Virus genome (UHGV): UHGV-0123951
Reading direction: 5' to 3' (one strand)
Origin: a virus
Length of the DNA: 36,881 bases
Part shown: piece after piece, positions 1 through 36,881 of the stretch
Layout of the letters: the number at the start of each line of letters is the position of its first letter
Position numbering within the stretch: position 1 is the stretch's first letter
Notes under the pieces: model-generated
The model's database searches: none
Told to the model about the DNA's origin: nothing
What the model saw: the letters and a program-made list of their open reading frames with translations, nothing else
Made by a program: the position numbers and the translations under genes

Positions 1-20
1 GAAGAGTTACTTCTGCCATC

Positions 21-581
21 TCACTCACCCTTCACGCCAAAGCCAGCGGCGGCACATGCCTGATGCAATACGCTTTCACAGTGAACTACAGCGCTGTTAT
101 AGCCAGCCCCAAACATATACGGGTGCTTTTTACCGTCTCGACGGTTGCCTAGTTCTTCCATAGGTATTGGCTCAAACTTCACGGTTATAGTCCGCGTCTC
201 CAGTTCTGCTATGCGCTGCCGAGCAGACTGATAAGCATCGATAACCACGTCCAACAATTGCCCGTCACACAGCAGTTTGCTAAGTTCAGGCTTCCACGCT
301 ACGCAGTCATCATCCGGGTCCTGCATGTTGTAGACGTAAGTATCAAAGGCACCAATAAAGCGCCCGAATCCACCTTTGTCGTCTACAAGCACTTGCCAGG
401 CGCGGAGAAGAAACAGTTTTTGGTTACGATCTAAATCCGTTCGGGATAGCTCATCAGCGATAATGCTGCTTTCACTACCGTGCCAGCGAGCGTCATTGCG
501 TTGTGCCGCATGAAACAACTTCCAGAAATACTCGGTTTCTTTCTGGTCAGGACGGCATTGCTTAATTGTATGCACTGTCAT
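21..581 (-). CDS. hypothetical early-operon phage protein (186 aa)
   Basis: Complete track ORF; AGGAG-like RBS about 7 nt upstream of the ATG at 581; family not recognised by eye. Confidence 0.55.
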   Translation of the reverse strand: MTVHTIKQCRPDQKETEYFWKLFHAAQRNDARWHGSESSIIADELSRTDLDRNQKLFLLRAWQVLVDDKGGFGRFIGAFDTYVYNMQDPDDDCVAWKPELSKLLCDGQLLDVVIDAYQSARQRIAELETRTITVKFEPIPMEELGNRRDGKKHPYMFGAGYNSAVVHCESVLHQACAAAGFGVKGE

Positions 582-609
582 GCTGCACGCTCCTGTTTGT
601 TAAGTTCGG

Positions 610-864
610 TCATTGGACTGTTCCTTTTCTGACTCTGCTCAATAACTGGTTAAACATCATGGTTAGGCTGTTACTGCACCCAAACGGCATATCGTTAACA
701 CGGTATGTTGGAATGCCCTTGCGAACACCAGACTTCACGATCCGGCCGGTGCCATAGAGTTGCGATAATGCGCCAGCGACCGCGGGCGTCGTTTTGTTCA
801 TACCTTTGGCGATTTCACCGCTGGTGGTATTCGGATGAGCCTGGAGATATTCAAATACGGTCAT
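610..864 (-). CDS. small putative DNA-binding (winged-helix-like) phage protein, 84 aa
   Basis: Track ORF; start overlaps stop of upstream minus-strand ORF (ATGA, translational coupling); basic C-terminus. Confidence 0.5.
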   Translation of the reverse strand: MTVFEYLQAHPNTTSGEIAKGMNKTTPAVAGALSQLYGTGRIVKSGVRKGIPTYRVNDMPFGCSNSLTMMFNQLLSRVRKGTVQ

Positions 865-1037
865 GGCGTTTTACCTTTACGTTCCTGTTCCAGTTGCACC
901 AGAGACTCTTTTAATGCTGCGAACGTAGCTTCCAGTCTGGTGGCGACTTCGCGCATAAGCGGTGCATGCTTTGGTGGCAATTCAGCAACGGAGGCAAAAG
1001 CCTCCGCAACGAGTTCTTTTACCTTCATGCGGCGCAT
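861..1037 (-). CDS. small hypothetical protein (58 aa, below track cutoff)
   Basis: Own translation of minus strand: MRRMKVKELVAEAFASVAELPPKHAPLMREVATRLEATFAALKESLVQLEQERKGKTP; stop overlaps next ATG. Confidence 0.3.
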   Translation of the reverse strand: MRRMKVKELVAEAFASVAELPPKHAPLMREVATRLEATFAALKESLVQLEQERKGKTP

Positions 1038-1564
1038 TGGCGCAGCTCCACCAGTTCGTTAAAGCGGTTCATGAATAGGCCATAGGCTTGACCAGGACGG
1101 AGAGGGATAACCTGAACGAGATCAGAGCAGGGAATACCTTCGAGAATTTCCCACTTTGAACCGTCATCGATTTCCAGATCACGGCGCTCGGTAGCTAACA
1201 TGGTTAGATCGGCATATTTCACGACAGCAGCTTGTTCAAGCGAGATACCGAATTTAAAGCGGATAAGACCATCAATATAAGTTTCCATGCGCTGGTAGTC
1301 AGGCAGCAAGGCTTTGAGCGGGGCTGGAATATCCTGGCAATATGCCTCCGCAGCGTCGTGCATCAGCGCTTCAAAGGCGAACTCTGGCGGCACTATCTGG
1401 CTTACAAGCACAGAGTGCTGGGCCACGCTGTAGAACTCTGGCAGATGCCCAGCGAATCGACAGATGTTGGAAAGAGCAGTCGCGATATCCTCAACATCGA
1501 TATCGTCGATTGTGGCGGTCAGGTAGTTAAATTTTTTACCGGATAATGTCTGAATGTAGCTCAT
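1025..1564 (-). CDS. HD-domain phosphohydrolase (179 aa)
   Basis: His...HD motif (QHSVL ... ALMHDAAEAY); start moved to ATG at 1564 (MSYIQTL) which has GGAG 7-10 nt upstream, rather than the track start at 1708. Confidence 0.7.
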   Translation of the reverse strand: MSYIQTLSGKKFNYLTATIDDIDVEDIATALSNICRFAGHLPEFYSVAQHSVLVSQIVPPEFAFEALMHDAAEAYCQDIPAPLKALLPDYQRMETYIDGLIRFKFGISLEQAAVVKYADLTMLATERRDLEIDDGSKWEILEGIPCSDLVQVIPLRPGQAYGLFMNRFNELVELRQCAA

Positions 1565-1616
1565 GGTTTTCTCCATATTGGCGCGCTGCACCGCGCAAAT
1601 TTCTTGGCCTGAATAT

Positions 1617-1871
1617 TTAAAACAGGCCACCTTGGTTTTTAGGTTGATTGCGTTTACTTTTCGTGACTTCAGTTTTCGAAACCTGTTTATCTGCCCATGC
1701 TTTCGCATGCCTCATCACGTCATCAAAAATTGCACCCTTTTTACTGGCTTGTGACATGCGCTTATATAAATCAAGCGCTTGCCACGCCCCCCCCTGCGCT
1801 ACTGAAGAGGAAAAGCCTTGTTTAATAAGGATTTCCCTGACGTTCTTCTCAATAAATTCGAGGTGATTCAT
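1617..1871 (-). CDS. hypothetical protein (84 aa)
   Basis: Track ORF with GGAGG just upstream of the ATG. Confidence 0.5.
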   Translation of the reverse strand: MNHLEFIEKNVREILIKQGFSSSVAQGGAWQALDLYKRMSQASKKGAIFDDVMRHAKAWADKQVSKTEVTKSKRNQPKNQGGLF

Positions 1872-1950
1872 TTAACCTCCGAACCAGATATCGCCAGATT
1901 TGGCGTACAGCAACCCAACCCATTGCCATGGGGTAATTTCGATAGGTTTG

Positions 1951-2868
1951 TTATGCTGCTGGTTTTTGTGGCTGTTCTTCTTTGTATGAAAGAAGGTCAC
2001 ACATCAAATTAACTACCTTGCTGAATTGGAAAAGGTCAGCGCCTGCCTGATGACGCCACTGGAATGCTTTGTCATCTTCATCATTAAATGTCTGAGATTG
2101 GGTATTGATGCGCGAAAAATGGAAATTTTCGGTCAGAATGAAGGTCACACCGCAACCGGATAACTCCATTTTATCAGCAGTGAAACTACTACTAAGGCTA
2201 TCGGCCAGTTCGCTTTGAATTGACTCATGCTCAGCTGAGTAGCGAATAACTTCCTTTTGATCTGCGTAGCGTGATAGCTGAATATAATTCCCGACAGTGA
2301 ATCCTTCGAATGCATTGGCTGCACCATTGATGTAGTTCTTCAGGCGTGTAGTCAGTCCATTCTTGATATCACTAATGTTGATTGTTTCTGTTTTCACTGA
2401 ACCGACAACCTTAATCAGCATTGCGCACACCATGCTGGCGATTTGCTTGTTGGTCGTGTTAATCACCAGTAATTTTTCATCAGTGCTATACAGCGCCAGG
2501 ATCAGCGTCGACTTCACAAATGCTTTTTTGCATAACTCCGCCAGAACACTATCAATAATGGCTAAACGCTCGGCACGTTTTAATTTATGCCCGGACATGT
2601 TCTCAATATTTTGAATACGTGCCGTGGCTTCTTTCATAAGCACATGCTGCGGAATAATTTTCTGATCGCGACGTACAACTATGGCGTAACCGCCAGTAAT
2701 AGGGGTAACCAGTTCGCCGGTGATTGGATTAGGCACAAAAGATGTTCGCGACAATTCAGTCTCACCTATCTCAGAATAGGGGAGTTCGAGAAGATGGCCT
2801 TCAATTGCTTCAATGCCAGGTAGTGTGGCGCGGTACACGATTGCGTTACGGAACTTAGGTAATTTCAT
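1951..2868 (-). CDS. rdgC: RdgC-like recombination-associated protein (305 aa)
   Basis: Length and N-/C-terminal sequence pattern resemble the RdgC family as recalled from memory; GAGGAAAG RBS. Confidence 0.6.
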   Translation of the reverse strand: MKLPKFRNAIVYRATLPGIEAIEGHLLELPYSEIGETELSRTSFVPNPITGELVTPITGGYAIVVRRDQKIIPQHVLMKEATARIQNIENMSGHKLKRAERLAIIDSVLAELCKKAFVKSTLILALYSTDEKLLVINTTNKQIASMVCAMLIKVVGSVKTETINISDIKNGLTTRLKNYINGAANAFEGFTVGNYIQLSRYADQKEVIRYSAEHESIQSELADSLSSSFTADKMELSGCGVTFILTENFHFSRINTQSQTFNDEDDKAFQWRHQAGADLFQFSKVVNLMCDLLSYKEEQPQKPAA

Positions 2869-3286
2869 TTAACTTTCCTCTGCACAAGGTTTTAGTCCAT
2901 ACACGAAGTTGTGGCGGCTGCCACCGCCGAACTTTCTCCATACACAACAGAGAAGGGCACCTGCATTGGTCGGCGGCTTGCAGATACCGCTTTCTTTTTG
3001 CCCGGGTGGATTGGGTTATGAGCCCGTCGCCCGGTGATGCCCTTTTCTGTTGCGTAAAAAGGGCGGTACCGAGGTAGAACATTATCTTCGTCCCCCTTGC
3101 ATAAGGTTGAAGACCCTGGTACCGCCAAGACTACTCACAGCAATACTGGAACTACGGTTATCACGGTCCTAAGCGTGATTTGGTTGTGGTGGCCGGTACT
3201 GCGATATTCCGGCATGGGTTGATTACCAGTGACGCACCCTTTCGGGACACTCCCTCACGGTTTAGCGCATCAGCCTGCGCATTCAC

Positions 3287-3417
3287 CACAACGAAGAGAG
3301 CACTGCCGGTGTTCGAATCGAACGAACCTTTTCCCTGCCCAACCCTCCCAACTGAATGGGACTGTCTGGAATCGAACCAGCACTTATGCCTTGCTCGTCA
3401 ATGCTCTCGTCGTTGTG
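3287..3417. ncRNA. candidate structured RNA domain: 16-bp closing helix enclosing three hairpins, two with identical 7-nt loops
   Basis: 3287-3302 pairs with 3402-3417 (15/16); hairpins at 3311-3327 and 3366-3380 share loop AATCGAA (+) / UUCGAUU (-); third hairpin 3346-3361; no plausible ORF. Confidence 0.3.
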
Positions 3418-3420
3418 CCC

Positions 3421-3470
3421 TGAAAAAGGCTGGCGGTGACCGGACAAACGGGAAAACACCGGGCCGCCAG
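3421..3470 (-). terminator. intrinsic terminator downstream of the N-like gene (tL-like)
   Basis: Minus-strand hairpin CUGGCGG...CCGCCAG followed by CCUUUUUCA. Confidence 0.55.
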
Positions 3471-3699
3471 AACAGGGAGTTACTTGTTATTGCTTTGGCC
3501 TGCTTTTAACCACATCAGGCGCGGTGGTAGGTATCTTCGGGCGGGGTGCTAAGGGGGGGGATTGACCCTGTTCCCTAACACTCCTGCTGGTTTTGGTATT
3601 CCTGGCTTGGGTATCGCCACCAGCTATAGGAATTTGACTATGAGTTGCGGTTAATCAGGCCGCGCCTCTGTTACCCCTCCCGAAGACACCTGTCTGCTG

Positions 3700-3912
3700 T
3701 TAAAACGTCAAATTGCGTATCAGTGGAGCAGCTGTAGAACCGCCAGTCATTTGTACCTTGACGCGGTTCACTGATGGCTTGCTGCGTTCTTCGCCGGTAA
3801 AGATATTGAACATGCACGGTCCCAGAACTGTGCGAGGAACCCCACGTAAAACCACCACTTCCCCAGCCTTGGGGTGCTTGCGATAAGCCTTGCGCCGTTG
3901 TGCTGCATTCAT
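3700..3912 (-). CDS. putative N-like antitermination protein (70 aa, arginine-rich N-terminus)
   Basis: First gene downstream of PL/OL; N-terminus MNAAQRRKAYRKHPK resembles an arginine-rich RNA-binding motif; GAGGG RBS. Confidence 0.35.
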   Translation of the reverse strand: MNAAQRRKAYRKHPKAGEVVVLRGVPRTVLGPCMFNIFTGEERSKPSVNRVKVQMTGGSTAAPLIRNLTF

Positions 3913-4017
3913 CGTGTAACCCTCAGTTTTTAGTCATGCTCAGCGAATCATCCGGTTATTCATACGCCACCGGCGGCTACTTCGTGGGCGTCCTGCCCGT
4001 TCGCTGTTAATGTTATT

Positions 4018-4047
4018 AATGTAGGATAACTTACTATTTGGGGTCAA
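4018..4047 (-). promoter_or_regulatory. PL-like promoter (-35 TTGACC, 18-nt spacer, -10 TACATT on minus strand)
   Basis: Hexamers read on the minus strand, overlapping operator repeats. Confidence 0.4.
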
Positions 4048-4069
4048 GTGGAAATGTTGGATAACTTAC
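4021..4069. promoter_or_regulatory. OL operator repeats (GTAGGATAACTTAC at 4021-4034; GTTGGATAACTTAC at 4056-4069)
   Basis: Two copies of a 14-bp near-palindrome, same consensus as the cI-cro intergenic sites. Confidence 0.55.
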
Positions 4070-4078
4070 ATTGAGGGG

Positions 4079-4104
4079 CGAAAAAAAACCGGGTATTCCC
4101 GGTT
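4079..4104 (-). terminator. intrinsic terminator after cI (possibly bidirectional)
   Basis: Hairpin AACCGGG-tatt-CCCGGTT flanked by an A8/T8 run immediately 3' of the cI stop. Confidence 0.6.
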
Positions 4105-4107
4105 TTC

Positions 4108-4764
4108 TTATAAATCCATTATTACTTGTCTTACTAATCCTACCAATCGGCAGTTGCCATTGACTTCTAAAGTCCTGTAATTGGGGTTAAGAGGTACTAG
4201 GTATTTCAGCGGCCCATCGATGACGAACTTTTTAATAGTGGCTTCATCACTGCCCATAAGCTGTGCAATAACAATTTTACCATTAGCTTGACTGGCATCA
4301 CCAAAATCAGGTTCTACAACGACAATAGAACCTTCGGGAATACTTGGTGCACCTGTAGGGTTGGTCATCGAGTCGCCGCGAACAATGAGTGCAAATGCAC
4401 TTTCAGAAACGGCAGCCGAAGTATAGACCCAGTCATGAATGTCCCGCTCTGTGATCGCTACGCAATTGGCCGTCCATTCCCCGGCCTGTACCCATGTGAG
4501 AACGGGAACTGACCTAATTCCGAATCTTTGCTCCGGGTCCATAGTTGGTGGCTGCTGACTTCCATCATCCTTTCCATCCAGTAACCACTGCGGTGTCTTT
4601 TCTAATGCAGCCGCAAGCGCCTGGAGGTTTTCACCACCCGGTTTGTAGTCACCGGATTCCCAACCGGTGATAGTGACGCGATTAACCCCGACGAGCTTTG
4701 CCAGGACGGATTGCGTCATCTTTAGCTCTTTTCGTCTGCTTCGGATTCGATCATTCATTTTCAT
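4108..4764 (-). CDS. cI: cI-type prophage repressor, HTH plus S24 LexA-like autopeptidase domain
   Basis: HTH (MTQSVLAKLVGVNRVTITGWESG), candidate Ala-Gly cleavage site (VQAGEW), Ser/Lys dyad (GDSM ... KKF); start set at MKMND (4764) because the track extension to 4842 runs through the operators. Confidence 0.8.
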   Translation of the reverse strand: MKMNDRIRSRRKELKMTQSVLAKLVGVNRVTITGWESGDYKPGGENLQALAAALEKTPQWLLDGKDDGSQQPPTMDPEQRFGIRSVPVLTWVQAGEWTANCVAITERDIHDWVYTSAAVSESAFALIVRGDSMTNPTGAPSIPEGSIVVVEPDFGDASQANGKIVIAQLMGSDEATIKKFVIDGPLKYLVPLNPNYRTLEVNGNCRLVGLVRQVIMDL

Positions 4765-4826
4765 GTAGGTAATCCTACCATTATCTGATGTAGGAGTGCT
4801 TGACCAATCAATGTAAGATATCCTAC
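4765..4826. promoter_or_regulatory. OR operator cluster (GTAGGTAATCCTAC 4765-4778; GTAGGAGTGCTTGA 4790-4803; GTAAGATATCCTAC 4813-4826)
   Basis: Near-palindromes with consensus GTAGG-N4-CCTAC between divergent cI and cro. Confidence 0.55.
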
Positions 4827-4829
4827 TAT
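4800..4829 (+). promoter_or_regulatory. PR-like promoter (-35 TTGACC, 18-nt spacer, -10 TACTAT)
   Basis: Hexamers overlap operator 4813-4826; cro RBS GAGGG and ATG follow. Confidence 0.45.
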
Positions 4830-4863
4830 CAGTGCACTGCATTACTTAACTCCAGAGGGAAAA

Positions 4864-5061
4864 ATGAAAAAGAATGACGTTATTTCTTACTTCGGTGGCG
4901 TAGGGAAAACCGCTAAGGCTTTGAATATCTCTCATGCGTCCGTGTCGGGATGGGATGAAATTATTCCAAAGGGACGAGCTTTTGAGATCCAAGCGCTGAC
5001 CAAAGGTGTATTGAAAGTTGACCAATCACTTTATGAAAAGCGTAGCCACTCGGCTGCGTGA
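4864..5061 (+). CDS. cro: Cro-like HTH regulator (65 aa)
   Basis: Divergent from cI across the operator region; small HTH-like protein. Confidence 0.7.
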   Translation: MKKNDVISYFGGVGKTAKALNISHASVSGWDEIIPKGRAFEIQALTKGVLKVDQSLYEKRSHSAA

Positions 5062-5089
5062 TTAAAACCACAGAATTAAGGGGTTAACC

Positions 5090-5641
5090 GTGGGTAACGA
5101 ACCTGTTTGGAAAGTCGAACGTCAGCCAGCCTGGCTGGTGGCCGCGATAAAAAAAACGATCACCGATCTACCTGGTGGTTATGCCGAGGCGGCGGAATGG
5201 TTGGGTGTGACAGAGAACGCATTGTTTAACCGCCTTCGTGTTGACGGCGATCAGATCTTCCCGCTGGGCTGGGCAATGGTTTTACAACGTGCTGGTGGTT
5301 CAACTCATATCGCTGATGCCGTTGCGCGCCATTCTCAGGGCGTATTTGTACCGCTGGCAGATGTTGATGATCTGGATAACGCCGATATCAACCAGCGCCT
5401 GATGGAGTCCATCGAATGGATAGGCCGTCATTCTAATTTTGTACGTAAAGCCACGGCTGATGGGGTGATTGACGCAGATGAGCGCGCTCAGATTGAGGAA
5501 AACAGCTATCAGGTTATCGCGAAGTTCCAGGAGCACGTAGCGCTTCTTTATCGAGTTTTTTGTGTCGCTGAAAAGAGTGACGCCCGCGAGTGTGCAGCTC
5601 CGGGCGCCTTGGCGAACAACTCTTCGAGTATGGAGAAATAA
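5090..5641 (+). CDS. CII-like / phage early regulatory protein (183 aa)
   Basis: Track ORF with GTG start, immediately after cro; family assignment by position and size only. Confidence 0.4.
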   Translation: MGNEPVWKVERQPAWLVAAIKKTITDLPGGYAEAAEWLGVTENALFNRLRVDGDQIFPLGWAMVLQRAGGSTHIADAVARHSQGVFVPLADVDDLDNADINQRLMESIEWIGRHSNFVRKATADGVIDADERAQIEENSYQVIAKFQEHVALLYRVFCVAEKSDARECAAPGALANNSSSMEK

Positions 5642-5982
5642 TCCGCATGAGCAGTTTAACGGCTTTTAACCGTCTACCGCAACTCAGGATGATCCCGGTT
5701 TCGGGTACTCCGTTGTTTCGGTATGAACGCAGATTATCAAACCGCTGGGTTCCGTGTAACCACAGTAGGGCGGTTTCAATTGTGGGGGTCTACAACCGGA
5801 GGGCAAAACGCCTGTGCGCGAACTTAACCGAAGGTTCAAAGATCATCGCGGAGTGCCAGTTCGTGTTATCCGCTGGGAGCCAGAAACACAGCGCGTTATC
5901 TACCTGCGTGATGGATATCCACACGAATGCTTCAGCCCACTTGAGCATTTCAGGCAAAAGTTCAGGGAGATAACGGACGATC

Positions 5983-6849
5983 ATGAGCACTAAATTAACC
6001 GGCTACGTATGGGATGGTTGCGCGGCGTCGGGCATGAAGTTGTCTAGTGTCGCGATCATGGCCCGTCTCGCTGATTTCAGCAGCGATGAGGGTGTGTGCT
6101 GGCCGTCCATTGAAACTATTGCTCGCCAGCTTGGCGCAGGGCCGAGCACTATCAGAACGGCAATCGCAAAGCTTGAAAAAGATGGCTGGCTCACGCGTAC
6201 ACAGCGCCGTAATGGTAACCGTAATGCTTCGAACGTGTACCGCCTGAATGTGGCGAAACTTCAGGCTGCCGCATTTTCTCAACTGTCAGATTCTGACACG
6301 TCAAAATCTGACGCATCAAATTTTGACGCCTCAAAAACTGACCCGTCGAAATCTGGCAAAAAAGGCGGTTTTGACCCGTCAGAATCTGGCGGGGATCCGT
6401 CAGTAAAATCAAAACAAGATCCACAAGTAACTTCAAAACCCTCTTGTCCGGTTGCGGCGCAACCCGACCCTGAGGTTGTGATTACTGATCAGGCCAGACA
6501 GGTTTTGTCTTACCTGAACCAGACAACTGGTTCACGCTACCAGGTATGCAGCACGTCGCTGGAGAACATTCGCGCCCGTCTGCGGGAACAGTTCACTGTT
6601 GATGATCTGTGCCTTGTGGTGGATTACAAAAACGCTGATTGGCGTGATAGCGAGCAGGCTCAATACCTCCGCCCGGCAACTCTGTTTATTCCAAAAAACT
6701 TCCCCGGTTACCTGCAAAGCGCGACCAAATGGTCTGCCGCTGGGCGACCTGAACGCGTTAACGGTAAATGGGCGACTAACTCAGCCAGCCGCGCCAACTT
6801 CCAAAATGTTGACTATTCACTGCCAGAAAATTCGGGGTTCCGCTCATGA
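5983..6849 (+). CDS. replication initiator (lambda O-like), origin iterons embedded
   Basis: N-terminal HTH-like region; tandem repeats inside the ORF; GGGAGA RBS. Confidence 0.65.
   Translation: MSTKLTGYVWDGCAASGMKLSSVAIMARLADFSSDEGVCWPSIETIARQLGAGPSTIRTAIAKLEKDGWLTRTQRRNGNRNASNVYRLNVAKLQAAAFSQLSDSDTSKSDASNFDASKTDPSKSGKKGGFDPSESGGDPSVKSKQDPQVTSKPSCPVAAQPDPEVVITDQARQVLSYLNQTTGSRYQVCSTSLENIRARLREQFTVDDLCLVVDYKNADWRDSEQAQYLRPATLFIPKNFPGYLQSATKWSAAGRPERVNGKWATNSASRANFQNVDYSLPENSGFRS
6283..6405. repeat. tandem ~15-bp iterons (TCAAAATCTGACGCA-like): candidate phage origin
   Basis: At least 5 direct repeats with inverted-repeat cores (CGTCA...TGACG) encoding an S/D/K-rich linker. Confidence 0.55.
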
Positions 6850-8168
6850 TGCCAAATAAATATTGCCAGGCGCTGGCAGAACTGCGCAGTAAACCAGCTC
6901 ACGAATTGAAAGAAGTTGGAGATCAGTGGAGGACACCTGATCTGCTTTTCTGGGGGATCAACGCGTTATTTGGCCCATTAGTTCTGGACTTGTTTGCTGA
7001 CGACGACAACGCGAAATGCCCGGCATGGTACACCGCCGAAGATAACGCGCTGACCCAGGACTGGTCTGAACGTCTGGCAGAACTGGGTGGTGCAGGTTAT
7101 GGCAACCCACCGTATAGCCGTTCGCAGTACCACGAGAAACAGGCGATCACTGGTATGACGCACATCATGAAGTACGCAGCAGCCCAGCGCGAGAAGGGCG
7201 GTCGCTATGTATTCCTGATAAAAGCCGCGCCAAGTGAAACGTGGTGGCCGGAAGATGCCGATCACATTGTATTCATTCGCGGGCGCATTGGGTTCGATCT
7301 GCCAGTGTGGTTTGTACCTGCTGACGAAAAACAGAAGCCCACCAGCGCGTTTTTTGCCGGTGCCATAGCTGTATTCGATAACTCATGGCGTGGTGAGCGG
7401 TTCAGCTATATCAACCGTACTGAACTGGAGGCAAAAGGGCGGGCGTTTATGACTTTGGCGCAATTTGCTGCCAGCAAGTCTCAACCTGCAACTGCCATAC
7501 CATCTGTAGCTGACAAGCCAGAAGCAGAGTTGCCACTTACCCAGAAAGATATTTTTGATATCAGCGGTGTCGAGGCGTGGGCATGCGTTAGAGCTGCGTT
7601 CGGCGATAAAGAAGAATACACATTCAGTGAATCGAAGTTTGGGCATACCTGGGCGGCGGATTCTGTCGAAGCACCGGAATTCACTCAGGTATCACCATTA
7701 ACGATCGACAAAGCGAAGCTGCTTATTCGTGAGAGTATTTTGTTCGGTGTGGATGAGTGGCTGTTGTCGATTGAATTCGATGACGCTGCTGCGCGCCTGG
7801 ATATGTCGGAACGTATTCGTACTGTTGCCCTCGAAGCATCTGGTGAATATGGCATGAACAGTACTGATTTCATTGCAGCTATGGGAAGCCTGGATGTTTC
7901 CAGTTGGTCCAATATTCGCCAGATCCGCATGCACATCCGTGAGAAAGCTAAACCAGTATCGGATCCGCTTCCCGAGTCCCGTATCTGGCCGCTGGAGGTT
8001 GGAATTGTATTCGACCAGGTAGACGGCGCTGACATGCTGGATGAATCACAGCAGAACAAGCTGAAAGCCAACATCAATCAACTCTGGCTGGAACGAACGG
8101 CCACCAGCGAAATCATCACAATTGCGCGTGGTCTTGTCGGCAGCATGCAGGGGGTAACCCATGCGTGA
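6846..8168 (+). CDS. phage Dam-family N6-adenine DNA methyltransferase with ~250-aa C-terminal extension (440 aa)
   Basis: N-terminal domain with NPPY motif (GYGNPPYS); long extension of unknown function. Confidence 0.75.
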   Translation: MMPNKYCQALAELRSKPAHELKEVGDQWRTPDLLFWGINALFGPLVLDLFADDDNAKCPAWYTAEDNALTQDWSERLAELGGAGYGNPPYSRSQYHEKQAITGMTHIMKYAAAQREKGGRYVFLIKAAPSETWWPEDADHIVFIRGRIGFDLPVWFVPADEKQKPTSAFFAGAIAVFDNSWRGERFSYINRTELEAKGRAFMTLAQFAASKSQPATAIPSVADKPEAELPLTQKDIFDISGVEAWACVRAAFGDKEEYTFSESKFGHTWAADSVEAPEFTQVSPLTIDKAKLLIRESILFGVDEWLLSIEFDDAAARLDMSERIRTVALEASGEYGMNSTDFIAAMGSLDVSSWSNIRQIRMHIREKAKPVSDPLPESRIWPLEVGIVFDQVDGADMLDESQQNKLKANINQLWLERTATSEIITIARGLVGSMQGVTHA

Positions 8169-9978
8169 GATTATTGTTGATAACTTTGCTGGTGGCGGTG
8201 GCGCATCAACGGGTATTGAACTGGCGATCGGGCGCAGCGTGGATATTGCGATCAACCACGACGAAAACGCCATTGCGATGCACAAGACGAACCACCCGGA
8301 CACACTGCATTATTGTGAATCCGTTTTTGACGTGGATCCGGTAGCTGCCACCGGCGGTAATCCTGTCGGCCTGGCATGGTTTAGCCCGGACTGCCGACAC
8401 TTCTCGAAGGCAAAAGGCGCAAAGCCAGTGAAAAAAGAGATACGCGGTCTGGCCTGGATTGTTCTGCGTTGGGCACTGGCAAAGCGACCGCGCGTGATGA
8501 TGCTGGAGAACGTGGAAGAGTTCAAAACGTGGGGACCGCTGCTGGCCGATGAAATGCGTCCGGATCCTGCCCGCACTGGCGAAACATTCAATGCATTTGT
8601 CGGCATGCTGTCCACTGGCATTCCTGCTGATCACCCGGCACTGGCTGAGGTTTGTGAGTTTCTGTCTATCGAAAGAGGTAGCGAGCAGGCGCAAAAGCTG
8701 GTGGATGGGCTCGGATATGATGTTGATTATCGCGAACTACGCGCGTGTGATTACGGCGCGCCGACGATCCGCAAACGCTTCTTCATGGTTATGCGTTGCG
8801 ATGGTTGCCCAATCCAGTGGCCTGCTGTTAGCCATGGGGATCCTAAGTCGCTGGAGGTGCAAAGTGGCAGGCTGATGCCATGGCGTACCGCTGCGGAATG
8901 TATCGACTGGAATGTTCCGGCCCTGTCCATCTTCGACCGCAAAAAACCGCTGGCGGAGAACACTCTGAAGCGGATCGCGCGCGGCATACAGCGCTTTGTT
9001 ATCGAAAGTGCGTCGCCGTTTATCGTGAAGTGCAATCACACCAGCACCAAAACGAGTTACGACTGTTTCCGCGGTCAGAAGCTGGACGAGCCTTTGCAAA
9101 CTATTACTAAAACCCACGGTTACGCGTTAGCTGTTCCACATCTGACAAAATTCCGCACTGGCGCAACCGGGCAGCCCGTTACCGAACCTGTCCCGACGGT
9201 AACCGCTGGCACATCAAAACGTCCGGGTGGGAATGGGCATGCTCTCGGGATTGTTGAGGCTGCACTAACACCATTTCTGGCGGGTAATGGTGGTAGTGAA
9301 TACCAGGCTAAACCGCGCCCGCTGGATAAACCTGCTCATACCATTCTGAAGCAATCCCGCGCCTGTCTTGTTGCGCCAGTGATAGCCCGCCAGTTTGGGG
9401 CCAGCGTCGGCCACCGGGCAGACGAACCGAGCGCCACAATTACAGCTGGTGGTGGCGGTAAATCACAATTGGTGGGCGCGTTCCTGGCGAAACACTACGG
9501 CGGTAACTATACGGGGCCGGGTGTCAGTATGGATGAACCCGCGCATTCAGTGACCACTGTCGACCATCATGCGGTAGTTGCCTCTCATCTGGTGAAACTG
9601 CGTGGAACATGCCGCGACGGGCAACGCCTTGATGTGCCAATGCCAACAATCACCGCTGGTGGCCAACACGTGGGTGAGGTACGCACATTTCTCGAGACGT
9701 ATTGCGGGGAAAGTGACGATGAATGGCTGGTAACGATCGATGGGGTTAAATACCAGATCGTTGATATCGGAATGCGCATGTTGCAGCCGCATGAACTCTA
9801 CAAAGCGCAGGGCTTCCCGGATGGTTACGTTATTGATCAGGACTACCGTGGAAATCTCTATGCAAAAGATAAGCAGGTAGCCCGCTGCGGTAATGCGGTA
9901 CCACCACCATTCGCCAGGGCGCTGGTGGAGGCAAATCTTCCGGAACTGTGTGCAGTGCAACAGCAGGAGGTGGCATGA
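8161..9978 (+). CDS. DNA cytosine-5 methyltransferase (605 aa)
   Basis: Motif I DNFAGGGG, Cys motif SPDCRHFS, ENV motif MMLENVEEF, C-terminal GNAVPPP; overlaps the Dam gene by 8 nt. Confidence 0.75.
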   Translation: MREIIVDNFAGGGGASTGIELAIGRSVDIAINHDENAIAMHKTNHPDTLHYCESVFDVDPVAATGGNPVGLAWFSPDCRHFSKAKGAKPVKKEIRGLAWIVLRWALAKRPRVMMLENVEEFKTWGPLLADEMRPDPARTGETFNAFVGMLSTGIPADHPALAEVCEFLSIERGSEQAQKLVDGLGYDVDYRELRACDYGAPTIRKRFFMVMRCDGCPIQWPAVSHGDPKSLEVQSGRLMPWRTAAECIDWNVPALSIFDRKKPLAENTLKRIARGIQRFVIESASPFIVKCNHTSTKTSYDCFRGQKLDEPLQTITKTHGYALAVPHLTKFRTGATGQPVTEPVPTVTAGTSKRPGGNGHALGIVEAALTPFLAGNGGSEYQAKPRPLDKPAHTILKQSRACLVAPVIARQFGASVGHRADEPSATITAGGGGKSQLVGAFLAKHYGGNYTGPGVSMDEPAHSVTTVDHHAVVASHLVKLRGTCRDGQRLDVPMPTITAGGQHVGEVRTFLETYCGESDDEWLVTIDGVKYQIVDIGMRMLQPHELYKAQGFPDGYVIDQDYRGNLYAKDKQVARCGNAVPPPFARALVEANLPELCAVQQQEVA

Positions 9979-10361
9979 AACTTGTGCTCCCGTTCCCTCC
10001 GAGCGTGAACACGTACTGGCGCGCCCCTAATAAGGGGCCGCTGGCCGGTCGTCACCTCATTAGCGCTGATGGTCGTAAATACCAGAGCGCTGCCTGCGTG
10101 GCGATCATTGAGCAATTACGACGTCTCCCGAAGCCATCGACTGAACTGGCAGCGGTAGAAATCACTCTGTACCCGCCGGATGCGCGCCGCCGGGATATCG
10201 ATAATTACAACAAAGCCCTGTTTGACGCGCTGACGCATGCGGGTGTCTGGGAAGACGACAGCCAGATTAAGCGCATGCTGGTGGAATGGGGACCCGTAGT
10301 GCCGAAAGGTCGGGTAGAGATAACGATCAGCAGATATGAACCGGCGGGTGCAGCCGCCTGA
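9975..10361 (+). CDS. rusA: RusA-family Holliday junction resolvase
   Basis: MKLVLPFPPSVNTYW ... RRDIDNYNKALFDALT pattern typical of RusA; ATGA overlap with the methyltransferase stop. Confidence 0.8.
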   Translation: MKLVLPFPPSVNTYWRAPNKGPLAGRHLISADGRKYQSAACVAIIEQLRRLPKPSTELAAVEITLYPPDARRRDIDNYNKALFDALTHAGVWEDDSQIKRMLVEWGPVVPKGRVEITISRYEPAGAAA

Positions 10362-10374
10362 TATGGAGAAAAGT

Positions 10375-11058
10375 ATGAGCCAGTTAGCAACAACAGCATT
10401 AACCATGTCCAGCAGCGATATTGCTGAGCTGGTGGAATCACGACATGACCATGTTAAACGGTCCATTGAACGCCTGGCAGAGCGCGGTGTTATTGAACTC
10501 CCCCCAATGGGGGAAGTTAAAAATCACCTCAATCAGTCGGTATCGGTTTATCTGATAGGGAAGCGGGACAGTTATATCGTTGTCGCGCAGCTGTCGCCGG
10601 AGTTTACCGCGCGTCTGGTTGATCGCTGGCAGGAGCTTGAGCAGGCACAGCAGCAGACGATTCCTCAATCATTCTCTGAAGCCCTACGTCTTGCAGCTGA
10701 CCTTGCAGAACAAAAACAGCAGTTGACTAACGAACTGGCTGCCGCGGCGCCGAAGGTAGCGTTTGTTGATCGGTACTGTACAGCCAGTGGGTCAATGTCA
10801 TTCCGCCAGGTGGCAAAACTGCTTAAGGCCAAAGAGCCAGATCTGCGGTTATTCCTCCTTGAGAACGACATTATGTATCGCCTTGGCGGAACGATGACCC
10901 CACGGCATCAGCATATTGATGCGGGCCGTTTTGAAGTGAAAACCGGCACATCCGTAACCTCAAATCATGCATTCAGCCAGGCACGTTTCACGGCGAAAGG
11001 CGTGCGCTGGATTGGTGGACTGTGGGCAGAACACATTGCCAGGGGGCAGGTCGCGTGA
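10375..11058 (+). CDS. Rha-family regulator with KilA-C/antirepressor-like C-terminal domain
   Basis: N-terminal Rha-like segment (SSSDIAELVESRHDHVKRSIERL); start moved to ATG 10375 with GGAG RBS. Confidence 0.65.
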   Translation: MSQLATTALTMSSSDIAELVESRHDHVKRSIERLAERGVIELPPMGEVKNHLNQSVSVYLIGKRDSYIVVAQLSPEFTARLVDRWQELEQAQQQTIPQSFSEALRLAADLAEQKQQLTNELAAAAPKVAFVDRYCTASGSMSFRQVAKLLKAKEPDLRLFLLENDIMYRLGGTMTPRHQHIDAGRFEVKTGTSVTSNHAFSQARFTAKGVRWIGGLWAEHIARGQVA

Positions 11059-12050
11059 GAGCTCTGCTTACCCCCGAGATCGCCCATCGTATGGGGATTG
11101 TGTTGTTCCGTCCTGGTGCGGAACTGATGCACCTCTTCATGCGTGGTCGCGTTCTGCTCGAGCCTGAACCAGAAGAAATGGCGTCATTCAGTACCGGGGC
11201 TGTTCCGGCAGCCATTCAGCCGCTGACTGATGATCCGGTAATGCGTCAGGTCTTCGAGAATGAGAGGGTTATTCAGCGTGCCGGTGGGATTTCTTCCCTT
11301 GAGCAATGGTTGAGTAATCGGTTTGAATGCCAGTGGCCACATTCATCGTGGCACGACAAGAACTTCACAACAATGCGGCACCCACCAGGAAGTATTCGCC
11401 TGTGCTGGCATTGCGATCACACTTTGTCGGGGCAGCATACCGAACAGCTTGCAGGTATAGCGGCCGGAAACCTGGTATCCTGGATTCTGGAAGTCATTCG
11501 GCGTGATTCTGGTTTTCCCGAGTCGCATATCCTGACGCTTCCGGAACTGTGCTGGTGGATGGTCAGAAACGACCTGGCTGATATTATTCCGGAAAGCGTT
11601 GCGCACAAAGGGCTGCGCCTTCCGGATGAGAAGATCCGTTCTGTCATGAGGGAAAGCGACATAGTGCCTTCCTCGTCAGCAACCAGACTCGTTCAGGAGA
11701 AGGCGAAGAAGATCCTCACGCTCTCTGTTGATCCAGAGTCGCCAGAGTCTTTCATGCTCAGGCCAAAGCGACGCCGCTGGATAAATGAGACGTACACCCG
11801 CTGGGTTAAAACACAACCCTGTGAGTGTTGCCGACGGCCAGCAGATGATCCGCACCATATCGTAGGGCACGGTATGGGTGGTACAGCAACAAAAGCCCAT
11901 GACCTCTTCGTGATCCCTCTGTGCAGAGAGTGCCACGATGAGTTACACGCCGATGTACCGGCATTCGAGCAAAAGCATGGTACGCAGCTTGAGCTGCTAC
12001 TGCGTTTTATGGATCGGGCGCTGGCGATCGGCGTAATTGCGACAGCTTAA
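11055..12050 (+). CDS. DUF968-like phage protein with Cys/His cluster (YdfU-like)
   Basis: C-terminal CECCRRPADDPHHIV ... CRECHDELH motif; GTGA overlap with upstream stop. Confidence 0.55.
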   Translation: MRALLTPEIAHRMGIVLFRPGAELMHLFMRGRVLLEPEPEEMASFSTGAVPAAIQPLTDDPVMRQVFENERVIQRAGGISSLEQWLSNRFECQWPHSSWHDKNFTTMRHPPGSIRLCWHCDHTLSGQHTEQLAGIAAGNLVSWILEVIRRDSGFPESHILTLPELCWWMVRNDLADIIPESVAHKGLRLPDEKIRSVMRESDIVPSSSATRLVQEKAKKILTLSVDPESPESFMLRPKRRRWINETYTRWVKTQPCECCRRPADDPHHIVGHGMGGTATKAHDLFVIPLCRECHDELHADVPAFEQKHGTQLELLLRFMDRALAIGVIATA

Positions 12051-12066
12051 GAAGTATGGAGACCGT

Positions 12067-12897
12067 ATGAATCTGGACAATGTTTTAAAGTTTTTTGCGC
12101 CTAAAGGCATGCACATCTCAGATACCAGCAGAGCGACAGCAAGTGAGCAACTTACTGTGACTGATGTAATGGCGGCACTGGGGATGACTCAGGCTGATGC
12201 GGGCATCGGGCTGGCAATGTTTCTGGGTAAAGCTTGTATCAGCAGCCAGGACAGGGAGGCGTCAATTGCCTGGCTAACGGAGTACGCGAAAGAGCATGCT
12301 CCCATGGCTATTCGTAAAGCATCAGGGAAAAAGTTTCCCCTCTGCATGCGTATCCTTGCCCGGTTTGCCTATAACGATTATTCCTCATCAGCAGCTGATT
12401 GTGTGGCATGCCCAAAATGTAGTGGTAAAGGGTTGCTTACAACCACTAAAACCGTGACTAAAAGCCATTACACAATGCGATTGCCACAATGGGCAAAAGA
12501 CCTGAGACAGTCACCATCTGACTTTGAGGTTAAGCGCGATGTAACTGACACTGATCATACGTTATGTTCCCGCTGCCATGGCACCGGAAAGTTAAGTAAG
12601 CGATGCCAGTGCGGCGGCACAGGTAAGACTATTGACCGTAAAGCGACAGAACTGCAGGGCGTACCGGTTTACAAAGAATGTAAGCGCTGTGAAGGTCGGG
12701 GATACAGCAGGCCAAAATCATCGGTTGCCTATCGCGGTGTTTTTTCCGAGTTGCCCAGTCTGCCAGACCGGACGTGGCGTTATAGCTGGAAACCATTCTA
12801 TGAAATCTTGGTGACCAAATGTTTCCAGGAGGAGAGTTATTCAAGTTCTCAACTGAACCGGGTGACTAAAAGTGAAGATGTGATAAATATCGCGTAA
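12067..12897 (+). CDS. Q-like late-gene antitermination protein
   Basis: Multiple CxxC zinc-finger-like motifs; sits directly upstream of the late promoter/terminator and lysis cassette; start at MNLDNV with GGAGAC RBS. Confidence 0.65.
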   Translation: MNLDNVLKFFAPKGMHISDTSRATASEQLTVTDVMAALGMTQADAGIGLAMFLGKACISSQDREASIAWLTEYAKEHAPMAIRKASGKKFPLCMRILARFAYNDYSSSAADCVACPKCSGKGLLTTTKTVTKSHYTMRLPQWAKDLRQSPSDFEVKRDVTDTDHTLCSRCHGTGKLSKRCQCGGTGKTIDRKATELQGVPVYKECKRCEGRGYSRPKSSVAYRGVFSELPSLPDRTWRYSWKPFYEILVTKCFQEESYSSSQLNRVTKSEDVINIA

Positions 12898-12913
12898 TTT
12901 AGCGTCACGATGT

Positions 12914-12968
12914 TTGCAATGTTGCCGTTTTTGTGTATATTTGACATTAACGATGGGCATTGTATGTT
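12914..12968 (+). promoter_or_regulatory. late promoter region (PR'-like); two overlapping -35/-10 candidates
   Basis: TTGCAA/16/TATATT and TTGACA/16/TATGTT immediately downstream of the Q gene. Confidence 0.45.
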
Positions 12969-12981
12969 CAGAGTTAAGAAG

Positions 12982-13004
12982 CCCGCCACCGAGCGGGTTT
13001 TTTT
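12982..13004 (+). terminator. tR'-like intrinsic terminator (presumed target of Q antitermination)
   Basis: CCCGC-caccga-GCGGG hairpin followed by T7. Confidence 0.65.
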
Positions 13005-13084
13005 GGGTGCTAGGCCATTCAATCTACGTCAAAATCAATGTGTTACAATAGCCGCAAGCAAAACGACAACACAAAGGCGGCATA

Positions 13085-13327
13085 ATGAAATTAACATCTG
13101 TTCATATCGAAATTCTGCGTCGCGCAAGCGCTCTTGGACCACATGAAGTAATTCAATCTTTAAATCTGCCTCACATACCAGCGGAAGCGGTAAATTTTGC
13201 TATTTCTGATCTCGCTGAGTTGGGACTGGTAAATGCTGTGCAGAGTACGTCTGAACGTGACGACAGCTGGATAGTGAATAGAATCACGTCAAAGGGTCAT
13301 CGCTATTTAAATGAACTAGAGGCTTAA
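13085..13327 (+). CDS. small AT-rich hypothetical protein (80 aa), moron-like
   Basis: Track ORF; TGTTACAAT extended -10-like element upstream and a hairpin plus T-run downstream. Confidence 0.5.
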   Translation: MKLTSVHIEILRRASALGPHEVIQSLNLPHIPAEAVNFAISDLAELGLVNAVQSTSERDDSWIVNRITSKGHRYLNELEA

Positions 13328-13362
13328 TTCACTCTCTAGTAAAACGCGGGACATAATCTATA

Positions 13363-13390
13363 GGCTGCCATTTGGCGGCCTTTTCTATTT
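13363..13390 (+). terminator. intrinsic terminator after the small moron ORF
   Basis: GGCTGCC-attt-GGCGGCC hairpin then TTTTCTATTT. Confidence 0.45.
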
Positions 13391-13494
13391 CAGGCTCTGG
13401 GAATCACCATTACTTTCACCTTTGCATAAGAGCCCAGAAGCCTGATCCTCCTTTCATCACACAGCGCCATCCGAAGAATCGGAGGTGAGAGACC

Positions 13495-13830
13495 ATGAAA
13501 ATGCACAACGACCCTCACTCCTGGACGGAGTTAATTGAGTTACTTCATAGCTGGTGGCGCGGTGATACGCCAATTGGCGCAGTTCTTTTATCGGTAGCGA
13601 TGGCTGTACTGCGGATTGCATATGGTGGCGGCGGCTGGAAAAAGATGGTGCTGGAAGGGTTGATGTGTGGCGCCATGACACTGACGGCTGTTTCCGCACT
13701 CGAGTATTTCAGTCTTCCGCAGTCACTTTCCATTGCTATCGGTGGCGCGCTGGGGTTCGTTGGCGTTGAGCAGGTGCGCTCGGTGGCCACACGCGTTTTC
13801 AATGTTCGCTTTGGTGGCGACGCCAAGTAA
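13495..13830 (+). CDS. class I holin, lambda S-like, dual-start MKM motif
   Basis: MKM start, hydrophobic segments, resemblance to lambda S (LRIAYGGGGWKK, GLMCGAMT); GGAGGTGA RBS. Confidence 0.75.
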   Translation: MKMHNDPHSWTELIELLHSWWRGDTPIGAVLLSVAMAVLRIAYGGGGWKKMVLEGLMCGAMTLTAVSALEYFSLPQSLSIAIGGALGFVGVEQVRSVATRVFNVRFGGDAK

Positions 13831-13839
13831 AGGATCCCC

Positions 13840-14457
13840 ATGAACCAACAACAATTTCAGCAGGCGGCTGGTATCAGCGCCGGGCTTTCTGCACGCTGGT
13901 TTCCGCACATTGATGCGGCAATGAAAGAGTTTGGAATCACAGCAGTAAACGATCTGGCTATGTTCATTGCACAAATTGGGCATGAATCTGCTGGTTTTAC
14001 CTCGCTGGTCGAGAGCTTCAACTACTCGGTAGACGGGCTAAAGAAAACCTTTGGTAAACGCCTGACACCGTATCAGTGTGAAATGCTGGGGCGAGTAGAT
14101 GGTAAGCAAGTGGCCCACCAGCCGCAAATAGCCAATCTGGTTTATGGTGACCGCATGGGAAATAACAGCCCGGGTGATGGCTGGAAATATCGCGGTCGTG
14201 GCCTGCTTCAAATCACCGGCCGCGAGAACTACACCAAATGCGGTTTGGCGCTGAAGCTTGACCTTGTCAGTACGCCAGAACTTCTGACGCAAGAGCGACA
14301 TGCGGCTCGTTCGGCGGCATGGTACTTCACCTTACGTGGTTGCCTTATGTATTCAGGTGATGTTGTTCGTGTCACGCAGATCATCAACGGTGGCCAGAAC
14401 GGGCTGGCTGACAGAAATAGTCGTTATAACAAAGCGCGGGCGGCGTTGCTGGTATGA
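13840..14457 (+). CDS. endolysin, glycoside hydrolase family 19 (chitinase-like lysozyme)
   Basis: GH19-like motifs ([27 protein letters not shown]); position after holin. Confidence 0.8.
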
Positions 14458-14987
14458 CAGCGGTCTTTGCTTTTGTTAAGGCGCGGTGGAATACAATCAT
14501 TGTTTTGCTGATGTTAGCTGGCGCGTTTCTTGCCGGGAATGTCTGGAGTGAGCGGGGCTGGCAAAAGAAGTGGGCTGACCGCAATAGCGTGGAATCTTCA
14601 CAGGAAGCGAACGCCCAGACCGCCGCCCGCATGATTGAACAAGGGCGAATTATTGCCCGTGATGAGGCTGTTAAAGATGCACAAGCACAAGCCGCTAAAT
14701 CTGCTGCCACTGCTGCTGGCCTGTCTGCCATTGTTAGCCAGTTGCGTACCGAAGCAACAAAGCTTGCCGCCCGCCTGGACGCAGCAAAGCACACCTCAGA
14801 TCTTGCCGCTGCCGTCAGAAGCAAAACAGGCGGAGCCAACGCAGGATTGCTTGCCAACATGCTCGGACGCCTTGCAGAAGAGGCTAAACGATATGCTGGA
14901 ATCGCTGACGACCGCTACAACGCTGGAATGACGTGTGAGCGTGTTTACGACTCGGTAAGAGAGTCGAATAACAAAAGGGTTGAATGA
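14454..14987 (+). CDS. Rz-like i-spanin
   Basis: N-terminal TM segment, Ala/Gln-rich coiled-coil-like periplasmic part; follows endolysin. Confidence 0.7.
14677..14931 (+). CDS. Rz1-like o-spanin, embedded in +1 frame of Rz
   Basis: Lipoprotein signal with lipobox LLAS-C, proline-rich mature region, fully embedded in the Rz ORF. Confidence 0.65.
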
Positions 14988-15217
14988 TGAATGTCGAAAA
15001 TCTGACCGAAGCATATTACATCAACAACGGGATAAAAGAGCTACAACGACAGAAAGGCATACTGGAAAGTGGTGATGGGCTTGGTGTGACAATTCAGTCT
15101 ACCTATCAGGATAAAGCCTTTGTTGATGCTATTCGCCCACATGCAGTGGCTGAACTTAATCGCCGGATTGAGGAAAAGAAAACCGTCCTGGTTAGTTTTG
15201 GCATCTCTTTCACTTAA
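14984..15217 (+). CDS. hypothetical protein (77 aa)
   Basis: Track ORF; start overlaps Rz stop. Confidence 0.45.
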
Positions 15218-15236
15218 GGAATCCTGTGGAGGATTT

Positions 15237-15464
15237 ATGCGTCTCACTGTATTAGATGACGATCCCGGCAGAAAAATTAATCTCGCTCAGGAACGATACA
15301 CCGTTTATCTCGACGGTGTAGAGGTTAAGCATGTTTTCACTGCTGATGATGAAAAAGGCGAGGTGATTGCCGCTGTACCCGATGAGCGCGGGTATATGAC
15401 GGCAGAGAACGGCGAAGTGAAACGGCGGTCGCTTTACGGGAAGGTCACCATTAAGCGTCAATAA
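15237..15464 (+). CDS. hypothetical protein (75 aa)
   Basis: Start moved to the ATG preceded by GGAGGA; track start at 15120 is an upstream extension. Confidence 0.5.
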   Translation: MRLTVLDDDPGRKINLAQERYTVYLDGVEVKHVFTADDEKGEVIAAVPDERGYMTAENGEVKRRSLYGKVTIKRQ

Positions 15465-15481
15465 ACCCTGATGGAGAAATT

Positions 15482-16939
15482 ATGCAGGTCACTATTGATG
15501 GTGTCCCGTATTTGCCTGCCTGTGCTTCAGCGTCACGGATTGGCATTGCGATTACCACCCACAACCGGGCGGACGTTTTAAAGCGTGCTGTTGAGCAGCA
15601 CCAGAAGCATCTGCCAGCCGGTGCGCTGCTGGTGGTTGTCGATGATGGTTCAAAACCTGCAGCGATAGCACCCGACGGCGTGCAACTGCTTCGCCATGAA
15701 ACATCACTCGGCATTGTTGCCTCGAAGAACGCCAGCCTGTCAGCCCTGATGGATGTCGGGTGCGAGCATCTGTTTTTATGGGATGATGATGCCTGGCCCA
15801 TCGCCGATAACTGGCATCTTCCCTACATCGAATCACCAGAGCCGCACCTGGCTTACCAGTTTCTGGATCTGGCTGGTCGCAATAAGCTGAACGACATGGC
15901 GGAGCTGTACCGTGATGATAAGCATGTTGCTTACACTGGTCAGCGCGGGGTGATGCTTTACTACCACCGCAGCGCCATCAAGAAGGTTGGCGGATTCGAT
16001 CCGGTATACGGTCGCGGCATGTACGAGCATCCCGATCTGGCGCTTCGGATTCACAACGCTGGTTTAACGTCGTGGGCGTTCGCTGATGTAGTTGGCTCTG
16101 AAAAGCTGATTCACTCAATGGACGAGTACGAAGAGGGCGTGCGCTCAATACCACGGCCTGACCGAGAGGCACTGGTAAAAAGAAACGTTGGCATCTTCAA
16201 CGCTCGACGCGACAGCGGTTATACAGGCTTTGCCTCGTACAGCAGAAATCCAAATCTAGTGATTACGACGCTGCTCACAAGCCAGCCAGACCCACAGCGA
16301 GGCAGGAAGATGAAACCCGACCCGCAGGCTCTTCAGGCTTGGGCAGATTCAATATCCGGCGCGCTGCCGATTGTCCTGGCTGACGAATTAAAAGAGTCGC
16401 CAACTGGCGCCGGTCTGTTTGAAGTCCCGCCGTTGGGCATGAGCCCATACTTTGCTCGCTGGCTTCACATCTATCAGTATCTTCGTGCCCACCCTGAATA
16501 CCATCTTGTCTGGTGTACTGACGGGACAGACGTTGAAATGCTGCGTGAGCCTTGGGCAGAGATGGCGCCGGGTAAAATTTACGTTGGCTCCGAGCACAAA
16601 ACCTACTTTGACGAATGGATGAAGGACAATCACCACGGCAAAGCTTATAGCGAGTTCTTCGAACTGCACCGGGATGAGCAACTGCTTAATGCTGGCCTGA
16701 TTGGTGGCTACCGTGAAGATGTAATGGAGTTCGCCCACCGGATCATCCGTCAGCATTACCTTATTGAAAGCCACCGCTTCTGGAAGATGGAAGCAGCTCC
16801 CGCCACGCTGGTGGACATGGGCGCTTTCGGGATGGCTGCAAAGTCATTCGGTAATCGAATCGTTACCGGCCCTCTGGTGCATACCATCTTTAAAACGGAT
16901 GGCTTCGGAAAGGAGACCGCATGGTGGAAACACAAGTGA
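15482..16939 (+). CDS. family 2 glycosyltransferase with ~250-aa C-terminal domain of unknown function (485 aa)
   Basis: GT2 signature (IAITTHNR ... LLVVVDDGS ... WDDDAW); no obvious membrane spans; GGAGAA RBS. Confidence 0.7.
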   Translation: MQVTIDGVPYLPACASASRIGIAITTHNRADVLKRAVEQHQKHLPAGALLVVVDDGSKPAAIAPDGVQLLRHETSLGIVASKNASLSALMDVGCEHLFLWDDDAWPIADNWHLPYIESPEPHLAYQFLDLAGRNKLNDMAELYRDDKHVAYTGQRGVMLYYHRSAIKKVGGFDPVYGRGMYEHPDLALRIHNAGLTSWAFADVVGSEKLIHSMDEYEEGVRSIPRPDREALVKRNVGIFNARRDSGYTGFASYSRNPNLVITTLLTSQPDPQRGRKMKPDPQALQAWADSISGALPIVLADELKESPTGAGLFEVPPLGMSPYFARWLHIYQYLRAHPEYHLVWCTDGTDVEMLREPWAEMAPGKIYVGSEHKTYFDEWMKDNHHGKAYSEFFELHRDEQLLNAGLIGGYREDVMEFAHRIIRQHYLIESHRFWKMEAAPATLVDMGAFGMAAKSFGNRIVTGPLVHTIFKTDGFGKETAWWKHK

Positions 16940-17511
16940 AGTATGTTGTGATTGGTCACCATTCCCGCTATGCCTCAGCTGCATTGCTGGCTGGCGAACT
17001 TGGCGCACACCTGCTTATCGATGAAGGGAATCACGGTGCGAACTGGAATCACCGGCGCGCTATCGAATGGGCTGCTGAGCAACCTTGCCGGGTAGTGGTG
17101 CTGGAAGACGACGCGCTGCCTGTACGTGGATTCAGAGACAAGATTACGGGCTGGCTGGCTCGTTTCCCTGGCGACATGCTTAGTTTTTATCTGGGCACTG
17201 GGCGGCCACCGCAATACCAAATGCAGATAGCTGAACGCCTGATTAATGCGGATAAGGTGAGGTCTGACTTCATTATGCTGCAACGCCTGATACATGGCGT
17301 GTGCTACAGCATACCGCCTCAAAGCATCAGCCGTGTGCTGTCTCAATGGGACTGCAGTAAGCCTGCCGATTATGCCGTGGGCGATGCTTATGGTGGCGTT
17401 GTCGTCTATCCCTGCTGGTCGCTGGTGGACCATGCAGACGGCGAACCGGTTGAGCGTCACCCTGACTCAGCTCCACGAACAGAACGCCGCCGGGCGTGGA
17501 GGTTAGCCTGA
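16921..17511 (+). CDS. hypothetical protein, possibly GT-A-like (196 aa)
   Basis: VVVLEDDALP segment resembles a DxD-type motif; AGGAGA RBS; overlaps the glycosyltransferase stop. Confidence 0.45.
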   Translation: MVETQVKYVVIGHHSRYASAALLAGELGAHLLIDEGNHGANWNHRRAIEWAAEQPCRVVVLEDDALPVRGFRDKITGWLARFPGDMLSFYLGTGRPPQYQMQIAERLINADKVRSDFIMLQRLIHGVCYSIPPQSISRVLSQWDCSKPADYAVGDAYGGVVVYPCWSLVDHADGEPVERHPDSAPRTERRRAWRLA

Positions 17512-17861
17512 TGCCTGCGTTAATACCGAGAGCATGCCGCAAGCGTGGCTGCCCTGGCACAACCACTGACCGCTCAGGCTATTGTCCCAAGCACCTTAAC
17601 GAAGGCTGGCAGCAGCATCAGCGAGGACAGAGCAGGCATCAGCGAGGTTATGGCAGCAAGTGGGACAGGCTGCGCCCAATCGTTCTCGACAGAGATAAAC
17701 ACCTTTGTCAGGAATGCCTGCGAAATGGAAGGTATACACCCGCTGAGACGGTGGACCACATCACCGCCAAAGCAAATGGGGGGACCGATGACCTGTCCAA
17801 CCTCGAAAGCCTCTGCAAGCCCTGCCACAGGGCAAAGACAGCGGTCGATAGGCTCAAATGA
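17511..17861 (+). CDS. HNH endonuclease (terminase-associated)
   Basis: Cys/His HNH pattern (CQECLRNG ... HITAKANGG ... NLESLCKPCH); GGAGG RBS; directly upstream of terminase genes. Confidence 0.8.
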   Translation: MPALIPRACRKRGCPGTTTDRSGYCPKHLNEGWQQHQRGQSRHQRGYGSKWDRLRPIVLDRDKHLCQECLRNGRYTPAETVDHITAKANGGTDDLSNLESLCKPCHRAKTAVDRLK

Positions 17862-18018
17862 TATAAATTCTCACTTGCAACGACAGAGGGGGAGGGCGGG
17901 TTGAAAGTTCAGGAACGACGCGCCAAAGGACCGCCGCCTAACCTCTTTTCACATCGCCGCAGGTTAGAAAACTTTTTTATGGGGTCCCCCATTCGATGAT
18001 TAATAGGAGTTTTCGATT
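17862..18018. other. candidate cos / packaging-site region
   Basis: Non-coding gap between HNH and small terminase with G-rich tract GAGGGGGAGGGCGGG and near-palindrome GGGGTCCCCC. Confidence 0.3.
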
Positions 18019-18516
18019 ATGTCTGGACCACCGAAAACCCCGACACATCTACGTTTGGTGAGGGGTAACCCATCAAAACGACCGATCAATGAAAACGAAC
18101 CAAAGCCTGCTGCTGGGGTACCCCCAACACCGAAGCATTTCGACAAGCAGGGGAAATACTGGTTCAAGCGTATGGCCGAAGAGCTCGATGCGCTTGGCGT
18201 CATGTCGCAGCTGGACGCGAGAGCACTTGAGCTTCTGGTTGAGGTATACACCGAGTACCGGCATCACTGCGATACGCTGGAGAGAGAAGGCTACACCTAC
18301 GCCGTATATAGCGACGAAGATCCAGACGAAGGCAAAGAGCGAGAAATACGCATGATCAAGGCTCACCCGGCCGCCATCATGAAAGCTGACGCCTGGAAAC
18401 GTCTTCGCGCCATGCTCGGTGAGTTTGGCATGACGCCAGCCAGCCGCTCTAAGGTGAATGCAAAAGGTCCTGACGTGGTTGACCCGCTGACCGAGTTTAT
18501 GAAAGCGAGGGATTAA
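18019..18516 (+). CDS. terminase small subunit
   Basis: Position and size; AGGAG RBS; start of next gene overlaps stop. Confidence 0.75.
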   Translation: MSGPPKTPTHLRLVRGNPSKRPINENEPKPAAGVPPTPKHFDKQGKYWFKRMAEELDALGVMSQLDARALELLVEVYTEYRHHCDTLEREGYTYAVYSDEDPDEGKEREIRMIKAHPAAIMKADAWKRLRAMLGEFGMTPASRSKVNAKGPDVVDPLTEFMKARD

Positions 18517-20252
18517 TGGCTAAGGTTGCAGAAGGCATCCGCTACGCCGAGAGGGTAGTGGCGGGGGAAATTATTGCCTGTGAGTATGTGCGCCTTGCCT
18601 GTCAGCGTTTTCTTGACGATCTGGCACATGGCGAAGAGCGTGGAATTTTCTTCAGTGAGCCGCGCGCGCAGCACATTCTGAATTTCTATAATTTTGTGCC
18701 TCACGTAAAAGGCGCGCTGGCAGGCCAGCCTATTGAGCTGATGGACTGGCATGTTTTCATACTGATTAATATTTTTGGTTTTGTTATCCCGCTGGTTAAT
18801 GAGGAAACAGGAGAAACCGTCCTGCGTAATGACGGCAGCGGTCGTCCAGTAATGGTTCGCCGCTTCCGTACAGCTGATGTTGAGGTGGCCCGTAAAAATG
18901 CCAAATCAACACTGTGCTCTGGCGTGGGGTTGTATATGGCTGGTGCCGACGGCGAGGGCGGGGCGGAGGTTTATTCCGCTGCAACCACCCGTGACCAGGC
19001 GCGAATTGTTTTTGAAGACGCGAAGAATATGGTCAAGAAGGCAAAAGCCACTCTTGGGCGGATCTTCGAATTCAACAAGCTCGCTATCTACCAGGAGCAA
19101 ACGGCCTCCAAGTTTGAGCCATTATCATCAGATGCGAACAACCTCGACGGCCTGAACATTCACTGCGCCATCGTTGACGAGCTGCATGCTCACAAAACCC
19201 GCGACGTATGGGACGTTCTGGAGACGGCAACCGGCGCGCGTCTGCAATCTCTGCTTTTTGGTATCACCACCGCTGGCTTCAACAAAGAAGGCATCTGCTA
19301 CGAACTTCGTGATTACGCCATCAAGGTGCTGCGCGGACTGGTAAAAGACGATACGTTTTTTGCCATCATCTACACCTTAGACGAAGGTGACGATCCCTTT
19401 GATGAAAAAGTCTGGCAGAAGGCGAATCCGGGGCTGGGTATCTGTAAGCGCTGGGATGACCTGCGCCGTCTGGCTAAAAAGGCGAAAGAGCAGGTTTCCG
19501 CCAGGATTAACTTTTTCACCAAGCACATGAATATCTGGGTTACCGCTGAGTCTGCCTGGATGGACATGATGAAATGGGAAAAATGCGAGTTTATCGCCCC
19601 GCAGCACGAGCTTAAAACCTATCCCTCTTGGGTAGGCGTTGACCTTTCAAACAAAATTGATATCTGTGCGGCCGCTAAAGTCTGGCGCGCTCCGGATGGT
19701 CATGTCCATGCAGATTTTAAATTCTGGCTGCCGGAGGGACGCCTTGAGAAATGTTCACGCCAGATGGCAGAGCTCTATCGTAAGTGGGCCGGGATGGACA
19801 AGCTGATCCTTACAGACGGGGATGTAATCGACCATGCTCAGATTAAGGAAGAGCTGCAGGTGTGGATTGCTGGCGAGAGTCTGAAAGAAATTGGCTTCGA
19901 TCCCTGGAGTGCTACGCAGTTCAGCCTTGCGCTGGCAGAAGAAGGGTTGCCACTGGTGGAGGTGCCGCAGACGGTTCGCAATTTCTCTGAGGCGATGAAA
20001 GAGGTCGAAGCACTGGTATATGGTGGCCGCTTCCATCACAGCGATCACCCGGTAATGAACTGGATGATGTCCAACGTAACCGTCAAACCTGACCGGAACG
20101 AGAACATTTTCCCGAACAAGTCCACACCAGAGGCCAAGATTGATGGCCCAGCGGCATTGTTCACAGCAATGAGCCGCGTTCTGGTTAACGGTGGCAACGA
20201 CCAGCAGGATCTTTCCGGATTCTTCAATAATCCCATCATGGTAGGTTTCTGA
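18516..20252 (+). CDS. terminase large subunit
   Basis: 578-aa ORF after small terminase with typical ATPase/nuclease layout. Confidence 0.85.
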   Translation: MAKVAEGIRYAERVVAGEIIACEYVRLACQRFLDDLAHGEERGIFFSEPRAQHILNFYNFVPHVKGALAGQPIELMDWHVFILINIFGFVIPLVNEETGETVLRNDGSGRPVMVRRFRTADVEVARKNAKSTLCSGVGLYMAGADGEGGAEVYSAATTRDQARIVFEDAKNMVKKAKATLGRIFEFNKLAIYQEQTASKFEPLSSDANNLDGLNIHCAIVDELHAHKTRDVWDVLETATGARLQSLLFGITTAGFNKEGICYELRDYAIKVLRGLVKDDTFFAIIYTLDEGDDPFDEKVWQKANPGLGICKRWDDLRRLAKKAKEQVSARINFFTKHMNIWVTAESAWMDMMKWEKCEFIAPQHELKTYPSWVGVDLSNKIDICAAAKVWRAPDGHVHADFKFWLPEGRLEKCSRQMAELYRKWAGMDKLILTDGDVIDHAQIKEELQVWIAGESLKEIGFDPWSATQFSLALAEEGLPLVEVPQTVRNFSEAMKEVEALVYGGRFHHSDHPVMNWMMSNVTVKPDRNENIFPNKSTPEAKIDGPAALFTAMSRVLVNGGNDQQDLSGFFNNPIMVGF

Positions 20253-21556
20253 TGAAAAAAAACAAACAGCCAGGCAGGGTGAAAAGCGCTCTGCTTAACT
20301 GGCTCGGTGTGCCTATCAGCCTCACTACCGGCACGTTCTGGGAGGAATGGTTTGGTACCAGCAGCAGCGGAAAGGTGGTAACGGCCGATAAAGCCATCCA
20401 ACTATCGGCTGTGTGGGCATGCGTAAGGCTGTTAAGCGAGTCTATTTCAACCCTTCCGCTGAAAATATACATTCGACAGCCTGACGGTTCACGAAAAGCA
20501 GCAACCGATCACCCGGCCTATTCGATACTGTGCCGCCGTCCCAATTCAGAAATGACGCCATCACGCTTTATGTTGATGGTGGTCGCCAGTATCTGCCTAC
20601 GCGGGAACGCCTTCATTGAGAAGAAATTCATCGCAAATCGCCTGGTTTCGCTGGTACCTTTGCTGCCGCAGAACATGGTGGTTAAACGTCTCACTTCCGG
20701 GGCGCTGGAATACAAATACACTGAAAACGGTAGCGAGCGCGTCATTTCCGTCAAAAACATCATGCACATTCGCGGGTTCGGTCTGGACGGTGTTTGCGGC
20801 ATGATGCCGATGAAAACCGGACGGGATGTGATCGGTTCAGCAATGGCGGTTGAGGAGTCTGCTGCGAAGATATTTGAACAGGGGCTTCAGAGTTCAGGTT
20901 TTCTCTCCGCTGATAATGCGCTGAGTGACGAACAACGTGAAAGACTTCGGAGCTACATGGCTGCATTTACCGGTTCAAAAAACGCCGGGAAAATCATGGT
21001 ACTTGAAGGCGGATTGAAGTATCAGGGCGTTACCATGAATCCGGAAGATGCTCAGATGCTCGAAAGCCGCGCATTTAGCATTGAGGAGATCTGCCGCTGG
21101 TTTCGTGTACCTCCTTTCATGGTTGGCCACACCACGAAACAAAGCAGCTGGGCATCCAGCCTTGAGGGTATGAACCTGCAGTTCCTGACTCATACTCTTC
21201 GACCGCTGCTGGTGAATATTGAGCAGGAAATTGGCCGGTGCTTACTCGACAGCGATGACGAAGTGTTTGCAGAATTCTCTGTTGAAGGTCTACTGCGAGC
21301 AGATAGTGCCGGTCGCGCGGCATACTATACCAGCGCGCTTCAGAATGGCTGGATGTCCCGTAATGACGTTCGTCGTCTTGAGAACATGCCGCCAATTGAA
21401 GGGGGCGATATTTACACCGTTCAGCTCAACCTGACGCAACTGAAAAATCTCGAAAGCAGCAACCCTGCTGTTCAGGCGCTGGCCCTGCGAGAGCTGCATA
21501 ACCACGTATTCCCCGATATTTCCTTTGAACAATCTCCGCTGAAACAGGCCGCTTAG
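20252..21556 (+). CDS. portal protein (HK97-type)
   Basis: 434-aa ORF coupled to the large terminase stop; conserved head-gene order. Confidence 0.85.
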   Translation: MKKNKQPGRVKSALLNWLGVPISLTTGTFWEEWFGTSSSGKVVTADKAIQLSAVWACVRLLSESISTLPLKIYIRQPDGSRKAATDHPAYSILCRRPNSEMTPSRFMLMVVASICLRGNAFIEKKFIANRLVSLVPLLPQNMVVKRLTSGALEYKYTENGSERVISVKNIMHIRGFGLDGVCGMMPMKTGRDVIGSAMAVEESAAKIFEQGLQSSGFLSADNALSDEQRERLRSYMAAFTGSKNAGKIMVLEGGLKYQGVTMNPEDAQMLESRAFSIEEICRWFRVPPFMVGHTTKQSSWASSLEGMNLQFLTHTLRPLLVNIEQEIGRCLLDSDDEVFAEFSVEGLLRADSAGRAAYYTSALQNGWMSRNDVRRLENMPPIEGGDIYTVQLNLTQLKNLESSNPAVQALALRELHNHVFPDISFEQSPLKQAA

Positions 21557-21569
21557 GAGCACTTTCCTG

Positions 21570-22418
21570 ATGAGCAAAAAACAACTTCCGGTAGCACCGG
21601 CGGGTCGCCCCTGCGCGCGCGTTACCTGTGAAACATTACCGTCTGCACTGGACCGCTGGGACGGCGGGATCAAAGCGGCGGCCACCGACGATAACAGCAT
21701 TTCTGTTTTTGATGTTATCGGACAGGACTATTGGGGCGAAGGGGTAACAGCTAAACGTATTGCCGGTGCACTTCGGGCGATGAATGGCGCCGACGTTACG
21801 GTGAATATCAACTCCCCGGGCGGCGACATGTTCGAAGGTCTGGCTATTTATAACCTTCTCCGCGAATACGAAGGCCGTGTAACTGTGAAGGTGCTGGGCA
21901 TTGCCGCCAGTGCCGCCTCGATAATTGCGATGGCCGGGGATGATATTCAGATTGGCCGCGGTGCCTTTCTGATGATCCACAACTGCTGGGTATACGCGAT
22001 GGGAAACCGCCATGACTTTGCTGAACTGGCACAGTCACTGGAGCCCTTCGATACCGCAATGGCTGATATCTACGCGGCGCGCTCCGGCCTTGATATTGCC
22101 GCCGTTCAGAAACTGATGGACGCCGAAAGTTATATCGGTGGCAGTGATGCTGTGGCGAAGGGACTGGCAGACAGCCTGCTTTCTGCTGATGCTGTCAGCG
22201 ACGGCGACGAATCGCCTGCAGCCGCGCTTCGCAAACTTGATGCATTGCTGGCCAAGACCAACACCCCGCGCTCTGAGCGCCGAAAACTCATTAAAGCCTT
22301 ATCCGGTGGCATGCCTGGCGCTGTCACCACCAACGACGGTACGCCGGGCGCTGCCGAAGATATCAAACCTGAAACTATCAATTCACTTGAAAGCGCCCTG
22401 GCGGCGTTAGTCAAATAA
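21570..22418 (+). CDS. prohead maturation protease (ClpP-like)
   Basis: ClpP-like segment VNINSPGGDMFEGLAIYN ... AASAASIIAMAG. Confidence 0.8.
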   Translation: MSKKQLPVAPAGRPCARVTCETLPSALDRWDGGIKAAATDDNSISVFDVIGQDYWGEGVTAKRIAGALRAMNGADVTVNINSPGGDMFEGLAIYNLLREYEGRVTVKVLGIAASAASIIAMAGDDIQIGRGAFLMIHNCWVYAMGNRHDFAELAQSLEPFDTAMADIYAARSGLDIAAVQKLMDAESYIGGSDAVAKGLADSLLSADAVSDGDESPAAALRKLDALLAKTNTPRSERRKLIKALSGGMPGAVTTNDGTPGAAEDIKPETINSLESALAALVK

Positions 22419-22427
22419 GGACCATTT

Positions 22428-23639
22428 ATGTCTGAAGTAAACGATATTCTGAAAAAAGTCACGGCCAGCATTGAAGAGGCAACCGGCAAGTTCAACGCGA
22501 AAGCAGAAGAAGCAGTGAAGGAGGCGCAGAAGTCAGGCAAGTTGTCAGAAGAAACAAAGGCAGCCGTCGATAAAATGGCTTCTGAGTTCAACGCCCTGCG
22601 CGAAGCAGAAAAAACGCTGAAGGCAGCGATGGGCGAACTGGAGCAACATGTCGCCCAGATGCCGCTGGCAAACGCGAAGCATGTTGTGGAATCAATCGGT
22701 CAGCAGGTCATCTCTGCTGAAGCTCTGAAAACCTTTGCCTCCGGCGTGGAAGGTGGCAAACGTATCAGTATCCCGGTTAAGGCCGCACTGACTTCTGCGG
22801 ATGTGCCTGATGGCGTCGTCGAACCCCAGCGAATTCCGGGCATTGATACAGCACCGAAACAGCGCCTGTTCATCCGCGATCTGATTGCGCCTGGCCGCAC
22901 TTCCTCCCCGGCTATTTTCTGGGTGCAACAGACAGGCTTTACCAACAAAGCGAAGGTGGTTCCTGAAAATACTCAGAAACCATACAGCGATATTGAGTTT
23001 ACGCCAAAAATCACGGGCGTCAGCACCATCGCTCACCTGTTCAAAGCCTCAAAGCAGATCCTGGATGACTTCGCACAGCTGCAGTCAACCGTTGATGCCG
23101 AAATGCGCTACGGACTGAAGTACGCGGAAGAGCAGGAAATTCTCTTCGGTGACGGTACCGGTGTACATCTGCATGGCATTGTTCCTCAGGCGTCAGCGTT
23201 TAACCCGGCGTTTACTGTTGAACAGCAGAGCAGTATTGACGATCTGCGTCTGGCAATGCTGCAGGCGCAACTGGCGCGCTTCCCTGCATCCGGTCACGTT
23301 CTTCACTTCATCGACTGGGCGCGGATCGAACTGACAAAAGACAGCCTGGGCCGCTACATCCTGGCTAACCCTGCAGCGCTGACTGGGCCGACGCTGTGGG
23401 GCCTGCCGGTTGTTGCCACTGAAGCGGCAGCCTTCCAGGGTAAATTTTTGACTGGTGCTTTCAACGCTGGCGCGCAAATCTTCGACCGCGAAGATGCGAA
23501 TGTCGTTATCTCCACGGAGAACGCCGACGATTTCGAGAAAAACATGATCACCATCCGTTGCGAGGAACGTCTGGCGCTGGCCGTCAAACGCCCTGAAGCG
23601 TTCGTGTATGGCTCCTTCAGCACCGGCGCAGGTAGCTGA
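22428..23639 (+). CDS. major capsid protein (HK97 fold)
   Basis: 403-aa ORF after the protease; followed by an intrinsic terminator. Confidence 0.85.
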   Translation: MSEVNDILKKVTASIEEATGKFNAKAEEAVKEAQKSGKLSEETKAAVDKMASEFNALREAEKTLKAAMGELEQHVAQMPLANAKHVVESIGQQVISAEALKTFASGVEGGKRISIPVKAALTSADVPDGVVEPQRIPGIDTAPKQRLFIRDLIAPGRTSSPAIFWVQQTGFTNKAKVVPENTQKPYSDIEFTPKITGVSTIAHLFKASKQILDDFAQLQSTVDAEMRYGLKYAEEQEILFGDGTGVHLHGIVPQASAFNPAFTVEQQSSIDDLRLAMLQAQLARFPASGHVLHFIDWARIELTKDSLGRYILANPAALTGPTLWGLPVVATEAAAFQGKFLTGAFNAGAQIFDREDANVVISTENADDFEKNMITIRCEERLALAVKRPEAFVYGSFSTGAGS

Positions 23640-23647
23640 TAAACACT

Positions 23648-23670
23648 GCGGCCTGCGGGCCGCTTTTTTT
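23648..23670 (+). terminator. intrinsic terminator after the major capsid gene
   Basis: GCGGCC-tgcg-GGCCGC hairpin then T7. Confidence 0.65.
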
Positions 23671-23681
23671 AGGTCAGAAAA

Positions 23682-24008
23682 ATGCTTGATCAAAATGTGG
23701 TGAAACAGCACTGCCGCATTGATACCGACTTTACCGGTGATGATGCCTTGTTGACTTTATACACTGGCGCGGCGGCGCGTTACGTTCAGACATGGACGCG
23801 GCGAACGCTCTATGAAAAAGAAGACAGCCCTGGTTACGTAGACGACCCTGCCCCGATTCTACTGAATGATGATGTTAAAGCGGCCATGTTACTGCTGATA
23901 GGTCACTGGTATGCCAACAGAGAATCAGTGGTCGTTGGTCAGACCGTTGCAGAGGTTCCGTTTGCAGTTGAAGCCTTGCTGCAGCCATACCGAATTTACG
24001 GGGTGTAA
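23682..24008 (+). CDS. head-tail connector protein (gp6-like)
   Basis: Size and position after capsid gene. Confidence 0.65.
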   Translation: MLDQNVVKQHCRIDTDFTGDDALLTLYTGAAARYVQTWTRRTLYEKEDSPGYVDDPAPILLNDDVKAAMLLLIGHWYANRESVVVGQTVAEVPFAVEALLQPYRIYGV

Positions 24009-24071
24009 ATATGGCCTGTTCCGGGTGCGCGCAGAGGCGCGAATGGATAAAAAAGTGGGCGAAAATAGCTT

Positions 24072-24284
24072 ATGAACGAGCAACTGGTAAAGGAACTAAT
24101 AGCGGCGCTGCGGGAACAAACCGCAGCTCAGAGAGAACAGACGGAAGCGATAAGCCGCCTGGCTGAATCAAACGCAGCTCTGTGTGATGTCATTATCCAG
24201 TCACTGGCCGAAGATGAAGAAATTGATACTACTTCATTAGGTGATGAGCGACCCGTTTACTTGAGTCAAAAACCCAGGGGGTGA
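24072..24284 (+). CDS. hypothetical protein (70 aa)
   Basis: Track ORF; weak RBS. Confidence 0.4.
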   Translation: MNEQLVKELIAALREQTAAQREQTEAISRLAESNAALCDVIIQSLAEDEEIDTTSLGDERPVYLSQKPRG

Positions 24285-24285
24285 T

Positions 24286-24618
24286 ATGCAAGCCGGGAAA
24301 TTGCGTCACAGGGTTACCCTGCAGGCGCCGGTAAAAGAACAGAACCCTACAACGGGAGCCGTAATTAATACCTGGCGCGATGTCGCAACTATCTGGGCCG
24401 AAATATCCCCCTTATCAGCACGGGAGTTTATAGCGGCCCAGGCATCACAGGGCGAAATAACAACGCGCATAACAATTCGTTACCGTGCAGGTATTACCCG
24501 AAAGCACCGTATTCTCTTTCGTGGCTCAGTATACAACATTGAGGGCGTGCTCCCGGATCCGAAAAGTGGTCGTGAATATCTGACGCTTCCTTGTTCTGAG
24601 GGGGTAAACGATGGCTGA
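24286..24618 (+). CDS. head closure / head-tail adaptor protein
   Basis: Size and position; GGGGGTGA RBS. Confidence 0.65.
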   Translation: MQAGKLRHRVTLQAPVKEQNPTTGAVINTWRDVATIWAEISPLSAREFIAAQASQGEITTRITIRYRAGITRKHRILFRGSVYNIEGVLPDPKSGREYLTLPCSEGVNDG

Positions 24619-25150
24619 TAGTGTTGAAGTAAACCTTACAGGCCTCGAATCACTGCTTGGAAAAATGGAGGCTGTTTCCGACGTTACCCGAAATAAAGCC
24701 GGGCGTTCTGCGCTGCGTAAGGCTGCGAATATAATCAGGGATCGCGCCAGAAGTAACGCAGCCAGAGTTGATGATCCCCTCACCAAAGAGGCGATATATA
24801 AAAATATTGTCGCCAGCTTCAGCAGCAAACAATTCCGCAGGACGGGTGATCTGGCATTTCGTGTTGGGGTAATGGGCGGCGCCAGTCAGTATGCAAACAC
24901 AAAGGCTAACGTCAGGAAAGGCAGGGCTGGGAAAACGTTCAAAACACCGGGCGATAAAAGCAATCCTGGCGGCGATACCTGGTACTGGCGTTTTCTCGAA
25001 TTTGGAACCGAACATGCCGCCGCAAAGCCTGTACTGCGACCAGCGATGAATGGTGTTGATACCGCAGTAATCAGCGTTTTCGCTGAAGAAATGGAAAAAG
25101 CTATCGATCGCGCAGTTAGGCGTGCCGACAAAAAAGGAACGACAGCATGA
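24611..25150 (+). CDS. HK97 gp10-like tail-component protein
   Basis: Size and position in the head-tail joining module. Confidence 0.65.
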   Translation: MADSVEVNLTGLESLLGKMEAVSDVTRNKAGRSALRKAANIIRDRARSNAARVDDPLTKEAIYKNIVASFSSKQFRRTGDLAFRVGVMGGASQYANTKANVRKGRAGKTFKTPGDKSNPGGDTWYWRFLEFGTEHAAAKPVLRPAMNGVDTAVISVFAEEMEKAIDRAVRRADKKGTTA

Positions 25151-25512
25151 TTGCTCCAGTTTTTTCCGTCTGTTCGACAGACCCGAAAGTAAAAGAGCTA
25201 CTTGGTGCCAACCCGGTCAGGCTTTATCCGTTTGGCATGCATGATGATGACCTTGTGTATCCCTACGCGGTCTGGCAGAACGTGGGCGGTGAACCTGAAA
25301 ATTACCTGAGTCAGAACCCTGACATCGACCGTTATTCCATTCAGGTGGATGTGTATGGCGACACCGATGAAGATGCTCTTGCTGTGGCGAGAGCATTGCG
25401 CGATGTCATTCAGCGTAAAGCTTACATTACCCGCTGGGATGCACAGGGCAGAGACTCTGCAACCCTCAAATACCGATATTCCTTTGACGTTGACTGGCTG
25501 GTCAACCGATAG
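25147..25512 (+). CDS. tail completion / terminator-like protein
   Basis: 121-aa ORF coupled to upstream stop, directly before the major tail gene. Confidence 0.55.
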
Positions 25513-25532
25513 CTTAAACCACTCACATCACA

Positions 25533-25554
25533 CCGGCTATAAGCCGGTTTTTTT
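25533..25554 (+). terminator. intrinsic terminator (attenuator) upstream of the major tail gene
   Basis: CCGGCT-ata-AGCCGG hairpin then T7. Confidence 0.5.
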
Positions 25555-25570
25555 ATATCCGGAGATGACT

Positions 25571-26062
25571 ATGTCAGTAGTGACTCAAGGCACTCAACTT
25601 TTTGTGCTCGCGAATGGTGTCGTGAGCGAAATCGAATGTATTACGGCATTTTCACCAGGCGGCAGCCCTGCAGATCAGATTGATGATACGTGCCTCAGTG
25701 AACGCAACACCCGAAAATATAAAAAGGGTCTGCGTACACCGGGGCAGGCGACGGCCACGCTTAACGCTGATCCACAGAATGCCAGCCATCTGATGCTCAG
25801 TAATATGGCTGAATCAAATGATCAGAGTGATGTGACATTTGCGATCGGATGGTCCGATGGCGAGTCTAAACCAACAACGGGGAGTTCCCCTGATGCTGTT
25901 GATGGACTGATTCTACCTTCAGATCGTACCTGGTACGTGTTCAAAGGTTATGTTTCCGACTTCCCGTTTGACTTCCAGGGTAATACCGTCGTGCAGACGT
26001 CTGCTACCATCCAGCGCTCTGGCCAGGGGGCATGGATTCCTAAAGAACAGCCAGGCAGTTAA
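25571..26062 (+). CDS. major tail (tube) protein
   Basis: Start moved to MSVVTQ (GGAG 6 nt upstream); the track start at 25349 overlaps the preceding gene. Confidence 0.65.
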
Positions 26063-26114
26063 TTAAACGCGGGGATCATACCCCGCCTCATTGATGTTTA
26101 TACCGGAAAACTAC

Positions 26115-26495
26115 ATGAAACTGACTCTTGATACGCTGAAAAAAACAGGTGCTTTTACTGGTCGTCCTGTTGAGAAAGAAATTAAATGGAAAGGTGCTGA
26201 CGGGGAAGAACATATTGCCATAACTTATGTTCGCCCTCTGGGTTATCACACTGCCACGTCTGATGTTCTCGCCGGTCTTGGCAAGATTGATGGCGTTGCT
26301 GGTCGTATTGCAGCATCAATCTGTGATGAAGACGGGCATCAGGTGTTTACCGTTGCTGATGTGACCGGCGAGGCTGATCCGGAACGTGGCGCACTGGATG
26401 GCAATCTTACAGTGGCTTTGCTGGTGGCTATTCAGGAAGTTAACGATCTGGGAAAGACGGACTCAGCGCAGAAGACGAAATCTGGTGCGAACTAG
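26115..26495 (+). CDS. tail assembly chaperone (lambda G-like)
   Basis: Small acidic protein before the tape measure gene; contains the slippery heptamer near its 3' end. Confidence 0.65.
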   Translation: MKLTLDTLKKTGAFTGRPVEKEIKWKGADGEEHIAITYVRPLGYHTATSDVLAGLGKIDGVAGRIAASICDEDGHQVFTVADVTGEADPERGALDGNLTVALLVAIQEVNDLGKTDSAQKTKSGAN

Positions 26496-26782
26496 TCCTT
26501 AACGGGATTGGTGGACGTACCATTTCAGAAGCGCAGGAACGCCTTAGCTTTCTTGAGTTTCAGCAGTGGGTTCAGTATCGTCAAAAATACGGAAACCTGA
26601 ACCCTATGATGCGGACGGAATGGGGAGCAGCGTTGATTTCTTCTGTGCTGGCTAATGTTAATCGCGGTTCAAACACACCGGCATTCAGCATTACTGATTT
26701 CGCCCCTCACATAGCAGCGGTAGAGCGCGTCGCCGCTAACGAACCAATCAGCCTGCAGGAAGCGATGAGGACGTGGAATTGA
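26115..26782 (+). CDS. tail assembly chaperone -1 frameshift fusion product (G-T-like)
   Basis: G GGA AAG heptamer at 26450-26456 in the zero-frame register; the -1 frame is open from there to TGA 26780-26782 (110 codons, translated by hand). Confidence 0.55.
26450..26456 (+). promoter_or_regulatory. programmed -1 ribosomal frameshift slippery site GGGAAAG
   Basis: Identical to the lambda G/GT slippery heptamer, in the required register. Confidence 0.6.
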
Positions 26783-26844
26783 AAAGTAGAATTTATTAGA
26801 AACGCTTTCCTTGCTACCCTATCTAAAAACAAGGAGATCAAGGA

Positions 26845-27564
26845 ATGGCTTTAATTAAATGCAAAGAGTGTGGAGAACAGGTATCTGATAAGGCCGCATC
26901 ATGTCCAAAGTGCGGAGCTCCCATAGCAAAAAAAAACAAAGGCCCATCGGGATGTATGATGGTGTTTTTTATTTTTGTAGGGGTTCTTATCCTTCTTTTG
27001 TTTATTGGCAAAGTAAGCAATAAAAAAGAAGCACCTAGCCAAACAGTGGGTAGCACTCAGGTAAGCACTGATAAGTTGAAAAATGATGTCGTAAAAGAAG
27101 TAGAGGTAAAAAAAGAACCAGTTACAGTTATTAACTGGCATAACCAACCCACGAAAGATAGCGTTACTGGTGAGGTTGGGGAGATTTTTTATAATACATC
27201 GAAAAACCATGTTAATTTCCCATTCCCATACAACGTTGATGGTGGTTCTGTACTCAACTTGGTTTTCCGCAAAAGAAAACAAGGTACTGATGCCTATGTC
27301 GTGATATCTAAAGGTCAGATTGTATGTGGTTACTCAGATTGCTCAATAAGAACGAAGGGCGATAACGGAAAGGTAAAAATCTGGACTGCAAGTAGTGAGG
27401 CGTCTGGAAGATCAGATATGATTTTTCTTGATAACCCACAGTCTTTCGAAAAATATATCAAGAGCAATAAAAAAATCACTATTGGAGTGACATTTTATCA
27501 ATCTGGCGAACAGGGGTTCGATTTTGATGTTTCAGATTATCCAGAGCAAGCAAAGAAAAAATAA
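26845..27564 (+). CDS. zinc-ribbon, single-pass membrane protein (239 aa), AT-rich moron
   Basis: N-terminal CxxC-x12-CxxC, hydrophobic helix (MMVFFIFVGVLILLLFIG), ~180-aa Lys-rich C-terminal domain; AGGAGA RBS. Confidence 0.6.
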   Translation: MALIKCKECGEQVSDKAASCPKCGAPIAKKNKGPSGCMMVFFIFVGVLILLLFIGKVSNKKEAPSQTVGSTQVSTDKLKNDVVKEVEVKKEPVTVINWHNQPTKDSVTGEVGEIFYNTSKNHVNFPFPYNVDGGSVLNLVFRKRKQGTDAYVVISKGQIVCGYSDCSIRTKGDNGKVKIWTASSEASGRSDMIFLDNPQSFEKYIKSNKKITIGVTFYQSGEQGFDFDVSDYPEQAKKK

Positions 27565-27599
27565 AAGTAATATTTACACTATTTAATAAGCATTAAAAT

Positions 27600-27624
27600 G
27601 CCTCGCTTTGCGGGGCTTTTTTTT
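27600..27624 (+). terminator. intrinsic terminator after the zinc-ribbon moron
   Basis: GCCTCGC-tttg-CGGGGC hairpin then T8. Confidence 0.6.
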
Positions 27625-27638
27625 ACCTGGAGGACAGC

Positions 27639-30113
27639 GTGGCAAGTAAATCATTAGGTACATTAACGATAGACTTAATTGCCAAAGTTGGCGGCTTTGT
27701 TGGCGGCCTAAGCCAGGCTGAAAGGGCATCGCAGAAATGGCGAAAACAGGTTCAAGAGGATGCAAAATCTGTAGCTGTTGCATTCACAGGGGCAGCAACT
27801 GCAGCAAGCGCCGCTGCTATTGGCGTAGGTGTGGCTGGATACAACCTGTTAAAAAACACCTCCAGGCAAATTACTGAGTCTGACCGTTGGGCTAAGTCGC
27901 TCAACATGTCTACTCAATCATTACTTGCTTGGCAGTATGCTGCAGAAAAAGCAGGTGTTTCAGGCGATCAAATGGCTGATATTTTTAAAGATATCGGAGA
28001 TAAAATTGGTGACTCGGTACTGAATAAATCAGGTGAGGCAGTAGATGCATTGGATGCACTCGGTTTATCAGCTAAAAAATTATCGAGTGAATCGCCGGAT
28101 AAGCAACTTTTAGCCATAAGTGATGCGCTAAGCAAGATTAAAACAAACGCTGAAAAGACTACTATTCTTGAAAGCTTGGGTAACGATCTCTCTAAGTTGC
28201 TTCCTTTGCTTGATCAGGGCGGTGATAAATTACAAAAATATATTAAGGCTGCGAAAGAATTTGGCGTAGCACCAGATGATACCGATATAGAAAGTCTCGT
28301 AAAAGTTAATTCAATCTTTGAGGATATGGAAAACCAAGTTAAAGGGGTTAAGATTGAATTATCAGCTGGATTAGCAAAGGTTGACCTTTCTAACCTGCAG
28401 AAATCAATTAGCGACATGGGTGATGTATTTAAAGACCATGAAGTTATCAAAGGTATCACCAACCTTGTTAGTGGCGTGGTCGACCTCGCTACCTGGCTTG
28501 TTAAGGTTGGAGCGGAAGCAGGAAAACTCATCGATCTTTACAAAGGGGGACAGGCAGTAGGGGAGAATGCATCTATAGAGGAAATTGATCGTCGCATAAG
28601 AAACCTTGATGCAGATTTAAATGACGAAGGTTTTCTTGCAGATTTCAACAGATTAGGAATGGATGTGGAAAGGAAACGGGCTGAACGATCAGAGCTTGAA
28701 CGCCGCCGAGCAATCCTTAAAGCAGGAAATAACCTACCTCTATATCCAGCAACCATAGGTAATTATTCTTCATCTAAAACAGATTATGGTCTTGACGCAG
28801 GAGAATCAAACGGGAAATTAAAAACTGATACTTCAGCAAAAAAAATTGAATCAGCTTTTAAATCAATGGAGACAAGTTACCTCCGTCAGATTGCTCTCAT
28901 CGACACCACTGGAAAGAAAAGCGCAGAAGTTACTGAACAGCAAAAACTACAATTTGATATCGCTGACGGAAAGCTAAATGGACTTAATGAAACACAGAAG
29001 CAACGCCTTGAACAACTGGCTACAGAGGTTGATCGCCTAAATTCCGTAAAAAAGGCAAACGAGGAAAATCTAAAACTGGCTGAATACGTATCGAACCTTC
29101 AGCGTGAAAATGCGAATTCAGCGGCTTCTCTTGATGCAGATGTCATTGGCGCAGGACTCGGTGATAAAGCCCGCGAAAGGATGCGTGAGCAACTCAGCAT
29201 TGAACGCGAATTTCTGGAGAAGCGAGAGGATTTGCAACGGCGGTATCAGAGCGGAGATATTCGTAGCCAAGAGGATTATGACCGTTATAACCAGGAACTG
29301 GACAAAGCGCTTGCTGAGCGACTCGATAAATACCGTTCTCATTATGACCAACTGGATGAGTTACAGGGAAACTGGCTGGCAGGGGCTCAGAATGGTCTGG
29401 CTAACTGGGTAGATACTTCCAGCGATTATTACACTCAGGTATCAGATTTAGTCGGTAACACCCTTGATGGCCTGGTGGATAACATGGCTGATGCCCTCAG
29501 TGGTAATAAAGCTGACTGGGCAAGTTGGGCGAACAGTGTGTTGAATGAGCTGCAGAAAGTCTTGCTCAGGGCAATTATGGTCAACACGCTTAAATCTGCT
29601 GGTGATAGCGGTTGGTTTGGTTCACTTGGTGGGATGTTTGGTAGTTCAGTGGCTGGCGCAGCATCCGCTGGCGGTGCAACACCGTCCGGAGCTTATACAG
29701 GTGCGGCATCTCAATTGAAATTCGCCAAGGGTGGTGTAATGGATTCGCCTGATCTTAGTCGTTTCCGTAATGGCGTCGTGAACAGTCCGACGATGTTTGC
29801 TTTCGCCAAAGGTGCGGGGCTCATGGGAGAAGCTGGTCCTGAAGCTATTATGCCCCTTACGCGTACTGCTGACGGTAACCTCGGTGTTCGTATGGTGGAT
29901 GACACGGTTTCTTCTGTTGGCGGTGGTGGTGCTCAGCTCCAGCAAACTATTCAGCAGCATTTCTCTATTTCCGGTAACGGAGATGCCGCACTGAAGCAGG
30001 CTATGCAGGAAGCTGCACGACAGGGTGCTAATGATGGTGCAAAACAGGCGCGTAAGGATTTGCTTCAGGATTTCTCTAATAGAGGACAGGCAAGGCGATT
30101 ACTTGGCGTGTAA
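27639..30113 (+). CDS. tail tape measure protein (824 aa), GTG start
   Basis: Long coiled-coil-rich ORF after the G/GT chaperone; GGAGGA RBS before GTG. Confidence 0.85.
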   Translation: MASKSLGTLTIDLIAKVGGFVGGLSQAERASQKWRKQVQEDAKSVAVAFTGAATAASAAAIGVGVAGYNLLKNTSRQITESDRWAKSLNMSTQSLLAWQYAAEKAGVSGDQMADIFKDIGDKIGDSVLNKSGEAVDALDALGLSAKKLSSESPDKQLLAISDALSKIKTNAEKTTILESLGNDLSKLLPLLDQGGDKLQKYIKAAKEFGVAPDDTDIESLVKVNSIFEDMENQVKGVKIELSAGLAKVDLSNLQKSISDMGDVFKDHEVIKGITNLVSGVVDLATWLVKVGAEAGKLIDLYKGGQAVGENASIEEIDRRIRNLDADLNDEGFLADFNRLGMDVERKRAERSELERRRAILKAGNNLPLYPATIGNYSSSKTDYGLDAGESNGKLKTDTSAKKIESAFKSMETSYLRQIALIDTTGKKSAEVTEQQKLQFDIADGKLNGLNETQKQRLEQLATEVDRLNSVKKANEENLKLAEYVSNLQRENANSAASLDADVIGAGLGDKARERMREQLSIEREFLEKREDLQRRYQSGDIRSQEDYDRYNQELDKALAERLDKYRSHYDQLDELQGNWLAGAQNGLANWVDTSSDYYTQVSDLVGNTLDGLVDNMADALSGNKADWASWANSVLNELQKVLLRAIMVNTLKSAGDSGWFGSLGGMFGSSVAGAASAGGATPSGAYTGAASQLKFAKGGVMDSPDLSRFRNGVVNSPTMFAFAKGAGLMGEAGPEAIMPLTRTADGNLGVRMVDDTVSSVGGGGAQLQQTIQQHFSISGNGDAALKQAMQEAARQGANDGAKQARKDLLQDFSNRGQARRLLGV

Positions 30114-30154
30114 GCATTATTAATATTCATTAAGCCGAAAGGCGGGAGACTGTT

Positions 30155-30484
30155 ATGACTTTAGAACAACGAATTGAGTCACTTGAATTTAAAGTAGGGT
30201 TTCCGAAAGAAAATGGAGTAAGAATTTCTTTCGGAGAAAATTTGGCCATGTCATCTACGCAGCGCATTGGTAGTAACGTGTCGGTGAAAATTGGCAAAGC
30301 AACCGTAGCTACTATCCAGTACAGCGAAGACTTAACGCCAGAACTTACCCTGGAAGGGTACAATCAGCGGGCGAAAGGGCATGCTCAAAATGTTGTCACG
30401 AAGATTATTGAAGCGGCCACAAATCAGGCCGCGAATGGTTTTTATACCTTAAAATTAGGAATTAAGACTGATGCAGTCCTTTGA
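30155..30484 (+). CDS. hypothetical protein (109 aa), AT-rich
   Basis: Track ORF with GGGAGA RBS; 3' end overlaps a convergent minus-strand ORF. Confidence 0.45.
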   Translation: MTLEQRIESLEFKVGFPKENGVRISFGENLAMSSTQRIGSNVSVKIGKATVATIQYSEDLTPELTLEGYNQRAKGHAQNVVTKIIEAATNQAANGFYTLKLGIKTDAVL

Positions 30485-30677
30485 GATTGCCAACCCATTG
30501 CTGAATCGATGGGGAATCAATCTGTGATAACTCCTTAATGATTTGCTGGCGACCCTCATTGTCTAATTTCAAAGCTACGCTAAGAAGGATCATTTTAATA
30601 TCATTTAATTCATCAGCGACTTCCTTCAGGCTTTCTTTTTTTGAATTAAATTGAACTTTTGCACTTACTTCGTCCAT
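30462..30677 (-). CDS. hypothetical protein (71 aa), AT-rich, antisense to the late operon
   Basis: Track ORF with AGGAAG RBS on the minus strand. Confidence 0.4.
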   Translation of the reverse strand: MDEVSAKVQFNSKKESLKEVADELNDIKMILLSVALKLDNEGRQQIIKELSQIDSPSIQQWVGNLKGLHQS

Positions 30678-30841
30678 ATAACTTCCTTATCCAGAGGTAA
30701 TCAGCCATCCCTCCTAATCAGAAAACGCCAGTGTCCCACCACTGACGGGCTGAGTAACAACCATAACCAGGTATGTAAATCAGTAACATCCTGACAAATG
30801 ATCAGTAGCGCCAACGTGCGCAGAATAATGCAGGAGAATCT

Positions 30842-31435
30842 ATGGCTGTACTCGAATGGCCGGAAGATGTCTGTCCCGCGTCGCTGACCTGGCGACCGGA
30901 GAGTAATACCAAAACTTTTCGTTCCCCCTTCAATGGCTCATCGCAGACAGCTCGCTTTCCCGGCACCCGCTGGGTATGTTCCCTGACCTTTAATAACCTG
31001 ACGGACGAAAAATCCAGGCGTATTGATGCCCTGGTGGCTTCCCTCGATGGTGAGTATGGCAGGGTAAAAGTTCGCGACTGGGGGAGAAGTGGCAGAGCGC
31101 CAGCGGGCGTGCCCGTTGTTGATGGAGCTAATCAGACAGGGACCCAGATTCAAAGCAAGGGCTGGGCGCCGGGAACAGTTGTGCTCAGACAGGGCGATTA
31201 TTTCACAGTTAACGATGAACTGAAGATGGTTACAGCCGACGTGACGAGCGCGGCGAACGGTACCGCAATGATTGCCTTTGCGCCGATGTTACGTAGCTCA
31301 CCACCTGCTAATGCTGCCATTGAAGTTGCGAAACCCTACGGCATTTTCAAACTGAAGGATAACCAGCAGGGCGCCGGTAACCGTGTGCCGGGTGTTTTTA
31401 CCAGTTACACGCTGGAGCTTGAGGAGGCATTTTAA
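30842..31435 (+). CDS. minor/distal tail protein (197 aa)
   Basis: Position after tape measure; AGGAGA RBS. Confidence 0.65.
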   Translation: MAVLEWPEDVCPASLTWRPESNTKTFRSPFNGSSQTARFPGTRWVCSLTFNNLTDEKSRRIDALVASLDGEYGRVKVRDWGRSGRAPAGVPVVDGANQTGTQIQSKGWAPGTVVLRQGDYFTVNDELKMVTADVTSAANGTAMIAFAPMLRSSPPANAAIEVAKPYGIFKLKDNQQGAGNRVPGVFTSYTLELEEAF

Positions 31436-32019
31436 TGCTGTATTCCCCTTTTTCTGACTCGATGGTGGACTGGTTATCCCGCGACAGGGTGACAGTCGCG
31501 ATCGCCGCCAATATTCAGTTTGAATCCGGTACCGTCTATGTGCATTCCGGTACAGGAACGCTGGTTCTTGGTGGCTATGTTTATTACGGCATGGGCCGCA
31601 TGGGTTCTGTTGATGATGCCAGTGAAACCAGCACGACCAGCCCCACGCAGGTCAAAATGACCCTCTCGGGTCTGGATATGGCCCTCTTTGCAACCACGCT
31701 GAATGAGCGATGCGTGGGCAGAAATGCCGAAATCTACCTGGTGGCCATGGATGATAACGGTGTTGTCCATGTTGCTGATCTCCTGTTTAAAGGGCGGGTA
31801 TCCAGTACGGGGGCGACCGCTGGCGGGACGAACGCCCTGCAGTACACCATCAGTAATATTTTTGAAGACTGGCAGCGTCCTTTCCCCGATCGTTATACCG
31901 ATGAATCGCAGCAGGCCGCTTATCCCGGCGACCGCATATTCCGGTATGTGGCGCAGATGTCTGAACGTTCGATTTACTGGGGCAGTAAAAAAGATGCACC
32001 AGGATTTACCTATAAGTGA
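31435..32019 (+). CDS. minor tail protein (194 aa)
   Basis: Translationally coupled to the upstream tail gene. Confidence 0.6.
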   Translation: MLYSPFSDSMVDWLSRDRVTVAIAANIQFESGTVYVHSGTGTLVLGGYVYYGMGRMGSVDDASETSTTSPTQVKMTLSGLDMALFATTLNERCVGRNAEIYLVAMDDNGVVHVADLLFKGRVSSTGATAGGTNALQYTISNIFEDWQRPFPDRYTDESQQAAYPGDRIFRYVAQMSERSIYWGSKKDAPGFTYK

Positions 32020-32025
32020 GGAAGC

Positions 32026-32424
32026 ATGAAGCATCCGGACTGGCATAACAGATTAATCACTGTAATAAGGGCCGCTGAAAAGCGGCCTTTTTTATGGGGC
32101 AGTCATGACTGCTGCCTGTTCGCGGCGGACTGTGCTCAGGCCATGTGCGGCGAGGATTTTGCAGCAGGCTGGCGCGGAACCTACGACAGTGAGCATGGGG
32201 CGAAAAAGGCGATATTGCGCGGTGGCGGTTCGCTTGAAAAGGTGTTGGCCCGTTATCTCGACGAGGTGCCTGTGAAACTGGCGCAGCGTGGGGATATTGC
32301 CGTGATTGAAAATGCCGGGGCGCGATGTGCCGGGGTGGTGTATTCCGGCGTTGTGTGGGTGCCTGGCGAAACTGGTCTTGTCAGTCTGCGGGTTAAACCG
32401 TTGAGTGTCTGGAGGGTACGTTAA
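32026..32424 (+). CDS. small tail-associated protein with Cys/His cluster, possible NlpC/P60-like peptidase (132 aa)
   Basis: WGSHDCCLFAADCAQAM motif; position in tail-tip module. Confidence 0.5.
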   Translation: MKHPDWHNRLITVIRAAEKRPFLWGSHDCCLFAADCAQAMCGEDFAAGWRGTYDSEHGAKKAILRGGGSLEKVLARYLDEVPVKLAQRGDIAVIENAGARCAGVVYSGVVWVPGETGLVSLRVKPLSVWRVR

Positions 32425-35144
32425 TGCCTGCTGCTGTTCCTATAGTTGCCACCATTGCCGCAGGTGTGGCAGCGGCAAATGAAATGTATGCCATTGCGAT
32501 GGTTATCACCGTCGCCGCACAGATTGCCACTCAGGCGCTGACCAAGACCCCATCGCTGAATTCCTACCGTGATACGTCTGAACGCAAACAGGTTCTGCGC
32601 GCAGCGGCCAGTGCCAAAACCGTTGTTTATGGTCGTTCCACATCTGCTGGCACTCTGTTCTTTTCCGAAGAGCAGGCTGGCGAACAGGATGATGGTGAAA
32701 TGTTGCATCTGGCCATTGCTCTGGCGGGGCACCCGTTATCCGGTGTGCAGACTGTCTGGCTGGGTGATGAGCCTATCAGTAGCTATCCTGAGCATGCCTT
32801 TTTCGAGGTGCACACCAACCGCCAGACGGCGGACCCTTACATGCTGGAAAACTGCCCGTCATGGAAAGAAGACATGATCGGGAAAGGGATCACCTGGCTA
32901 CGCGTATCCCTGAAGTTCAACGCTGAAAAATTCCCGGCAGGTATCCCTAACATCAAAGTAGAAAAACAGGGGCGTGCCGTTTATGACCCGCGTACCGGGT
33001 TGGCGGGTTACAGCAACAATGCGGCGCTGGTTATCCTGGACTATTACCGCAATTACCTGAAAGTGCCCGACACCGATATTCTCTGGGACCAGTTTAAGGA
33101 AGCGGCGAATATCTGTGATGAGGATGTGATTACTGGCGGTAATACCGTTGAGAAGCGCTATACCATCAACGGTGAGTTCGACCTCAGTGAAAACAAGGTC
33201 AGTATTCTGGAAGGGATGCTGGCAGCATGCGCCGGGGATGTAACGTATACCGCGGGCAAACATGGCCTTCTGGTCGGGGCTTATTATGGTCCTGCGACAG
33301 AGGTGATCACTGAGAGCCAGCTGGCCGGTGATATCGAAATCATGCCGGAAGTCTCTCAGGCGGAACGTGTTAACACTATCAAGGGGACATTTGTCGATCC
33401 GCAGCAAGGCTATACCGAAGCGGATTTCCCTTCTGTGTCTGTCAGTGAATGGGTGACGGAAGACGGCGTGGAAATATCGCAGGATATGAAGCTGCGATTT
33501 GTGACCTCTGAATTTCAGGCCCAGCGTCTGGCAGATGTGAAGTTAAAGCGCACCCGCATCGCCAGAACCATGAACGTTACGTTAAACCTGAGCGGGTACC
33601 GTTACCGCCCGGGAATGTATGTGAAGGTGAATTTCCCGTCTATCGGTATCATGAATGTTGAGATGCGGGTAACTGACTGGAAGTTCGGCGTTCAGAATGG
33701 CGTGCAACTGACGCTGAAGCAGGAAACCGCAGATGTCTGGGGCGACGCTGTTGGTAAACCGATTGAGCGGCCGCCGTTCACCCAGTTGCCATCAGGCGGA
33801 GTGGCGCAGCCGCAGAATCTGAAGTACACCGTGGAAGAAATTGGCCAGGTCGTGCAGGGCATTCTGTCCTGGCAAAACATCGGTCAGGTGGTCTACAACA
33901 AAGTGGTCATTCGCCGCAATGGTCAGATGGTGATGTCAGTCCAGGTTCCGGGGACGTTCACGCGTCTTACCGGGTTACCGAAAAATACCTACACAGCCCA
34001 CGTTATTGCTGTAAACCAGATGGGGGCAGAGTCGCCAGAAGGGTATCTGGAATTCAGCATTGAAGCCCCGCCAGCACCTTCCCATGTAGATATTGAGCAG
34101 GGCTTCTTTGCCGTCACGCTGATCCCGCGTCTGGCGGCGATCACTAATGTTTCCACGCAGTTTGATTTCTGGACTTCAGGTGAAACGAAACTACCTGATA
34201 CCTCAACAGCGACCGTGGAAGGGAATGCAAGCCGCGAAGGCATGGGAACCACATGGACAAGCAATCAGCTACAGGTTGGACATACCTATTACTGGTACAT
34301 CAGAACGGTTAACGCCTTTGGTGCATCTGGTTTTATCGAAGTTCCGGCGTTGTGCTCTATGGACACGGGCGGGCTGATTGACATCATAGATGATCAGATT
34401 CAGAACTCTGACGCGTTCCAGAATATTAAGGCCGGGGTTGATACTAACCTGGAAGGCATTATGGAAAATGCGCTGGCTAATCATGGCTCCGTTGAGCATC
34501 AGTATCAACAATATGGTGAGGTACGCGCTGATATTCTGGTCGTAAAAACCACGGTGGCTACTGCTGAGCAGGGGCTTGCTGATTTATCCACCTATGTACA
34601 GGCTCAAATAGGACCGGAAGGAAGCCTGACTTCTGCGGTCAACCAGAAAATGACGGCTGAAGTAAAAAGTGACGGAACAGCGAAAGCCTCTTACACCCTG
34701 AATATGGGCATTGTGCGAGACGGTGTTAAATACAATACCGGATTTGGCATGTCTATTGAGCCATCAGGAAACAGCTATAAATCCACAGTTGTATTTGCCG
34801 CCGATCAGTTCGGTATTTACTCCGGTAACAATCCAGGTAACTGGCAGGCTGCATTCTTTGTCTATAACGGGCAGGTATTTATTCGCAGCGCATTAATTCA
34901 GGAAGCATCCATCGATTTTGCGAAAATTACCGACTCACTTCAGTCTGCGAACTTCGTCCCCGGTGGTGGTGGGCGTGGATGGAATTTACCGAAATCTGGT
35001 AGCCCAGAATTCCATGGAAAACTCTATGCCGACAGTGGTGAGTTTGCATTTAACGGAGTGAATAACGTTACTCGCATTGACGGCAACGGGATCACTGTAA
35101 ATCTCTCGGGAGGTGGTCGCGTTGTCGTTGGACGCTGGACATAA
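32424..35144 (+). CDS. host specificity / central tail fibre protein (906 aa)
   Basis: Large ORF in the tail-tip position; start overlaps upstream stop. Confidence 0.75.
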   Translation: MPAAVPIVATIAAGVAAANEMYAIAMVITVAAQIATQALTKTPSLNSYRDTSERKQVLRAAASAKTVVYGRSTSAGTLFFSEEQAGEQDDGEMLHLAIALAGHPLSGVQTVWLGDEPISSYPEHAFFEVHTNRQTADPYMLENCPSWKEDMIGKGITWLRVSLKFNAEKFPAGIPNIKVEKQGRAVYDPRTGLAGYSNNAALVILDYYRNYLKVPDTDILWDQFKEAANICDEDVITGGNTVEKRYTINGEFDLSENKVSILEGMLAACAGDVTYTAGKHGLLVGAYYGPATEVITESQLAGDIEIMPEVSQAERVNTIKGTFVDPQQGYTEADFPSVSVSEWVTEDGVEISQDMKLRFVTSEFQAQRLADVKLKRTRIARTMNVTLNLSGYRYRPGMYVKVNFPSIGIMNVEMRVTDWKFGVQNGVQLTLKQETADVWGDAVGKPIERPPFTQLPSGGVAQPQNLKYTVEEIGQVVQGILSWQNIGQVVYNKVVIRRNGQMVMSVQVPGTFTRLTGLPKNTYTAHVIAVNQMGAESPEGYLEFSIEAPPAPSHVDIEQGFFAVTLIPRLAAITNVSTQFDFWTSGETKLPDTSTATVEGNASREGMGTTWTSNQLQVGHTYYWYIRTVNAFGASGFIEVPALCSMDTGGLIDIIDDQIQNSDAFQNIKAGVDTNLEGIMENALANHGSVEHQYQQYGEVRADILVVKTTVATAEQGLADLSTYVQAQIGPEGSLTSAVNQKMTAEVKSDGTAKASYTLNMGIVRDGVKYNTGFGMSIEPSGNSYKSTVVFAADQFGIYSGNNPGNWQAAFFVYNGQVFIRSALIQEASIDFAKITDSLQSANFVPGGGGRGWNLPKSGSPEFHGKLYADSGEFAFNGVNNVTRIDGNGITVNLSGGGRVVVGRWT

Positions 35145-35152
35145 GGTGAACT

Positions 35153-36097
35153 ATGCCTGAAGGAATTCTGATCGACTACAATGATGGACGCCCGGCAATG
35201 GCAATTACTGCAGGGCTGCGTGCCCCAAGTTTTTGCACATCCTTCTCGGGCTGGTCATCCCAGTCAATGCAGTACCCGGTCAATACGCCACTTGTTCCCG
35301 GCTCACTGGCTATCGTTGTACCCACCAATCCCATTTACATCTATTCCTTCGCTGAATTTGATGTGGCCATTATGACAGGAGTCACCCGAAACGGGGACGC
35401 CGGGGTCATCATTGGTGCTGAGACAATCGGTGGTAAAGCCCTTACTCCGGATTGGTCAGGCTACGTCATGGAGCTGCTGCCCGCGGCGACTTATAACGAA
35501 GGGCTGTTTATTTCAAACTCGACAGACTTTACCGCCATCTCCAACCAGGCCGCCCTGATGACCTGCGCTTATTCCGGGCGCATTACGGTTAGCGGCAGCG
35601 CGCCGCTTCCGGTGGGTGGTATTCCTTTTGGTAAATGGGATAACCCGAATGTGTCTGTGGGGTTTAATGGCAGCGACATCATCGTTCGCGATATTTCCTA
35701 CTACGGGCGGGACGACGTGGCCGGAACGGCGACGATTGACCTGGTGATATTCAATCAGACAGCACCTGTCGGCGGCGACGGTATCACAATGACCAACGCC
35801 GCAGGCCAGGTCACGTTCTCCACGCTGAAACGCCCTTTTGTCTATGACCGGCAAATCCAGATTACCGATGCCTTTCAGGATATTGGGGGCGGGTTCTGCC
35901 AGATAGTCTATACCGGCGTTCAGGTGCGTATGAGTGGTGGATGGGGAAATATCAGAACCAAAGGCGTGGTCATGTCAGGTGGTAGCGTCAGGTCAGCCTA
36001 CAACAAAGTGTTTGCGGACCGCTATTCTGGCGCATGGGATATGACCCGTAACAGAAATATCGCCATGCCCATTCTAATTCTTCCGAACATGTACTGA
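35153..36097 (+). CDS. tail-associated hypothetical protein (314 aa)
   Basis: Track ORF between host-specificity gene and tail fibre gene. Confidence 0.5.
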   Translation: MPEGILIDYNDGRPAMAITAGLRAPSFCTSFSGWSSQSMQYPVNTPLVPGSLAIVVPTNPIYIYSFAEFDVAIMTGVTRNGDAGVIIGAETIGGKALTPDWSGYVMELLPAATYNEGLFISNSTDFTAISNQAALMTCAYSGRITVSGSAPLPVGGIPFGKWDNPNVSVGFNGSDIIVRDISYYGRDDVAGTATIDLVIFNQTAPVGGDGITMTNAAGQVTFSTLKRPFVYDRQIQITDAFQDIGGGFCQIVYTGVQVRMSGGWGNIRTKGVVMSGGSVRSAYNKVFADRYSGAWDMTRNRNIAMPILILPNMY

Positions 36098-36106
36098 GGA
36101 AAAACT

Positions 36107-36881
36107 ATGTCAGCAGGAACCTTAACCCTGACGAATAACTCTGCTGCGGTCGCTGGCAACGGGACCGCGTTTACCACCGAGGTGGCAGCCGGAGATTTTA
36201 TTGTTGTCACTGTCGGCGGCGTCCCCTATACGCTCCCGGTTAAATCAGTGGAAAGCGGTACAGCATTGACGCTGGTAAGTAATTTCACCGGGCCAACACA
36301 ATCTGGCGCGGCCTGGTCAGCGGTTCCTCGTGTGGCGCTGAATATGGTTACCGCGGCGCTGGTGGCACAAAGTGCAGAAGCCCTGCGAGGCCTGAACTAC
36401 GACAAGCAAAACTGGCAGCAGTTTTTCACCGCTGACGGTGATGTAACGATCACGCTGCCTGACACCAGTCAGACAACAGGTCCATCAGCGAAAAAGTTAA
36501 TCAGTAGTGTGGTCAATAAAGCAGATAAGGTTGATGGCGTTGTTCCGAAAGAGCAGGGCGGTACCGGACTTTCTCAACCATTTGGCGATAAAGCGGGACA
36601 ATTTTGTCAGGGCAATGACTCCCGGCTCAATTCTGTTAATGGAAAGGCTGGGGGAAAAATAACATCAACGATATCAGCGTTCGGAGAAATAAAGTCAGTA
36701 AACGAGACAGCTTCTGAACCCGGTAATGGTGTAACGATTAACGGCGCGTCAGTTCTTTCCGTGCATAATATTGCCGGGGTGGACCGGGCTGTAGCGAGCA
36801 TTGAGGCGCGATACCAGTGGGGGCAACCCGTCTCCGACGCATATATCAATTGCGGATTGCTCTCTGCGCAAGGAGGATGGG
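36107..36881 (+). CDS. tail fibre protein, 5' partial (runs past window end)
   Basis: Own translation from ATG 36107 (GAGGA RBS): MSAGTLTLTNNSAAVAGNGTAFTTEV..., open to the window edge. Confidence 0.7.
   Translation, partial: MSAGTLTLTNNSAAVAGNGTAFTTEVAAGDFIVVTVGGVPYTLPVKSVESGTALTLVSNFTGPTQSGAAWSAVPRVALNMVTAALVAQSAEALRGLNYDKQNWQQFFTADGDVTITLPDTSQTTGPSAKKLISSVVNKADKVDGVVPKEQGGTGLSQPFGDKAGQFCQGNDSRLNSVNGKAGGKITSTISAFGEIKSVNETASEPGNGVTINGASVLSVHNIAGVDRAVASIEARYQWGQPVSDAYINCGLLSAQGGW

What the first reader, a model, noticed from the sequence alone, without database searches (positions are those of the whole stretch)
2869..3699. 830-bp ORF-free, GC-rich segment in the PL operon with a nested-helix domain and twin identical-loop hairpins
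Phage genomes are tightly packed, yet this stretch between the N-like gene and rdgC has no credible ORF. It holds a minus-strand intrinsic terminator (3421-3470) and, just beyond it, a 131-nt domain (3287-3417) closed by a 15/16-bp helix around three hairpins. Two hairpins carry the same 7-nt loop (UUCGAUU on the minus strand, matching the tRNA T-loop consensus), but there is no acceptor or anticodon arm. Further strong hairpins lie at 3060-3085 and 2905-2935. This could be one or more structured RNAs (processed leader, sRNA, protein-binding or antitermination element) that I cannot assign to a known family.
Basis: partly seen in the sequence, partly recalled or inferred. Interest (0 to 1): 0.62.

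Follow-up and report, generated by a model that had tools for sequence, protein, structure and literature searches.

The report
Processed prophage leader with tRNA-like RNAs
The gene-free stretch is a real array of folded RNA modules at the start of a prophage's early-left operon, related to the E. coli dicF small-RNA locus, and it includes two tRNA look-alike RNAs that match no Rfam 15 family.

Summary
Window 2869-3699, read on the minus strand, is non-coding and highly structured. It is not one element. It is a mosaic of conserved modules kept in a fixed order in hundreds of Enterobacterales phages whose flanking genes differ.

The order is: leader A, an optional 70-aa ORF, stem-closed domain D, terminator t1, the 131-nt domain C, a linker, a DicF-like sRNA with terminator t2, stem-closed domain B, a 5'-UTR hairpin, then rdgC.

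C shows strong compensatory covariation. It has two true T-arms with UUCRAUU loops but is not a tRNA. B carries a 14-nt exact copy of the initiator-tRNA anticodon arm.

The C closing helix recurs with at least nine unrelated interiors. A reduced copy lies in E. coli Qin, where RNase III makes the 190-nt DicF precursor.

Best reading: a PL-driven non-coding precursor, homologous to the dicF locus, that RNase III and RNase E cut into small RNAs. The function of the tRNA mimics is unknown. No module reaches any Rfam 15 threshold.

The parts
4018..4047 (-). PL-like sigma-70 promoter (TTGACC, 18-nt spacer, TACATT). It lies just after the bidirectional terminator hairpin that ends the repressor gene (about 4080-4107).
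   Evidence: Consensus scan and sequence. In homologues, diverse promoter/operator sets sit at the same distance upstream of module A.
3935..4008 (-). Module A: a roughly 70-nt structured leader at the 5' end of the PL transcript. It has an outer helix GCGAA/UUCGC, a hairpin GGC-AGGAC-GCC, and a covarying inner helix CCGG(U)/(A)CCGG. It lies outside the finding's coordinates but belongs to the same system.
   Evidence: There are 106 unique homologues. The inner helix has five compensatory variants. It is present in 53 phage records, including a T5-like Providencia phage. blastn finds no similarity to HK022 putL.
3700..3912 (-). It is probably a real small gene of unknown function and sits inside an optional 242-bp insertion (3698-3939).
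   Evidence: It is intact at 70 aa with 79-97% amino-acid identity in four other loci. It is absent from L007, L082, L084, L090 and L091. It has no Pfam or PHROG hit. The only tblastn hit is a Pseudomonas phage hypothetical protein.
3529..3697 (-). Domain D: a roughly 135-nt interior closed by a 16-17-bp helix (GGUGUCUUCGGG.GGGG / CCCCGCCCGAAGAUACC).
   Evidence: Fold. The same closing helix carries at least four different interiors in other phages, including ST64B.
3421..3470 (-). Intrinsic terminator t1 (CUGGCGGCCCGG...CCGG.CACCGCCAG followed by CCUUUUU). It is paralogous in layout to the DicF-like terminator t2.
   Evidence: Sequence and fold. It is conserved in about 26-28 related loci and in ST64B. 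In some phages it is fused directly to module B.
3287..3417 (-). Module C: a 131-nt tRNA-like RNA with these parts.
- A 19-position closing helix, 3417-3399 paired with 3305-3287.
- T-arm 1 at 3382-3364.
- A variable hairpin at about 3362-3343.
- T-arm 2 at 3327-3311.
- Invariant junctions ACGAGCAAGG, UGGGCA, AAA and ACC (nearly invariant as ACCGGCA).
   Evidence: Fold z = -4.9. Across 74 distinct homologues, 93% of cells are paired against 38-55% in slid controls, and 18 pairs change on both sides against 4-7. The many G-U pairs fit only the minus strand. Both loops are conserved as UUCRAUU. ARAGORN finds no tRNA. Rfam matches only the T-arm, at 11.8 bits.
3146..3286 (-). Linker between C and the DicF-like sRNA. 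It contains the conserved motif GGUGAAUGCG and the conserved hairpin AUCACG-CUUAGGAC-CGUGAU (3179-3160).
   Evidence: The GGUGAAUGCGG motif is shared with ST64B and Qin. The hairpin is shared with SPN9TCW and phiNP-type loci. In ST64B and Qin the corresponding stretch gives weak STnc100 (RF02076) hits of 34-35 bits. The window gives none.
3056..3145 (-). DicF-like sRNA:
- a conserved single-stranded segment UAUUGCUGUGAGUAGUCUU (3145-3127);
- a terminator hairpin GGCGGUACC...GGUACCGCC (3126-3062);
- a U-tract (3060-3056), forming terminator t2.
   Evidence: The weak Rfam DicF hit at 3061-3139 scores 15.1 bits against a gathering score of 48. The single-stranded segment is conserved and the hairpin covaries across phages. 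The 5' arm UUUGGCGGUAYCAGUUU is shared with K-12 DicF.
2944..3055 (-). Module B: a stem-closed domain. Its 19-position closing helix is paralogous to that of C. The inner hairpin carries CGGGCUCAUAACCC (3026-3013), identical to the E. coli initiator-tRNA anticodon arm. A second hairpin is variable.
   Evidence: In alignment A3, 93% of cells are paired against 39-51% in slid controls, and 7 pairs change on both sides against 0-2. The 14-nt identity to metZ is confirmed. The core occurs in 2520 of 5426 complete E. coli genomes and is never annotated as RNA.
2905..2935 (-). A 5'-UTR hairpin (GGCGGUGGCAGCCGCC core) just upstream of the ribosome-binding site of the first gene.
   Evidence: Fold. 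It is conserved in front of different first genes.
1951..2868 (-). rdgC, the first protein-coding gene downstream of the non-coding array.
   Evidence: Pfam RdgC, 2.2e-32. phrog_724, 6.7e-76.

Best explanation
The interval is the untranslated, modular front part of the early-left (PL-type) operon of a lambdoid prophage. It is the homologue of the dicF locus of E. coli prophage Qin. Each step below is marked as shown or inferred.

1. When the repressor is lost, transcription starts at the PL-like promoter and first makes module A (inferred from promoter position).
2. The polymerase must then cross about 1.1 kb of RNA, nearly all untranslated, that holds two intrinsic terminators, t1 and t2. I infer that module A, or an unidentified factor, gives the polymerase read-through ability.
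3. The long transcript folds into three domains (D, C, B). Each is closed by a 16-19-bp helix of conserved sequence. The helices are shown by covariation for C and B, and by recurrence of the same stem around different interiors for D.
4. RNase III cuts these helices. This is inferred from the Qin homologue, where the RNase III cut that creates the 190-nt DicF precursor falls in the equivalent helix. A second RNase III cut just 3' of DicF falls in a long helix that occupies B's position.
5. Cutting releases the interiors as separate small RNAs. It also defines the 5' end of a DicF-type sRNA, whose 3' end is terminator t2. The downstream rdgC mRNA is left starting with a protective hairpin (inferred).
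6. Module C is a compact tRNA-elbow mimic with two genuine T-arms. Module B displays an initiator-tRNA-like anticodon hairpin. I propose that both act in trans on a host factor that recognises tRNA. This last step is the least certain.
For: **Transcribed strand.** G-U pairs are frequent and A-C pairs rare in the helices of C and B when read on the minus strand. No sigma-70-like site is predicted inside the interval.

**Fixed module order.** A, then C, then B is kept in most of 124 viral loci, although the repressor and rdgC are shared by only 5-9 of them.

**Covariation.**
- C: 18 pairs change on both sides, and 93% of cells are paired.
- B: 7 pairs change on both sides, and 93% of cells are paired.
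- A: the inner helix has five compensatory variants.

**Homology to Qin.**
- The covariance model of C finds the same closing helix with a shorter interior in ST64B (25.5 bits). It also finds it in K-12 Qin, ending about 117 nt upstream of dicF (20.5 bits).
- The GGUGAAUGCGG linker motif and the UUUGGCGGUAYCAGUUU arm are shared.

**RNase III.**
- The 190-nt DicF species needs RNase III (PMC10448788). Counting 190 nt back from the DicF 3' end lands in CCGUGCGCUUCCGGUUGUGG, the 3' strand of that helix.
- The 72-nt DicF 3' end is also made by RNase III (PMC5069750). It falls in the 5' strand of the long helix after dicF.

**Cargo is functional, not filler.**
- The C interior keeps invariant single-stranded junctions and the tRNA T-loop rule (G-C closing pair, UUCRAUU) across 74 variants and more than 10 genera.
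- In Salmonella phage SPN9TCW, C abuts the 5' end of a tRNA-Arg gene. It travels with the DicF-like terminator as a separate cassette outside any PL operon.
Against: - There is no expression or end-mapping data for this window or any full-length homologue.
- RNase III cleavage is inferred from one reduced homologue (Qin). The cut position is derived from a fragment length, not read from the gel.
- The DicF-like sRNA scores only 15 bits against Rfam DicF. Its complementarity to ftsZ is no better than shuffles, so its targets are unknown.
- The same stems carry many unrelated interiors. This could mean that for most phages the interior matters little.
- The initiator-tRNA match is a post-hoc comparison with one tRNA. 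It is seen in about 0.3% of shuffles before correcting for roughly 40 tRNA species. In relatives the loop varies at positions 37-38.
- The way polymerase passes t1 and t2 is not shown. No boxA is present in the window's leader. Module A has no blastn similarity to HK022 putL.
Confidence: 0.6

Rival explanations
1. Purely cis-acting leader. The terminators and helices only attenuate, insulate and stabilise the early-left mRNA, like the lambda nutL-N leader with its RNase III site. The interiors of the stems are spacers, and no trans-acting RNA is made.
For: - Two intrinsic terminators sit in the leader.
- The closing helices are better conserved than most interiors, which are swapped freely among phages.
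- A protective hairpin precedes the ribosome-binding site.
- Some phages have t1 fused directly to B, without C or the DicF-like unit.
Against: - The C interior is under strong purifying selection, with invariant junctions and covarying arms.
- C and the DicF-like unit occur as an independent cassette next to a tRNA gene in SPN9TCW.
- The Qin homologue produces a trans-acting sRNA (PMC5069750).
Confidence: 0.2
2. DNA-level elements. The conserved inverted repeats are recombination or mobility sites (MITE-like or cassette-exchange sites), and the folds are incidental.
For: - Conserved inverted repeats flank unrelated cargos.
- Module C is 93% identical between a lambdoid prophage and a podovirus.
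- The number of units varies between phages.
Against: - G-U versus A-C asymmetry marks one strand as RNA.
- Internal hairpins covary.
- The loops obey the tRNA T-loop consensus on that strand only.
- An RNase III cut maps to the equivalent helix in Qin.
- No second copy of any module is present elsewhere in the window.
Confidence: 0.07
3. Decaying tRNA genes. The T-arms and the anticodon-like hairpin are remnants of a former phage tRNA cluster and have no present function.
For: - The T-arm consensus appears twice in C.
- B has a 14-nt identity to tRNA-fMet.
- A real tRNA-Arg(UCU) sits inside the homologous cassette in SPN9TCW and L053.
- T-arm-like hairpins occur upstream of the DicF-like unit in L227 and L234.
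Against: - Relics would not keep the same non-tRNA architecture, with compensatory changes, across 74 variants and many genera.
- The B core is retained in 46% of complete E. coli genomes.
Confidence: 0.06
4. Decayed or unrecognised protein-coding sequence.
For: - Some phage records annotate 'hypothetical proteins' over the matches.
- Two PHROG families match short stretches.
Against: - No Pfam hit.
- The PHROG matches coincide with RNA modules, one of them on the antisense strand.
- Indels are not multiples of three.
- The substitutions are base-pair-compensating.
Confidence: 0.02

Closest known systems
dicF locus of E. coli cryptic prophage Qin (the ydfC-dicB non-coding interval and DicF sRNA, Rfam RF00039)
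   Same: - Same place in a PL-type operon under a CI-like repressor.
- An sRNA that ends at an intrinsic terminator with the shared arm UUGGCGGUA.
- The same long helix upstream (CCAUAACGCGAAAGCGCA.../...UGCGCUUCCGGUUGUGG), which is the RNase III site for the 190-nt precursor, and another long helix at the equivalent position downstream.
- The shared GGUGAAUGCGG motif.
   Different: - The window's sRNA has a different single-stranded segment and a 51-nt terminator loop. It fails the Rfam DicF threshold (15 against 48 bits).
- The upstream stem carries a conserved 93-nt tRNA-like interior instead of Qin's roughly 45-nt degenerate one.
- The downstream stem carries an initiator-tRNA-like hairpin.
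- The first gene is rdgC, not dicB.
Ribosomal RNA operon architecture (structured RNAs enclosed by RNase III stems, with spacer tRNAs and boxA antitermination)
   Same: - A long untranslated transcript whose functional RNAs are each enclosed by a long helix.
- A tRNA or tRNA-like unit between them.
- In some related phages a boxA-like sequence follows the leader.
   Different: - There is no sequence relation.
- No boxA is present in this window.
- The cargos are small and variable.
- The array ends in protein-coding genes.
HK022 put RNA (processive antiterminator RNA located just after PL)
   Same: Module A is about 70 nt, starts within about 10 nt of the PL transcription start, and is folded. 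It is far better conserved than the promoters and operators in front of it. That pattern is expected for an RNA that binds a host machine.
   Different: - blastn finds no similarity to the HK022 PL region. There is only a loose resemblance, CGAAC.GGC...GGAUGA.
- No second copy is found in the window, including the right operon.
- Binding to RNA polymerase is untested.
tRNA and tRNA mimics (bacterial Y RNA YrlA, tmRNA tRNA-like domain, P4 CI / P1 C4 RNAs)
   Same: - T-arms with a G-C closing pair and a UUCRAUU loop.
- A long terminal stem with the tRNA-like part at its tip.
- Co-transcription with, and direct abutment to, a real tRNA in SPN9TCW.
   Different: - There are two T-arms in one domain.
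- There is no acceptor end, D-arm or anticodon arm.
- No Rfam family of this kind scores above noise.

Membership tests
DicF sRNA (Rfam RF00039) | Reaches the Rfam gathering score (48 bits) for the 52-nt covariance model. | tested here: not met
   The hit at 3061-3139(-) scores 15.1 bits, E = 3.7. K-12 dicF scores 76.7 bits in the same test.
DicF sRNA (Rfam RF00039) | Encoded in the non-coding part of a PL-type operon controlled by a CI-like repressor, with its 3' end at an intrinsic terminator. | tested here: met
   The gene order is repressor, promoter, leader, sRNA and terminator, then first gene. The hairpin is followed by UUUUU at 3060-3056.
DicF sRNA (Rfam RF00039) | Flanked by long helices that RNase III cleaves. 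| tested here: inconclusive
   Homologous helices are present and covary. Cleavage is shown only for Qin, in the literature.
DicF sRNA (Rfam RF00039) | Antisense complementarity to the ftsZ ribosome-binding region. | tested here: not met
   Duplex energies with K-12 ftsZ (-70 to +40) are no better than shuffled sequences. The test is crude, since K-12 DicF itself reaches only the 17th percentile.
tRNA | Cloverleaf with an acceptor stem, D-arm, anticodon arm and T-arm. | tested here: not met
   ARAGORN finds no gene in the window. Rfam matches only 16 nt of the T-arm.
tRNA | T-arm: a 5-bp stem closed by G53-C61, with loop U54-U55-C56-R57-A58-N-N. | tested here: met
   It occurs twice in C. Both G-C closing pairs are invariant. 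The fourth loop position is always G or A and the first three and fifth are invariant across 74 sequences; the last two positions of loop 2 are occasionally C.
HK022-type put antiterminator RNA (tested on module A) | Sequence or structure homology to putL/putR. | tested here: not met
   blastn-short against the HK022 immunity region gives only chance 8-9-mers. HK022 is not among the 53 phage records that match A.
HK022-type put antiterminator RNA (tested on module A) | A folded RNA of about 70 nt that begins at the start of the PL transcript. | tested here: met
   A begins 5-10 nt after the -10 element of many different promoters. Its helices covary.
HK022-type put antiterminator RNA (tested on module A) | Binds the RNA polymerase beta' zinc-binding domain and suppresses termination. 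| not testable with these tools
   This needs in vitro transcription or genetics.
Lambda N / nut antitermination | An N-family protein together with boxA-boxB nut sites in the leader. | tested here: not met
   The 70-aa ORF has no Pfam or PHROG hit. No boxA within 3 mismatches lies on the minus strand of the leader.
STnc100 (Rfam RF02076) | Reaches the Rfam gathering score (47 bits). | tested here: not met
   The window gives no hit at E up to 10. ST64B and Qin give 34-35 bits in the equivalent linker, also below threshold.

The most novel reading that the evidence does not exclude
Enterobacterial temperate phages carry, at the head of their early-left operon, a set of conserved RNase III 'slots': helices of fixed sequence that express and release interchangeable small RNA cargos. 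Two widespread cargos are tRNA mimics: a double-elbow RNA (C) and an initiator-tRNA anticodon-arm mimic (B, present in about half of complete E. coli genomes). On this reading they act in trans as decoys or modulators of host factors that recognise tRNA, such as tRNA-cleaving defence nucleases, RNase P or the initiation machinery. The cargo swapping would then reflect an arms race.
Probability: 0.2. Interest if true: 0.85.

Novelty: new variant of a known kind. Interest (0 to 1): 0.62.

Why it matters
- DicF has been studied for 35 years as an isolated 53-nt RNA. This analysis places it inside a much larger, conserved, modular non-coding system that is shared by many Enterobacterales phages.
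- The system contains at least three strongly covarying RNA families (A, B, C) that match no Rfam 15 family. One of them sits unannotated in about 46% of complete E. coli genomes.
- The conserved stems with interchangeable interiors suggest a general phage device for producing small RNAs from a long precursor.
- The two tRNA look-alikes give concrete, testable candidates for phage RNAs that interfere with host tRNA biology.
- Practically, several 'hypothetical protein' calls and two PHROG families in this region appear to be mis-annotated RNA.

Tried and rejected
- **Rfam.** Whole-window gathering mode gave 0 hits. Permissive mode on the region and on C and B alone gave only noise, a T-arm fragment and a sub-threshold DicF hit.
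- **Hammerhead idea for C** (CUGACGAG...GAAA). Rejected: the first position pairs and covaries as part of the closing helix, the spacing does not fit the hammerhead core, and no ribozyme family hit appeared.
- **Integron attC-like reading of CACAAC...GUUGUG.** Rejected: it does not fit RYYYAAC/GTTRRRY.
- **boxB on the plus strand at 3417-3430 (GCCCTGAAAAAGGC).** Judged a by-product of the minus-strand terminator U-tract, because the flank is not conserved in alignment A2.
- **boxA inside the 3' strands of the closing helices** (UGCUCU...). Only a 6-nt resemblance in the window.
- **Pas sRNAs and the mEp021 nut sites.** Both belong to other genome regions or phage groups.
- **Paralogues in the window.** No second copy of any module, so there is no putR-like partner.
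- **K-12 CPS-53** (yfdP region, homologous first gene). It has lost the leader.
- **Papers not held.** King 2011 and Faubladier 1994 could not be read.

Full report
**Setting.** The window carries a lambdoid-type immunity region. The features below run in minus-strand (transcription) order.
- An S24/HTH repressor lies at 4108-4842 (minus strand). A divergent P22-Cro-like gene lies at 4864-5061 (plus strand).
- A terminator hairpin follows the repressor.
- A sigma-70-like promoter lies at 4047-4018.
- A 70-aa ORF lies at 3700-3912.
- The gene-free stretch 2869-3699 follows.
- rdgC lies at 1951-2868.

The interval is somewhat GC-richer (0.53-0.56) than its neighbours.

**Checking the observation.**
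- The 131-nt domain (3287-3417, minus strand) folds at -55.3 kcal/mol, z = -4.9.
- The whole 831 nt folds better than shuffles on both strands, z = -4.5 and -3.7.
- ARAGORN finds no tRNA.
- No Rfam 15 family reaches its threshold anywhere in the window.

**Conserved but mosaic.** blastn against phage genomes and E. coli genomes shows that no record covers 80% of the interval. Separate blocks are each conserved at 75-97%. Phages such as ST64B, phiNP, Stx2a_1447 and an E. coli prophage all have an unannotated 600-1000-bp gap at the same place.

A pattern scan of viral contigs returned more than 120 loci containing the 131-nt domain. In most of them a leader block (A, window 3935-4008) lies 200-1700 nt upstream. 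Another block (B, window about 2944-3055) lies 170-300 nt downstream. Only 5-9 of the loci share the repressor or rdgC. The non-coding modules are therefore the conserved unit and the genes around them are interchangeable.

**Module C (the 131-nt domain).** I aligned 74 distinct sequences and tested this structure: a closing helix, T-arm 1, a variable hairpin and T-arm 2.
- 93% of cells are paired, against 38-55% when partners are slid.
- 18 pairs change on both sides, against 4-7 in slid controls.
- 220 cells change on both sides, against 14-57 in slid controls.
- None of 500 shuffles reaches the observed covariation score.

G-U pairs are common and A-C pairs rare, so the RNA is the minus strand.

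Both T-arms keep an invariant G-C closing pair and the loop UUCRAUU. This is the tRNA T-loop rule. The junctions ACGAGCAAGG, UGGGCA, AAA and ACC are invariant, and the last is nearly invariant as ACCGGCA.

A one-genome-per-species scan found the element in 13 species, all Enterobacterales. It occurs in 79 of 5426 complete E. coli genomes and is never annotated.

Length changes in the variable hairpin are not multiples of three. The PHROG family that matches here does so on the antisense strand. Decayed coding sequence is therefore excluded.

**Link to dicF.** A covariance model of C also finds shortened versions that keep only the closing helix.
- One lies at the same position in ST64B (25.5 bits).
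- One lies in E. coli K-12 Qin at L141 2668-2766. It ends about 117 nt upstream of dicF (20.5 bits).

Qin and ST64B also share the motif GGUGAAUGCGGCU(G/C)AGCGCACGCGG with each other. The window shares its start.

A conserved single-stranded UAUUGCUGUGWGUAGUCUUGG precedes it. It gives a weak Rfam DicF hit of 15 bits.

In Stx2a-type relatives the 5' arm UUUGGCGGUACCAGUUUGUAC is 18/20 identical to DicF, by my own count from the sequences.

Published work shows that the 190-nt DicF precursor needs RNase III and the 53-nt form needs RNase E (PMC10448788). RNase III also makes a 72-nt 3' end (PMC5069750).

Counting 190 nt back from the DicF end, in both the K-12 sequence and the paper's Fig. S1 sequence, lands in CCGUGCGCUUCCGGUUGUGG. 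This is the 3' strand of the helix homologous to C's closing helix. The 72-nt end lies in the 5' strand of the long helix that follows dicF.

I therefore infer that the closing helices of C and B are RNase III sites.

**Module B.** It starts 5 nt after the DicF-like U-tract. Its closing helix (CAAC.AGAAAAGRGCAUC / GGUGCYCUUYUCUGUUG) is a paralogue of C's.
- In 29 sequences, 93% of cells are paired against 39-51% in slid controls.
- 7 pairs change on both sides, against 0-2 in slid controls.

Its inner hairpin contains CGGGCUCAUAACCC. This is a 14-nt exact match to the anticodon arm of E. coli initiator tRNA (metZ), including the three G-C pairs and the CAU loop. CAU is invariant in relatives, although the two loop bases after it vary.

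The B core is present in 2520 of 5426 complete E. coli genomes, with up to four copies per genome. It is either unannotated or called 'hypothetical protein'.

**Stems as slots.** I anchored a second scan on B and searched representatives with the C model. The same closing helix carries at least nine unrelated interiors of 83-178 nt. Domain D (3529-3697) behaves the same way: a conserved 16-17-bp stem with at least four interiors.

In some phages t1 is fused directly to B, so whole units (a terminator plus a stem domain) are gained and lost.

In Salmonella phage SPN9TCW the cassette sits between the terminase and portal genes. It runs leader, C, tRNA-Arg(UCU) abutting C's last base, a conserved hairpin, then the DicF-like terminator. 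The unit therefore also works outside a PL operon, and it is co-transcribed with a real tRNA.

**Module A and read-through.** A begins 5-10 nt after the -10 element of many different promoter/operator sets. It is far better conserved than they are. Its inner helix has five compensatory variants.

A also occurs after a promoter in the terminal repeat of a T5-like Providencia phage. There it has further compensatory changes and is followed by a boxA-like CGCUCUUUAAAAA.

Its position and size recall HK022 putL, but blastn shows no similarity. An antiterminator role is plausible, because a leader that is almost entirely untranslated and holds two terminators needs one. It is not shown. The window has no boxA.

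**The '70-aa N-like' ORF.** It stays intact at 79-97% amino-acid identity in four other loci. It lies in a 242-bp insertion missing from close relatives. It has no family match. It is probably a real small gene. Nothing shows that it is an N protein.

**Verdict.** The finding is real and more extensive than described. It is best filed as a new, richer variant of the dicF-type processed leader. The DicF-like sRNA fails formal DicF membership. C, B and A match no Rfam 15 family, and I found them in none of the papers I could search.

The functions of the tRNA mimics, the targets of the sRNA and the read-through mechanism remain inferences.

Noticed in passing
window 3935-4008 (-); L258 1180-1260: Module A is a roughly 70-nt covarying RNA at the very start of PL transcripts. 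It occurs in 53 phage records, including ST64B, SfV, SfII, SfIV, ZF40, YeP1, mEp237 and SPN3UB. It also follows a promoter in the terminal repeat of a T5-like Providencia phage, where a boxA-like CGCUCUUUAAAAA comes next. It is a candidate antiterminator RNA and is not similar to HK022 put.
   Followed up: partly
window 3700-3912 (-), indel 3698-3939: The 70-aa ORF is conserved intact in four other loci but lies in an optional 242-bp insertion. It has no Pfam or PHROG family. The only tblastn hit is a Pseudomonas phage hypothetical protein.
   Followed up: partly
window 2999-3067 and 3297-3419: PHROG families phrog_33599 and phrog_36251 match short ORF translations that coincide with RNA modules B and C (C on the antisense strand). 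These families are probably built from mis-called ORFs. Several GenBank phage records annotate 'hypothetical protein' over the same modules.
   Followed up: partly
L001 2428-2504 (-); L053 6839-6917 (+): A tRNA-Arg(UCU) gene is embedded in the homologous cassette. In SPN9TCW it directly abuts the 3' end of module C. In L053 it lies about 190 nt downstream of C.
   Followed up: yes
L227 and L234, upstream of their DicF-like units; window about 3186-3205 (-): A recurring motif CCACAAC / CACCACAAC follows a hairpin just upstream of the DicF-like segment. In L227 and L234 that hairpin is T-arm-like (GUGGGUUCGAAUCCCAC). This suggests further tRNA-like punctuation.
   Followed up: no
L221, L228, L238, L241, L242: In these phages terminator t1 is joined directly to module B, and C and the DicF-like unit are missing. 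This points to recombination between the paralogous 'terminator plus CAAC-stem' repeats.
   Followed up: no
L143 and the L160/L171/L177/L191/L195 group, just after module A: In these loci module A is followed by a hairpin (AGCGCCCUACAGGACGCU). In L143, whose extract runs further, UUUGCUCUUUAAAAA comes next. This resembles the rrn-type boxB-boxA order and hints at Nus-factor antitermination in some of these leaders.
   Followed up: no
L003 6636-6837; L004 5672-5873: The right-hand operons of Stx2a_1447 and ST64B carry isrK and C4 antisense RNA above the Rfam thresholds, with sub-threshold c4-a1b1 hits alongside. These are known families and are not present in the window.
   Followed up: no
window 3417-3430 (+): GCCCTGAAAAAGGC on the plus strand resembles lambda boxB. 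It is the complement of the t1 U-tract region and is not conserved in relatives, so it is most likely coincidence.
   Followed up: yes
L257 1740-2130 (E. coli K-12 CPS-53): K-12 CPS-53 keeps the homologous first gene (yfdP, the same start as in Stx2a-type phages). It has lost the structured leader, so K-12 offers only Qin as an experimental handle.
   Followed up: yes

Follow-up and report, generated by a model that had tools for sequence, protein, structure and literature searches.

What do two overlapping DNA methyltransferase genes, both encoding sequence beyond the catalytic core, do for a prophage that carries no matching restriction gene? The question is raised by a locus in UHGV virus genome UHGV-0123951, analysed as a single stretch of 36,881 nucleotides (the window); the prophage host is Citrobacter-like. 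A sequence-only reading had described the pair as orphan, unusually large methyltransferases with unexplained extra domains. We consider it somewhat more probable than otherwise that they form a restriction-less, translationally coupled DNA-modification cassette of the lambdoid prophage early (replication/nin) operon, which would serve anti-restriction by means of a multispecific C5 enzyme and a tail that acts as its partner.

Gene pair and operon context

The pair, its overlap and the two flanking genes are located as follows.
5983..6849, + strand: O-like replication-initiator gene (HTH_36 and Phg_2220_C), context outside the methylase pair
6846..8168, + strand: Dam-type N6-adenine methyltransferase fusion gene, 440 aa, with PF05869 and TIGR01712 matches
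8161..8168, + strand: overlap of the Dam stop and the C5 start, 8 nt, ATGCGTGA
8161..9978, + strand: C5-cytosine DNA methyltransferase gene, 605 aa, of the phage 'S-P-D/E-C' clade
9975..10361, + strand: RusA-like resolvase gene, downstream boundary of the methylase module

An ORF check returned both reading frames and their 8-nt overlap at exactly the coordinates first reported, and Pfam and NCBIfam profile scores upheld the assignment of the products to the Dam and C5 families. The overlap suggests translational coupling, and an AGGGGG Shine-Dalgarno-like run lies 5' of the C5 start. The O-like stop and the Dam start share 4 nt (ATGA), as do the C5 stop and the likely ATG of the RusA-like gene at 9975 (ATGA), which has AGGAGG 4 nt upstream. 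The gene order of O-like initiator, Dam, C5 methyltransferase and RusA is that of a lambdoid early operon; Ant, DUF968 and Q are also among the neighbouring genes.

No restriction endonuclease was found in the neighbouring ORFs by PHROG, Pfam and PADLOC scans, so that the orphan status claimed earlier stands. PADLOC labels the Dam and C5 proteins as methyltransferases only, with no endonuclease partner, and the HNH gene at 17496-17861 adjoins terminase genes. The cognate endonuclease gene that adjoins the methyltransferase in a type II restriction-modification system is thus missing from the locus.

To call the pair unusual was an overstatement. The two-gene module is widespread in lambdoid prophages of Enterobacterales, with 8000+ scored relatives, and YE2361/YE2362 of Yersinia enterocolitica are the same pair (PMC10742451). 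It is also found in Citrobacter phage phiNP (mtase/met), Escherichia phage Flotzy and Salmonella prophages, all three with an identical 8-nt Dam/C5 overlap. The phiNP, Flotzy and Yersinia pairs resemble the present one in their overlapping reading frames and operon position, and no experimental characterisation of them was found in the literature searched. Unlike the present 440-aa Dam, the Dam proteins of phiNP and Salmonella have 292-293 aa and lack the insert described below, and their C5 proteins (575-645 aa) have other unit architectures. The large size of the two proteins holds against the Pfam models (169 and 324 positions) but not within their own prophage families, in which Dam is most commonly 293 aa long, with a minority of about 400-444 aa, and the relatives of the C5 enzyme have 570 to 731 aa.

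The C5 enzyme and its repeat array

Two features of the C5 gene are central to its interpretation.
8383..8394, + strand: motif IV, S75-P76-D77-C78, with catalytic cysteine C78 and Asp in the usual place of Pro
9046..9696, + strand: six tandem target-recognition-like units, C5 aa 296-512, architecture ACABAB

The C5 protein scores 73.1 bits against PF00145 (cut-off 22). Its motifs I (FAGGGG, aa 9-14), VI (ENV, aa 116), VIII (RKRFFM, RxR, aa 204), IX (RMLQPHE, aa 539) and X (GNAV, aa 577) stand in canonical order, with a gap of about 330 aa between motifs VIII and IX. Motif IV reads F-S-P-D-C-R-H-F-S, and its Cys78 aligns to the PPCQxFS of PDB 3g7u. We know of no characterised precedent for Asp before the catalytic Cys in place of the near-universal Pro. 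This replacement of P-C by P-D-C, together with an NCBIfam dcm superfamily score of 54.2 bits, below the cut-off of 100.65, could be taken to mean that the protein is catalytically inactive or performs a different chemistry. We regard this as highly improbable, as the other catalytic motifs (FxGxG, ENV, RxR, IX and X) are intact and S-P-D/E-C is strongly conserved over hundreds of diverse phages, which argues for a functional site. The PDC motif noted earlier is present but is not peculiar to this gene: 61 relatives have S75, P76, D77 and C78 without exception, D is replaced by E in a Gordonia phage, and S-P-D/E-C is kept across a large phage clade that reaches from Proteobacteria to phages of Firmicutes and Actinobacteria. 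As judged from these alignments, P-D/E-C is a clade signature and not a defect, and the protein is predicted to be an active m5C methyltransferase of that clade. No determined specificity for any clade member was found in the literature searched. The AF2 model of the C5 protein was unusable (pLDDT 45).

The enlarged region between motifs VIII and IX, earlier suspected to be a multispecific target-recognition domain, is repetitive. Ten of the 15 unit pairs reach z >= 3.5 against shuffles, and a unit HMM recovers six domains, at independent E-values between 1e-13 and 6e-20. The units are anchored at T314, T346, T394, T426, S463 and T496, with the consensus 'DEPxxT(I/V)T'. Whole units are present or absent among 121 close relatives (U3 in 92/121, X1 in 41/121, X2 in 28/121). 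In a set of 225 relatives there are 5-10 units in 24 architectures, gained and lost as whole cassettes, and distant phage homologues also carry arrays, with differing unit numbers.

A close parallel is provided by the multispecific Bacillus-phage enzymes M.SPRI, M.Phi3TI, M.Rho11sI and M.H2I, which likewise combine one catalytic core with an enlarged motif VIII-IX region of tandem units of about 35-45 aa with a P-x-x-T-(I/V/L)-T core; they too are products of phage-borne orphan genes, with unit numbers that vary between related phages (PMC12707154). In the SPR, rho11s and H2 enzymes there are 3-4 'PT(L/I)TT' units, together with a DEPAFTVNTIDRHGVA element reminiscent of unit U5; DEPAFTVNTIDRHGVA is similar to DEPAHSVTTVDHHAVV, and the P-T-(L/I)-T core is common to the C5 units and the Bacillus target-recognition domains. 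The Bacillus enzymes differ in having 3-4 units, as against six here and 5-10 in relatives, and in motif IV (SPCQ versus SPDC), while the present enzyme belongs to Gram-negative hosts and has a small partner element. Homology of the units is not significant: when the unit HMM was compared with the Bacillus target-recognition domains mapped by experiment, its match fell short of significance (independent E=0.14).

By analogy with the Bacillus-phage enzymes, the six-unit array would most likely confer several or relaxed target specificities. The suspicion of multispecificity has gained comparative support from the six repeats, the gain and loss of units and the Bacillus-like motif. A possible but less probable reading is that the repeats of the variable region together build one large domain for target recognition or DNA clamping, whose specificity is single, or else very short or relaxed (a dinucleotide, for example); unit number would then tune affinity or reach only, and the units would not be independent recognition domains. 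Such a reading would fit the lack of a significant HMM match to the Bacillus domains, the presence of only three unit sequence superclasses in regular A/B alternation, and the conservation of most units (U1, U3-U7) in very distant homologues, with their order kept in Aeromonas, Roseburia, Pseudomonas and Gordonia phages. Non-specific phage methylases are also known, although for adenine (PMC7556043; M.EcoGII, PMC12707154). What speaks for independent units is that they come and go whole at >=75% protein identity with their flanks undisturbed, which is the reported behaviour of the independent recognition domains of Bacillus phages (PMC12707154), and that every unit type keeps an invariant signature of its own, for example GGGGKSQL, TVDHH or AGGxHxGEV.

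The Dam protein, its insert and its tail

The Dam extension had been described as one C-terminal domain of about 250 aa; instead, it consists of a linker and two separable modules.
6846..7490, + strand: Dam catalytic domain, aa 1-215 (PF05869, TIGR01712)
7509..7979, + strand: all-helical insert module, Dam aa 222-378, delimited by alignment of Dam forms
7980..8165, + strand: tail, Dam aa 379-440, matching phrog_16025 and the C-terminus of phrog_111

The catalytic domain matches PF05869 at aa 19-199 (E=5.5e-43; 147 bits, cut-off 28.1) and the NCBIfam equivalog TIGR01712 phage_N6A_met (205.9 bits against 97.05), both scores being far above the curated cut-offs, and the NPPY motif claimed earlier is found at aa 87-90 (window 7104-7115). 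These scores, the NPPY motif, the orphan status and the position in a prophage early region are shared with the phage Dam family of T1, P1, HP1 and the VT-2/Stx phages. The gene is 95-97% identical at the nucleotide level to those of the E. coli 1943 and Nissle prophages, and comparison with the Dam of Stx2-converting phages gives 74% identity for the catalytic domain. Among the Dam-like (Gm6ATC) enzymes, PMC7556043 cites the cloned VT-2 phage enzyme together with further phage Dams, and because of this literature and the 74% identity the domain is most likely GATC-specific. Relative to that family, the present protein adds a helical insert of about 155 aa, found in only about 20 Dam clusters, and a tail that is a separate gene in other prophages. 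The analysis also corrects an annotation error that is spreading via phrog_33262, by which Dam proteins are named 'phosphoadenosine phosphosulfate reductase'.

The insert has the core motif LPLTxxDI..SGVEAWAC..AAFG.K.EYTFSESKF.HTWAADS, is modelled by AF2 with pLDDT 70-90, and is missing from the common 293-aa Dam in the alignment. Domain searches of the extra regions of the pair matched no well-characterised module among Pfam, PHROG function labels, PDB sequences and fold searches; for the insert itself there was no Pfam, PHROG, PDB or fold match. It is rare, being found in 22 clusters among 1.84 billion representatives, and in the 160 loci classified it is common only to Dam and to phage ParB-like proteins that hold the same genome slot. 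The latter (phrog_1033), such as gp48 of Pantoea phage AH07 (41% identity over 140 aa of the insert), are likewise encoded between the O-like gene and rusA, but their N-terminal domain is ParB/HTH and not a methyltransferase. A DpdA-like transglycosylase lies next door in only 2 of 24 ParB-like insert loci. The insert would probably act in targeting or protein interaction and not in catalysis.

The tail, the last ~62 aa of the protein, corresponds to the C-terminal end of the usual phage Dam of 293 aa (phrog_111). In other loci it stands alone as a gene of about 85 aa, of which Klebsiella phage 5 LV-2017 has an annotated copy, or forms part of a fusion with a different methyltransferase. It was located in 49 genome loci (22 free-standing, 20 fused to Dam, 7 fused to a phrog_954-type methyltransferase), and a C5 homologue follows directly 3' in 43 of the 49; conversely, the tail is directly 5' of C5 in 68 of 73 C5-bearing viral contigs. 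Gene fusion is the best explanation of the two-part 'extra domain' of Dam, and from these associations the tail seems to be a partner of the C5 enzyme that has become fused. It would normally accompany the C5 gene, free-standing or fused to whichever methyltransferase is upstream, and it probably docks onto or regulates the C5 enzyme, by which the m6A and m5C activities would be tethered.

The same adjacency could reflect an inherited mosaic block rather than physical interaction. The tail might then be a passive relic, without protein partnership, that marks the 5' side of a recombination block ('tail plus C5') and supplies, for example, only translational coupling and a ribosome-binding site. 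This is consistent with start/stop overlaps of 4 or 8 nt at every junction and with retention of the tail beside rusA where the C5 gene is absent. Dam with a tail but no C5 gene occurs in 6 of the 49 loci, and also in ST64B and in E. coli 1943/Nissle, with Dam lying immediately next to rusA in E. coli 1943. We nevertheless judge a passive tail to be rather unlikely: free-standing and fused forms that are no more than 32-44% identical overall have 13 invariant columns in common, AF2 gives a confident three-helix fold (pLDDT 72-88), and the reading frame is maintained on three different upstream contexts.

In phage P1, a single polypeptide, Dmt, contains both an m6A domain of PF05869 type and a C5 domain. 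The Dam-tail fusion may give the same coupling non-covalently; the Dam and C5 enzymes here are separate polypeptides, encoded in different frames by two ORFs that overlap by 8 nt. None of the 17 phage records that contain the tail is P1-like, and the relative P0135 is a deletion hybrid, not a full Dam-C5 fusion.

Proposed function and significance

On induction, both enzymes would methylate replicating phage DNA prior to packaging, and progeny DNA would arrive in the next host pre-protected against several restriction systems. Anti-restriction, or protective 'Trojan horse' modification, is the standard reading of orphan phage methylases (PMC12707154), and by analogy a self-protection role is plausible for this pair. 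It is unlikely, in our estimate, that the pair instead serves phage physiology, for example Dam-dependent packaging (as in P1) or the control of replication, lysogeny or gene expression, in which case the Dam insert would bring its enzyme to the replication origin or the replisome. m5C can itself expose phage to McrBC-type restriction.

The C5 methylases of enteric phages occur in thousands of genomes and are largely uncharacterised, because SMRT sequencing detects m5C poorly. We tentatively propose, as a possibility that we do not yet favour, that the S-P-D/E-C phage clade, including its Enterobacterales prophage members, is an uncharacterised class of highly multispecific m5C methyltransferases with 5-10 swappable cassettes, joined in Enterobacterales by an adaptor of about 85 aa that is often fused to the upstream m6A methyltransferase to give a tethered dual-modification machine.

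The tail represents a Rosetta-stone case, a small protein that is free or fused to different enzymes and adjoins one partner, and DNA methyltransferases may prove to have a new accessory subunit in it. Should the units specify several targets, these prophages would possess a 'master key', compact and able to evolve, to many restriction systems. This would have consequences for phage therapy, for the host range of phages and for horizontal gene transfer within Enterobacterales, and methylase engineering would gain a natural set of interchangeable recognition modules.

Two methyltransferase genes in a prophage early operon

The window is a lambdoid prophage. Its early operon contains two methyltransferase genes, both intact and with no endonuclease gene beside them: an N6-adenine methyltransferase (Dam) and a C5-cytosine methyltransferase (C5). 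The relevant features are:

4108-4842, minus strand: CI-like repressor
5090-5641: CII-like gene
5983-6849: O-like initiator with Phg_2220_C, directly before Dam
6846-8168, plus strand: Dam, 440 aa
8161-9978, plus strand: C5, 605 aa
likely start at 9975: RusA, directly after C5
10336-11058: Ant
11022-12050: DUF968/HNH
12037-12897: Q, followed by lysis, terminase and head genes

Both ORFs lie where the sequence-only reading had placed them and overlap by 8 nt (ATGCGTGA), with an AGGGGG run just upstream of the C5 start. Because the O/Dam, Dam/C5 and C5/RusA junctions overlap by 4, 8 and 4 nt, respectively, the O-like initiator, Dam, C5 and RusA genes look translationally coupled. RusA was listed from a GTG at 9948 (window 9948-10361). 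The ATG at 9975 is the more likely start: AGGAGG lies 4 nt upstream, and the ATG overlaps the stop codon of C5 by 4 nt (ATGA). The resulting sequence, MKLVLPFPPSVNTYW, matches that of relatives.

The Dam assignment was borne out by matches to PF05869 (aa 19-199, E=5.5e-43, 147 bits, cut-off 28.1) and TIGR01712 (205.9 bits, cut-off 97.05), with NPPY at aa 87-90. C5 matched PF00145 (73.1 bits, cut-off 22) and carries its motifs in canonical order: FAGGGG (I), F-S-P-D-C-R-H-F-S (IV), ENV at aa 116, RKRFFM at aa 204, RMLQPHE at aa 539 and GNAV at aa 577. The motif IV cysteine aligned with the PPC cysteine of PDB 3g7u, and motifs VIII and IX are separated by ~330 residues; the gene is thus, as proposed, a C5 enzyme with PDC and a long inter-motif region. 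PHROG, Pfam and PADLOC scans found no restriction endonuclease, in agreement with the cognate gene having been reported as not visible; an HNH gene (17496-17861) adjoins the terminase genes.

Since Dam directly follows the initiator (window 5983-8168), there is no lambda-P-like or DnaC-like helicase-loader gene between the initiator and the nin-type genes; a related Pectobacterium prophage (L009) has DnaT and Phage_lambda_P genes. The idea that the Dam extension stands in for a lambda-P-like loader was set aside as speculation without sequence or fold support. Two overlapping glycosyltransferase-like genes occupy a moron-like position after the lysis cassette and before the HNH/terminase genes, at 15482-16939 (phrog_1579, E=8e-226, with a weak Glycos_transf_2 match) and 16921-17511 (phrog_854, E=1e-70).

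The Dam extension and its association with C5

Dam had been described as fused to a single unrecognised domain of ~250 aa. Alignment with relatives instead resolved two modules. In the usual form, of 293 aa, a short linker joins the Dam core to a tail of ~62 aa (aa 379-440 here); in the window protein, ~155 further residues (aa ~222-378, the insert) lie between core and tail. AF2 modelled the core poorly and both add-ons as confident helices (pLDDT 70-90). The insert matched no functional family in Pfam or PHROG scans and nothing significant in a PDB profile search. The tail has PHROG matches, to phrog_16025 (85 residues) and to the C-terminal end of phrog_111. One relative, P0135 (405 aa), joins the Dam core and insert directly to the last ~90 C5 residues (motifs IX and X) and is evidently a deletion derivative from which the tail and the greater part of C5 are gone.

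The insert is rare: among 1.84 billion representatives, exhaustive searching with HMMER returned 22 clusters only. The 10 clusters whose domains were scanned fell into two groups, Dam proteins and phage ParB-like proteins, with the module forming the C-terminal domain of the latter; among 160 further loci, 132 had a Dam context and 24 a ParB-like context. In Pantoea phage AH07 (L013 5001-7075), a ParB::module gene lies between an O-like gene and rusA, the slot occupied by Dam and C5 in the window, and overlaps a DpdA-like tRNA-guanine-transglycosylase gene (phrog_887, E=8e-97), with which it may form a 7-deazaguanine DNA-modification pair. AH07 prompted the consideration of the insert as a marker of DpdA/DpdB-like 7-deazaguanine systems, which was rejected as a general rule: a DpdA-like neighbour occurs in just 2 of the 24 ParB-like loci and most have rusA directly next, so the link is incidental. 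Only one further locus, L210, shares the AH07 arrangement.

The tail is tightly linked to C5. A scan of species-representative genomes gave 49 tail loci, 43 with a C5 homologue directly downstream; the tail was fused to Dam in 20 (5 with the insert), fused to a phrog_954-type methyltransferase in 7 and a free-standing ORF of ~85 aa in 22. One free-standing 85-aa form lies at L035 3929-4189, and another is annotated in Klebsiella phage 5 LV-2017; in Pectobacterium the tail ends an unrelated phrog_954-type methyltransferase, whose gene shares 4 nt with that of the C5 homologue. Conversely, a tail ended within -40 to +60 nt of the C5 start in 68 of 73 assessable IMG/VR contigs (24 free-standing, 29 Dam-fused, 15 fused to something else); the five tail-less contigs carry the most divergent C5 proteins, and no tail was found beside the distant C5 homologues of Aeromonas, Roseburia, Pseudomonas and Gordonia phages. 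Fused and free forms share 13 invariant columns while being just 32-44% identical.

The simplest reading of this distribution is a Rosetta-stone fusion, in which a small C5 partner would have been fused repeatedly to whichever gene sits upstream, and we infer that tail and C5 interact physically. A Pfam scan of tail proteins gave no match, and the PDB profile search returned nothing significant. The sole PDB sequence match of the tail (window 7980-8165) was to E. coli SbcD aa 346-385, at a non-significant E=0.69; this C-terminal region is a helix-loop-helix docking onto SbcC, and the match serves only as a lead towards a docking role. At four loci (L019, L033, L042 and L062) only C-terminal C5 fragments remain downstream of the tail, which suggests that C5 has repeatedly decayed or been disrupted in resident prophages.

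Repeat units and motif IV of the C5 enzyme

The long region of C5, read earlier as a possible multispecific target-recognition domain, contains six tandem units at aa 296-512, each anchored by (D/E/K/V)-P-x-x-T/S-(I/V)-T/L. Ten of the 15 unit pairs scored z >= 3.5 against shuffles, and a unit HMM recovered every one of them (independent E-values 1e-13 to 6e-20). Among 121 close relatives (>= 75% identity), proteins of different length differ cleanly by insertion or deletion of whole units: 92 have unit U3 (35 aa), 41 an extra 39-aa unit and 28 an extra 36-aa unit, and unit U2 is absent from one relative, P0108. Unit number is 5-10 across 225 Enterobacterales relatives, which show 24 architectures; that of the window, ACABAB, is common to 42 others. 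Natural variants one unit away from it include ACBAB (e.g. P0054), ACABBAB (e.g. P0019) and ACABAAB (e.g. P0099). The Aeromonas, Roseburia, Pseudomonas and Gordonia phage homologues have such arrays too, with differing unit numbers.

Pfam and PHROG scans of the region gave no functional family, and structure prediction from a 61-sequence alignment gave a mean pLDDT of 45, with the whole array below 50. Three Bacillus-phage enzymes of experimentally established multispecificity, SPR, rho11s and H2, carry 3-4 'S/A-P-T-L/I-T-T' units, and their element DEPAFTVNTIDRHGVA is close to unit U5 of the window, DEPAHSVTTVDHHAVV, but the unit HMM did not match them significantly. Bacillus temperate phages are described as arraying several target-recognition domains in one polypeptide, protecting against many systems (PMC12707154, review). 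A multispecific enzyme would therefore fit the array architecture and its modular polymorphism. A single repeat-built domain is equally allowed, most units being deeply conserved.

PDC in place of the usual PCQ is present as described but is not peculiar to this gene. S75, P76, D77 and C78 do not vary among 61 relatives, and S-P-(D/E)-C-(R/K/T)-(H/N) is kept across distant phage homologues and, as a search pattern, occurs in at least 597 viral contigs. Judged from this conservation, the motif is a clade signature under selection and most likely not a lesion.

Distribution and role of the pair

The gene pair is not new, and thousands of genomes have it annotated. In Citrobacter phage phiNP, a Dam of 293 aa and a 'met' of 575 aa show the identical 8-nt overlap; Escherichia phage Flotzy has a 444-aa Dam (labelled 'PAPS reductase') and a 645-aa C5, and Salmonella prophages a 292-aa Dam and a 644-aa C5; an overlapping Dam and putative Dcm pair is described as YE2361/YE2362 of Yersinia enterocolitica (PMC10742451). 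At least 8000 C5 relatives were scored, from Citrobacter (the nearest, 98% identity), Salmonella, Enterobacter, Klebsiella, Kluyvera, Pectobacterium, Serratia, Yersinia and other hosts. Prophages of E. coli 1943 and Nissle 1917 have a 439-aa Dam (95-97% nucleotide identity) abutting rusA, without a C5 gene. The Pectobacterium prophage (L009/L010) carries a second PF00145 methyltransferase, of an ordinary 344 aa, at 9571-10605, ~2.6 kb downstream of its large C5 homologue.

Many phage records label Dam-family proteins 'phosphoadenosine phosphosulfate reductase', apparently via phrog_33262 (Flotzy L004 2674-4008, ST64B sb44, phage Chi gene 52 and others). In the Flotzy protein, only the PF05869 Dam domain and the extension that it shares with the window Dam are present, and the label looks like a propagating mis-annotation.

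The literature searched contained no characterised member of, or reported specificity for, this C5 family, nor did we meet there a dissection of the Dam extension into modules, the tight two-way linkage of tail and C5 families or a description of the C5 variable region as an array of cassettes. From its 74% identity to Stx-phage Dam and the literature on cloned phage Dam enzymes, the window Dam is probably GATC-specific. The pair may serve phage physiology, e.g. packaging or replication. Orphan phage methylases have been described as a 'Trojan horse' modification (PMC12707154), and we infer such a protective role here: on induction, both enzymes would methylate progeny DNA.

Follow-up and report, generated by a model that had tools for sequence, protein, structure and literature searches.

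Is the small open reading frame that lies between the late terminator and the holin gene of a lambdoid prophage simply the first gene of the late operon, or does it form a transcription unit of its own? The question is raised by a DNA of 36,881 nucleotides, referred to here as the window, which is identical to the metagenome contig ENA ERZ783771 NODE_99 and represents a lambdoid prophage of a Citrobacter type. The corresponding interval, from gene Q to gene S, is where Stx phages such as 933W and H-19B carry Shiga-toxin genes, tRNA genes and other cargo. The initial annotation described the 80-residue frame, called ORF80 below, as a self-contained gene between the late terminator and the holin. 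All the elements of such a gene are present, and they are contained in a cassette with edges at about 13016 and at about 13377-13391. The cassette is probably an autonomous promoter-gene-terminator moron, located between tR' and the lysis genes of this Citrobacter-type lambdoid prophage. The components of the region are as follows.

12067-12897, + strand: antiterminator Q gene, context outside the cassette (PF03589 Antiterm 2.3e-45; phrog_127 1.9e-91)
12913-12954, + strand: PR'-like late promoter (consensus scan)
12978-13004, + strand: late terminator tR' (RNA fold -13.5 kcal/mol)
13019-13039, + strand: conserved 21-nt block TCAATCTACGTCAAAATCAAT, at about -37 to -17 of the predicted promoter
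13041-13049, + strand: extended -10 element TGTTACAAT (motif search and conservation)
13050-13084, + strand: leader (minimum-free-energy folds, shuffle tests)
13085-13327, + strand: ORF80, 80 aa (ATG 13085, TAA 13325-13327)
13362-13391, + strand: intrinsic terminator of the cassette (RNA fold -14.9 kcal/mol)
13392-13494, + strand: holin leader, the right-hand boundary of the cassette, conserved in phages without ORF80
13495-13830, + strand: lambda-S-type holin with an MKM dual start (PF05106 9e-32)
13840-14457: GH19 endolysin of the lysis cassette, after the holin
14454-14987: Rz-like spanin of the lysis cassette, after the endolysin

The order on the + strand is Q, the PR'-like promoter, tR', ORF80, a second intrinsic terminator and the lysis cassette. 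Q is 276 aa long when read from ATG 12067, a length also given in the gene calls of identical contigs, and its frame is open from TTG 12037. The PR'-like promoter consists of a -35 element TTTGCA (12913-18), a 17-nt spacer and a -10 element TATATT (12936-41); the same promoter sequence is common to the related loci L002, L021 and L004. Downstream of the -10 element, TTGACA is followed by AACGATGGG (12949-57). These two elements resemble the sigma-dependent pause box of lambda PR', and the AACGATGGG box is likewise present in phage mEp237. The terminator tR' lies about 56 nt downstream of the promoter, whose predicted start is near 12949. Its 9-bp stem (12978-12986/12993-13001) has a CCCGC/GCGGG core and ends in seven T (U7 in the RNA) at 12998-13004, and the RNA fold of the tR' region, 12948-13012, has a z-score of -2.84. 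Every related locus has a terminator at the position equivalent to tR'.

The G+C content of ORF80 is 42.4% and that of the whole cassette 42.3%, lower than in the window (51.0%), in Q (48.5%) and in the holin gene (54.5%). The frame, initially called AT-rich, is so only modestly. A scan of the whole window for tRNA and tmRNA genes found none, so that the slot is without tRNA cargo. An Rfam scan of 12600-13800 at E <= 1 found no known RNA family and returned only a chance match to a Trp leader (E = 0.15).

Relatives of the cassette were located by exact protein look-up, and the comparison set comprises about 70 loci in prophages of Citrobacter, E. coli and Klebsiella, ranging from the identical protein down to 31% identity. 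It includes the isolated Klebsiella phages ST405-OXA48phi1.2 and vB_VIPKPNMC05, E. coli strain 1943, 34 IMG/VR viral contigs and further IMG/VR contigs found through the promoter block. A peptide-pattern scan of genome contigs, with one genome per species, gave no relatives; the family is strain-variable. A single-sequence search of 5.8 billion proteins found seven clusters, and an exhaustive profile search of 1.8 billion proteins found seven representatives. A broader profile retrieved about 40 clusters of short members (74-89 aa), all of them from Citrobacter, Klebsiella and E. coli. Of 5426 complete E. coli genomes, 41 encode an 89-aa variant with 51% identity, which is annotated as hypothetical only. 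ORF80 itself matches phrog_32916 at 2.4e-21.

More than 40 protein clusters, spanning identities of 31-100%, retain the reading frame, and pairwise dN/dS values within the family are 0.33-0.68. Judged by these comparisons, ORF80 is a real gene under purifying selection. Seven nonsynonymous changes and not one synonymous change separate two near-identical cassettes whose 600-nt downstream flanks are 99.5% identical. This 7:0 ratio hints at fast evolution of the protein, although it is not significant alone (p about 0.15 by our own estimate).

The cassette is a discrete unit of about 13016-13391 and has an intrinsic terminator at either side. Its left edge is set by E. coli 1943, which has a Q of another family (PF06323) and with which homology begins at about 13016, just past tR'. 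Its right edge is set by phages that lack the gene, namely mEp237 and several E. coli prophages, with which homology resumes at 13362-13377 and continues into the holin leader. The cassette is always found directly after the antiterminator Q/tR' region, and a Q gene lies immediately upstream on the same strand in all 34 IMG/VR loci. A comparison of synteny across related prophages, which had been proposed at the outset, found the cassette recombined with three Q families (PF03589, PF06323 and DUF1133) and with at least four holin types: PF05106, PF16931 together with PF05449, a lambda-S-like holin of 82 aa, and a holin of 92 aa accompanied by a SAR-type endolysin. By this evidence the cassette reassorts separately from the Q and holin modules on either side of it.

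The view that the interval between tR' and the holin is a cargo site is borne out by the unrelated genes found there in other phages. The slot encodes a protein of 178 aa in L002, which has the same Q, and one of 213 aa in mEp237, which has the same holin leader; in L029, L099 and L100, which also share the holin leader, it is occupied by unrelated genes on the minus strand. No relative with an empty slot was found among the related loci. The pattern of the slot, as read from these loci, is one of replacement of cargo and not of simple insertion.

Morons have been defined as DNA that is extra in comparison with close relatives, that differs in G+C content, and that carries a sigma-70-like promoter and a factor-independent terminator (PMC3714127). 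In the present cassette a sigma-70-type promoter, recognized at the motif level, is found at the 5' edge and a factor-independent terminator at the 3' edge, the DNA is extra or replaces other DNA in comparison with close relatives, and its base composition deviates. At the level of sequence, the cassette passes every test for a moron. Absence of the gene from close relatives is no argument against this assignment because it is expected of a moron. Like the lambdoid morons of lambda (bor and lom), HK97 and HK022, the ORF80 cassette runs from a promoter motif to a factor-independent terminator, is inserted between two genes of the late region, deviates in G+C content, and is present or replaced among related phages. 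Unlike in those morons, the cargo is a small cytoplasmic winged-helix protein and not an envelope or virulence protein, the cassette keeps to one slot after tR' in three genera and behind three Q families, and the promoter block is better conserved than the coding sequence. The long-lasting fidelity of position and the better conservation of the promoter may be thought mildly surprising, as may the possible masking of the ribosome-binding site according to promoter, discussed below. The cassette is otherwise a moron of the ordinary kind with an uncharacterized winged-helix cargo, and it does not overturn the current understanding of these elements.

The cargo of Stx phages offers a second comparison. 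ORF80 shares with it a position downstream of PR'/tR' and upstream of the holin, and is consequently swept into Q-dependent late transcription; it may also share the possession of a promoter of its own. It differs from Stx cargo in having no relation to Stx in sequence or in fold, in being accompanied by no tRNA, and in having its own downstream terminator.

The promoter of the cassette was initially proposed as a candidate extended -10 element, and the element in question, TGTTACAAT at 13041-13049, proved to be conserved as TGnTAnAAT in all lineages. The motif TGNTAHAAT taken alone is at chance level, with four occurrences in the window against 3.1 expected. The -35 element for TGTTACAAT is poor, and because of this the promoter is absent from the list produced by the consensus scan. 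The significance of the element comes from its conservation and not from the motif itself. Among the family loci with a readable upstream region, TGnTAnAAT precedes the ATG by 27-37 nt in each of the 10 loci retrieved through the protein, in 34 of 34 IMG/VR loci, and in a further 22 contigs bearing the promoter block. It is kept in Klebsiella phages with only 31-34% amino-acid identity, even though the surrounding upstream sequence is of at least three unrelated types. Transcription from the extended -10 element is predicted to start at about 13056-13057.

Immediately upstream of the extended -10 element is the 21-nt block TCAATCTACGTCAAAATCAAT. The cassette had been assigned to 13030-13390; its elements do lie at or within this span, except that the conserved promoter block reaches a little further upstream, to 13019. 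Within the Citrobacter/E. coli clade, 29 of the 31 nucleotides of the block and extended -10 element are identical (94%), whereas in the same comparisons the ORF has 84, 76 and 56% nucleotide identity and the leader 53-83%. The window contains one exact site of the block. There are 25 IMG/VR contigs with the 20-nt core of the block. In 22 of them the core is directly upstream of a family member, and in the remaining three it is a chance match inside unrelated coding DNA. By these counts the promoter region is the most constrained part of the cassette and is specific to the ORF80 gene, and the block is a candidate operator or promoter-specific element. A search of the window for extra copies, as might mark operators or a regulon, found only partial 12-14-mers at chance level inside coding regions. 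The only inverted repeat found in a search for dyad symmetry in 12990-13095 is of 6 nt and is not conserved.

The family falls into clades that differ in both the protein and the upstream DNA. In clade A the helix 3 sequence NFAISDLA is paired with the TCAATCTACGTCAAAATCAAT block, and in clade B the helix 3 sequence AIEQL is paired with a different conserved upstream block, AAAATAGCCACTCCAAAA. This co-variation is effectively of n = 2-3 and could be due to shared ancestry. As a separate observation, an IHF-like core, AATCAATGTGTTA, was spotted by eye at 13033-13045; it overlaps the -10 element and is absent from clade B.

The 3' end of the cassette is formed by the hairpin and T-run that the initial annotation had placed downstream of the gene. 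The hairpin is AGGCTGCC-ATTT-GGCGGCCT (13362-13381), with 8 bp of which 6 are GC pairs, and it is followed by the T-run TTTCTATTTC. L011 and the distant L026 retain a hairpin of the form GGCTGCC-N4-GGCRGCC although their flanks are different on both sides. The L011 hairpin has one G-C to G.U change, and its flanks and holin differ from those of the window.

The leader between the -10 element and the start codon may also have a function. In the window GCCGC (13051-55) can pair with GCGGC (13077-81), and the latter overlaps the Shine-Dalgarno sequence AAGG(CGG). In seven of seven leader types the minimum-free-energy fold pairs the 5-9 nt that follow the -10 element with the Shine-Dalgarno region, and the pairing differs from type to type: GCCGC/GCGGC in the window, TCC..TGGT/GCCA..GGA, TTCTGT/ACAGGA, GCCCT/GGGGC, and others. 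Shuffle tests of the hairpin gave combined p values of 6e-4 and 8e-5; the tests are post hoc and the result is driven by two of six leader types. The stem has one double change, from T.T to G-C, in L044. The hairpin would form only in the RNA that reads through from PR', because its 5' arm is upstream of the start site predicted for the cassette's own promoter. These pairings are suggestive of a hairpin that would lower translation in the PR' read-through RNA.

The protein is confidently predicted to be a minimal winged-helix protein. The AlphaFold2 model, built from only 7 sequences, has a pLDDT of 92 and a pTM of 0.82. It predicts a helix at 5-15, a one-turn helix near 24-26, a helix at 33-45, a wing at 49-53/62-67 and a helix at 69-79, so that the order of elements is helix, strand, short helix, helix 3, beta-hairpin wing and C-terminal helix. 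In a Foldseek search the best PDB matches of the model are all winged-helix regulators of the PadR/MarR type, with TM scores of 0.62-0.70 and E values of about 2e-3 to 1e-2; they include 6abt, 5zi8, 3bpv and 6pcp. Among viral models it matches uncharacterized winged-helix proteins. A remote homology search, also proposed initially, thus uncovered both a PadR/MarR-like winged-helix fold and a relationship to DUF2513 (PF10711).

ORF80 scores 27.8 bits against the DUF2513 model, below the gathering threshold of 29.6, and the match of the identical protein in precomputed tables is flagged only as "weak". It covers only positions 24-81 of the 100 of the model and thus lacks the full-length architecture. 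At E <= 0.1, PF10711 is matched by 11 of 11 family members, the best at 3.4e-28, and a profile of the family retrieves canonical PF10711 proteins of 116-127 aa at E values of 1e-10 to 1e-4. On these matches, the ORF80 family is best described as a short, divergent, truncated branch of DUF2513. Unlike canonical DUF2513 proteins, ORF80 has no C-terminal extension of about 40 residues, and the canonical helix 3 motif YH(I/V)xLL is replaced by NFAISDL. DUF2513 and YjcQ (PDB 2HGC, from the SKIN prophage of B. subtilis) are both uncharacterized winged-helix families that are often found in a prophage context. Literature searches for DUF2513 and for PF10711 found no papers.

The MarR/PadR HMMs PF01047, PF12802 and PF03551 gave no match at E <= 0.1 among the 11 members, and HTH_27 was matched by a single member at E = 0.013, below threshold. 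An NCBIfam search returned only noise. The defence HMMs of PADLOC-DB gave only weak matches (E >= 0.0025), to the winged-helix tail of CARF/Csa3 models. The PDB sequence search gave marginal winged-helix matches, RPC6 at 0.007 and YjcQ at 0.39. The order of elements in the fold is that of MarR and of PadR, the latter of the short type with a single C-terminal helix. ORF80 differs from MarR in that its 80 residues include no N- and C-terminal dimerization helices, and from both families in that helix 2 is a single turn followed by an LPHIPA loop. Classification of ORF80 as a MarR or PadR protein was considered and rejected, as it fails the family HMM tests and lacks the conserved basic contact residues.

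The surface of the protein is unusual for its fold. The family is acidic throughout, with a pI of 4.6-6.3 and a net charge of -1 to -7. Neither helix 3 nor the wing has a conserved Lys or Arg, and hence the basic or polar contacts to DNA that would be looked for at these sites are not found. The exposed face of helix 3 presents E34, D42 and E45, and the wing tip, SERDDS, is acidic and variable. The invariant residues are those of the hydrophobic core, together with T68 and G71. Helix 3 is the most conserved segment of the protein, and VNFAISDLA is invariant in clade A.

From the geometry of the locus we infer dual expression, from the cassette's own promoter and by Q-antiterminated read-through from PR'. 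In the lysogen, sigma-70 RNA polymerase would start at about 13056 from the extended -10 promoter and would produce a monocistronic mRNA of about 330 nt ending at 13381-13391. The terminator tR' would end the constitutive transcript from PR' after about 56 nt and so shield the cassette from it, and the cassette terminator would shield the holin from the cassette. After induction, Q-modified polymerase would pass both terminators, and the late transcript would also have ORF80 at its 5' end. In this longer read-through RNA the leader hairpin may mask the ribosome-binding site.

One target considered for ORF80, an adjacent gene for a membrane protein, was rejected. The gene next to ORF80 in E. 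coli encodes 264 aa and the one in Klebsiella L056 191 aa; the two are unrelated to each other and have no family matches, the L056 gene is behind a separate terminator, and the window has no such gene.

ORF80 may be a small dimeric regulator that binds the 21-nt block over its own promoter, in autoregulation, and that possibly also binds DNA targets in the host or in incoming phages. We consider this reading quite possible without counting it as probable. It is suggested by the DNA-binding nature of the fold neighbours, by the extreme conservation of the block, by the high conservation of helix 3 within the protein and by the co-variation of helix 3 and block by clade. The acidity of the family, the atypical surface of helix 3 and wing, the lack of a match to the Pfam MarR and PadR models, and the absence of a second operator-like site from the window argue against it. 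A more elaborate proposal is improbable: ORF80 would be a dedicated, lysogen-expressed factor that lambdoid phages of Citrobacter, Klebsiella and E. coli retain in first place after tR', its ribosome-binding site would be free in its own short transcript and masked in the read-through RNA, and it would bind the block, 14 nt past tR', autoregulating and acting as a roadblock or insulator against leaky transcription from PR' into the lysis genes, or else it would act in trans against superinfecting phages. With the same moron architecture, the winged helix could instead be a protein-binding inhibitor or adaptor directed against a host factor, a defence component or a protein of a competing phage, and the promoter block would then be read by another host or phage factor. 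This is rather unlikely. The acidic faces of helix 3 and wing tip, with no conserved basic residue, would suit such a protein, and so would the relatively high dN/dS and the 7:0 changes, the latter subject to the limit given above; in addition, the best sequence-level PDB match, the RNA polymerase III subunit RPC6 (E = 0.007), is a non-canonical winged helix. On the other side, all the top fold matches are DNA-binding regulators, and no partner gene travels with ORF80, the downstream neighbours of the E. coli and Klebsiella variants being unrelated to one another. Many PadR-type regulators, moreover, are acidic overall.

Two further explanations dispense with the moron. ORF80 could be expressed only from the Q-dependent late operon, as its first gene, and serve a late or lysis-related function such as the timing of lysis; TGnTAnAAT would then be incidental or a sigma-dependent pause site. 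In favour of this, ORF80 keeps an invariant position, immediately behind tR' and ahead of the lysis cassette, in about 70 loci of three genera, and Q-modified polymerase is bound to transcribe it. We nevertheless regard it as very improbable. The promoter block is better conserved than the coding sequence, and translation from the late transcript may even be masked by the leader. It is also unlikely that ORF80 is dedicated to lysis, because, in most lineages, an intrinsic terminator separates it from the holin, because the lysis genes that accompany it vary, with at least four unrelated types of holin and several of endolysin and no constant partner, and because close relatives with the same holin, as well as some with the same Q, are without ORF80. 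The co-inheritance with one holin or endolysin type that would mark a lysis accessory is not seen. The other explanation, that the frame is fortuitous and that the functional unit is a non-coding RNA or a spacer between two terminators, could appeal to the shortness of 80 codons, the annotation as "hypothetical protein" and the score just below the Pfam gathering threshold. It is effectively refuted by the preservation of the frame in more than 40 clusters with dN/dS < 1, by the confident AlphaFold2 model obtained from 7 sequences, by the phrog_32916 match and by the lack of an Rfam match.

The cassette makes a clean and sharply delimited case of a moron, and its slot is the one that Shiga toxin occupies in Stx phages. 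A promoter block far more conserved than the gene that it precedes points to tight regulation. Promoter-dependent masking of the ribosome-binding site, if true, would restrict the gene to lysogeny even though it is located inside the late operon. If the regulator reading is true, ORF80 would be a prophage-expressed accessory regulator and would not have a function in lysis or morphogenesis. If the cassette is transcribed in the lysogen, its product would add an uncharacterized family of small winged-helix proteins to the prophage-expressed accessory factors of clinically relevant Enterobacteriaceae.

ORF80, the 80-aa winged-helix gene (13085-13327, + strand), has counterparts at related loci. 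The copies at two of them, L001 (4070-4312) and L016 (4001-4243), differ by seven nonsynonymous and no synonymous substitutions across 80 codons (positions 24, 27, 46, 55, 61, 72 and 77), and the downstream flanks of the two cassettes are 99.5% identical over 600 nt. The ORFs of loci L086 and L087 carry recombinant C-termini, NSFLINIES and NSYLIDLES, which indicates that ORF80 is internally mosaic. The extended -10 element of the cassette is overlapped by a candidate IHF site, AATCAATGTGTTA (13033-13045), which agrees with the IHF core consensus WATCAANNNNTTR. This site is kept in the Citrobacter/E. coli clade and is missing from the Klebsiella clade.

The antiterminator gene Q (12067-12897) encodes a DnaJ-type CXXCXGXG zinc-finger stretch, with a below-threshold match to PF00684 (5.8e-7). 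Only about 56 nt separate the PR'-like late promoter from the late terminator tR' (region 12913-13004); the 6S RNA of lambda is much longer than this interval.

The holin (13495-13830) begins with MKM, a lambda-S-like dual-start motif, and its leader spans about 110 nt (13385-13494). Leaders 79-87% identical to this one occur in phages of E. coli and Klebsiella, the upstream cargo of which is quite different. The leader and the spanin region contain the following features:

13471-13482, hairpin CCGAAGAATCGG in the holin leader, overlapping the Shine-Dalgarno GGAGG
14454-14987, Rz-like gene, host of an embedded ORF
14635-14931, + strand, ORF embedded in the +1 frame of the Rz-like gene

The hairpin recalls sdi of lambda, the structure that sets the holin/antiholin ratio. 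In the embedded ORF, the lipobox reads LLASC and the tail is proline-rich. It matches phrog_11621 at 1.9e-6 ('Rz-like spanin') and probably encodes the outer-membrane component of the spanin, of Rz1 type.

Some Klebsiella phages, and the E. coli loci with the 89-aa variant, carry a membrane-protein gene between the winged-helix gene and the holin:

L034 4480-5274, multi-pass membrane protein of 264 aa, E. coli F9792 plus 40 further complete genomes
L056 1858-2433, multi-pass membrane protein of 191 aa, Klebsiella IMG/VR contig

The 264-aa and 191-aa proteins share no relationship, and neither has a match in Pfam or PADLOC; as cargo, both are candidates for a role in superinfection exclusion or abortive infection. 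Because the T-run of the hairpin 3' of the winged-helix gene is lost in the E. coli locus, the winged-helix and membrane-protein genes may be co-transcribed there.

The window has a second cargo block, a glycosyltransferase-like pair flanked by the terminase and the lysis cassette:

15482-16939, + strand, glycosyltransferase-like gene 1 (phrog_1579, 7.9e-226)
16921-17511, + strand, glycosyltransferase-like gene 2 (phrog_854, 1.3e-70)

Both families belong to the category 'moron/host takeover', and several phages with the same Q-ORF80-lysis module are devoid of both genes. The role of the pair is possibly serotype conversion.

Follow-up and report, generated by a model that had tools for sequence, protein, structure and literature searches.

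The window analysed here is the viral genome UHGV-0123951, 36,881 nucleotides of an HK97-like, Citrobacter-type prophage. Its late operon carries two glycosyltransferase (GT) genes, GT485 and GT196, between Rz and the HNH/terminase genes. Upstream lie the genes for a holin, a GH19 endolysin and Rz (DUF2514), and downstream those for the HNH endonuclease, TerS and TerL. The features that concern the argument are the following.

12037–12897, + strand: gene for a Q-like antiterminator (phrog_127, Pfam Antiterm)
12913–12968, + strand: promoter-like site, late-transcription context
13362–13381, + strand: terminator-like hairpin upstream of the holin gene
14984–15217, + strand: orf77, soluble protein, function unassigned (phrog_5415)
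15237–15464, + strand: orf75, soluble protein, function unassigned (phrog_24619/3540); GGAGGA precedes its ATG
15482–16939, + strand: GT485, 485 aa, soluble, two glycosyltransferase domains
15482–16225, + strand: N-domain of GT485 (aa 1 to about 248), with DDGS at 54–57 and DDD at 101–103 (nt 15782–15790)
16229–16936, + strand: C-domain of GT485 (aa about 250–485), with TDGTD at 346–350 (nt 16517–16531)
16921–17511, + strand: GT196, soluble 196-aa GT25-like glycosyltransferase, proposed initiating enzyme
17511–17861, + strand: HNH endonuclease (Pfam HNH, E = 1.6e-15), terminase-associated neighbour
22428–23639, + strand: major capsid protein, 403 aa, HK97 fold family (phrog_10 major head protein), proposed acceptor
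25571–26062, + strand: major tail (tube) protein, 163 aa (phrog_158 major tail protein), second proposed acceptor

A two-gene module in the late operon

The four co-oriented open reading frames that the initial annotation placed at 14984–17511 all exist as described, and so does their tight coupling. There is an ATGA overlap at the Rz/orf77 junction and a 19-nt overlap between GT485 and GT196; GT196 and HNH have a TGATG in common, which places the HNH start at 17511. The remaining two junctions in the cluster are gaps of 17–19 nt. GT485 and GT196 are thus arranged as genes that are predicted to be translationally coupled.

The same annotation saw in these genes a cytoplasmic module of the late operon, with a large protein devoid of membrane spans and distinct from GtrB-type O-antigen conversion, and hydropathy analysis bears this out. 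The maximum Kyte-Doolittle 19-residue mean is approximately 1.0 for both GTs and does not reach 0.3 for orf77 or orf75, and no hydrophobic span was found in any of the four; the holin and Rz, used as controls, peak at 1.8–1.9.

The idea of a four-gene module had to be dropped. When related loci are compared, orf77 and orf75 occur sporadically, in only a minority of those that have the GT pair, and an orf75 homologue is also found in a locus without the pair (L028). They are variable cargo, and the module proper consists of two genes. The HNH protein is 35% identical to gp112 of mycobacteriophage Che8 and its gene is kept beside the GT pair, yet it is also present in many loci that lack the pair. 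It is a neighbour of the module and no part of it.

With respect to transcription, a consensus scan of the + strand from 13400 to 18600 showed no promoter-like site and no strong terminator-like site. Two weak terminator-like matches, at 14445–14464 and 15757–15772, are within genes. In phage HK542, an annotated PR'/qut occupies the place equivalent to that of the promoter-like site behind the Q-like gene. The position of the GT pair inside the late operon, with no internal promoter-like site or strong terminator, would favour expression together with the structural genes.

The two enzymes and their mycobacteriophage relatives

The N-domain of GT485 had been credited with a clear GT2 signature. 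The Pfam score is less than clear (Glycos_transf_2, 18.8 bits, under the 23.3 cut-off), but the DDGS and DDD motifs are invariant in 62 homologues, and two orthologues pass the cut-off, Che9c gp82 with 24.9 bits and Boomer gp102 with 27.4. The C-domain had been called unassigned. It is still without a family, as none could be assigned from the 53 diverse relatives scanned against Pfam, of which four alone gave weak GT34 matches. It is nevertheless recognizable as a second domain: its DxD-like TDGTD motif is invariant among homologues, and it occurs elsewhere as a separate protein of about 210–240 aa. In comparison with GT2/polypeptide GalNAc-transferase-like GT-A enzymes (Glycos_transf_2 plus Glyco_transf_7C), GT485 scores at or below threshold, and unlike them it lacks both a lectin domain and a membrane anchor, and has a fused second DxD-like domain.

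GT196 belongs to phrog_854 ‘glucosyltransferase’ (E = 1e-70). Its VVVLEDD segment (58–64), first described as DxD-like, is conserved, but the motif proper is LEDDAxP. Residues E62, D63, D64, A65 and P67 do not vary among homologues that range from enterobacterial to mycobacterial, and E62–D64 are encoded at nt 17104–17112. An alignment with enterobacterial and mycobacterial homologues, including Corndog gp38, has 27 invariant columns, which take in LEDDAxP and a further motif, SLVDHxD. GT196 itself has no Pfam match. Among its relatives, Che8 gp110 and Boomer gp105 pass the 24-bit cut-off of Glyco_transf_25 (PF01755; lipo-oligosaccharide/LPS galactosyl- and glucosyltransferases) with 32 bits, and Che9c gp83 reaches 21.9. 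These matches cover only about 50 residues, over the region of the EDD motif. GT196 would also differ from GT25 enzymes in its acceptor, proposed to be a protein C-terminus as opposed to a lipid-linked oligosaccharide.

Both families are large, with more than 990 (large GT) and more than 1,700 (small GT) sequence clusters at 90% identity. A tblastn search with GT196 gave matches in 662 Mycobacterium phage records, and an alignment-based scan of viral contigs for distant GT196 relatives returned only close ones (73–100% identity) and no new host range. Searches of PDB chains with single sequences and family profiles of the module proteins gave nothing significant, and an NCBIfam search gave far-sub-threshold matches only. 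The AlphaFold models of GT485 and GT196 are both poor (pLDDT 53).

The mycobacteriophage relatives bring functional information. Freeman et al. are said to have provided, in 2023, the first demonstration of bacteriophage virion glycosylation, with the O-glycosylation of mycobacteriophage virions. The members of this system are Che8 gp108–110, Corndog gp36–38 and Myrna gp234/gp238, together with Che9c gp82/gp83 and Boomer gp102/gp105. One report describes the virions of Che8, Corndog and Myrna as glycosylated, and Che8 gp110 and Corndog gp38 as essential for capsid glycosylation (PMC12363180). The glycans are located, according to another, at the C-termini of capsid and tail-tube subunits (PMC12619734).

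The window encodes orthologues of these enzymes, with catalytic motifs that are invariant. GT485 is 44% identical to Che9c gp82 over its full length and 39% identical to Myrna gp234, and is a full-length orthologue of both. For GT196, identity is 34% with Che8 gp110 (E = 2e-28, nearly full length) and 31% with Myrna gp238. Che8 gp108 and gp109 were considered as counterparts of GT485 and rejected for lack of significant BLASTP similarity; the elongating GTs of Che8 are of a different kind, gp108 combining GT2 with a methyltransferase. The true counterparts of GT485 are Che9c gp82, Boomer gp102 and Myrna gp234.

Gene order is also shared, in that the GTs are placed by HNH and terminase in the same order. 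In Che9c, gp82 (a 478-aa GT) is followed by gp83 (a 208-aa GT), gp84 (HNH), the genome end and the terminase; in Che8, the GTs gp108–110 are followed by gp112 (HNH). The order in phages ECP1 and HK542 is identical to that of the window. Unlike in the mycobacteriophages, the module of the window is directly behind the lysis cassette, and the phage is HK97-like, lambdoid and temperate, with hosts among the Gram-negative Enterobacterales.

Gly-Ser termini of capsid and tail-tube proteins

As in the mycobacteriophage system, where capsid and tail-tube subunits have a terminal Ser that mostly follows Gly, both subunits of the window phage end in Gly-Ser. The capsid protein terminates in GSFSTGAGS (Gly-Ser codons at 23631–23636) and the tail-tube protein in IPKEQPGS (codons at 26054–26059). 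The + strand of the window has 61 ORFs of 60 aa or more, and only these two and one spurious 62-aa ORF have such an end. The window holds a small GT of the Che8 gp110/Corndog gp38 type (GT196), a further glycosyltransferase beside it (GT485), and the C-terminal acceptor signature on capsid and tail-tube subunits.

The capsid and tail-tube termini, respectively, are KTGS and SDGS in Che8, PDGS and SDGS in Boomer, LVGS and KGDS in Corndog, and ETAS and GDGS in Che9c. No other structural gene of these four phages ends in GS, and the subunits of L5 and Bxb1 have no such C-terminus. The HK97 capsid protein terminates in FSSGS, although this phage is without the GTs. A third protein of HK97-type heads, the 108-aa adaptor, is likewise GS-ended.

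A total of 121 related loci were sorted according to the presence or absence of the GT pair (GT+ and GT–). A Gly-Ser terminus of the capsid protein is present in 54/56 GT+ loci compared with 5/66 GT– loci; the Fisher p value of 4e-26 ignores phylogeny and, with many close relatives counted, overstates independence. At the tail-tube position a GS-ended ORF is found in 51/53 GT+ and 7/59 GT– loci, and here the association spans three protein types that are mutually without BLAST similarity, all of phrog_158. The GT+ exceptions comprise two loci in which the capsid protein, and two in which the tail tube, lacks the Gly-Ser end. As a background, 5 of 2919 other ORFs (0.17%) end in GS. The association persists over differing terminase types.

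A second, independent sample, drawn from the viral-contig scan by the presence of GT196, takes in capsid types that are 36–46% identical, or unrelated, to that of the window, and at least two downstream GS-ended ORFs are present in 53 of its 56 loci. The jumbo phage KpSz_1 behaves differently. It has the GT pair, but a full scan of its genome revealed no ORF of capsid-protein size with a GS end, and the Gly-Ser rule is not simply transferable to this phage.

Virion glycosylation and other possible roles

The initial annotation left three roles side by side, glycosylation of the virion, of DNA, or of a host target. Virion glycosylation is chosen here because of the homology to the mycobacteriophage enzymes, the identical synteny, and the Gly-Ser ends that co-vary with the GT pair; DNA and the host fare poorly by comparison. 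GT485 and GT196 thus probably constitute a two-gene module that O-glycosylates virion subunits in the cytoplasm. What the analysis shows is the homology, the synteny, the solubility of both enzymes, their place in the late operon and the co-variation; the choice of initiating enzyme, the sugar, the precise residue that carries it and the benefit to the phage are inferred.

Transcription from a Q-dependent late promoter would yield the GT pair together with the lysis and structural proteins, and the soluble GTs would therefore meet fresh virion subunits in the cytoplasm. GT196, as the orthologue of Che8 gp110 and Corndog gp38, would be the one enzyme that every such system shares, and it may recognize the free Gly-Ser-COOH tail of the capsid and tail-tube proteins and place the first sugar onto a Ser in this tail. 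The glycan might then be extended by both glycosyltransferase domains of GT485. The outcome would be hundreds of short O-glycans over head and tail, and by analogy with mycobacteriophages these could shield the particle from antibodies or other surface-binding factors.

One alternative is a role in DNA modification. The T4 alpha/beta-glucosyltransferases and the TET-associated GTs are likewise soluble phage-encoded enzymes, and the pair might similarly add sugars to modified bases of the phage DNA as a protection against restriction. The window does encode a C5-cytosine DNA methyltransferase (8161–9978) and a second methyltransferase (6846–8168), and the module adjoins packaging genes, a position apt for a DNA role. 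Myrna gp234 has a weak Pfam TAGT match (E = 0.009, below cut-off), but save for this match there is no significant sequence similarity to phage DNA glucosyltransferases. Such enzymes require hydroxymethylated bases. Among approximately 19 ORFs scanned at 0–13 kb, all but a few short ones of that region, there was no TET/5mYOX dioxygenase, no dCMP/dUMP hydroxymethylase and no further enzyme that hydroxymethylates bases, those that form 5hmC or 5hmU included. These early and left-arm ORFs encode CII, an O-like replication protein, the two methyltransferases, RusA, Ant, DUF968, Q, RdgC and a dNMP phosphatase-like protein. In the DNA-hypermodification clusters that have been described, the partner is a base-hydroxymethylating enzyme (bioRxiv 10.1101/2023.12.21.572611). 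In addition, the closest characterized relatives act on virion proteins, and DNA glycosylation would leave the Gly-Ser co-variation unaccounted for. It is highly improbable.

Lysogenic conversion is also very unlikely, if slightly less remote. The GTs would in this case modify a host glycoconjugate from the cytoplasmic side (LPS core, lipo-oligosaccharide or some other glycan of the envelope), with superinfection exclusion or serotype change as the result. The Pfam family matched by GT196 relatives, Glyco_transf_25, is described as ‘LPS biosynthesis protein’, PHROGs places both GT families in the class ‘moron, auxiliary metabolic gene and host takeover’, and the module occupies the Rz-to-terminase gap, a classical moron site of lambdoid phages, e.g. 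of lambda bor. However, with its overlapping stops and starts, no promoter-like site ahead and no strong flanking terminator, the module is built into the late operon and lacks the form of an autonomous moron. Gtr clusters (GtrA/GtrB/GtrC) are likewise glycosyltransferase genes on temperate phages of Enterobacteriaceae, but they encode membrane proteins and are expressed by the prophage from a place close to the attachment site, whereas the GTs of the window are soluble, without a membrane span in either, and belong to the late operon. No flippase or GtrA/GtrC-type partner was found among the genes adjacent to the GT pair, and none of the four cluster proteins matches a Gtr family in Pfam, PHROGs or NCBIfam. 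Mycobacteriophages, which infect hosts without LPS, carry the same module, and the Gly-Ser co-variation would again be unaccounted for.

The enzymes might instead modify a host protein during takeover, or another phage protein, with the Gly-Ser ends a lineage trait independent of the GTs. The capsid protein of HK97, which keeps Gly-Ser without the GTs, the GS end of the 108-aa adaptor, and the absence of a GS-ended ORF of capsid-protein size from KpSz_1 are in line with this. Against it, Gly-Ser recurs with the GTs on unrelated capsid and tail-tube lineages, in phages of two bacterial phyla, compared with the 0.17% background; lineage inertia is therefore no sufficient cause, and a different protein target is very unlikely.

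Virion glycosylation of the type proposed here would represent a system orthologous to the known one of mycobacteriophages, and in phages of Gram-negative hosts it is apparently unreported; the literature searched still describes phage virion glycosylation for actinobacteriophages only. A broader and more tentative proposal, for which the odds are somewhat short of even, is that the GT25-like enzyme reads a free Gly-Ser C-terminus as a minimal and portable acceptor tag, and that phages of Actinobacteria and those of Proteobacteria use one and the same code. Common phages of the HK97 type that infect E. coli, Salmonella, Citrobacter, Enterobacter and Klebsiella, among them the laboratory phages HK542, mEp390 and ECP1, would then have head and tail coated with glycans, and gut antibodies or bacterial defences that sense capsids would recognize them differently. 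If the main reading, virion glycosylation, is right, sugar-coated particles may be common among phages of gut Enterobacterales, with a bearing on phage immunogenicity, clearance in therapy and behaviour in mucus.

The process would also become open to dissection in E. coli K-12 with HK542, mEp390 and ECP1, and the well-studied HK97 capsid, whose subunit is already Gly-Ser-ended, could be used for this purpose. The strictness of the Gly-Ser-COOH rule points to an acceptor tag of very small size that would be of use in glyco-engineering. If Gly-Ser is indeed a portable tag, two genes and these two residues would amount to a tool for cytoplasmic O-glycosylation in E. coli.

Glycosyltransferase genes in a late operon

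The genome in the window belongs to a temperate phage of the lambdoid, HK97-like kind with a Citrobacter-type host, and its nearest protein matches are in Citrobacter portucalensis. The gene order is:

+ strand: early and regulatory genes (CII-like, O-like, two DNA methyltransferases, RusA, Ant, DUF968, Q-like antiterminator)
12913-12968, +: promoter-like site
13362-13381, +: hairpin
+ strand: holin, GH19 endolysin, Rz
14984-15217, +: orf77, small ORF
15237-15464, +: orf75, small ORF
15482-16939, +: GT485, 485-aa protein
16921-17511, +: GT196, 196-aa protein
+ strand: HNH, TerS, TerL, portal, protease, major capsid protein, connectors
+ strand, 3′ of the connectors: major tail protein, chaperones, tape measure, tail tip

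The initial annotation recognized a glycosyltransferase (GT) module here, formed by GT485, GT196 and the two small ORFs. Its description of the four ORFs is borne out, as is the absence of membrane spans that it noted for GT485: hydrophobic spans are present in the holin and Rz controls and in none of the four proteins. Overlaps link Rz to orf77 (ATGA), GT485 to GT196 (19 nt) and GT196 to HNH (TGATG). From the late promoter region to the terminase genes, the + strand has neither a promoter-like nor a strong terminator-like site, only two weak terminator-like matches inside genes; the module is therefore predicted to be transcribed with the late genes rather than as an autonomous moron. Inside Rz (14454-14987) lies an embedded +1-frame ORF (14662-14931, +) with a lipoprotein-box-like LLASC, most likely encoding a nested Rz1 o-spanin.

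The full length of GT485 aligns with phrog_1579 (E 8e-226); in Pfam its only match, to GT2, is sub-threshold. The motifs DDGS (54-57), DDD (101-103) and TDGTD (346-350) are invariant in 62 homologues. The C-terminal half, previously termed unassigned, indeed belongs to no Pfam family, with weak GT34 matches in four of 53 members scanned, but the invariant TDGTD, a DxD-like motif, marks it as a second domain, in all likelihood another glycosyltransferase. Among 1.84 billion representative proteins, 526 relatives of this half were found; about half stand alone (210-240 aa), and the other half follow a fused N-domain of ~250 aa, as in GT485. Predicted structures are poor (pLDDT ~53) because alignment depth is too low, and fold searches with them gave generic GT-A/GT2 matches and were otherwise uninformative. 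The mycobacteriophage orthologues of GT485 exceed the Pfam GT2 cut-off and nearly reach Glyco_transf_7C, a combination known from polypeptide GalNAc-transferases.

GT196 belongs to phrog_854 (E 1e-70) and has no Pfam match. Aligned with Che8 gp110, Che9c gp83, Boomer gp105, Myrna gp238 and Corndog gp38, all from Mycobacterium phages, it shows 27 invariant columns, which include LEDDAxP and SLVDHxD; in Pfam, Che8 gp110 and Boomer gp105 score above the GT25 cut-off.

Mycobacteriophage relatives and Gly-Ser termini

A tblastn search of 50,697 phage records with both proteins matched 662 Mycobacterium phage records for GT196 and 350 for the GT485 C-domain, the latter with 40-43% identity among the matches listed and ~96% query coverage. 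GT485 is 44% identical to Che9c gp82 over 486 residues (E 1e-138) and 39% to Myrna gp234 (E 4e-100); GT196 is 34% identical to Che8 gp110 (E 2e-28) and 31% to Myrna gp238. The GT196 family is the sole enzyme family common to the systems of Che8, Corndog, Myrna, Che9c and Boomer and those of enterobacterial phages. The gene order of the window is shared as well, with Che9c (gp82, 478 aa; gp83, 208 aa; gp84, HNH; genome end; terminase), with Che8 (gp108-110, GTs; gp111; gp112, HNH) and with the HK97-like coliphages ECP1 and HK542 (GT, GT, HNH, terminase).

According to papers that cite Freeman et al. 2023, virions of Che8, Corndog and Myrna carry glycans, with Che8 gp110 and Corndog gp38 as essential glycosyltransferases (PMC12363180); the glycans are at the C-termini of capsid and tail-tube subunits (PMC12619734), are O-linked and protect particles against antibodies (PMC11652166; PMC13445384).

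If the module has the same job here, the capsid and tail-tube subunits of the window should bear the acceptor. Of the + strand ORFs, 61 are 60 aa or longer, and three of these end in Gly-Ser (GS): the major capsid protein, the major tail protein and a spurious 62-aa ORF opposite early genes.

C-terminal ends of capsid and tail-tube subunits
Phage; capsid; tail tube
Window; ..GSFSTGAGS; ..IPKEQPGS
Che8; ..NKTGS; ..YSDGS
Boomer; ..VPDGS; ..YSDGS
Corndog; ..PLVGS; ..IKGDS
Che9c; ..VETAS; ..AGDGS

No other structural gene of Che8, Boomer, Corndog or Che9c has a GS end. In L5 and Bxb1, where the comparison covered the subunit termini, the ends are ..TEA, ..PEG, ..SVG and ..DVV.

Co-variation was scored by tblastn in 160 loci, each comprising the gene for a relative of the capsid protein (72-100% identity) and 10 kb of flanking DNA in either direction.

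Gly-Ser ends in loci with and without the GT pair
Feature; with; without
GS capsid end; 54/56; 5/66
Distinct capsid 8-residue termini with GS end; 13/15; 4/40
GS-ended ORF of 147-165 aa at the tail-tube position; 51/53; 7/59

For the capsid end, Fisher p = 4e-26, uncorrected for relatedness; the background in these loci is five GS ends in the 2,919 remaining ORFs with a length of 100 aa or more. The GS-ended tail-tube ORFs are of three types without mutual BLAST similarity, all phrog_158 major tail proteins. The window's type ends in ..QPGS, ..QAGS or ..EAGS with the GT pair and in ..KAST, ..TKSA, ..GTTP, ..KKT or ..PKV without it. The association is kept where the terminase differs (31-38% identity), and GS termini are mostly missing where it is near-identical but the GT genes are absent. 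In a second sample, chosen by GT196 and not by capsid protein, 53 of 56 loci have at least two downstream GS-ended ORFs; these loci include capsid types 36-46% identical to that of the window or without detectable relation to it. Since GS recurs on unrelated capsid and tail-tube lineages, in two phyla, shared ancestry is, by these comparisons, an insufficient explanation.

There are exceptions. In HK97, a phage that lacks the GT genes, the capsid protein gp5 has the end ..KGTFSSGS (L171, 4028-5185), as in HK542 and ECP1, which have them; the tail-tube end of HK97 is ..TLTIS, and theirs is ..ASGS. GS termini are kept in a few other loci without the pair (L010, L057, L093, L109), and L164 retains the tail-tube GS. 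Among loci with the pair, L162 has a non-GS capsid end and a GS tail-tube end, and L099 and L160 lack the tail-tube GS. Mosaic exchange and recent gains or losses are compatible with these cases: the signature can outlast the enzyme, and the enzyme without the signature is rare. L028 lacks the pair and has an orf75 homologue; it and L093, L109, L162 and L164 are mosaic exceptions that could date gain or loss events. The Klebsiella jumbo phage KpSz_1 (299 kb, MN871448, L257-L262) has homologues of GT485 (57%) and GT196 (44%) next to each other (L256:18538-20597), and most neighbouring genes lie on the other strand. Across its genome three of 350 ORFs are GS-ended, none of capsid-protein size; one of them, at 113779-114315, encodes a phrog_2935 "virion structural protein" of 178 aa (..QDGFGS).

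In HK97-type heads the 108-aa head-tail adaptor Ad1 is also GS-ended (..EEGS, ..EPEEGS, ..EQGEGS; L169:1770-2096 and L170:5170-5496, from ECP1 and HK542, and HK97-type loci among L176-L255). Ad1 might be a third substrate or a lineage coincidence; the adaptor of the window is not GS-ended.

Proposed function and its alternatives

The genomic comparisons suggest that the module probably carries out O-glycosylation of virion proteins. Late transcription would yield soluble GT196 and GT485 alongside capsid and tail-tube subunits. The strongest candidate for the initiating, acceptor-recognizing enzyme is GT196, since its family and the acceptor signature are both common to all the systems, and the two domains of GT485 may then extend the glycan with further sugars. 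In HK97 gp5 only the N-terminal delta domain is cleaved off, and the C-terminus of an HK97-type capsid protein thus stays in the mature particle. By analogy, the benefit might be a shielded particle surface.

The initial annotation had left virion, DNA and host-directed glycosylation open, and of these the first is retained. Serotype or LPS conversion by the glycosyltransferases appears quite improbable, as membrane components beside the GT pair and an independent promoter-like site are missing and the module is also found in phages whose hosts have no LPS. Glycosylation of the phage DNA is very improbable, given that no base-hydroxymethylating partner was found among the early and left-arm ORFs scanned. 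Neither explains the C-terminal co-variation.

Virion-protein O-glycosylation would apparently place a mycobacteriophage-type system in a host group without an earlier report, and it supplies a two-residue acceptor rule open to direct test. The abstract of Freeman et al. 2023 is said to call glycosylation evidence scant for the broader phage population. As late as June 2026 the Hatfull group still described it as a feature of "some other actinobacteriophages" (PMC13313380).

Other genes of the window

Two DNA methyltransferase genes are adjacent and overlap (6846-8168 and 8161-9978, +). The first is a phrog_111 member with a PAPS-reductase-like N-terminal part; the second encodes a 605-aa C5-cytosine methylase whose Pfam match falls in two stretches, with large unassigned inserts. 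No TET-like partner of the pair was found among the ORFs scanned. An early-region gene (1025-1708, -; 227 aa) matches phrog_318, "deoxyribonucleoside 5' monophosphate phosphatase" (E 1e-96), without a Pfam match, and is unusual cargo in a lambdoid prophage.

In the tail region, 26845-29000 (+) has ~40% GC against a window mean of ~51%, which suggests inserted foreign DNA or a mosaic joint. It holds a 239-aa ORF of unknown function (26845-27564), with only weak matches to PHROG families without known function, and the tape-measure gene (27639-30113) has its 5′ part there. Directly 3′ of the central tail fibre J gene, a 314-aa gene (35153-36097, +) matches the phrog_1265 "membrane protein" of the moron/host-takeover category (E 1e-118) and is possibly a superinfection-exclusion or conversion gene.

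Follow-up and report, generated by a model that had tools for sequence, protein, structure and literature searches.

The 36,881-nucleotide viral genome UHGV-0123951, the whole of which is referred to here as the window, carries genes for an HNH endonuclease, a small terminase (TerS), a large terminase (TerL), and a portal, followed by a protease-like ORF and a capsid ORF, an arrangement that Pfam matches and ORF order identify as an HK97-like head module. Between the TGA stop codon of the HNH gene (17859-17861) and the ATG start codon of the TerS gene (18019) lies a gap at 17862-18018, the length of which is 157 bp, as given in an initial annotation made from the sequence. The genes and the translation signal in and around this gap are as follows:

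17511 to 17861, plus strand: HNH endonuclease gene, counterpart of HK97 gp74, with an alternative GTG start at 17496
18004 to 18009, plus strand: TAGGAG, ribosome-binding site of TerS; the sequence ATTAATAGGAGTTTTCGATTATG is almost invariant among relatives
18019 to 18516, plus strand: TerS gene, P27 / Terminase_4 family (Pfam PF05119, E 9.9e-24)
18516 to 20252, plus strand: TerL gene, HK97 gp2 homologue and presumed nicking enzyme (Pfam TerL_ATPase and TerL_nuclease)

The HNH ORF matches Pfam HNH (PF01844, E 1.4e-15) and is 49% identical to HK97 gp74 over 41 aa (E 4e-10), and TerL shares 28% identity with HK97 gp2 across 465 aa (E 2e-39). In contrast, comparison of TerS with HK97 gp1 by BLASTP, Pfam, and hhalign revealed no relation. 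A PDB sequence search with TerS likewise found no relative, and a single-sequence AlphaFold2 model of the protein (pLDDT 50) was too poor for a fold search.

Scans for other kinds of element returned little: an Rfam scan of 17600-18300 gave a chance snoRNA match alone (E 0.39), a promoter and terminator scan of 17300-18600 found neither, and a repeat search within the gap yielded just two repeats, one direct (9 nt) and one inverted (18 nt, weak). The former (TTCGATGAT / TTCGATTAT) is located at 17992-18000 and 18012-18020, with the TerS ribosome-binding site between its copies; the latter, at 17836-17853 and 17922-17939 and 72% complementary, would bring the last part of the HNH gene into pairing with the cleavage core described below and may be due to chance. 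Upstream of the HNH gene, between it and the lysis genes, are two ORFs of 485 and 196 aa (15482-16939 and 16921-17511) that are without a Pfam match; they may represent cargo, and other genes occupy this place in relatives.

Homology to the HK97 cos site

The cos site of HK97 has 10-nt 3' overhangs (PMC9410871, Fig. 1 legend; PMC11331095), the former source giving 10 nt in that legend and 12 nt in its discussion. In this literature, the cut is numbered as falling between -1 and +1, and the minimal TerS site, an A-tract included, spans +15 to +29 (PMC9410871; PMC11331095). The statement in the initial annotation that the HNH gene of HK97-like phages lies beside cos and assists terminase cleavage agrees with reports that the HK97 HNH protein, gp74, stimulates cleavage by terminase at cos (PMC9410871; PMC11331095).

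When the last 60 nt of the HK97 genome are aligned without gaps to the window at 17882-17941, 39 of 60 positions are identical. No other of the roughly 73,600 placements across the two strands scores as high: the mean is 15 (sd 3.4) and the runner-up reaches 32, which puts the 39 about 7 sd over the mean. Beyond the HK97 end, on its right, the similarity stops, with 26 of 80 positions identical, about background. Specifically, HK97 and the window have in common the G tract, its distance upstream, and an identical GACCGCCGCC. The HK97 record ends in ...GGGCAGGGGGGGGGATCAAATCTTCAAAACCTTTGCCCCAAATGACCGCCGCCAAA, of which the final 10 nt are CGCCGCCAAA following GAC, and begins with GTTTGAATTT..., with TerS at position 50. 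On this anchored alignment and shared core, the predicted cohesive end of the window is placed at CGCCGCCTAA (17932-17941), giving a predicted cleavage core of GGAC/CGCCGCCTAA/CCTC. Numbered such that +1 is 17942, the first base to the right of the predicted top-strand nick, the elements of the putative site and of the adjoining TerS gene are as follows:

17888 to 17900, plus strand: G tract GGGGGAGGGCGGG, -54 to -42 from the predicted top-strand nick, upstream cos element
17901 to 17925, plus strand: spacer of constant length and variable sequence, between G tract and core
17926 to 17931, plus strand: AAGGAC, conserved left flank of the core, with the predicted bottom-strand nick at 17931/17932
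17932 to 17941, plus strand: CGCCGCCTAA, predicted 10-nt 3' cohesive end (cosN-like), homologous to the last 10 nt of HK97, with the predicted top-strand nick at 17941/17942
17942 to 17954, plus strand: CCTCTTTTCACAT, start of the predicted left genome end, with moderate conservation
17955 to 17978, plus strand: CGCCGCAGGTTAGAAAACTTTTTT, block of A-tract and T-tract, +14 to +37, candidate TerS binding site (cosB-like)
17979 to 17992, plus strand: ATGGGGTCCCCCAT, hairpin-capable inverted repeat with 6-bp arms and a 2-nt centre, +38 to +51, accessory
18062 to 18071, plus strand: GGGGTAACCC, second GGGG-N-CCC motif, in TerS codons 15-18
18115 to 18125, plus strand: GGGGTACCCCC, third GGGG-N-CCC motif, in TerS codons 33-36

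The exact nicks and the 3' polarity given here are probable, the polarity and length of the overhang being assigned to the window by analogy with HK97.

The two sites are alike in lying between HNH and TerS genes, in the core GACCGCCGCC, in the equal distance of the G tract upstream, in their homologous TerL and HNH proteins, and in a T-run downstream of the nick. They are unlike in the sequence of TerS and in the downstream half, both of which are unrelated, as well as in the length of the gap (157 bp in the window, 368 bp in HK97) and the last four bases of the overhang (CTAA in the window, CAAA in HK97). Additionally, the palindrome of the window is an extra with respect to HK97, and where HK97 has its TerS site at +15 to +29, the window has an invariant block at +14 to +37.

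A further analogy (see also PMC5557969) is offered by the cos site of phage lambda (cosQ-cosN-cosB), which follows a comparable three-part logic: an upstream element about 30 bp from the nick, the nick site, and, beside the gene for the small terminase, a region that this protein binds. Lambda cos, however, has a 12-nt 5' overhang and no HNH partner; it thus differs from the window in overhang polarity and length and in the HNH partner, and the two lack sequence similarity.

Record ends of related phages

The database records of several relatives have ends at bases homologous to the predicted nicks. In addition to HK97 itself, the record of the Proteus phage Pm34, in TerS orientation, ends in ...CCTAGGAC and starts with CGCCCCCTTACCTCTTTTCAC, such that its break, GGAC/CGCC (GGAC/CGCCCCCTTA), falls at the other boundary of the homologous 10-mer. 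The record of the Pantoea phage AH07 ends in ...GTTCAGGGGCTAGCGACCTCCTGAC (CTGAC) and starts with CCTTTTTATGCAC (CCTTTTT). Exactly the 10-mer is absent between these ends, leaving AH07 10 nt short of all homologues, and the distance from GTTCAGG to GAC is 25 nt in AH07 as in the window. Sequencing of 3' cos ends produces a coverage trough between reverse and forward peaks (PMC5557969), and the loss of 10 nt from the AH07 record is what would be expected of such ends. The public AH07 record (MZ501270; loci L096/L097) thus stands without the 10-nt overhang. Lastly, in the record of Fraca, the first 124-127 nt are a fragment of the phage's TerL gene and are fused to sequence starting, within 3 nt, at window position 17942, a junction read as an assembly chimera formed at a physical DNA end. 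About 63 nt are repeated at both ends of this record (LR597645; L003/L004).

Other records were uninformative in this respect: that of mEp235 (JQ182731; L001) starts at the TerS ATG, that of KLB28 has ends without a cos-like motif, those of CharmingMan and VIPKPNMC05 were opened arbitrarily, and that of PSTRCR_117lys (MW358929; L009/L010), called circular, is missing 39 bp across cos. The literature searched contained no account of how the Pm34 and AH07 ends were determined, and nothing usable on the ends of Pm34 and mEp235.

These ends bear upon the alternative that the phage packages by the headful (pac) mechanism, which yields circularly permuted, terminally redundant DNA lacking unique ends, with the gap a mere intergenic leader. 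In favor of such an arrangement, Terminase_4 small terminases occur across several packaging types. It is nonetheless highly improbable here, given that TerL is homologous to the HK97 cos enzyme, that an HNH gene is adjacent, that the cos core is conserved, and that the record ends of relatives are unique and coincide at that core.

Conservation of the module

Conservation was assessed in 80 IMG/VR loci with TerS proteins 82-99% identical, and by a pattern scan of 185,579 species genomes that returned 22 true loci in 10 genera: Pantoea, Enterobacter, Leclercia, Morganella, Xenorhabdus, Rosenbergiella, Klebsiella, Citrobacter, Superficieibacter, and Pseudescherichia. A match in Achromobacter was rejected as chance. 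At the genomic loci, 91-92 nt separate GGACC from the TerS ATG, an HNH gene adjoins the site upstream, at variable distance, in 22 of 22 cases, and TerL follows TerS wherever the fetched stretch reaches that far. All 22 true matches lie in complete HNH-cos-TerS-TerL modules, and the scan of the 185,579 genomes yielded no orphan cos copies lacking TerS, which would be possible marks of satellites. Regardless of which gene lies upstream, 74 of 76 distinct IMG/VR loci and the 22 genomes retain, as one unit, the stretch that runs from the G tract to TerS.

Across 92 unique sequences, a set that is rich in close relatives and in which conservation is partly forced by the anchor pattern, the majority base accounts for the following mean fractions:

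-54 to -42, G tract: 0.87
-41 to -35, spacer: 0.74
-34 to -17, spacer: 0.64
-16 to -1, core: 0.95
+1 to +13, right of the nick: 0.89
+14 to +37, A/T-tract block: 0.98

The G-rich tract noted in the initial annotation, located here as GGGGGAGGGCGGG, is unique on the plus strand of the window, where no other 13-mer contains 11 or more G; a C-rich counterpart occurs at 1782, and about 0.9 such 13-mers are expected in Markov shuffles, both strands together. The tract is found in the same register in HK97, mEp235, Pm34, AH07, and the 92 unique relatives, and the stretch between it and the core is free of indels in the anchored comparison. It may be a cosQ-like element or a contact for TerL or HNH. 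In some relatives (L016, L078, L079), the variable spacer contains short self-complementary stretches such as AGGGAAATCACCCT and GGGCTTTGGCCC; the window's own spacer (17901-17927) has no clear stretch of this kind.

Close relatives are the mEp235-like phages (Nochtlivirus), which, together with prophages of Enterobacterales bearing P27-family TerS, have a cos region nearly identical to that of the window, and cos annotation is absent from their records. A single base separates the right half of mEp235 from that of the window, and CharmingMan shares 90% identity with the window over 17840-18040 and 94% over 17434-18600. Among complete E. coli genomes, only 19 of 5,426 contain the region, the closest chromosomal relatives being in Enterobacter, Pseudescherichia, and Citrobacter. 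One locus, L044 (IMGVR_UViG_2563366924_000002, locus 1-1200), is a natural hybrid prophage: its left side has a window-type HNH gene, a remnant of the 3' part of HK97 gp74, and a 450-bp segment sharing 97% identity with the right end of HK97, its right side has a window-type right arm, TerS, and TerL, and the two types join at the cos core.

The prophage-like nature of the segment raises the possibility that the site is a relic within a defective prophage and is no longer used. This appears unlikely, since the ORFs of the module are all intact and the cultured phages mEp235 and CharmingMan carry near-identical sites.

Taken together, homology to the HK97 cos, position relative to the flanking genes, conservation, and the record ends of relatives form the basis for assigning the gap, with a probability of roughly 85%, as the cos site of an HK97-like temperate phage of Enterobacteriaceae. 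The site very probably belongs to a known kind, the HK97-type cos, and is now placed to the base as a prediction. The initial annotation had proposed a cos site in this gap on account of its G-rich tract and a near-palindrome. Homology to HK97 and the record ends of HK97, Pm34, AH07, and Fraca support the proposal, whereas the two sequences singled out are better described as flanking elements, with the predicted nicks between them.

The right half of the site and its possible TerS specificity

The block CGCCGCAGGTTAGAAAACTTTTTT is kept in the phi467 group, the TerS of which is 64% identical, and, in outline and register, in AH07, with a TerS about 40% identical. In the latter, CCGC occupies +16 to +19 and an A-run followed by a T-run extends to +37. 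By analogy with the HK97 TerS site and its A-tract, CGCCGCAGGTTAGAAAACTTTTTT is a likely candidate for the site bound by TerS, although the TerS of the window is unrelated to that of HK97, such that the assignment draws only on position and conservation. The pattern of relatedness among the proteins, with TerL and HNH related to those of HK97 and TerS unrelated, matches the pattern within the site, in which the left half and nick are shared and the right half is not. As judged from sequence, the unrelated TerS would fit a right half that is specific to TerS.

The palindrome and intragenic GGGG-N-CCC motifs

The near-palindrome GGGGTCCCCC of the initial annotation is present at 17981-17990, within the longer inverted repeat ATGGGGTCCCCCAT. 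The window contains 54 perfect inverted repeats with 6-bp arms against 48 +/- 7 expected, and the palindrome alone is therefore not unusual; it is conservation that raises both it and the G tract above chance. Of 39 distinct variants at this position, 38 are predicted to retain a 3-7 bp stem and a loop of 3-4 nt (mean z -3.2 versus shuffles), the centres among variants being T, TA, AT, AA, TTA, TAT, or GTGA and the outer pairs being compensated as TT..AA, AT..AT, or, in Morganella and Providencia, CC..GG. As a transcription terminator the palindrome was rejected for both strands because the T-run precedes the hairpin.

Nucleases classically target symmetric sequences, and the initial annotation, by naming the palindrome, implied a cut at GGGGTCCCCC. 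That the gap is a cos site cut there or elsewhere, or cut with another overhang length or polarity, gains some room from the facts that the ends of the window are predicted ones and that the literature searched does not document how the Pm34 and AH07 ends arose. Such a cut is nevertheless quite improbable. The palindrome is absent from HK97, phi467, 640R1, and PhiR49_2, the last three of which keep both the core and the +14 to +37 block; in each of the four informative records the break falls at the core, never at the palindrome; and the 10-mer of the window is homologous to the HK97 overhang. Its absence where HK97 and the phi467 group keep the core marks the palindrome as an accessory element, dispensable in some relatives, and not as the cut site.

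The palindrome is not the last element of its kind, as three of the seven matches to GGGG-N-CCC in the window fall within 145 bp, the second and third of them inside the TerS gene. There, every sequence compared has CCA at codon 18 (53 of 53), GGG at codon 33 (52 of 52), and CCC at codon 35 (53 of 53), while the central codon 34 and the flanking four-fold sites vary (entropy 1.0-1.6). Arms frozen at synonymous sites suggest a constraint at the level of DNA or RNA, and the intragenic motifs may be extra TerS sites. In the phi467 group, R-G-N-P is encoded by CGA GGC AAC CCC and all three motifs are absent; their joint loss or presence could reflect a single evolutionary event.

Two readings of these motifs merit discussion. 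According to the first, the palindrome and the two TerS motifs are not packaging signals but RNA-level elements of the late transcript, for example a 5' UTR hairpin affecting TerS translation or mRNA stability. The palindrome is 27 nt upstream of the TerS start codon, its centre varies from 1 to 4 nt, and in L105 and L107 it pairs only by way of G-T (G-U), a variability of centre and mode of pairing that a folded strand would accommodate better than would a dimeric DNA-binding protein. On the other hand, no Rfam family, promoter, or terminator was found in the regions scanned, the stems are only 3-7 bp, the motifs lie inside the region to which HK97 cos function was first localised (-80 to +472; PMC11331095), and their loss in the phi467 group coincides with TerS divergence. 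An RNA role is a real possibility, if not the favored one.

The second reading, put forward tentatively and with rather low probability as a whole, is that cos here consists of two modules, joined at the nick and each open to exchange. The left one, comprising the G tract, a spacer fixed at about 28 bp, and GAC/CGCCGCC, would go with TerL and HNH and be common to phages with unrelated TerS proteins. The right module would be specific to P27 TerS and would reach into the TerS gene as three hairpin-capable GGGG-N-CCC repeats, with arms frozen at synonymous sites. If this is true, the repeats would be recognition sites for a TerS family that is without a solved structure.

A model for cleavage and packaging

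By analogy with HK97, a sequence of events can be proposed for the predicted cos site. From left to right, the site would comprise the G tract (-54 to -42), the variable spacer of fixed length, the core, the A/T-tract block (+14 to +37), the palindrome (+38 to +51), and the TerS ribosome-binding site. TerS oligomers would bind the right half on concatemeric DNA, whereupon TerL, aided by the adjacent HNH protein, would nick both sides of 17932-17941 to leave 10-nt 3' overhangs. Packaging would then proceed rightward from CCTCTTTTCAC through the TerS gene and would stop at the next cos, where bound TerS may stall the motor.

Implications

These analyses provide a base-level prediction of genome ends for a widespread group of Enterobacterales prophages that includes mEp235 and CharmingMan, the database records of which leave cos unmarked and were opened arbitrarily. 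Such a prediction would be of use for annotation, for interpretation of PhageTerm results, and for the design of cos-plasmid and transduction tools. Additionally, the HK97 core and the upstream G tract are conserved across phages with unrelated TerS proteins and the downstream half varies with TerS family, a combination of shared left and TerS-dependent right that fits the structural model of HK97, in which reading by TerS is confined to the downstream side. For the structurally uncharacterised P27 family of TerS proteins, a candidate binding site can now be proposed.

Follow-up and report, generated by a model that had tools for sequence, protein, structure and literature searches.

In phage HK97, gene 15 is a moron whose product acts in superinfection exclusion (Juhala et al. 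2000; Cumby et al. 2012), and both the phage annotation and the literature place it in the slot between the tail assembly chaperone (G/GT) and the tape-measure protein (TMP) gene; a review gives the same location, and further describes morons as genes that differ in GC content and bring their own promoter and terminator. HK97 gp22/gp23 (a 'reverse moron') and HK022 gp22/srb(gp23) are convergent gene pairs found between I and J, upstream of J.

The stretch of DNA analysed here (the window, 36,881 nucleotides) is an HK97/HK022-like lambdoid prophage of the Citrobacter freundii complex or Salmonella, and its late operon contains a block of low GC content in which both kinds of insertion have counterparts. 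With a probability of about 0.72, that block is a composite of separately exchangeable modules, namely two moron cassettes and an AT-rich front part of the TMP gene.

The first counterpart shares with HK97 gp15 the slot between chaperone and TMP, a GC content far below that of its neighbours (0.33 for HK97 gp15, 0.38 for the moron here), an intrinsic terminator just before the TMP start, a predicted membrane protein as its product, and a late operon that is Q-antiterminated (the Q antiterminator of the window lies at 12037-12897). It differs in that gp15 is small and YebO-like, whereas the unrelated protein encoded here comprises 239 aa with a zinc ribbon, a TM helix and a predicted periplasmic beta-sandwich; in addition, no clear sigma-70 promoter was found for the gene, and its role in exclusion is putative. 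The second counterpart resembles the gp22/gp23-type pairs in being a convergent pair of small, low-GC genes directly 5' of the first tail-tip/host-specificity gene, and has in common with those of HK97 and HK022 a conserved element of ~145 nt. However, it lies between TMP and a distal tail protein of the ES18/FSL SP-016 type rather than before a lambda-type J, and its coding sequences are mostly unrelated to theirs.

HK022 resembles the window in its upstream head-tail genes (72-76% nucleotide identity, with gene order shared), but its slot holds no moron, its TMP (gp16) displays no AT shift (GC3 0.55, against 0.32 here), and its TMP C-terminus and distal tail are of the lambda M/L/K/I/J type. 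Salmonella phage FSL SP-016, whose distal tail is of the type also represented by ES18 and SPN3UB, matches the window from position 29796 on at 81-89% nucleotide identity, with distal tail proteins 93-99% identical, and the ORF in its T/TMP slot likewise encodes a zinc-ribbon membrane protein (two TM helices and a CxxC...CxxC motif). That slot protein is nevertheless non-homologous to the one described here, the reverse gene is absent, and the TMP of FSL SP-016, at 1077 aa, has a different N-terminal part.

Composition and borders of the low-GC block

The first-pass annotation had described a single block of low GC content from about 26800 to 30700, and while the drop proved real, it is composed of two troughs. 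In 500-bp sliding windows, GC is 0.37-0.44 across 26751-29250, returns to 0.48-0.52 across 29001-30000, and falls a second time, to 0.43-0.45, across 30001-31000; the head and tail genes on either side of the block lie at 0.50-0.57. Maximum-likelihood segmentation of positions 20000-36881 of the window, with models compared by BIC, placed the best breaks at 26780 and 30800 (GC 0.522, 0.429 and 0.529 in successive segments), very near the limits given in the first-pass annotation, and a five-segment model scored close behind, with values of 0.402 for 26780-29120, 0.513 for 29120-30070 and 0.410 for 30070-30800. None of 5000 shuffles of 100-bp blocks produced a 4-kb window as low as that observed (0.431; expected minimum 0.489, sd 0.005). 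Because the two troughs are separated by TMP codons of near-normal composition (~496-810), the block is not uniform.

The compositional break is significant. GC3 is 0.33 in the moron and 0.24-0.39 in TMP codons 1-500, against a mean of 0.566 in the other late genes (sd 0.067, 65 windows), which corresponds to z = -3.8. The loss of GC sits at synonymous sites: GC1 and GC2 of the TMP gene resemble those of the HK022 orthologue, for which GC3 is 0.52-0.57. Four-fold sites in TMP codons 1-495 (A.36, C.15, G.12, T.38) are close in composition to those in the moron (A.39, C.12, G.12, T.36) and unlike those in the flanks (A.16, C.30, G.28, T.25), and CTG provides 9% of Leu codons in TMP codons 1-495 versus 53% in the flanks. 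The composition common to the moron and the TMP N-terminal part (TMP-N) is consistent with a joint AT-rich history.

Chaperone G is encoded at 26115-26495 (+ strand; PF16459 in Pfam, from gene calls on identical contigs), and a T-frame ORF (PF06223), lying within 26115..26782 on the same strand, ends with a stop at 26782 that marks the left edge of the block. The segmentation break at 26780 falls on this stop codon, and homology with prophages bearing cassette B or C (see below) ends at 26776-26777. The right edge is formed by a distal tail protein gene (30842..31435, + strand; phrog_1302, PHROG E 1.5e-74), near the break at 30800; its product is 97% identical to that of FSL SP-016, and GC from this gene on is 0.53-0.55. 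Since 12-13 independent contigs and isolate genomes carry identical proteins in identical gene order, the structure of the locus is not an assembly artefact.

A moron unit in the T/TMP slot

Moron unit 1 (26783..27638, + strand; GC 0.37-0.38) fills a slot that is empty in HK022 and 10 more of the related lineages, leaving 7-28 bp between T and TMP, and that elsewhere holds either this unit or unrelated genes in its place; all of the slot occupants found possess a TM helix, a signal peptide or a lipobox. The moron gene itself (26845..27564, + strand) specifies a protein that begins with a zinc ribbon (aa 1-30; Zn_Ribbon_1 in Pfam, E 6e-7), continues through one TM helix (~aa 36-54) and a disordered linker, and carries a C-terminal beta-sandwich domain (aa 98-228) in which two cysteines are almost invariant. 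In the AlphaFold model, pLDDT is 82.8 overall and mostly 91-97 in the C-terminal domain (10-residue blocks from ~residue 101, with one block at 88), and the product is predicted to be an inner-membrane protein with its zinc ribbon in the cytoplasm and its beta-sandwich domain in the periplasm. That domain superposes on IalB (invasion-associated locus B, PDB 3DTD) with a Foldseek probability of 1.0 and E 2e-3 (TM 0.52, target-normalised; identity 13-14%; rmsd 5.2 A), and better fold matches are provided by uncharacterised phage proteins (RB16, KP15). While IalB and, by prediction, the moron product are both envelope proteins, the latter, in sequence, matches neither the IalB Pfam family nor HK97 gp15/YebO, and resembles none of the PADLOC defence models. 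Judged only from position and topology, it would most likely serve in the envelope while expressed from the prophage, for instance by excluding superinfecting phages when they inject their DNA.

A consensus promoter scan revealed no sigma-70 site upstream of the moron on the + strand. An extended -10-like motif, TGcTACCCT (26812..26820, + strand), is located ~25 nt 5' of the start codon, and its family consensus, TGnTAnnCT, has been retained 5' of homologous zinc-ribbon morons at most of 10 loci with diverged surroundings; the motif is a candidate promoter, probably a weak one. In the gap between the moron stop and the TMP start, a terminator scan identified an intrinsic terminator (GCCTCGC-TTT-GCGGGGC followed by T8; 27600..27624, + strand), at a place matching that of the annotated terminator after HK97 gp15, and homology with cassette-B prophages restarts at 27602, that is, at the terminator.

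The exact moron protein was found on 13 contigs, and homologues of 48-71% identity occupy the same slot in prophages of Enterobacter, Cronobacter and others. Moron GC is steady at 0.38-0.39 (GC3 0.33-0.35) while the protein diverges to 48% identity, in backgrounds whose flanking structural genes have a GC of 0.52-0.61 and a GC3 of 0.52-0.72; this constancy indicates that low GC alone is no pointer to a recent foreign donor.

Mosaic structure and allelic exchange in the tape-measure gene

The TMP gene (27639..30113, + strand; 824 aa, PF09718) had been described in the first pass as a mosaic, AT-rich up to about 29300, and it does combine an HK022-type front with an FSL SP-016-type end; the first-pass position is close to the compositional break, which lies at ~29120. 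HK022 TMP is matched at 67.8% identity by residues 1-751, and FSL SP-016 TMP at 52.5% by residues 432-824; the full-length protein is present at 90-100% identity in many Citrobacter freundii-complex and Salmonella genomes. The AT-shifted part (codons 1-495; 27639..29120, + strand; GC 0.40) is an HK022-type proximal module, orthologous to HK022 TMP in spite of the difference in GC3 given above, and its closest relatives outside the clade, in Enterobacteriaceae, are 76-79% identical in amino acids with a GC3 of 0.41-0.56. The C-terminal third (codons 496-824; 29121..30113, + strand; GC ~0.51), within which nucleotide homology with FSL SP-016 begins, is 81% identical to that of the Enterobacter prophage L028 and only 46% to that of HK022. 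Across loci, high identity in this third accompanies the presence of a 197-aa distal tail protein, and these codons co-vary with, and belong to, the ES18/FSL SP-016-type distal tail module.

Comparison with L028, the closest Enterobacter relative, places the discordance in the moron and the front of the TMP gene: protein identity (%) is 97 for capsid, 94 for major tail protein, 87 for G and 88 for T, then 71 for the moron, 79 for TMP1-250 and 51 for TMP251-495, and again 81 for TMP496-720, 80 for TMP721-824 and 83-86 for the distal tail. The corresponding values for successive TMP parts against HK022 are 84, 68 and 46.

The first ~400 codons (27639..28850, + strand) are allele-variable and occur in three classes (A, B and C); across ~18 loci in the Citrobacter/Salmonella lineage, every class comes with a moron of its own. 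TMP-N alleles are 89-100% identical inside a class and 75-81% across classes. Prophages 94-100% identical in the flanks carry alternative moron and TMP-N alleles in which synonymous divergence is saturated (dS 1.48-1.50 in TMP-N versus 0.23-0.40 in the flanks). Sliding nucleotide identity to L044/L047 is 50-89% within 27639..28850, 90-99% beyond it and ~94% in the flanks, and L039 (class A) and L044 (class B) are 100% identical from 28870 to 32400. The TMP-N of L048 is 99% identical to that of L047, whereas identity between the two backbones is just 77-81% upstream and over the remaining TMP (92% in the distal tail genes). The occurrence of three moron and TMP-N alleles in near-identical prophages, with a dS of 1.5 versus 0.3, establishes that cassettes were exchanged by recombination and that the locus is a recombinational mosaic. 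The allele boundary at ~28850 precedes the GC break at 29120 by ~270 bp, so these are two different junctions.

The association between moron and TMP-N is broken in other lineages: L111 and L112 share a 99% identical TMP-N and differ in their morons, L081 and L102 share a 100% identical TMP-N with and without a moron, and a 125-aa moron adjoins two different TMP-N clades. Among ~50 related loci, an occupied T/TMP slot accompanies an AT-shifted TMP front part. L017 has a moron without the shift, and L102, L105 and L082 have the shift without a moron.

A second cassette and its conserved intergenic element

Moron cassette 2 (30114..30841) extends from the TMP stop to the first distal tail gene and accounts for the second GC trough (0.41). 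It is missing in the Enterobacter relatives L029/L030, where 13 bp separate the TMP stop from the next start, and is replaced in relatives with 98-100% identical TMP, including L004, L007, L009 and L012, which have other gene pairs in its place beside an identical TMP; it is gained, lost and swapped independently of TMP. Its forward small gene (30155..30484, + strand; 109 aa, phrog_11851, PHROG E 1e-53) encodes a protein that over its first 93 aa is 86% identical to a 118-aa protein at the corresponding place in FSL SP-016, and has only its first 11 codons in common with the alternative 119-aa gene. The reverse moron gene (30462..30677, - strand; 71 aa, phrog_6806, PHROG E 8e-29), which has a strong SD (AAGGAAG), encodes a distant relative of HK022 Srb (gp23), with 25% identity over 51 aa (E 2e-4 in a small database).

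Adjoining the start of the reverse gene is the conserved intergenic element (30686..30832), which can be aligned with HK022, HK97, FSL SP-016 and prophages of Enterobacter, Cronobacter and Citrobacter. The full element was present in 91 of 120 IMG/VR pattern hits (62 distinct sequences), and in every one of the 54 copies whose flank was long enough, the element lies directly beside a minus-strand ORF of 62-127 aa. It matches no Rfam family, and contains one hairpin with compensatory changes at 4 pairs; most copies, unlike the one here, have a terminator T-run.

Assembly of the block and origin of its AT-richness

In the composite reading, the moron in the T/TMP slot comes with a terminator and probably also with a weak promoter of its own, and the first ~495 codons of TMP would be an old AT-rich allele of the HK022-type proximal TMP. 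The first ~400 of these codons, together with the moron, would form a replaceable cassette moved among backbones by homologous recombination, with its left junction at the T stop codon and its right crossover in conserved mid-TMP (28850-29120), while codons 496-824 go with the ES18/FSL SP-016-type distal tail. Cassette 2, comprising the forward small gene, the reverse moron gene and the upstream 145-nt element, is exchanged on its own.

Bacterial mutation is AT-biased, and recombination correlates with GC. The AT-richness might have arisen in place, as accessory and deeply diverged allelic DNA, which recombines little with homologues and is under weak codon selection, drifted to an AT equilibrium and escaped GC-biased gene conversion; a low-GC donor would then be unnecessary. 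This explanation, which is tentative, would account for the constancy of moron GC despite protein divergence and varied flanks, for the symmetrical rise of A and T at four-fold sites with no strand asymmetry, for the appearance of AT shifts in several unrelated TMP-N clades and in the unrelated HK97-type TMP family, and for the coincidence of the AT-shifted stretch with deep allelic divergence. However, GC3 changes abruptly, not gradually, near codon 500, a pattern that looks more like a recombination junction, and the four loci with only a moron or only the shift also argue against it.

The moron and TMP-N might instead be a co-selected pair, in which an exclusion protein blocks injection and the TMP region is acted on or spared, with alleles kept by frequency-dependent selection. 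The perfect match of moron type and TMP-N allele in the ~18 Citrobacter/Salmonella-lineage loci, despite reassorted backbones, points in that direction, as do the envelope location of all slot occupants and literature reports that gp15 fails to exclude HK97 hybrids equipped with the tail tube and TMP genes of HK022, and that changes in TMP overcome TP-J34 Ltp. Such pairing is doubtful, however, given the broken linkage in other clades and a TMP-N dN/dS of ~0.07, which provides no overall signal of positive selection; moreover, plain physical linkage over 0.1-2 kb could generate the association.

The first-pass annotation had attributed the whole of 26800-30700, accessory genes and front two-thirds of TMP alike, to recombination with a lower-GC phage lineage, taken here as a single import from a phage of a lower-GC host. 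A separate history holds for 26783 to ~29120, which is discordant with the flanks relative to both L028 and the alternative alleles, and the moron and TMP-N are alike in four-fold sites and codon usage and far from the flanks (phylogenetic discordance was found for 26845-29120). Moreover, another clade directly displays the import of a TMP from a lower-GC lineage, that of L102/L105 (GC3 0.46, background 0.61) being 92% identical to those of uniformly low-GC phages with an 841-aa TMP. A single 4-kb event is nonetheless quite unlikely: ~950 bp of near-normal GC separate the troughs, cassette 2 (30114-30841) is exchanged independently of TMP, and the moron and TMP-N are themselves separable elsewhere. 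No relative from a low-GC host was found among 185,579 species genomes, IMG/VR and GenBank phages, all relatives being from Enterobacteriaceae with a GC of at least 0.475, and the nearest outside relatives of TMP-N, described above, likewise offer no lower-GC donor. The moron retains 38-39% GC whatever its background, and three low-GC TMP-N alleles differ by 11-19% in protein within this backbone, which implies that the AT-richness is old.

Finally, a by-product of TMP amino-acid composition (a Lys/Glu/Asn-rich, coiled-coil ruler) or a metagenome assembly chimera, which a low GC2 in some TMP chunks (0.28-0.36) and the derivation of the window from a metagenome scaffold might have suggested, is refuted by the concentration of the fall in GC3 and four-fold sites, by the HK022 orthologue, similar in GC1/GC2 yet with a GC3 of 0.52-0.57, and by the recurrence of the architecture in isolate genomes and many independent contigs.

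For the composite of exchangeable modules, the AT-richness may reflect import from an unsampled AT-rich phage pool or, alternatively, a long stay as poorly recombining accessory or allelic DNA drifting to an AT-biased mutational equilibrium. The swapping of an AT-rich TMP front part between related prophages is, in itself, an already known type of phage mosaicism.

Organization of the prophage

The element is a lambdoid prophage with HK97-type head genes and a siphovirus tail, and carries a CI-like repressor gene (4108-4842, minus strand) and the antiterminator gene Q (12037-12897). The window makes up the first 36,881 bases of a metagenome scaffold of 122 kb. In the tail region, chaperone G (26115-26495) and chaperone T (ending at 26782) precede a zinc-ribbon gene (26845-27564; product of 239 aa), which a strong intrinsic terminator (27600-27624) separates from the tape-measure protein (TMP) gene (27639-30113). 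Two small genes come next, one of 109 aa on the plus strand (30155-30484) and one of 71 aa on the minus strand (30462-30677); a 165-bp intergenic region then leads to the distal tail protein (from 30842 onward). The same proteins were found in the same order on 12-13 independent contigs, many genomes of the Citrobacter freundii complex and of Salmonella enterica carry the 824-aa TMP at full length with 90-100% identity, and positions 23001-30192 display 98.2% nucleotide identity to C. portucalensis A60; an assembly artefact is excluded by these contigs and genomes. A megablast search of E. coli genomes with positions 26500-30900 returned just a 73% TMP match and short matches to the intergenic element, and the host is therefore not E. 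coli.

Composition of the low-GC region

Sliding-window GC content was 0.50-0.57 outside the region and 0.37-0.44 over 26751-29250, returned to 0.48-0.52 at 29001-30000, and dipped a second time (0.43-0.45) at 30001-31000. The maximum-likelihood segmentation of 20000-36881 with the best BIC placed breaks at 26780 and 30800 (GC 0.522, 0.429 and 0.529 for the three segments), almost exactly where the first-pass annotation had drawn the edges of a low-GC block by eye (26800 and 30700), and 5000 shuffles of 100-bp blocks never produced a 4-kb window as low. That annotation had described one block of about 4 kb; the drop was borne out but its uniformity was not, as a five-segment model of nearly equal score resolved two troughs (26780-29120 at 0.402 and 30070-30800 at 0.410) with 48-52% GC between them (29120-30070 at 0.513).

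The drop acts at synonymous sites. GC3 is 0.33 in the zinc-ribbon gene, 0.36-0.38 in the two small genes beyond the TMP, 0.24-0.39 across TMP codons 1-500 and 0.42-0.47 in the remainder of that gene, against a mean of 0.566 (sd 0.067) for the other late genes, such that the compositional break is significant (z = -3.8 for the front part of the TMP, hereafter TMP-N). Amino-acid composition as its cause was ruled out by the behavior of GC1, GC2 and GC3, by four-fold sites and by the HK022 orthologue. Base frequencies at four-fold sites (A, C, G and T, respectively) are.16,.30,.28 and.25 in the flanks;.39,.12,.12 and.36 in the zinc-ribbon gene;.36,.15,.12 and.38 in TMP codons 1-495; and.19,.19,.18 and.44 in TMP codons 496-824, while the CTG share of leucine codons is 9% in TMP-N versus 53% in the flanks. 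The zinc-ribbon gene and TMP-N thus have a single, A/T-symmetric, AT-rich signature in common.

Several other parts of the window depart from the background. Chaperone G has a mildly low GC3 (0.41), and its four-fold sites (only 73) are T-rich (T 0.47) with a positive GC skew, a profile closer to that of TMP codons 496-824 than to the signature of the zinc-ribbon gene and TMP-N. A trough at 12750-13500 (GC 0.43-0.44), directly downstream of Q, contains small open reading frames at 12910-13146 and 13085-13327 (the latter with a weak DUF2513 match); lambdoid phages classically carry their PR' morons at this site. Shallower dips (GC 0.43-0.47) occur at 1500-2750, with an RdgC-family gene (1951-2868, minus strand); at 4000-4500, with the CI-like repressor gene; at 15000-15500, with small open reading frames preceding a 485-aa gene; and at 34250-35000, within the C-terminal part of a 906-aa host-specificity protein.

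Two classic moron slots

The two troughs are the two classic moron slots of HK97 and HK022. In the HK97 annotation a ‘moron product’ (gp15) and then a terminator lie between the tail chaperone and the TMP, and a convergent pair, the ‘moron product’ gp22 and the ‘reverse moron product’ gp23, lies just before J; HK022 carries gp22 and srb (gp23) in the pre-J slot and leaves the chaperone/TMP slot empty. A 2012 review from the group that characterised gp15 gives its slot, a deviant GC content, a private promoter and terminator, and superinfection exclusion as its function.

The Juhala/Hendrix definition of a moron comprises extra DNA, deviant composition, and the possession of its own terminator and promoter. 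Unit 1 (26783-27638) is extra DNA, the gap between T and the TMP being 859 bp versus 7-28 bp in HK022 and 10 other lineages, and so is unit 2 (30114-30841), where 728 bp separate the TMP stop from the next start versus 13 bp in two Enterobacter relatives (L029 and L030). Their GC contents are 0.38 and 0.41, respectively, with flanks at 0.52-0.53. The terminator of unit 1 is a 7-bp GC-rich stem followed by T8; for unit 2, a plus-strand terminator (stem and T6) ends most copies of a 145-nt intergenic element, and is missing from the window copy, which has no T-run. A scan for sigma-70 consensus promoters gave no match on the correct strands for either unit. The sequence TGnTAnnCT at 26812-26820, located 25 nt upstream of the start of the zinc-ribbon gene and kept in homologous loci, is a candidate extended -10 promoter for that moron. 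The 71-aa protein of unit 2 is a distant relative of HK022 Srb.

At two related loci (L004 12517-12876 and L009 13311-13670) the TMP is identical, and a 119-aa gene replaces the 109-aa gene, with which it has only its first 11 codons in common. The C-terminus of the 119-aa protein (…QIHQDFISRGPLRRLLD) resembles that of the TMP (…KDLLQDFSNRGQARRLLGV), and its gene may be a remnant or mimic of the tape-measure C-terminal end.

The 145-nt element (30686-30832 in the window; also L001 13972-14137 and L035 10976-11142) separates the start of the reverse moron from the first distal tail gene. Copies occur in HK022, HK97 and FSL SP-016 and also in Citrobacter, Enterobacter and Cronobacter prophages, though the genes on either side differ. 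Full copies occur in 91 of 120 IMG/VR pattern matches (62 distinct sequences), and all 54 testable copies adjoin a minus-strand open reading frame of 62-127 aa. One hairpin within it has compensatory substitutions in 4 of its pairs, UA giving way to CG in 12 sequences, and two more helices are both invariant. Rfam returned no match at E <= 1 for the window region or for the HK97 and HK022 copies. Known small RNAs were considered and rejected: AgvB and AsxR map to the PR' moron site; PasA, PasC and PasD are located near Q and the lysis genes; and PasB comes from a structural operon, but the element does not contain its probe sequence (alignment by eye). The element could be a promoter or leader for the reverse moron, a plus-strand sRNA, or a recombination linker.

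A mosaic tape-measure gene

The TMP is lambda-H-like, on the basis of a match to PF09718 (Tape_meas_lam_C; E 3e-18, residues 577-651) and its placement after G/GT, and its length fits a siphovirus tail. Its residues 1-751 display 67.8% identity to the HK022 TMP, and the head-tail genes upstream display 72-76% nucleotide identity to HK022; from 29796 onward, the window DNA is 81-89% identical to that of FSL SP-016, a Salmonella phage with an ES18/SPN3UB-type distal tail. Protein identity to HK022 falls from 84% (TMP residues 1-250) to 68% (251-495) and 46% (496-720). L028, an Enterobacter prophage, has the backbone of the window (identities of 97% in the capsid, 94% in the major tail protein, 87% in G, 88% in T and 83-86% in the distal tail), versus values of 71% for the moron, 79% for TMP residues 1-250, 51% for 251-495, 81% for 496-720 and 80% for 721-824. 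Codons 1-495 therefore differ in history from everything to their right. The switch, at about nucleotide 29120, is the point where GC content rises, and the proposal in the first-pass annotation that the TMP gene is itself mosaic was thereby sustained. Across loci, the C-terminal third of the TMP is highly identical where a 197-aa distal tail protein is present, a co-occurrence that fits a requirement that the TMP C-terminus match the tail tip.

Exchange of the moron together with the front of the TMP

IMG/VR prophages that have the window’s backbone (protein identity of 95-98% in the major tail protein, 88-99% in the C-terminal part of the TMP and 87-98% in the distal tail protein) contain three alternative slot contents: (A) the 239-aa zinc-ribbon protein (the window, L012 and L036-L043); (B) a 95-aa Cys-rich protein with a signal peptide (L044-L046); and (C) a 125-aa secreted protein (L047-L050). 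Each slot type has its own TMP-N allele, with nucleotide identities of 89-100% within and 75-81% between types. Homology between A and B ends at 26777 (the T stop codon) and restarts at 27602 (the terminator), and that between A and C restarts at 27640 (the TMP start); along the TMP, identity between types is 50-89% to about 28850 and 90-99% thereafter. Synonymous divergence in codons 1-400 is saturated (dS 1.48-1.50, versus 0.23-0.40 in flanking genes), with dN/dS of about 0.07 (the L047 MTP and G genes being left out of that calculation for an indel offset). The alleles are therefore old and imported, and rapid evolution in place was ruled out by the same dS values.

Movement of the cassette was observed directly in two comparisons. 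L039 (type A) and L044 (type B) are 100% identical from 28870 to 32400, and the type C allele of L048 is 99% identical to that of L047, on a backbone whose identity is just 77-81% upstream and in the remaining TMP, and 92% in the distal tail genes. In this lineage, the moron and the first 400 or so TMP codons have been swapped as one cassette. That linkage is broken elsewhere: L111 and L112 have TMP-N sequences that are 99% identical and different morons, and L081 and L102 have identical (100%) TMP-N sequences, one with a moron and one without.

The moron protein and other occupants of the slot

Homology searches detected 282 homologues of the zinc-ribbon moron, including relatives at 30-35% identity in environmental Proteobacteria and other phyla. 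An AlphaFold model of the 239-aa protein, built upon a 46-sequence alignment (mean pLDDT 82.8), comprises an N-terminal zinc ribbon with four of four cysteines invariant, one predicted transmembrane helix (residues 36-54), a disordered linker, and a confident beta-sandwich (residues 98-228) with two nearly invariant cysteines. Bartonella IalB (3DTD) is similar to the latter domain (E 2e-3; TM 0.52 on normalisation to the target), but uncharacterised phage proteins (from RB16, KP15 and others) are closer to it. Three forms of the family occur in the slot: full length; zinc ribbon and transmembrane helix alone (58-88 aa); and signal peptide with the C-terminal domain alone (173-203 aa).

Like gp15, the protein is a predicted inner-membrane protein encoded between the tail chaperone and the TMP; its architecture differs from the gp15/YebO type, and Pfam, PHROG and PADLOC scans for such homology returned only zinc-ribbon and unknown-function families (nothing meaningful from the PADLOC models, and unknown-function families only from PHROGs). 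All other occupants of the slot are predicted envelope proteins: the 95-aa and 125-aa secreted proteins, lipoproteins of 227, 124 and 119 aa, and two-helix transmembrane proteins of 154-158 aa. Judging from position and topology, and by analogy with gp15, the zinc-ribbon moron most likely has an envelope function expressed from the prophage, which would probably be a block to DNA injection by related siphophages.

Two further observations concern this slot. In FSL SP-016 (L002 4613-4948) it encodes a 112-aa hypothetical protein, not homologous to the window moron, that again combines membrane segments and a zinc ribbon (two transmembrane helices, then CPFC…CKHC), and its architecture may be convergent with that of the window protein. 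In the IMG/VR prophage L039, a 1-nt length difference frameshifts the N-terminal zinc ribbon of the moron, the longest open reading frame encoding 220 aa with an unrelated N-terminus; this copy is either a pseudogene or a sequencing error.

Source of the AT-richness

The first-pass annotation had attributed the region to recombination with a lower-GC phage lineage that brought its accessory genes along. Recombination was upheld, as was the foreign composition of a segment with an accessory gene in it, but a single block and an identified lower-GC lineage were not. The four-fold signature common to the moron and TMP-N speaks for a shared foreign history. Searches of GenBank phages (megablast, blastn and tblastn), 185,579 one-per-species genomes and IMG/VR found no low-GC donor, and no relative in Morganellaceae, Pasteurellaceae or Vibrio. 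The nearest TMP-N sequences outside the clade (76-79% protein identity, GC3 0.41-0.56) belong to phages of Citrobacter, Pseudocitrobacter and E. coli, and the three low-GC alleles form one clade whose members are already 11-19% apart in protein sequence. The zinc-ribbon moron itself has a GC content of 0.38-0.39 and a GC3 of 0.33-0.35 in every lineage, despite protein divergence to 48% and flanking structural genes that range in GC3 from 0.52 to 0.72. The failure of these searches to find a donor, the age of the alleles and the constancy of moron composition all weigh against a simple scenario in which a low-GC host was the recent donor.

Transcription-associated deamination downstream of the moron was ruled out, as the four-fold gains of A and T are symmetric. 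In the moron and TMP-N this symmetry speaks against damage that is strand-specific and linked to transcription, and favors a common AT-biased regime under which both have equilibrated. Elsewhere, the TMPs of L102 and L105 are a genuine import from a phage lineage of lower GC, with GC3 of 0.46 in a background of 0.61 and 92% identity to uniformly low-GC phages. A clade with TMPs of 840-842 aa and a slot without a moron (L054, L057, L060-L075, L019 and L013) has uniformly lower GC content (GC3 0.40-0.46 in the TMP and flanks), and some of its members reside in Citrobacter genomes; the TMP of L102 and L105 is of this clade.

Slot occupancy and TMP composition across related phages

The association of composition with slot occupancy was surveyed in 21 loci from genomes and 80 from IMG/VR. 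Where the gap between T and the TMP is at least 345 bp, GC3 of TMP codons 1-495 lies 0.10-0.32 below that of flanking structural genes, with L017 as the sole exception; where it is 7-28 bp, the shift is mostly -0.07 to +0.05, with six exceptions (L025, L077, L079, L082, L102 and L105) at -0.09 to -0.15. After crude dereplication, means were -0.20 for 34 occupied groups versus -0.04 for 19 others (Mann-Whitney p = 3e-8, a statistic that still contains phylogenetic non-independence). The shift is one-sided. In 20 moron-bearing lineages, GC3 minus that of the flanks is -0.03 for the head-closure protein, -0.04 for the gp10-like protein, +0.02 for tail completion, -0.07 for the major tail protein, -0.08 for G and -0.03 for T; in successive hundreds of TMP codons from 1-100 through 701-800, it is -0.21, -0.26, -0.22, -0.23, -0.14, -0.09, -0.08 and -0.04. 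The upstream genes are thus shifted by 0.08 at most, versus 0.21-0.26 in the first 400 TMP codons. In 15 moron-less lineages all bins are within +/-0.07 of flank GC3. In the unrelated HK97-type TMP family, HK97 and all distinct relatives tabulated among 80 loci have an occupied slot and AT-shifted first 600-700 codons, the last 300 or so codons being like the flanks; every locus tabulated carries a slot gene. No description of this association was found in the literature.

Flanking TMP sequence may have been transferred repeatedly along with morons. The pattern may instead reflect AT drift within a recombination-poor island of divergence, or selection that ties an exclusion protein to its TMP target. 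The tape-measure protein is thought to form the DNA-injection conduit. A 2024 paper on SieA reports that the tail tube and TMP genes of HK022, when swapped in, allow escape from exclusion by gp15, and that exclusion by Ltp was overcome through TMP changes. In one prophage lineage, each moron type is bound to its TMP-N allele in a discrete and deeply diverged haplotype, and these haplotypes move from backbone to backbone. A bolder reading, to which we would give about one chance in five, is that gp15-type slot occupancy is tied to AT-rich first 400-700 TMP codons across HK97/HK022-like tail modules, the moron and TMP-N constituting a co-selected locus of exclusion protein and injection-conduit target with balanced alleles, whose AT-richness would record long-term suppressed recombination rather than foreign origin.

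Implications

The low-GC block consists of two morons in known slots and the AT-rich, recombinationally exchanged front of a mosaic TMP. Textbook lambdoid mosaicism, with morons in HK97/HK022 slots and a two-module TMP, accounts for the anomaly, which is thereby an ordinary one; further work might be worthwhile on the association of slot occupancy with the AT shift and on the discrete haplotypes of moron and TMP-N. The constancy of the moron’s low GC content across backgrounds cautions that low-GC accessory DNA in a phage is no proof of a recent low-GC donor. The T/TMP slot is a hot spot with at least seven unrelated envelope-protein genes (zinc-ribbon/transmembrane, secreted, lipoprotein and two-helix transmembrane), and its occupants are candidates for factors of superinfection exclusion or lysogenic conversion in prophages of Citrobacter, Salmonella, Enterobacter and Cronobacter. 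A front part of the TMP that travels with morons, or is compositionally marked by them, provides a testable link between exclusion genes and the injection-conduit protein.

What the first reader, a model, noticed from the sequence alone, without database searches (positions are those of the whole stretch)
26845..27564. Zinc-ribbon membrane-protein moron inserted between tail chaperone G/GT and the tape measure gene
The gene is markedly AT-richer than the flanking structural genes, has its own terminator, and sits in a slot that is normally gene-free. Its architecture (N-terminal CxxC-x12-CxxC, one TM helix, ~180-aa probably extracytoplasmic domain) would fit an envelope-located accessory function such as superinfection exclusion or receptor masking. 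That is a hypothesis only.
Basis: partly seen in the sequence, partly recalled or inferred. Interest (0 to 1): 0.58.

Follow-up and report, generated by a model that had tools for sequence, protein, structure and literature searches.

The report
Envelope-protein moron before tape measure gene
A Citrobacter prophage carries an optional, self-contained gene for a membrane-anchored periplasmic protein in the same tail-operon slot where phage HK97 keeps its injection-blocking gene gp15, so it is a good but untested candidate for a new family of superinfection-exclusion proteins.

Summary
The ORF at 26845-27564 (+, 239 aa) is real. It lies between the GT frameshift product (slippery GGGAAAG at 26450, T frame ends 26782) and the tape measure gene (27639). 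It has a strong RBS and a hairpin plus T8 terminator. It encodes a cytoplasmic CxxC-x10-CxxC zinc ribbon, one TM helix, a low-complexity linker and a confidently modelled beta-sandwich domain. That domain elsewhere sits behind signal peptides and lipoboxes, so it is periplasmic.

The gene is accessory. HK022, whose tape measure N-terminus is 84% identical, has an empty slot. Among 45 species-representative loci with this tail chaperone, the slot is empty in 18 and occupied in 27. The cargo is almost always an AT-rich envelope protein, including HK97 gp15 (a proven exclusion protein), T4-Imm-family proteins and lipoproteins. In Pseudomonas D3-like phages the homologue sits beside cI.

It is unrelated in sequence to gp15, and no Pfam, PADLOC or NCBIfam model covers its periplasmic domain. 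The nearest solved fold is IalB, whose mechanism is unknown. The best reading is a prophage-expressed inner-membrane protein that blocks genome entry by superinfecting siphophages. This rests on position and topology and has not been shown.

The parts
26115..26495 (+). Tail assembly chaperone 'G' (upstream boundary of the slot)
   Evidence: Pfam Phage_TAC_13, 112 bits; phrog_1749. The 126-aa start follows the gene calls in near-identical loci.
26450..26456 (+). Slippery heptamer G GGA AAG for the -1 frameshift that gives GT
   Evidence: Found in the G/T overlap in the correct phase. That phage lambda uses the same heptamer is from my own knowledge.
26444..26782 (+). T frame (-1 relative to G). 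Its stop at 26780-26782 is the true upstream edge of the slot.
   Evidence: Open frame 26444-26782. Pfam Phage_tail_T 28.3 bits; phrog_5297.
26812..26820 (+). Candidate extended -10 promoter element TGCTACCCT (TGnTAnnnT)
   Evidence: TGnTA is invariant in six lineages, and the full TGnTAnnnT is present in five. It lies about 25-32 nt before the ATG whatever gene lies upstream. No -35 match was found, and the generic sigma-70 scan found nothing on this strand. This is inference only.
26831..26836 (+). Ribosome-binding site AAGGAG, 8 nt before the ATG
   Evidence: Read directly from the sequence.
26845..27564 (+). The moron ORF, 239 aa: zinc ribbon, TM helix, linker, periplasmic beta-sandwich
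   Evidence: dN/dS about 0.10.
26845..26925 (+). Cytoplasmic zinc ribbon, aa 1-27 (C6, C9, C20, C23). This is the most conserved part of the family.
   Evidence: Pfam Zn_Ribbon_1, 29.4 bits against a cut-off of 25. 17 of 27 columns are >=90% conserved across 56 relatives.
26950..27006 (+). Single transmembrane helix, aa 36-54
   Evidence: Kyte-Doolittle 19-residue mean 3.05. Helix 36-54 in the AF2 model.
27007..27132 (+). Low-complexity, poorly conserved linker, aa 55-96
   Evidence: pLDDT 47-57. Mean majority fraction 0.28.
27133..27549 (+). Periplasmic beta-sandwich domain, aa 97-235. W98, P128, Y129, G157, G221 and F227 are invariant; C161 and C166 are near-invariant.
27595..27624 (+). Intrinsic terminator: hairpin GCCTCGC-TTT-GCGGGGC plus T8, ending 14 nt before the tape measure start codon
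   Evidence: Free energy -12.6 kcal/mol, z -4.4. A hairpin plus T-run is visible in the same place after every phage-borne copy, with different stem sequences. HK97 gp15 has an equivalent annotated terminator.
27639..30113 (+). Tail tape measure gene (downstream boundary). Its first 1.4 kb or so shares the low GC3 of the moron.
   Evidence: phrog_2854 E 4e-197; Tape_meas_lam_C. GC3 is 0.315 for codons 1-470 and 0.428 for the rest. It is 68% identical to the HK022 tape measure.

Best explanation
This is a moron, an optional self-contained gene cassette lodged in the late tail operon of a lambdoid, HK022/HK97-like Citrobacter prophage.

It encodes a bitopic inner-membrane protein. A 27-residue zinc ribbon sits in the cytoplasm. 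One helix crosses the membrane. A flexible linker holds a roughly 140-residue beta-sandwich domain in the periplasm.

The most likely role is superinfection exclusion. The protein would be made from the repressed prophage, from its own weak promoter, with transcripts stopped by its own terminator. Its periplasmic domain would interfere with the step in which an incoming siphophage tail tip and tape measure protein form the DNA conduit through the periplasm and inner membrane. It would do this either by binding the phage protein or by occupying a host factor the phage needs.

During lytic growth the phage's Q antiterminator would let late transcription read through the terminator into the tape measure gene.

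Shown here: the gene, its anatomy, its accessory status, its periplasmic topology and the nature of the slot. Inferred: expression in the lysogen, the promoter, and the exclusion function and its target.
For: Accessory and mobile:
- The gene is absent from HK022, whose tape measure N-terminus is 84% identical, closer than in the Enterobacter prophages that do carry it.
- The slot is empty in 18 of 45 surveyed loci, and the zinc-ribbon family is present in only 3.
- A decayed 75-aa remnant exists in Atlantibacter.
- The gene diverges faster than its neighbours: 71% identity against 79-94%; dN 0.17 against 0.04-0.12. It is still under purifying selection (dN/dS about 0.10).

Cassette features:
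- GC3 is 0.33.
- A hairpin plus T-run follows every phage-borne copy, with different stem sequences, and folding supports five of the six checked.
- A TGnTA element is kept upstream whatever the upstream neighbour.
- A Q antiterminator is present at 12037-12897.

Topology:
- The N-terminal cysteine zinc ribbon has no preceding signal sequence.
- The C-terminal domain occurs behind signal peptides, lipoboxes and multi-TM anchors in relatives.
- A conserved Cys pair is present in the domain.

Slot logic:
- HK97 gene 15, the founding moron, occupies the same slot with the same terminator arrangement.
- Other cargo in this slot is almost entirely envelope proteins. These include Imm_superinfect-family proteins (68 bits against a cut-off of 27.9), BamE-like and other lipoproteins, and 2-TM proteins.

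Independent placement: in Pseudomonas D3-like phages with the same tail-module family (TAC 68%), the homologue (36%) is a stand-alone unit with its own terminator just downstream of cI. I take this to be a classic site for lysogen-expressed genes.
Against: - No experiment and no expression data are available.
- No canonical sigma-70 promoter was found. The proposed extended -10 has a poor hexamer (TACCCT).
- The protein matches no known exclusion or defence family: PADLOC has nothing significant, there is no similarity to gp15, and there are no Imm or Ltp hits.
- Its only solved structural neighbour, IalB, has no known mechanism and is linked to host-cell invasion, not phage.
- Most family members at <=35% identity are chromosomal genes outside prophages, so the ancestral function is not phage exclusion.
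- A passive periplasmic block does not explain why the cytoplasmic zinc ribbon is the most conserved part.
- Divergence of the protein does not track that of the tape measure N-terminus. L016 has the tape measure N-terminus at 86% but the moron at 50%.
Confidence: 0.5

Rival explanations
1. It is a lysogenic-conversion gene that benefits the host for reasons unrelated to phage, comparable to lambda Lom or Bor. Examples would be envelope stress tolerance, adhesion or invasion, or serum resistance. The periplasmic IalB-like domain would act on a host envelope process.
Against: In seven sampled enterobacterial lineages at 42-99% identity, the gene always sits immediately upstream of the tape measure gene. 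The slot's other cargo includes proven or named injection blockers. The fold similarity to IalB is remote (10% identity, no Pfam hit) and carries no mechanism.
Confidence: 0.2
2. It is a late-expressed function serving the phage's own lytic cycle. One possibility is protection of progeny from futile adsorption or injection into lysing cells and debris, as with T5 Llp. Another is help with tape measure handling or lysis timing. It would be transcribed by Q-antiterminated read-through and not from the prophage.
For: The gene is on the late strand inside the late operon, with a Q antiterminator in the phage. Promoter evidence is weak. It is always adjacent to the tape measure gene in enterobacterial prophages. 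It shares an AT-rich block with the tape measure 5' region.
Against: It is dispensable in close relatives with the same tail module. A conserved terminator between it and the tape measure gene is pointless for a purely late gene. In D3-like phages the homologue is in the immunity region next to cI, on the cI strand and away from the late genes.
Confidence: 0.15
3. It is a transmembrane sensor and not a plug. The periplasmic domain would detect an incoming tail or tape measure protein, or envelope damage. The highly conserved cytoplasmic zinc ribbon would pass the signal to a cytoplasmic partner, giving an abortive-infection or regulatory outcome.
For: The zinc ribbon is the most conserved segment across phyla (17 of 27 columns >=90%), which suggests a conserved cytoplasmic interaction. 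The architecture, with a small cytoplasmic domain, one TM helix and a periplasmic domain, is that of many one-component transmembrane signalling proteins. That comparison is from general knowledge.
Against: No partner gene is conserved next to it in phage or chromosomal loci. A 27-residue ribbon has no effector domain. There is no match to known defence systems.
Confidence: 0.1
4. It is non-functional hitch-hiking DNA, or an ORF by chance in AT-rich sequence.
For: A truncated remnant exists in one lineage.
Against: There are 282 homologues with invariant motifs. dN/dS is about 0.10. The fold prediction is confident. A strong RBS is present.
Confidence: 0.02

Closest known systems
HK97 gp15 (the founding 'moron'; superinfection-exclusion protein, YebO-like)
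   Same: It occupies the identical genomic slot between the GT chaperone frame and the tape measure gene. It is AT-rich (GC 0.33). An intrinsic terminator lies immediately before the tape measure start. It is a single-pass inner-membrane protein, and it is absent from the close relative HK022. [quoted passage not shown]
   Different: There is no sequence similarity (BLASTP finds no alignment at E<=100). gp15 is 62 aa, with no zinc ribbon and no folded periplasmic domain. The protein here is 239 aa with both. Function is shown for gp15 only.
T4 Imm-type superinfection immunity proteins (Pfam PF14373 Imm_superinfect)
   Same: They are found in this same GT-to-tape-measure slot in Pseudomonas prophages of the same tail-chaperone family (L066, L069 and relatives; 65-68 bits). 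They are small inner-membrane proteins, AT-richer than their flanks.
   Different: The present protein has no PF14373 match. Imm-type proteins have two TM segments and no periplasmic domain.
Ltp of Streptococcus phage TP-J34 (exclusion lipoprotein that targets the tape measure protein)
   Same: It is a surface- or periplasm-exposed, membrane-tethered folded domain encoded by a temperate siphophage. It blocks DNA injection, and escape mutations lie in the tape measure protein (as summarised in PMC10883804). This is the closest mechanistic analogue for a tethered extracytoplasmic domain.
   Different: Ltp is anchored by a lipid, not by a zinc ribbon plus TM helix. It has a different fold and is encoded in the lysogeny module of a Gram-positive phage. 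No sequence or convincing structural match was found here.
[quoted passage not shown]
   Different: Identity is 10%. There is no Pfam Invas_IalB hit at E<=0.1. IalB has no zinc ribbon, and its molecular function is unknown.
Zn_Ribbon_1 (PF13240) N-terminal ribbon-TM-ectodomain proteins
   Same: The N-terminal 27 residues are a bona fide member (29.4 bits against a cut-off of 25). The ribbon-TM-extracytoplasmic domain layout is shared by many relatives.
   Different: The family defines only the ribbon and carries no known function. The C-terminal domain here is not in Pfam.

Membership tests
Moron (sense of Juhala/Hendrix, as summarised in PMC3594210) | Present in one phage but absent from otherwise closely related phages at the same position | tested here: met
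   HK022, mEp235, HK140 and mEpX2 have a 20-nt gap at this position, although their tape measure is 68% identical (84% in aa 1-250). The slot is empty in 18 of 45 surveyed loci.
Moron (sense of Juhala/Hendrix, as summarised in PMC3594210) | Nucleotide composition differs from surrounding genes | tested here: met
   GC is 0.38 and GC3 0.33, against GC about 0.50 upstream. Caveat: the adjoining 1.4 kb of the tape measure gene is equally AT-rich.
Moron (sense of Juhala/Hendrix, as summarised in PMC3594210) | Own transcription terminator | tested here: met
   Predicted hairpin plus T8, -12.6 kcal/mol, z -4.4. A hairpin plus T-run follows all phage-borne copies. Termination activity itself was not tested.
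Moron (sense of Juhala/Hendrix, as summarised in PMC3594210) | Own promoter | tested here: inconclusive
   The generic sigma-70 scan finds none on the + strand. TGnTA is invariant in six lineages and the full extended -10 pattern TGnTAnnnT is kept in five, about 25-32 nt before the ATG.
Moron (sense of Juhala/Hendrix, as summarised in PMC3594210) | Expressed from the repressed prophage | not testable with these tools
   This needs RNA-seq or 5'-RACE of a lysogen. Indirect support: the homologue lies beside cI in D3-like phages.
HK97 gp15 / YebO family | Sequence homology to gp15/YebO | tested here: not met
   BLASTP finds no alignment at E<=100. No YebO Pfam hit.
HK97 gp15 / YebO family | Location between the tail assembly chaperone and tape measure genes, with a terminator before the tape measure | tested here: met
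HK97 gp15 / YebO family | Blocks DNA injection of superinfecting phage without blocking adsorption | not testable with these tools
   Requires plating, adsorption and injection assays.
Pfam Zn_Ribbon_1 (PF13240) | Score above the gathering threshold, with four Cys ligands | tested here: met
   29.4 bits against a cut-off of 25. C6, C9, C20 and C23 are invariant in 56 relatives.
IalB (PF06776 / COG5342) | Sequence match to the family model | tested here: not met
   No hit at E<=0.1 in Pfam. None among 56 domain relatives.
IalB (PF06776 / COG5342) | Same fold | tested here: inconclusive
Imm_superinfect (PF14373) | Sequence match to the family model | tested here: not met
   No hit. The family does occupy the same slot in other prophages.
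Known anti-phage defence systems (PADLOC 2.0) | Match to any component model | tested here: not met
   The only hit is a 0.035 E-value match of the TM and linker region to ZorB/MotB.

The most novel reading that the evidence does not exclude
The cargo in this slot and the first 400-470 codons or so of the tape measure gene may travel together as one exchange unit, an 'exclusion plus entry-specificity' module. In this reading the zinc-ribbon protein is not a passive plug. It is a transmembrane device whose periplasmic IalB-like domain recognises the incoming tape measure or tail-tip complex, and whose very highly conserved cytoplasmic zinc ribbon engages a conserved cytoplasmic partner. This would define a new, widespread family of injection-sensing or injection-blocking proteins. 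The periplasmic domain has 2,350 sequence clusters, and the chromosomal members would be the ancestral stock.
Probability: 0.1. Interest if true: 0.8.

Novelty: new variant of a known kind. Interest (0 to 1): 0.5.

Why it matters
HK97 gp15 has long been the single worked example of a moron in the tail operon that blocks genome injection, and how such proteins stop a siphophage at the inner membrane is still unknown.

This finding adds a second, unrelated and much larger protein in the same slot. It has a folded periplasmic domain that can be purified, modelled and used for binding studies. It belongs to a large uncharacterised domain family with no Pfam entry.

The slot survey shows that the GT-to-tape-measure junction is a general hot spot for envelope-protein cargo across Enterobacterales, Pseudomonas, Marinobacter and Halomonas prophages. 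That gives a ready-made list of candidate entry blockers to test against defined tape measure types.

If exclusion is confirmed, the natural pairs would make the tape measure and inner membrane entry step directly testable. These pairs are phages with and without the gene that have 68-86% identical tape measures, and the same protein at 50-99% identity.

Tried and rejected
- The primary gp15 paper (PMC3430355) is not held. I relied on the authors' review PMC3594210 and the summary in PMC10883804.
- The weak Pfam FtsH_ext hit (21.7 bits, below the 25.5 cut-off) covers the TM and linker and was rejected as compositional.
- The PADLOC ZorB/MotB hit (E 0.035) and the PDB MotB and reverse gyrase hits (E>0.01) were rejected as TM or zinc-ribbon noise.
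- NCBIfam had nothing above its cut-offs.
- I looked for a conserved partner gene next to the chromosomal relatives and next to the Pseudomonas phage copies. There is none: no BLAST match among neighbours.
- I considered that the gene and the tape measure N-terminus co-diverge, as expected for a strictly cognate pair. This is not supported. L016 has the tape measure N-terminus at 86% but the moron at 50%.
- I considered a canonical sigma-70 promoter. None was found.
- A literature search for a zinc-ribbon transmembrane exclusion protein returned no papers.
- The L022 terminator fold used badly chosen coordinates that cut half the stem. The hairpin CCACCTATAATCAGGTGG plus T8 is visible.

Full report
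OBSERVATION

It runs 26845-27564 on the + strand and encodes 239 aa. An AAGGAG ribosome-binding site lies 8 nt before the ATG.

The setting is a textbook siphophage tail operon:
- a tail tube gene (Phage_TTP_11, 217 bits);
- chaperone G (Phage_TAC_13, 112 bits);
- the T frame (Phage_tail_T);
- then the ORF;
- then an 824-aa tape measure protein (Tape_meas_lam_C; phrog_2854 E 4e-197).

The G/GT frameshift is intact. The slippery heptamer G GGA AAG lies at 26450 in the correct phase, and the -1 frame is open from 26444 to 26782. The slot therefore runs from 26783 to 27638.

A hairpin at 27600-27616 followed by T8 ends 14 nt before the tape measure GTG. It folds at -12.6 kcal/mol with z -4.4, and no shuffle of 200 folds as well.

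The rest of the window is a complete lambdoid prophage. It has:
- a cI-like repressor (4108-4842, minus strand), a CII-like gene and replication genes;
- two DNA methylases and an antirepressor;
- a Q antiterminator (12037-12897, Pfam Antiterm 153 bits);
- holin, endolysin and an Rz-like gene;
- terminase and an HK97-type head.

The closest genome match is Citrobacter portucalensis A60, with 99% identity over the chaperone gene used as anchor and the same 856-nt slot. The 99%-identical protein cluster is named from Citrobacter braakii.

- The cysteine spacing is CxxC-x10-CxxC (C6, C9, C20, C23).
- The gene is AT-richer than the upstream structural genes (GC3 0.33, against 0.41-0.60). It is not AT-richer than the first 470 codons of the tape measure gene, whose GC3 is 0.315.
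- The slot is not 'normally gene-free' in this tail family (see the slot survey below).

THE PROTEIN

Pfam places residues 5-27 in Zn_Ribbon_1 (29.4 bits, cut-off 25). One hydrophobic segment spans residues 36-54.

An AlphaFold2 model built on 56 relatives has mean pLDDT 83.9. It shows a small ribbon, one helix (36-54), a disordered linker (55-96, pLDDT about 50) and a beta-sandwich with one helix (97-235, pLDDT >90).

Across 56 relatives at about 32% mean identity, several residues are conserved. The four ribbon cysteines and W98, S119, P128, Y129, G157, F194, G221 and F227 are invariant. C161 and C166 are nearly so.

The ribbon is the most conserved segment: 17 of 27 columns are >=90% conserved, against 17 of 134 in the C-terminal domain.

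A search of 1.84 billion cluster representatives with the C-terminal domain alone found 2,350 relatives at E<=1e-3. The domain is always at the C-terminus. In a sample of 55 of these, the N-terminal part varied. It was a zinc ribbon plus TM, a cleavable signal peptide (proteins of about 155-170 aa), a lipobox, or several TM helices.

A domain that is repeatedly placed behind export signals works outside the cytoplasm. The topology here is therefore N-in, C-out. No Pfam model covers the domain.

BFVD shows the same fold in uncharacterised proteins of lytic phages such as RB16 and KP15. PADLOC and NCBIfam have nothing significant.

IS IT ACCESSORY?

It is not met.
- HK022, mEp235, HK140 and mEpX2 have a tape measure 68% identical over 751 residues. 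Identity is 84% in the first 250 residues.
- HK022 nevertheless has only a 20-nt gap between GT and the tape measure gene.
- The Enterobacter prophages that do carry the gene (71% identity) have a more distant tape measure N-terminus (79%).

The gene evolves faster than its neighbours but is still constrained:
- Identity is 71% against 79-94% in the Enterobacter locus, and about 50% against 60-86% elsewhere.
- dN is 0.17 against 0.04-0.12.
- dN/dS is about 0.10. dS is saturated, so this figure is approximate.

THE SLOT

I anchored on the chaperone G protein and retrieved 48 species-representative loci from Enterobacterales, Pseudomonas, Marinobacter and Halomonas.

Of the 45 loci with both boundaries present, the gap from the T stop to the tape measure start is:
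- <=110 nt in 18;
- >280 nt in 27.

The zinc-ribbon family occupies 3 of these:
- Citrobacter;
- Entomohabitans;
- a 75-aa ribbon-plus-TM remnant in Atlantibacter that still has its own terminator.

The other cargo is almost entirely predicted envelope protein, and it is always lower in GC than its flanks. It includes:
- a roughly 155-aa 2-TM family, also present in Klebsiella phage ST16-OXA48phi5.3;
- many lipoproteins, some BamE-like;
- signal-peptide proteins;
- in Pseudomonas prophages, proteins of Pfam Imm_superinfect, the T4 Imm family, at 65-68 bits against a cut-off of 27.9.

HK97 gene 15 occupies this same slot with an annotated terminator before the tape measure gene. That terminator folds at -13.0 kcal/mol. 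Gene 15 is the element for which the word moron was coined. [quoted passage not shown]

The present protein has no sequence similarity to gp15.

WHERE ELSE THE GENE SITS

In all seven sampled enterobacterial lineages at 42-99% identity, the gene lies immediately upstream of the tape measure gene.
- These phages have different head proteases and two different distal-tail modules.
- Sometimes extra cargo lies before it: a 118-aa lipoprotein, or KilA-N and ORF6N genes.

Every phage-borne copy is followed by a hairpin plus T-run, and the stems differ in sequence. Folding supports five of the six checked.

Upstream, TGnTA is invariant in six lineages. The full extended -10 pattern TGnTAnnnT is kept in five, about 25-32 nt before the ATG, whatever lies further upstream. 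This is suggestive of a promoter but is not proof. The generic sigma-70 scan found none.

Pseudomonas D3-like phages (D14O, U9, P7869, FBPa47, Marin) have the same tail-module family. In D14O the chaperone is 68% identical and the tail tube 53%, and the GT-to-tape-measure gap is empty. There the homologue (36%) is a separate unit with its own terminator a few genes downstream of cI on the cI strand.

Relatives at <=35% in Methylobacillus and in uncultured proteobacteria are ordinary chromosomal genes with no conserved neighbours. The parallel with gp15, which its authors derive from chromosomal yebO (PMC3594210), is close.

MECHANISM

The best-supported reading has five steps:
- In the lysogen, a weak cassette promoter makes a short transcript that stops at the hairpin.
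- The product inserts with its ribbon in the cytoplasm and its beta-sandwich tethered in the periplasm by a linker of about 40 residues.
- There it interferes with formation of the tape measure and tail-tip conduit by a superinfecting siphophage.
- It would do so either by binding the phage protein or by occupying a host factor.
- In lytic growth, Q-modified polymerase reads through the hairpin into the tape measure gene.

The anatomy, topology, accessory status and slot logic are shown. Expression, the promoter, and the exclusion function and its target are inferred.

I put the moron and envelope-protein part at about 0.85, and the exclusion function at about 0.5.

The rivals are:
- a host-benefit conversion gene unrelated to phage (0.2);
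- a late-expressed function for the phage's own cycle (0.15);
- a transmembrane sensor that uses the conserved ribbon (0.1).

UNEXPLAINED

First, where the slot is occupied by any cargo type, the first 1.2-1.5 kb of the tape measure gene is AT-richer than both the upstream structural genes and its own 3' part. There is often a sharp step. Empty-slot loci show no such step.
- The median GC difference from the upstream genes is -0.076 in occupied loci and -0.023 in empty ones (one-sided Mann-Whitney p 1.9e-4).
- Against the tape measure 3' part, the medians are -0.105 and -0.030 (p 0.011).
- The comparison is 26 loci against 18 and is not corrected for relatedness.

This suggests that the cargo and the tape measure 5' region are exchanged together. 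That could reflect functional coupling or merely recombination end-points.

Second, a passive periplasmic block does not explain the extreme conservation of the cytoplasmic ribbon.

VERDICT

The element is a new variant of a known kind: a moron in the HK97 gp15 slot that carries an unrelated, uncharacterised protein family. Interest is moderate. It is not surprising in concept, but it is a concrete, testable candidate for a new exclusion family, and it brings a useful map of a cargo hot spot.

Noticed in passing
window 30114-30841 (ORFs 30155-30484 + and 30462-30677 -): There is a second variable cargo slot between the tape measure stop and the distal tail gene. It holds two small AT-rich ORFs (phrog_11851 and phrog_6806, both of unknown function; GC about 0.40-0.42) with terminator-like hairpins on both strands. 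The slot is empty in L011 and L012. It holds a DUF6602 gene on the minus strand in L013 and L014, and different small ORFs in L004, L007 and L010.
   Followed up: partly
window 27639-29050, and loci L034-L080: The first 1.2-1.5 kb of the tape measure gene is AT-rich, often with a sharp step, only in loci whose GT-to-tape-measure slot is occupied. This holds for several unrelated cargo types. One-sided Mann-Whitney p is 1.9e-4 for 26 loci against 18, not corrected for relatedness.
   Followed up: partly
L066:5769-6116, L069:5746-6075 (also L070, L073, L076): Pseudomonas prophages with the same tail chaperone family carry Imm_superinfect (PF14373) plus SHOCT proteins in the same slot.
   Followed up: yes
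L053:4541-4927, L074:5696-5998 (also L063): BamE-domain lipoproteins occupy the same slot in Serratia, Marinobacter and Rouxiella prophages.
   Followed up: partly
L051:5732-5959 (Atlantibacter subterraneus): A 75-aa version of the gene holds only the zinc ribbon, the TM helix and a short tail. It still has its own hairpin terminator before the tape measure gene. It is either a decayed copy or a minimal form similar in size to gp15.
   Followed up: partly
window 15482-17511: Two overlapping genes lie between the Rz-like gene and the small terminase. They match PHROG 'moron' glycosyltransferase and glucosyltransferase families (phrog_1579 E 8e-226; phrog_854 E 1e-70). They are probably surface-polysaccharide-modifying conversion genes.
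   Followed up: no
window 6846-9978: There are two adjacent DNA methyltransferases. One is a 440-aa protein whose Dam domain covers only residues 19-199. The other is a 605-aa C5-cytosine methylase with matches at both ends of the protein.
   Followed up: no
window 26845-26925 and alignment A1: The N-terminal motif MALIKCKECG..VS.KA..CPKCGA is almost invariant from Enterobacterales to Syntrophaceae and Omnitrophica relatives. It is far more conserved than the periplasmic domain.
   Followed up: partly
window 25349-26062: The mechanical ORF for the tail tube gene (237 aa) starts inside the upstream gene. Gene calls in near-identical loci give 163 aa, which corresponds to a start at 25571.
   Followed up: no
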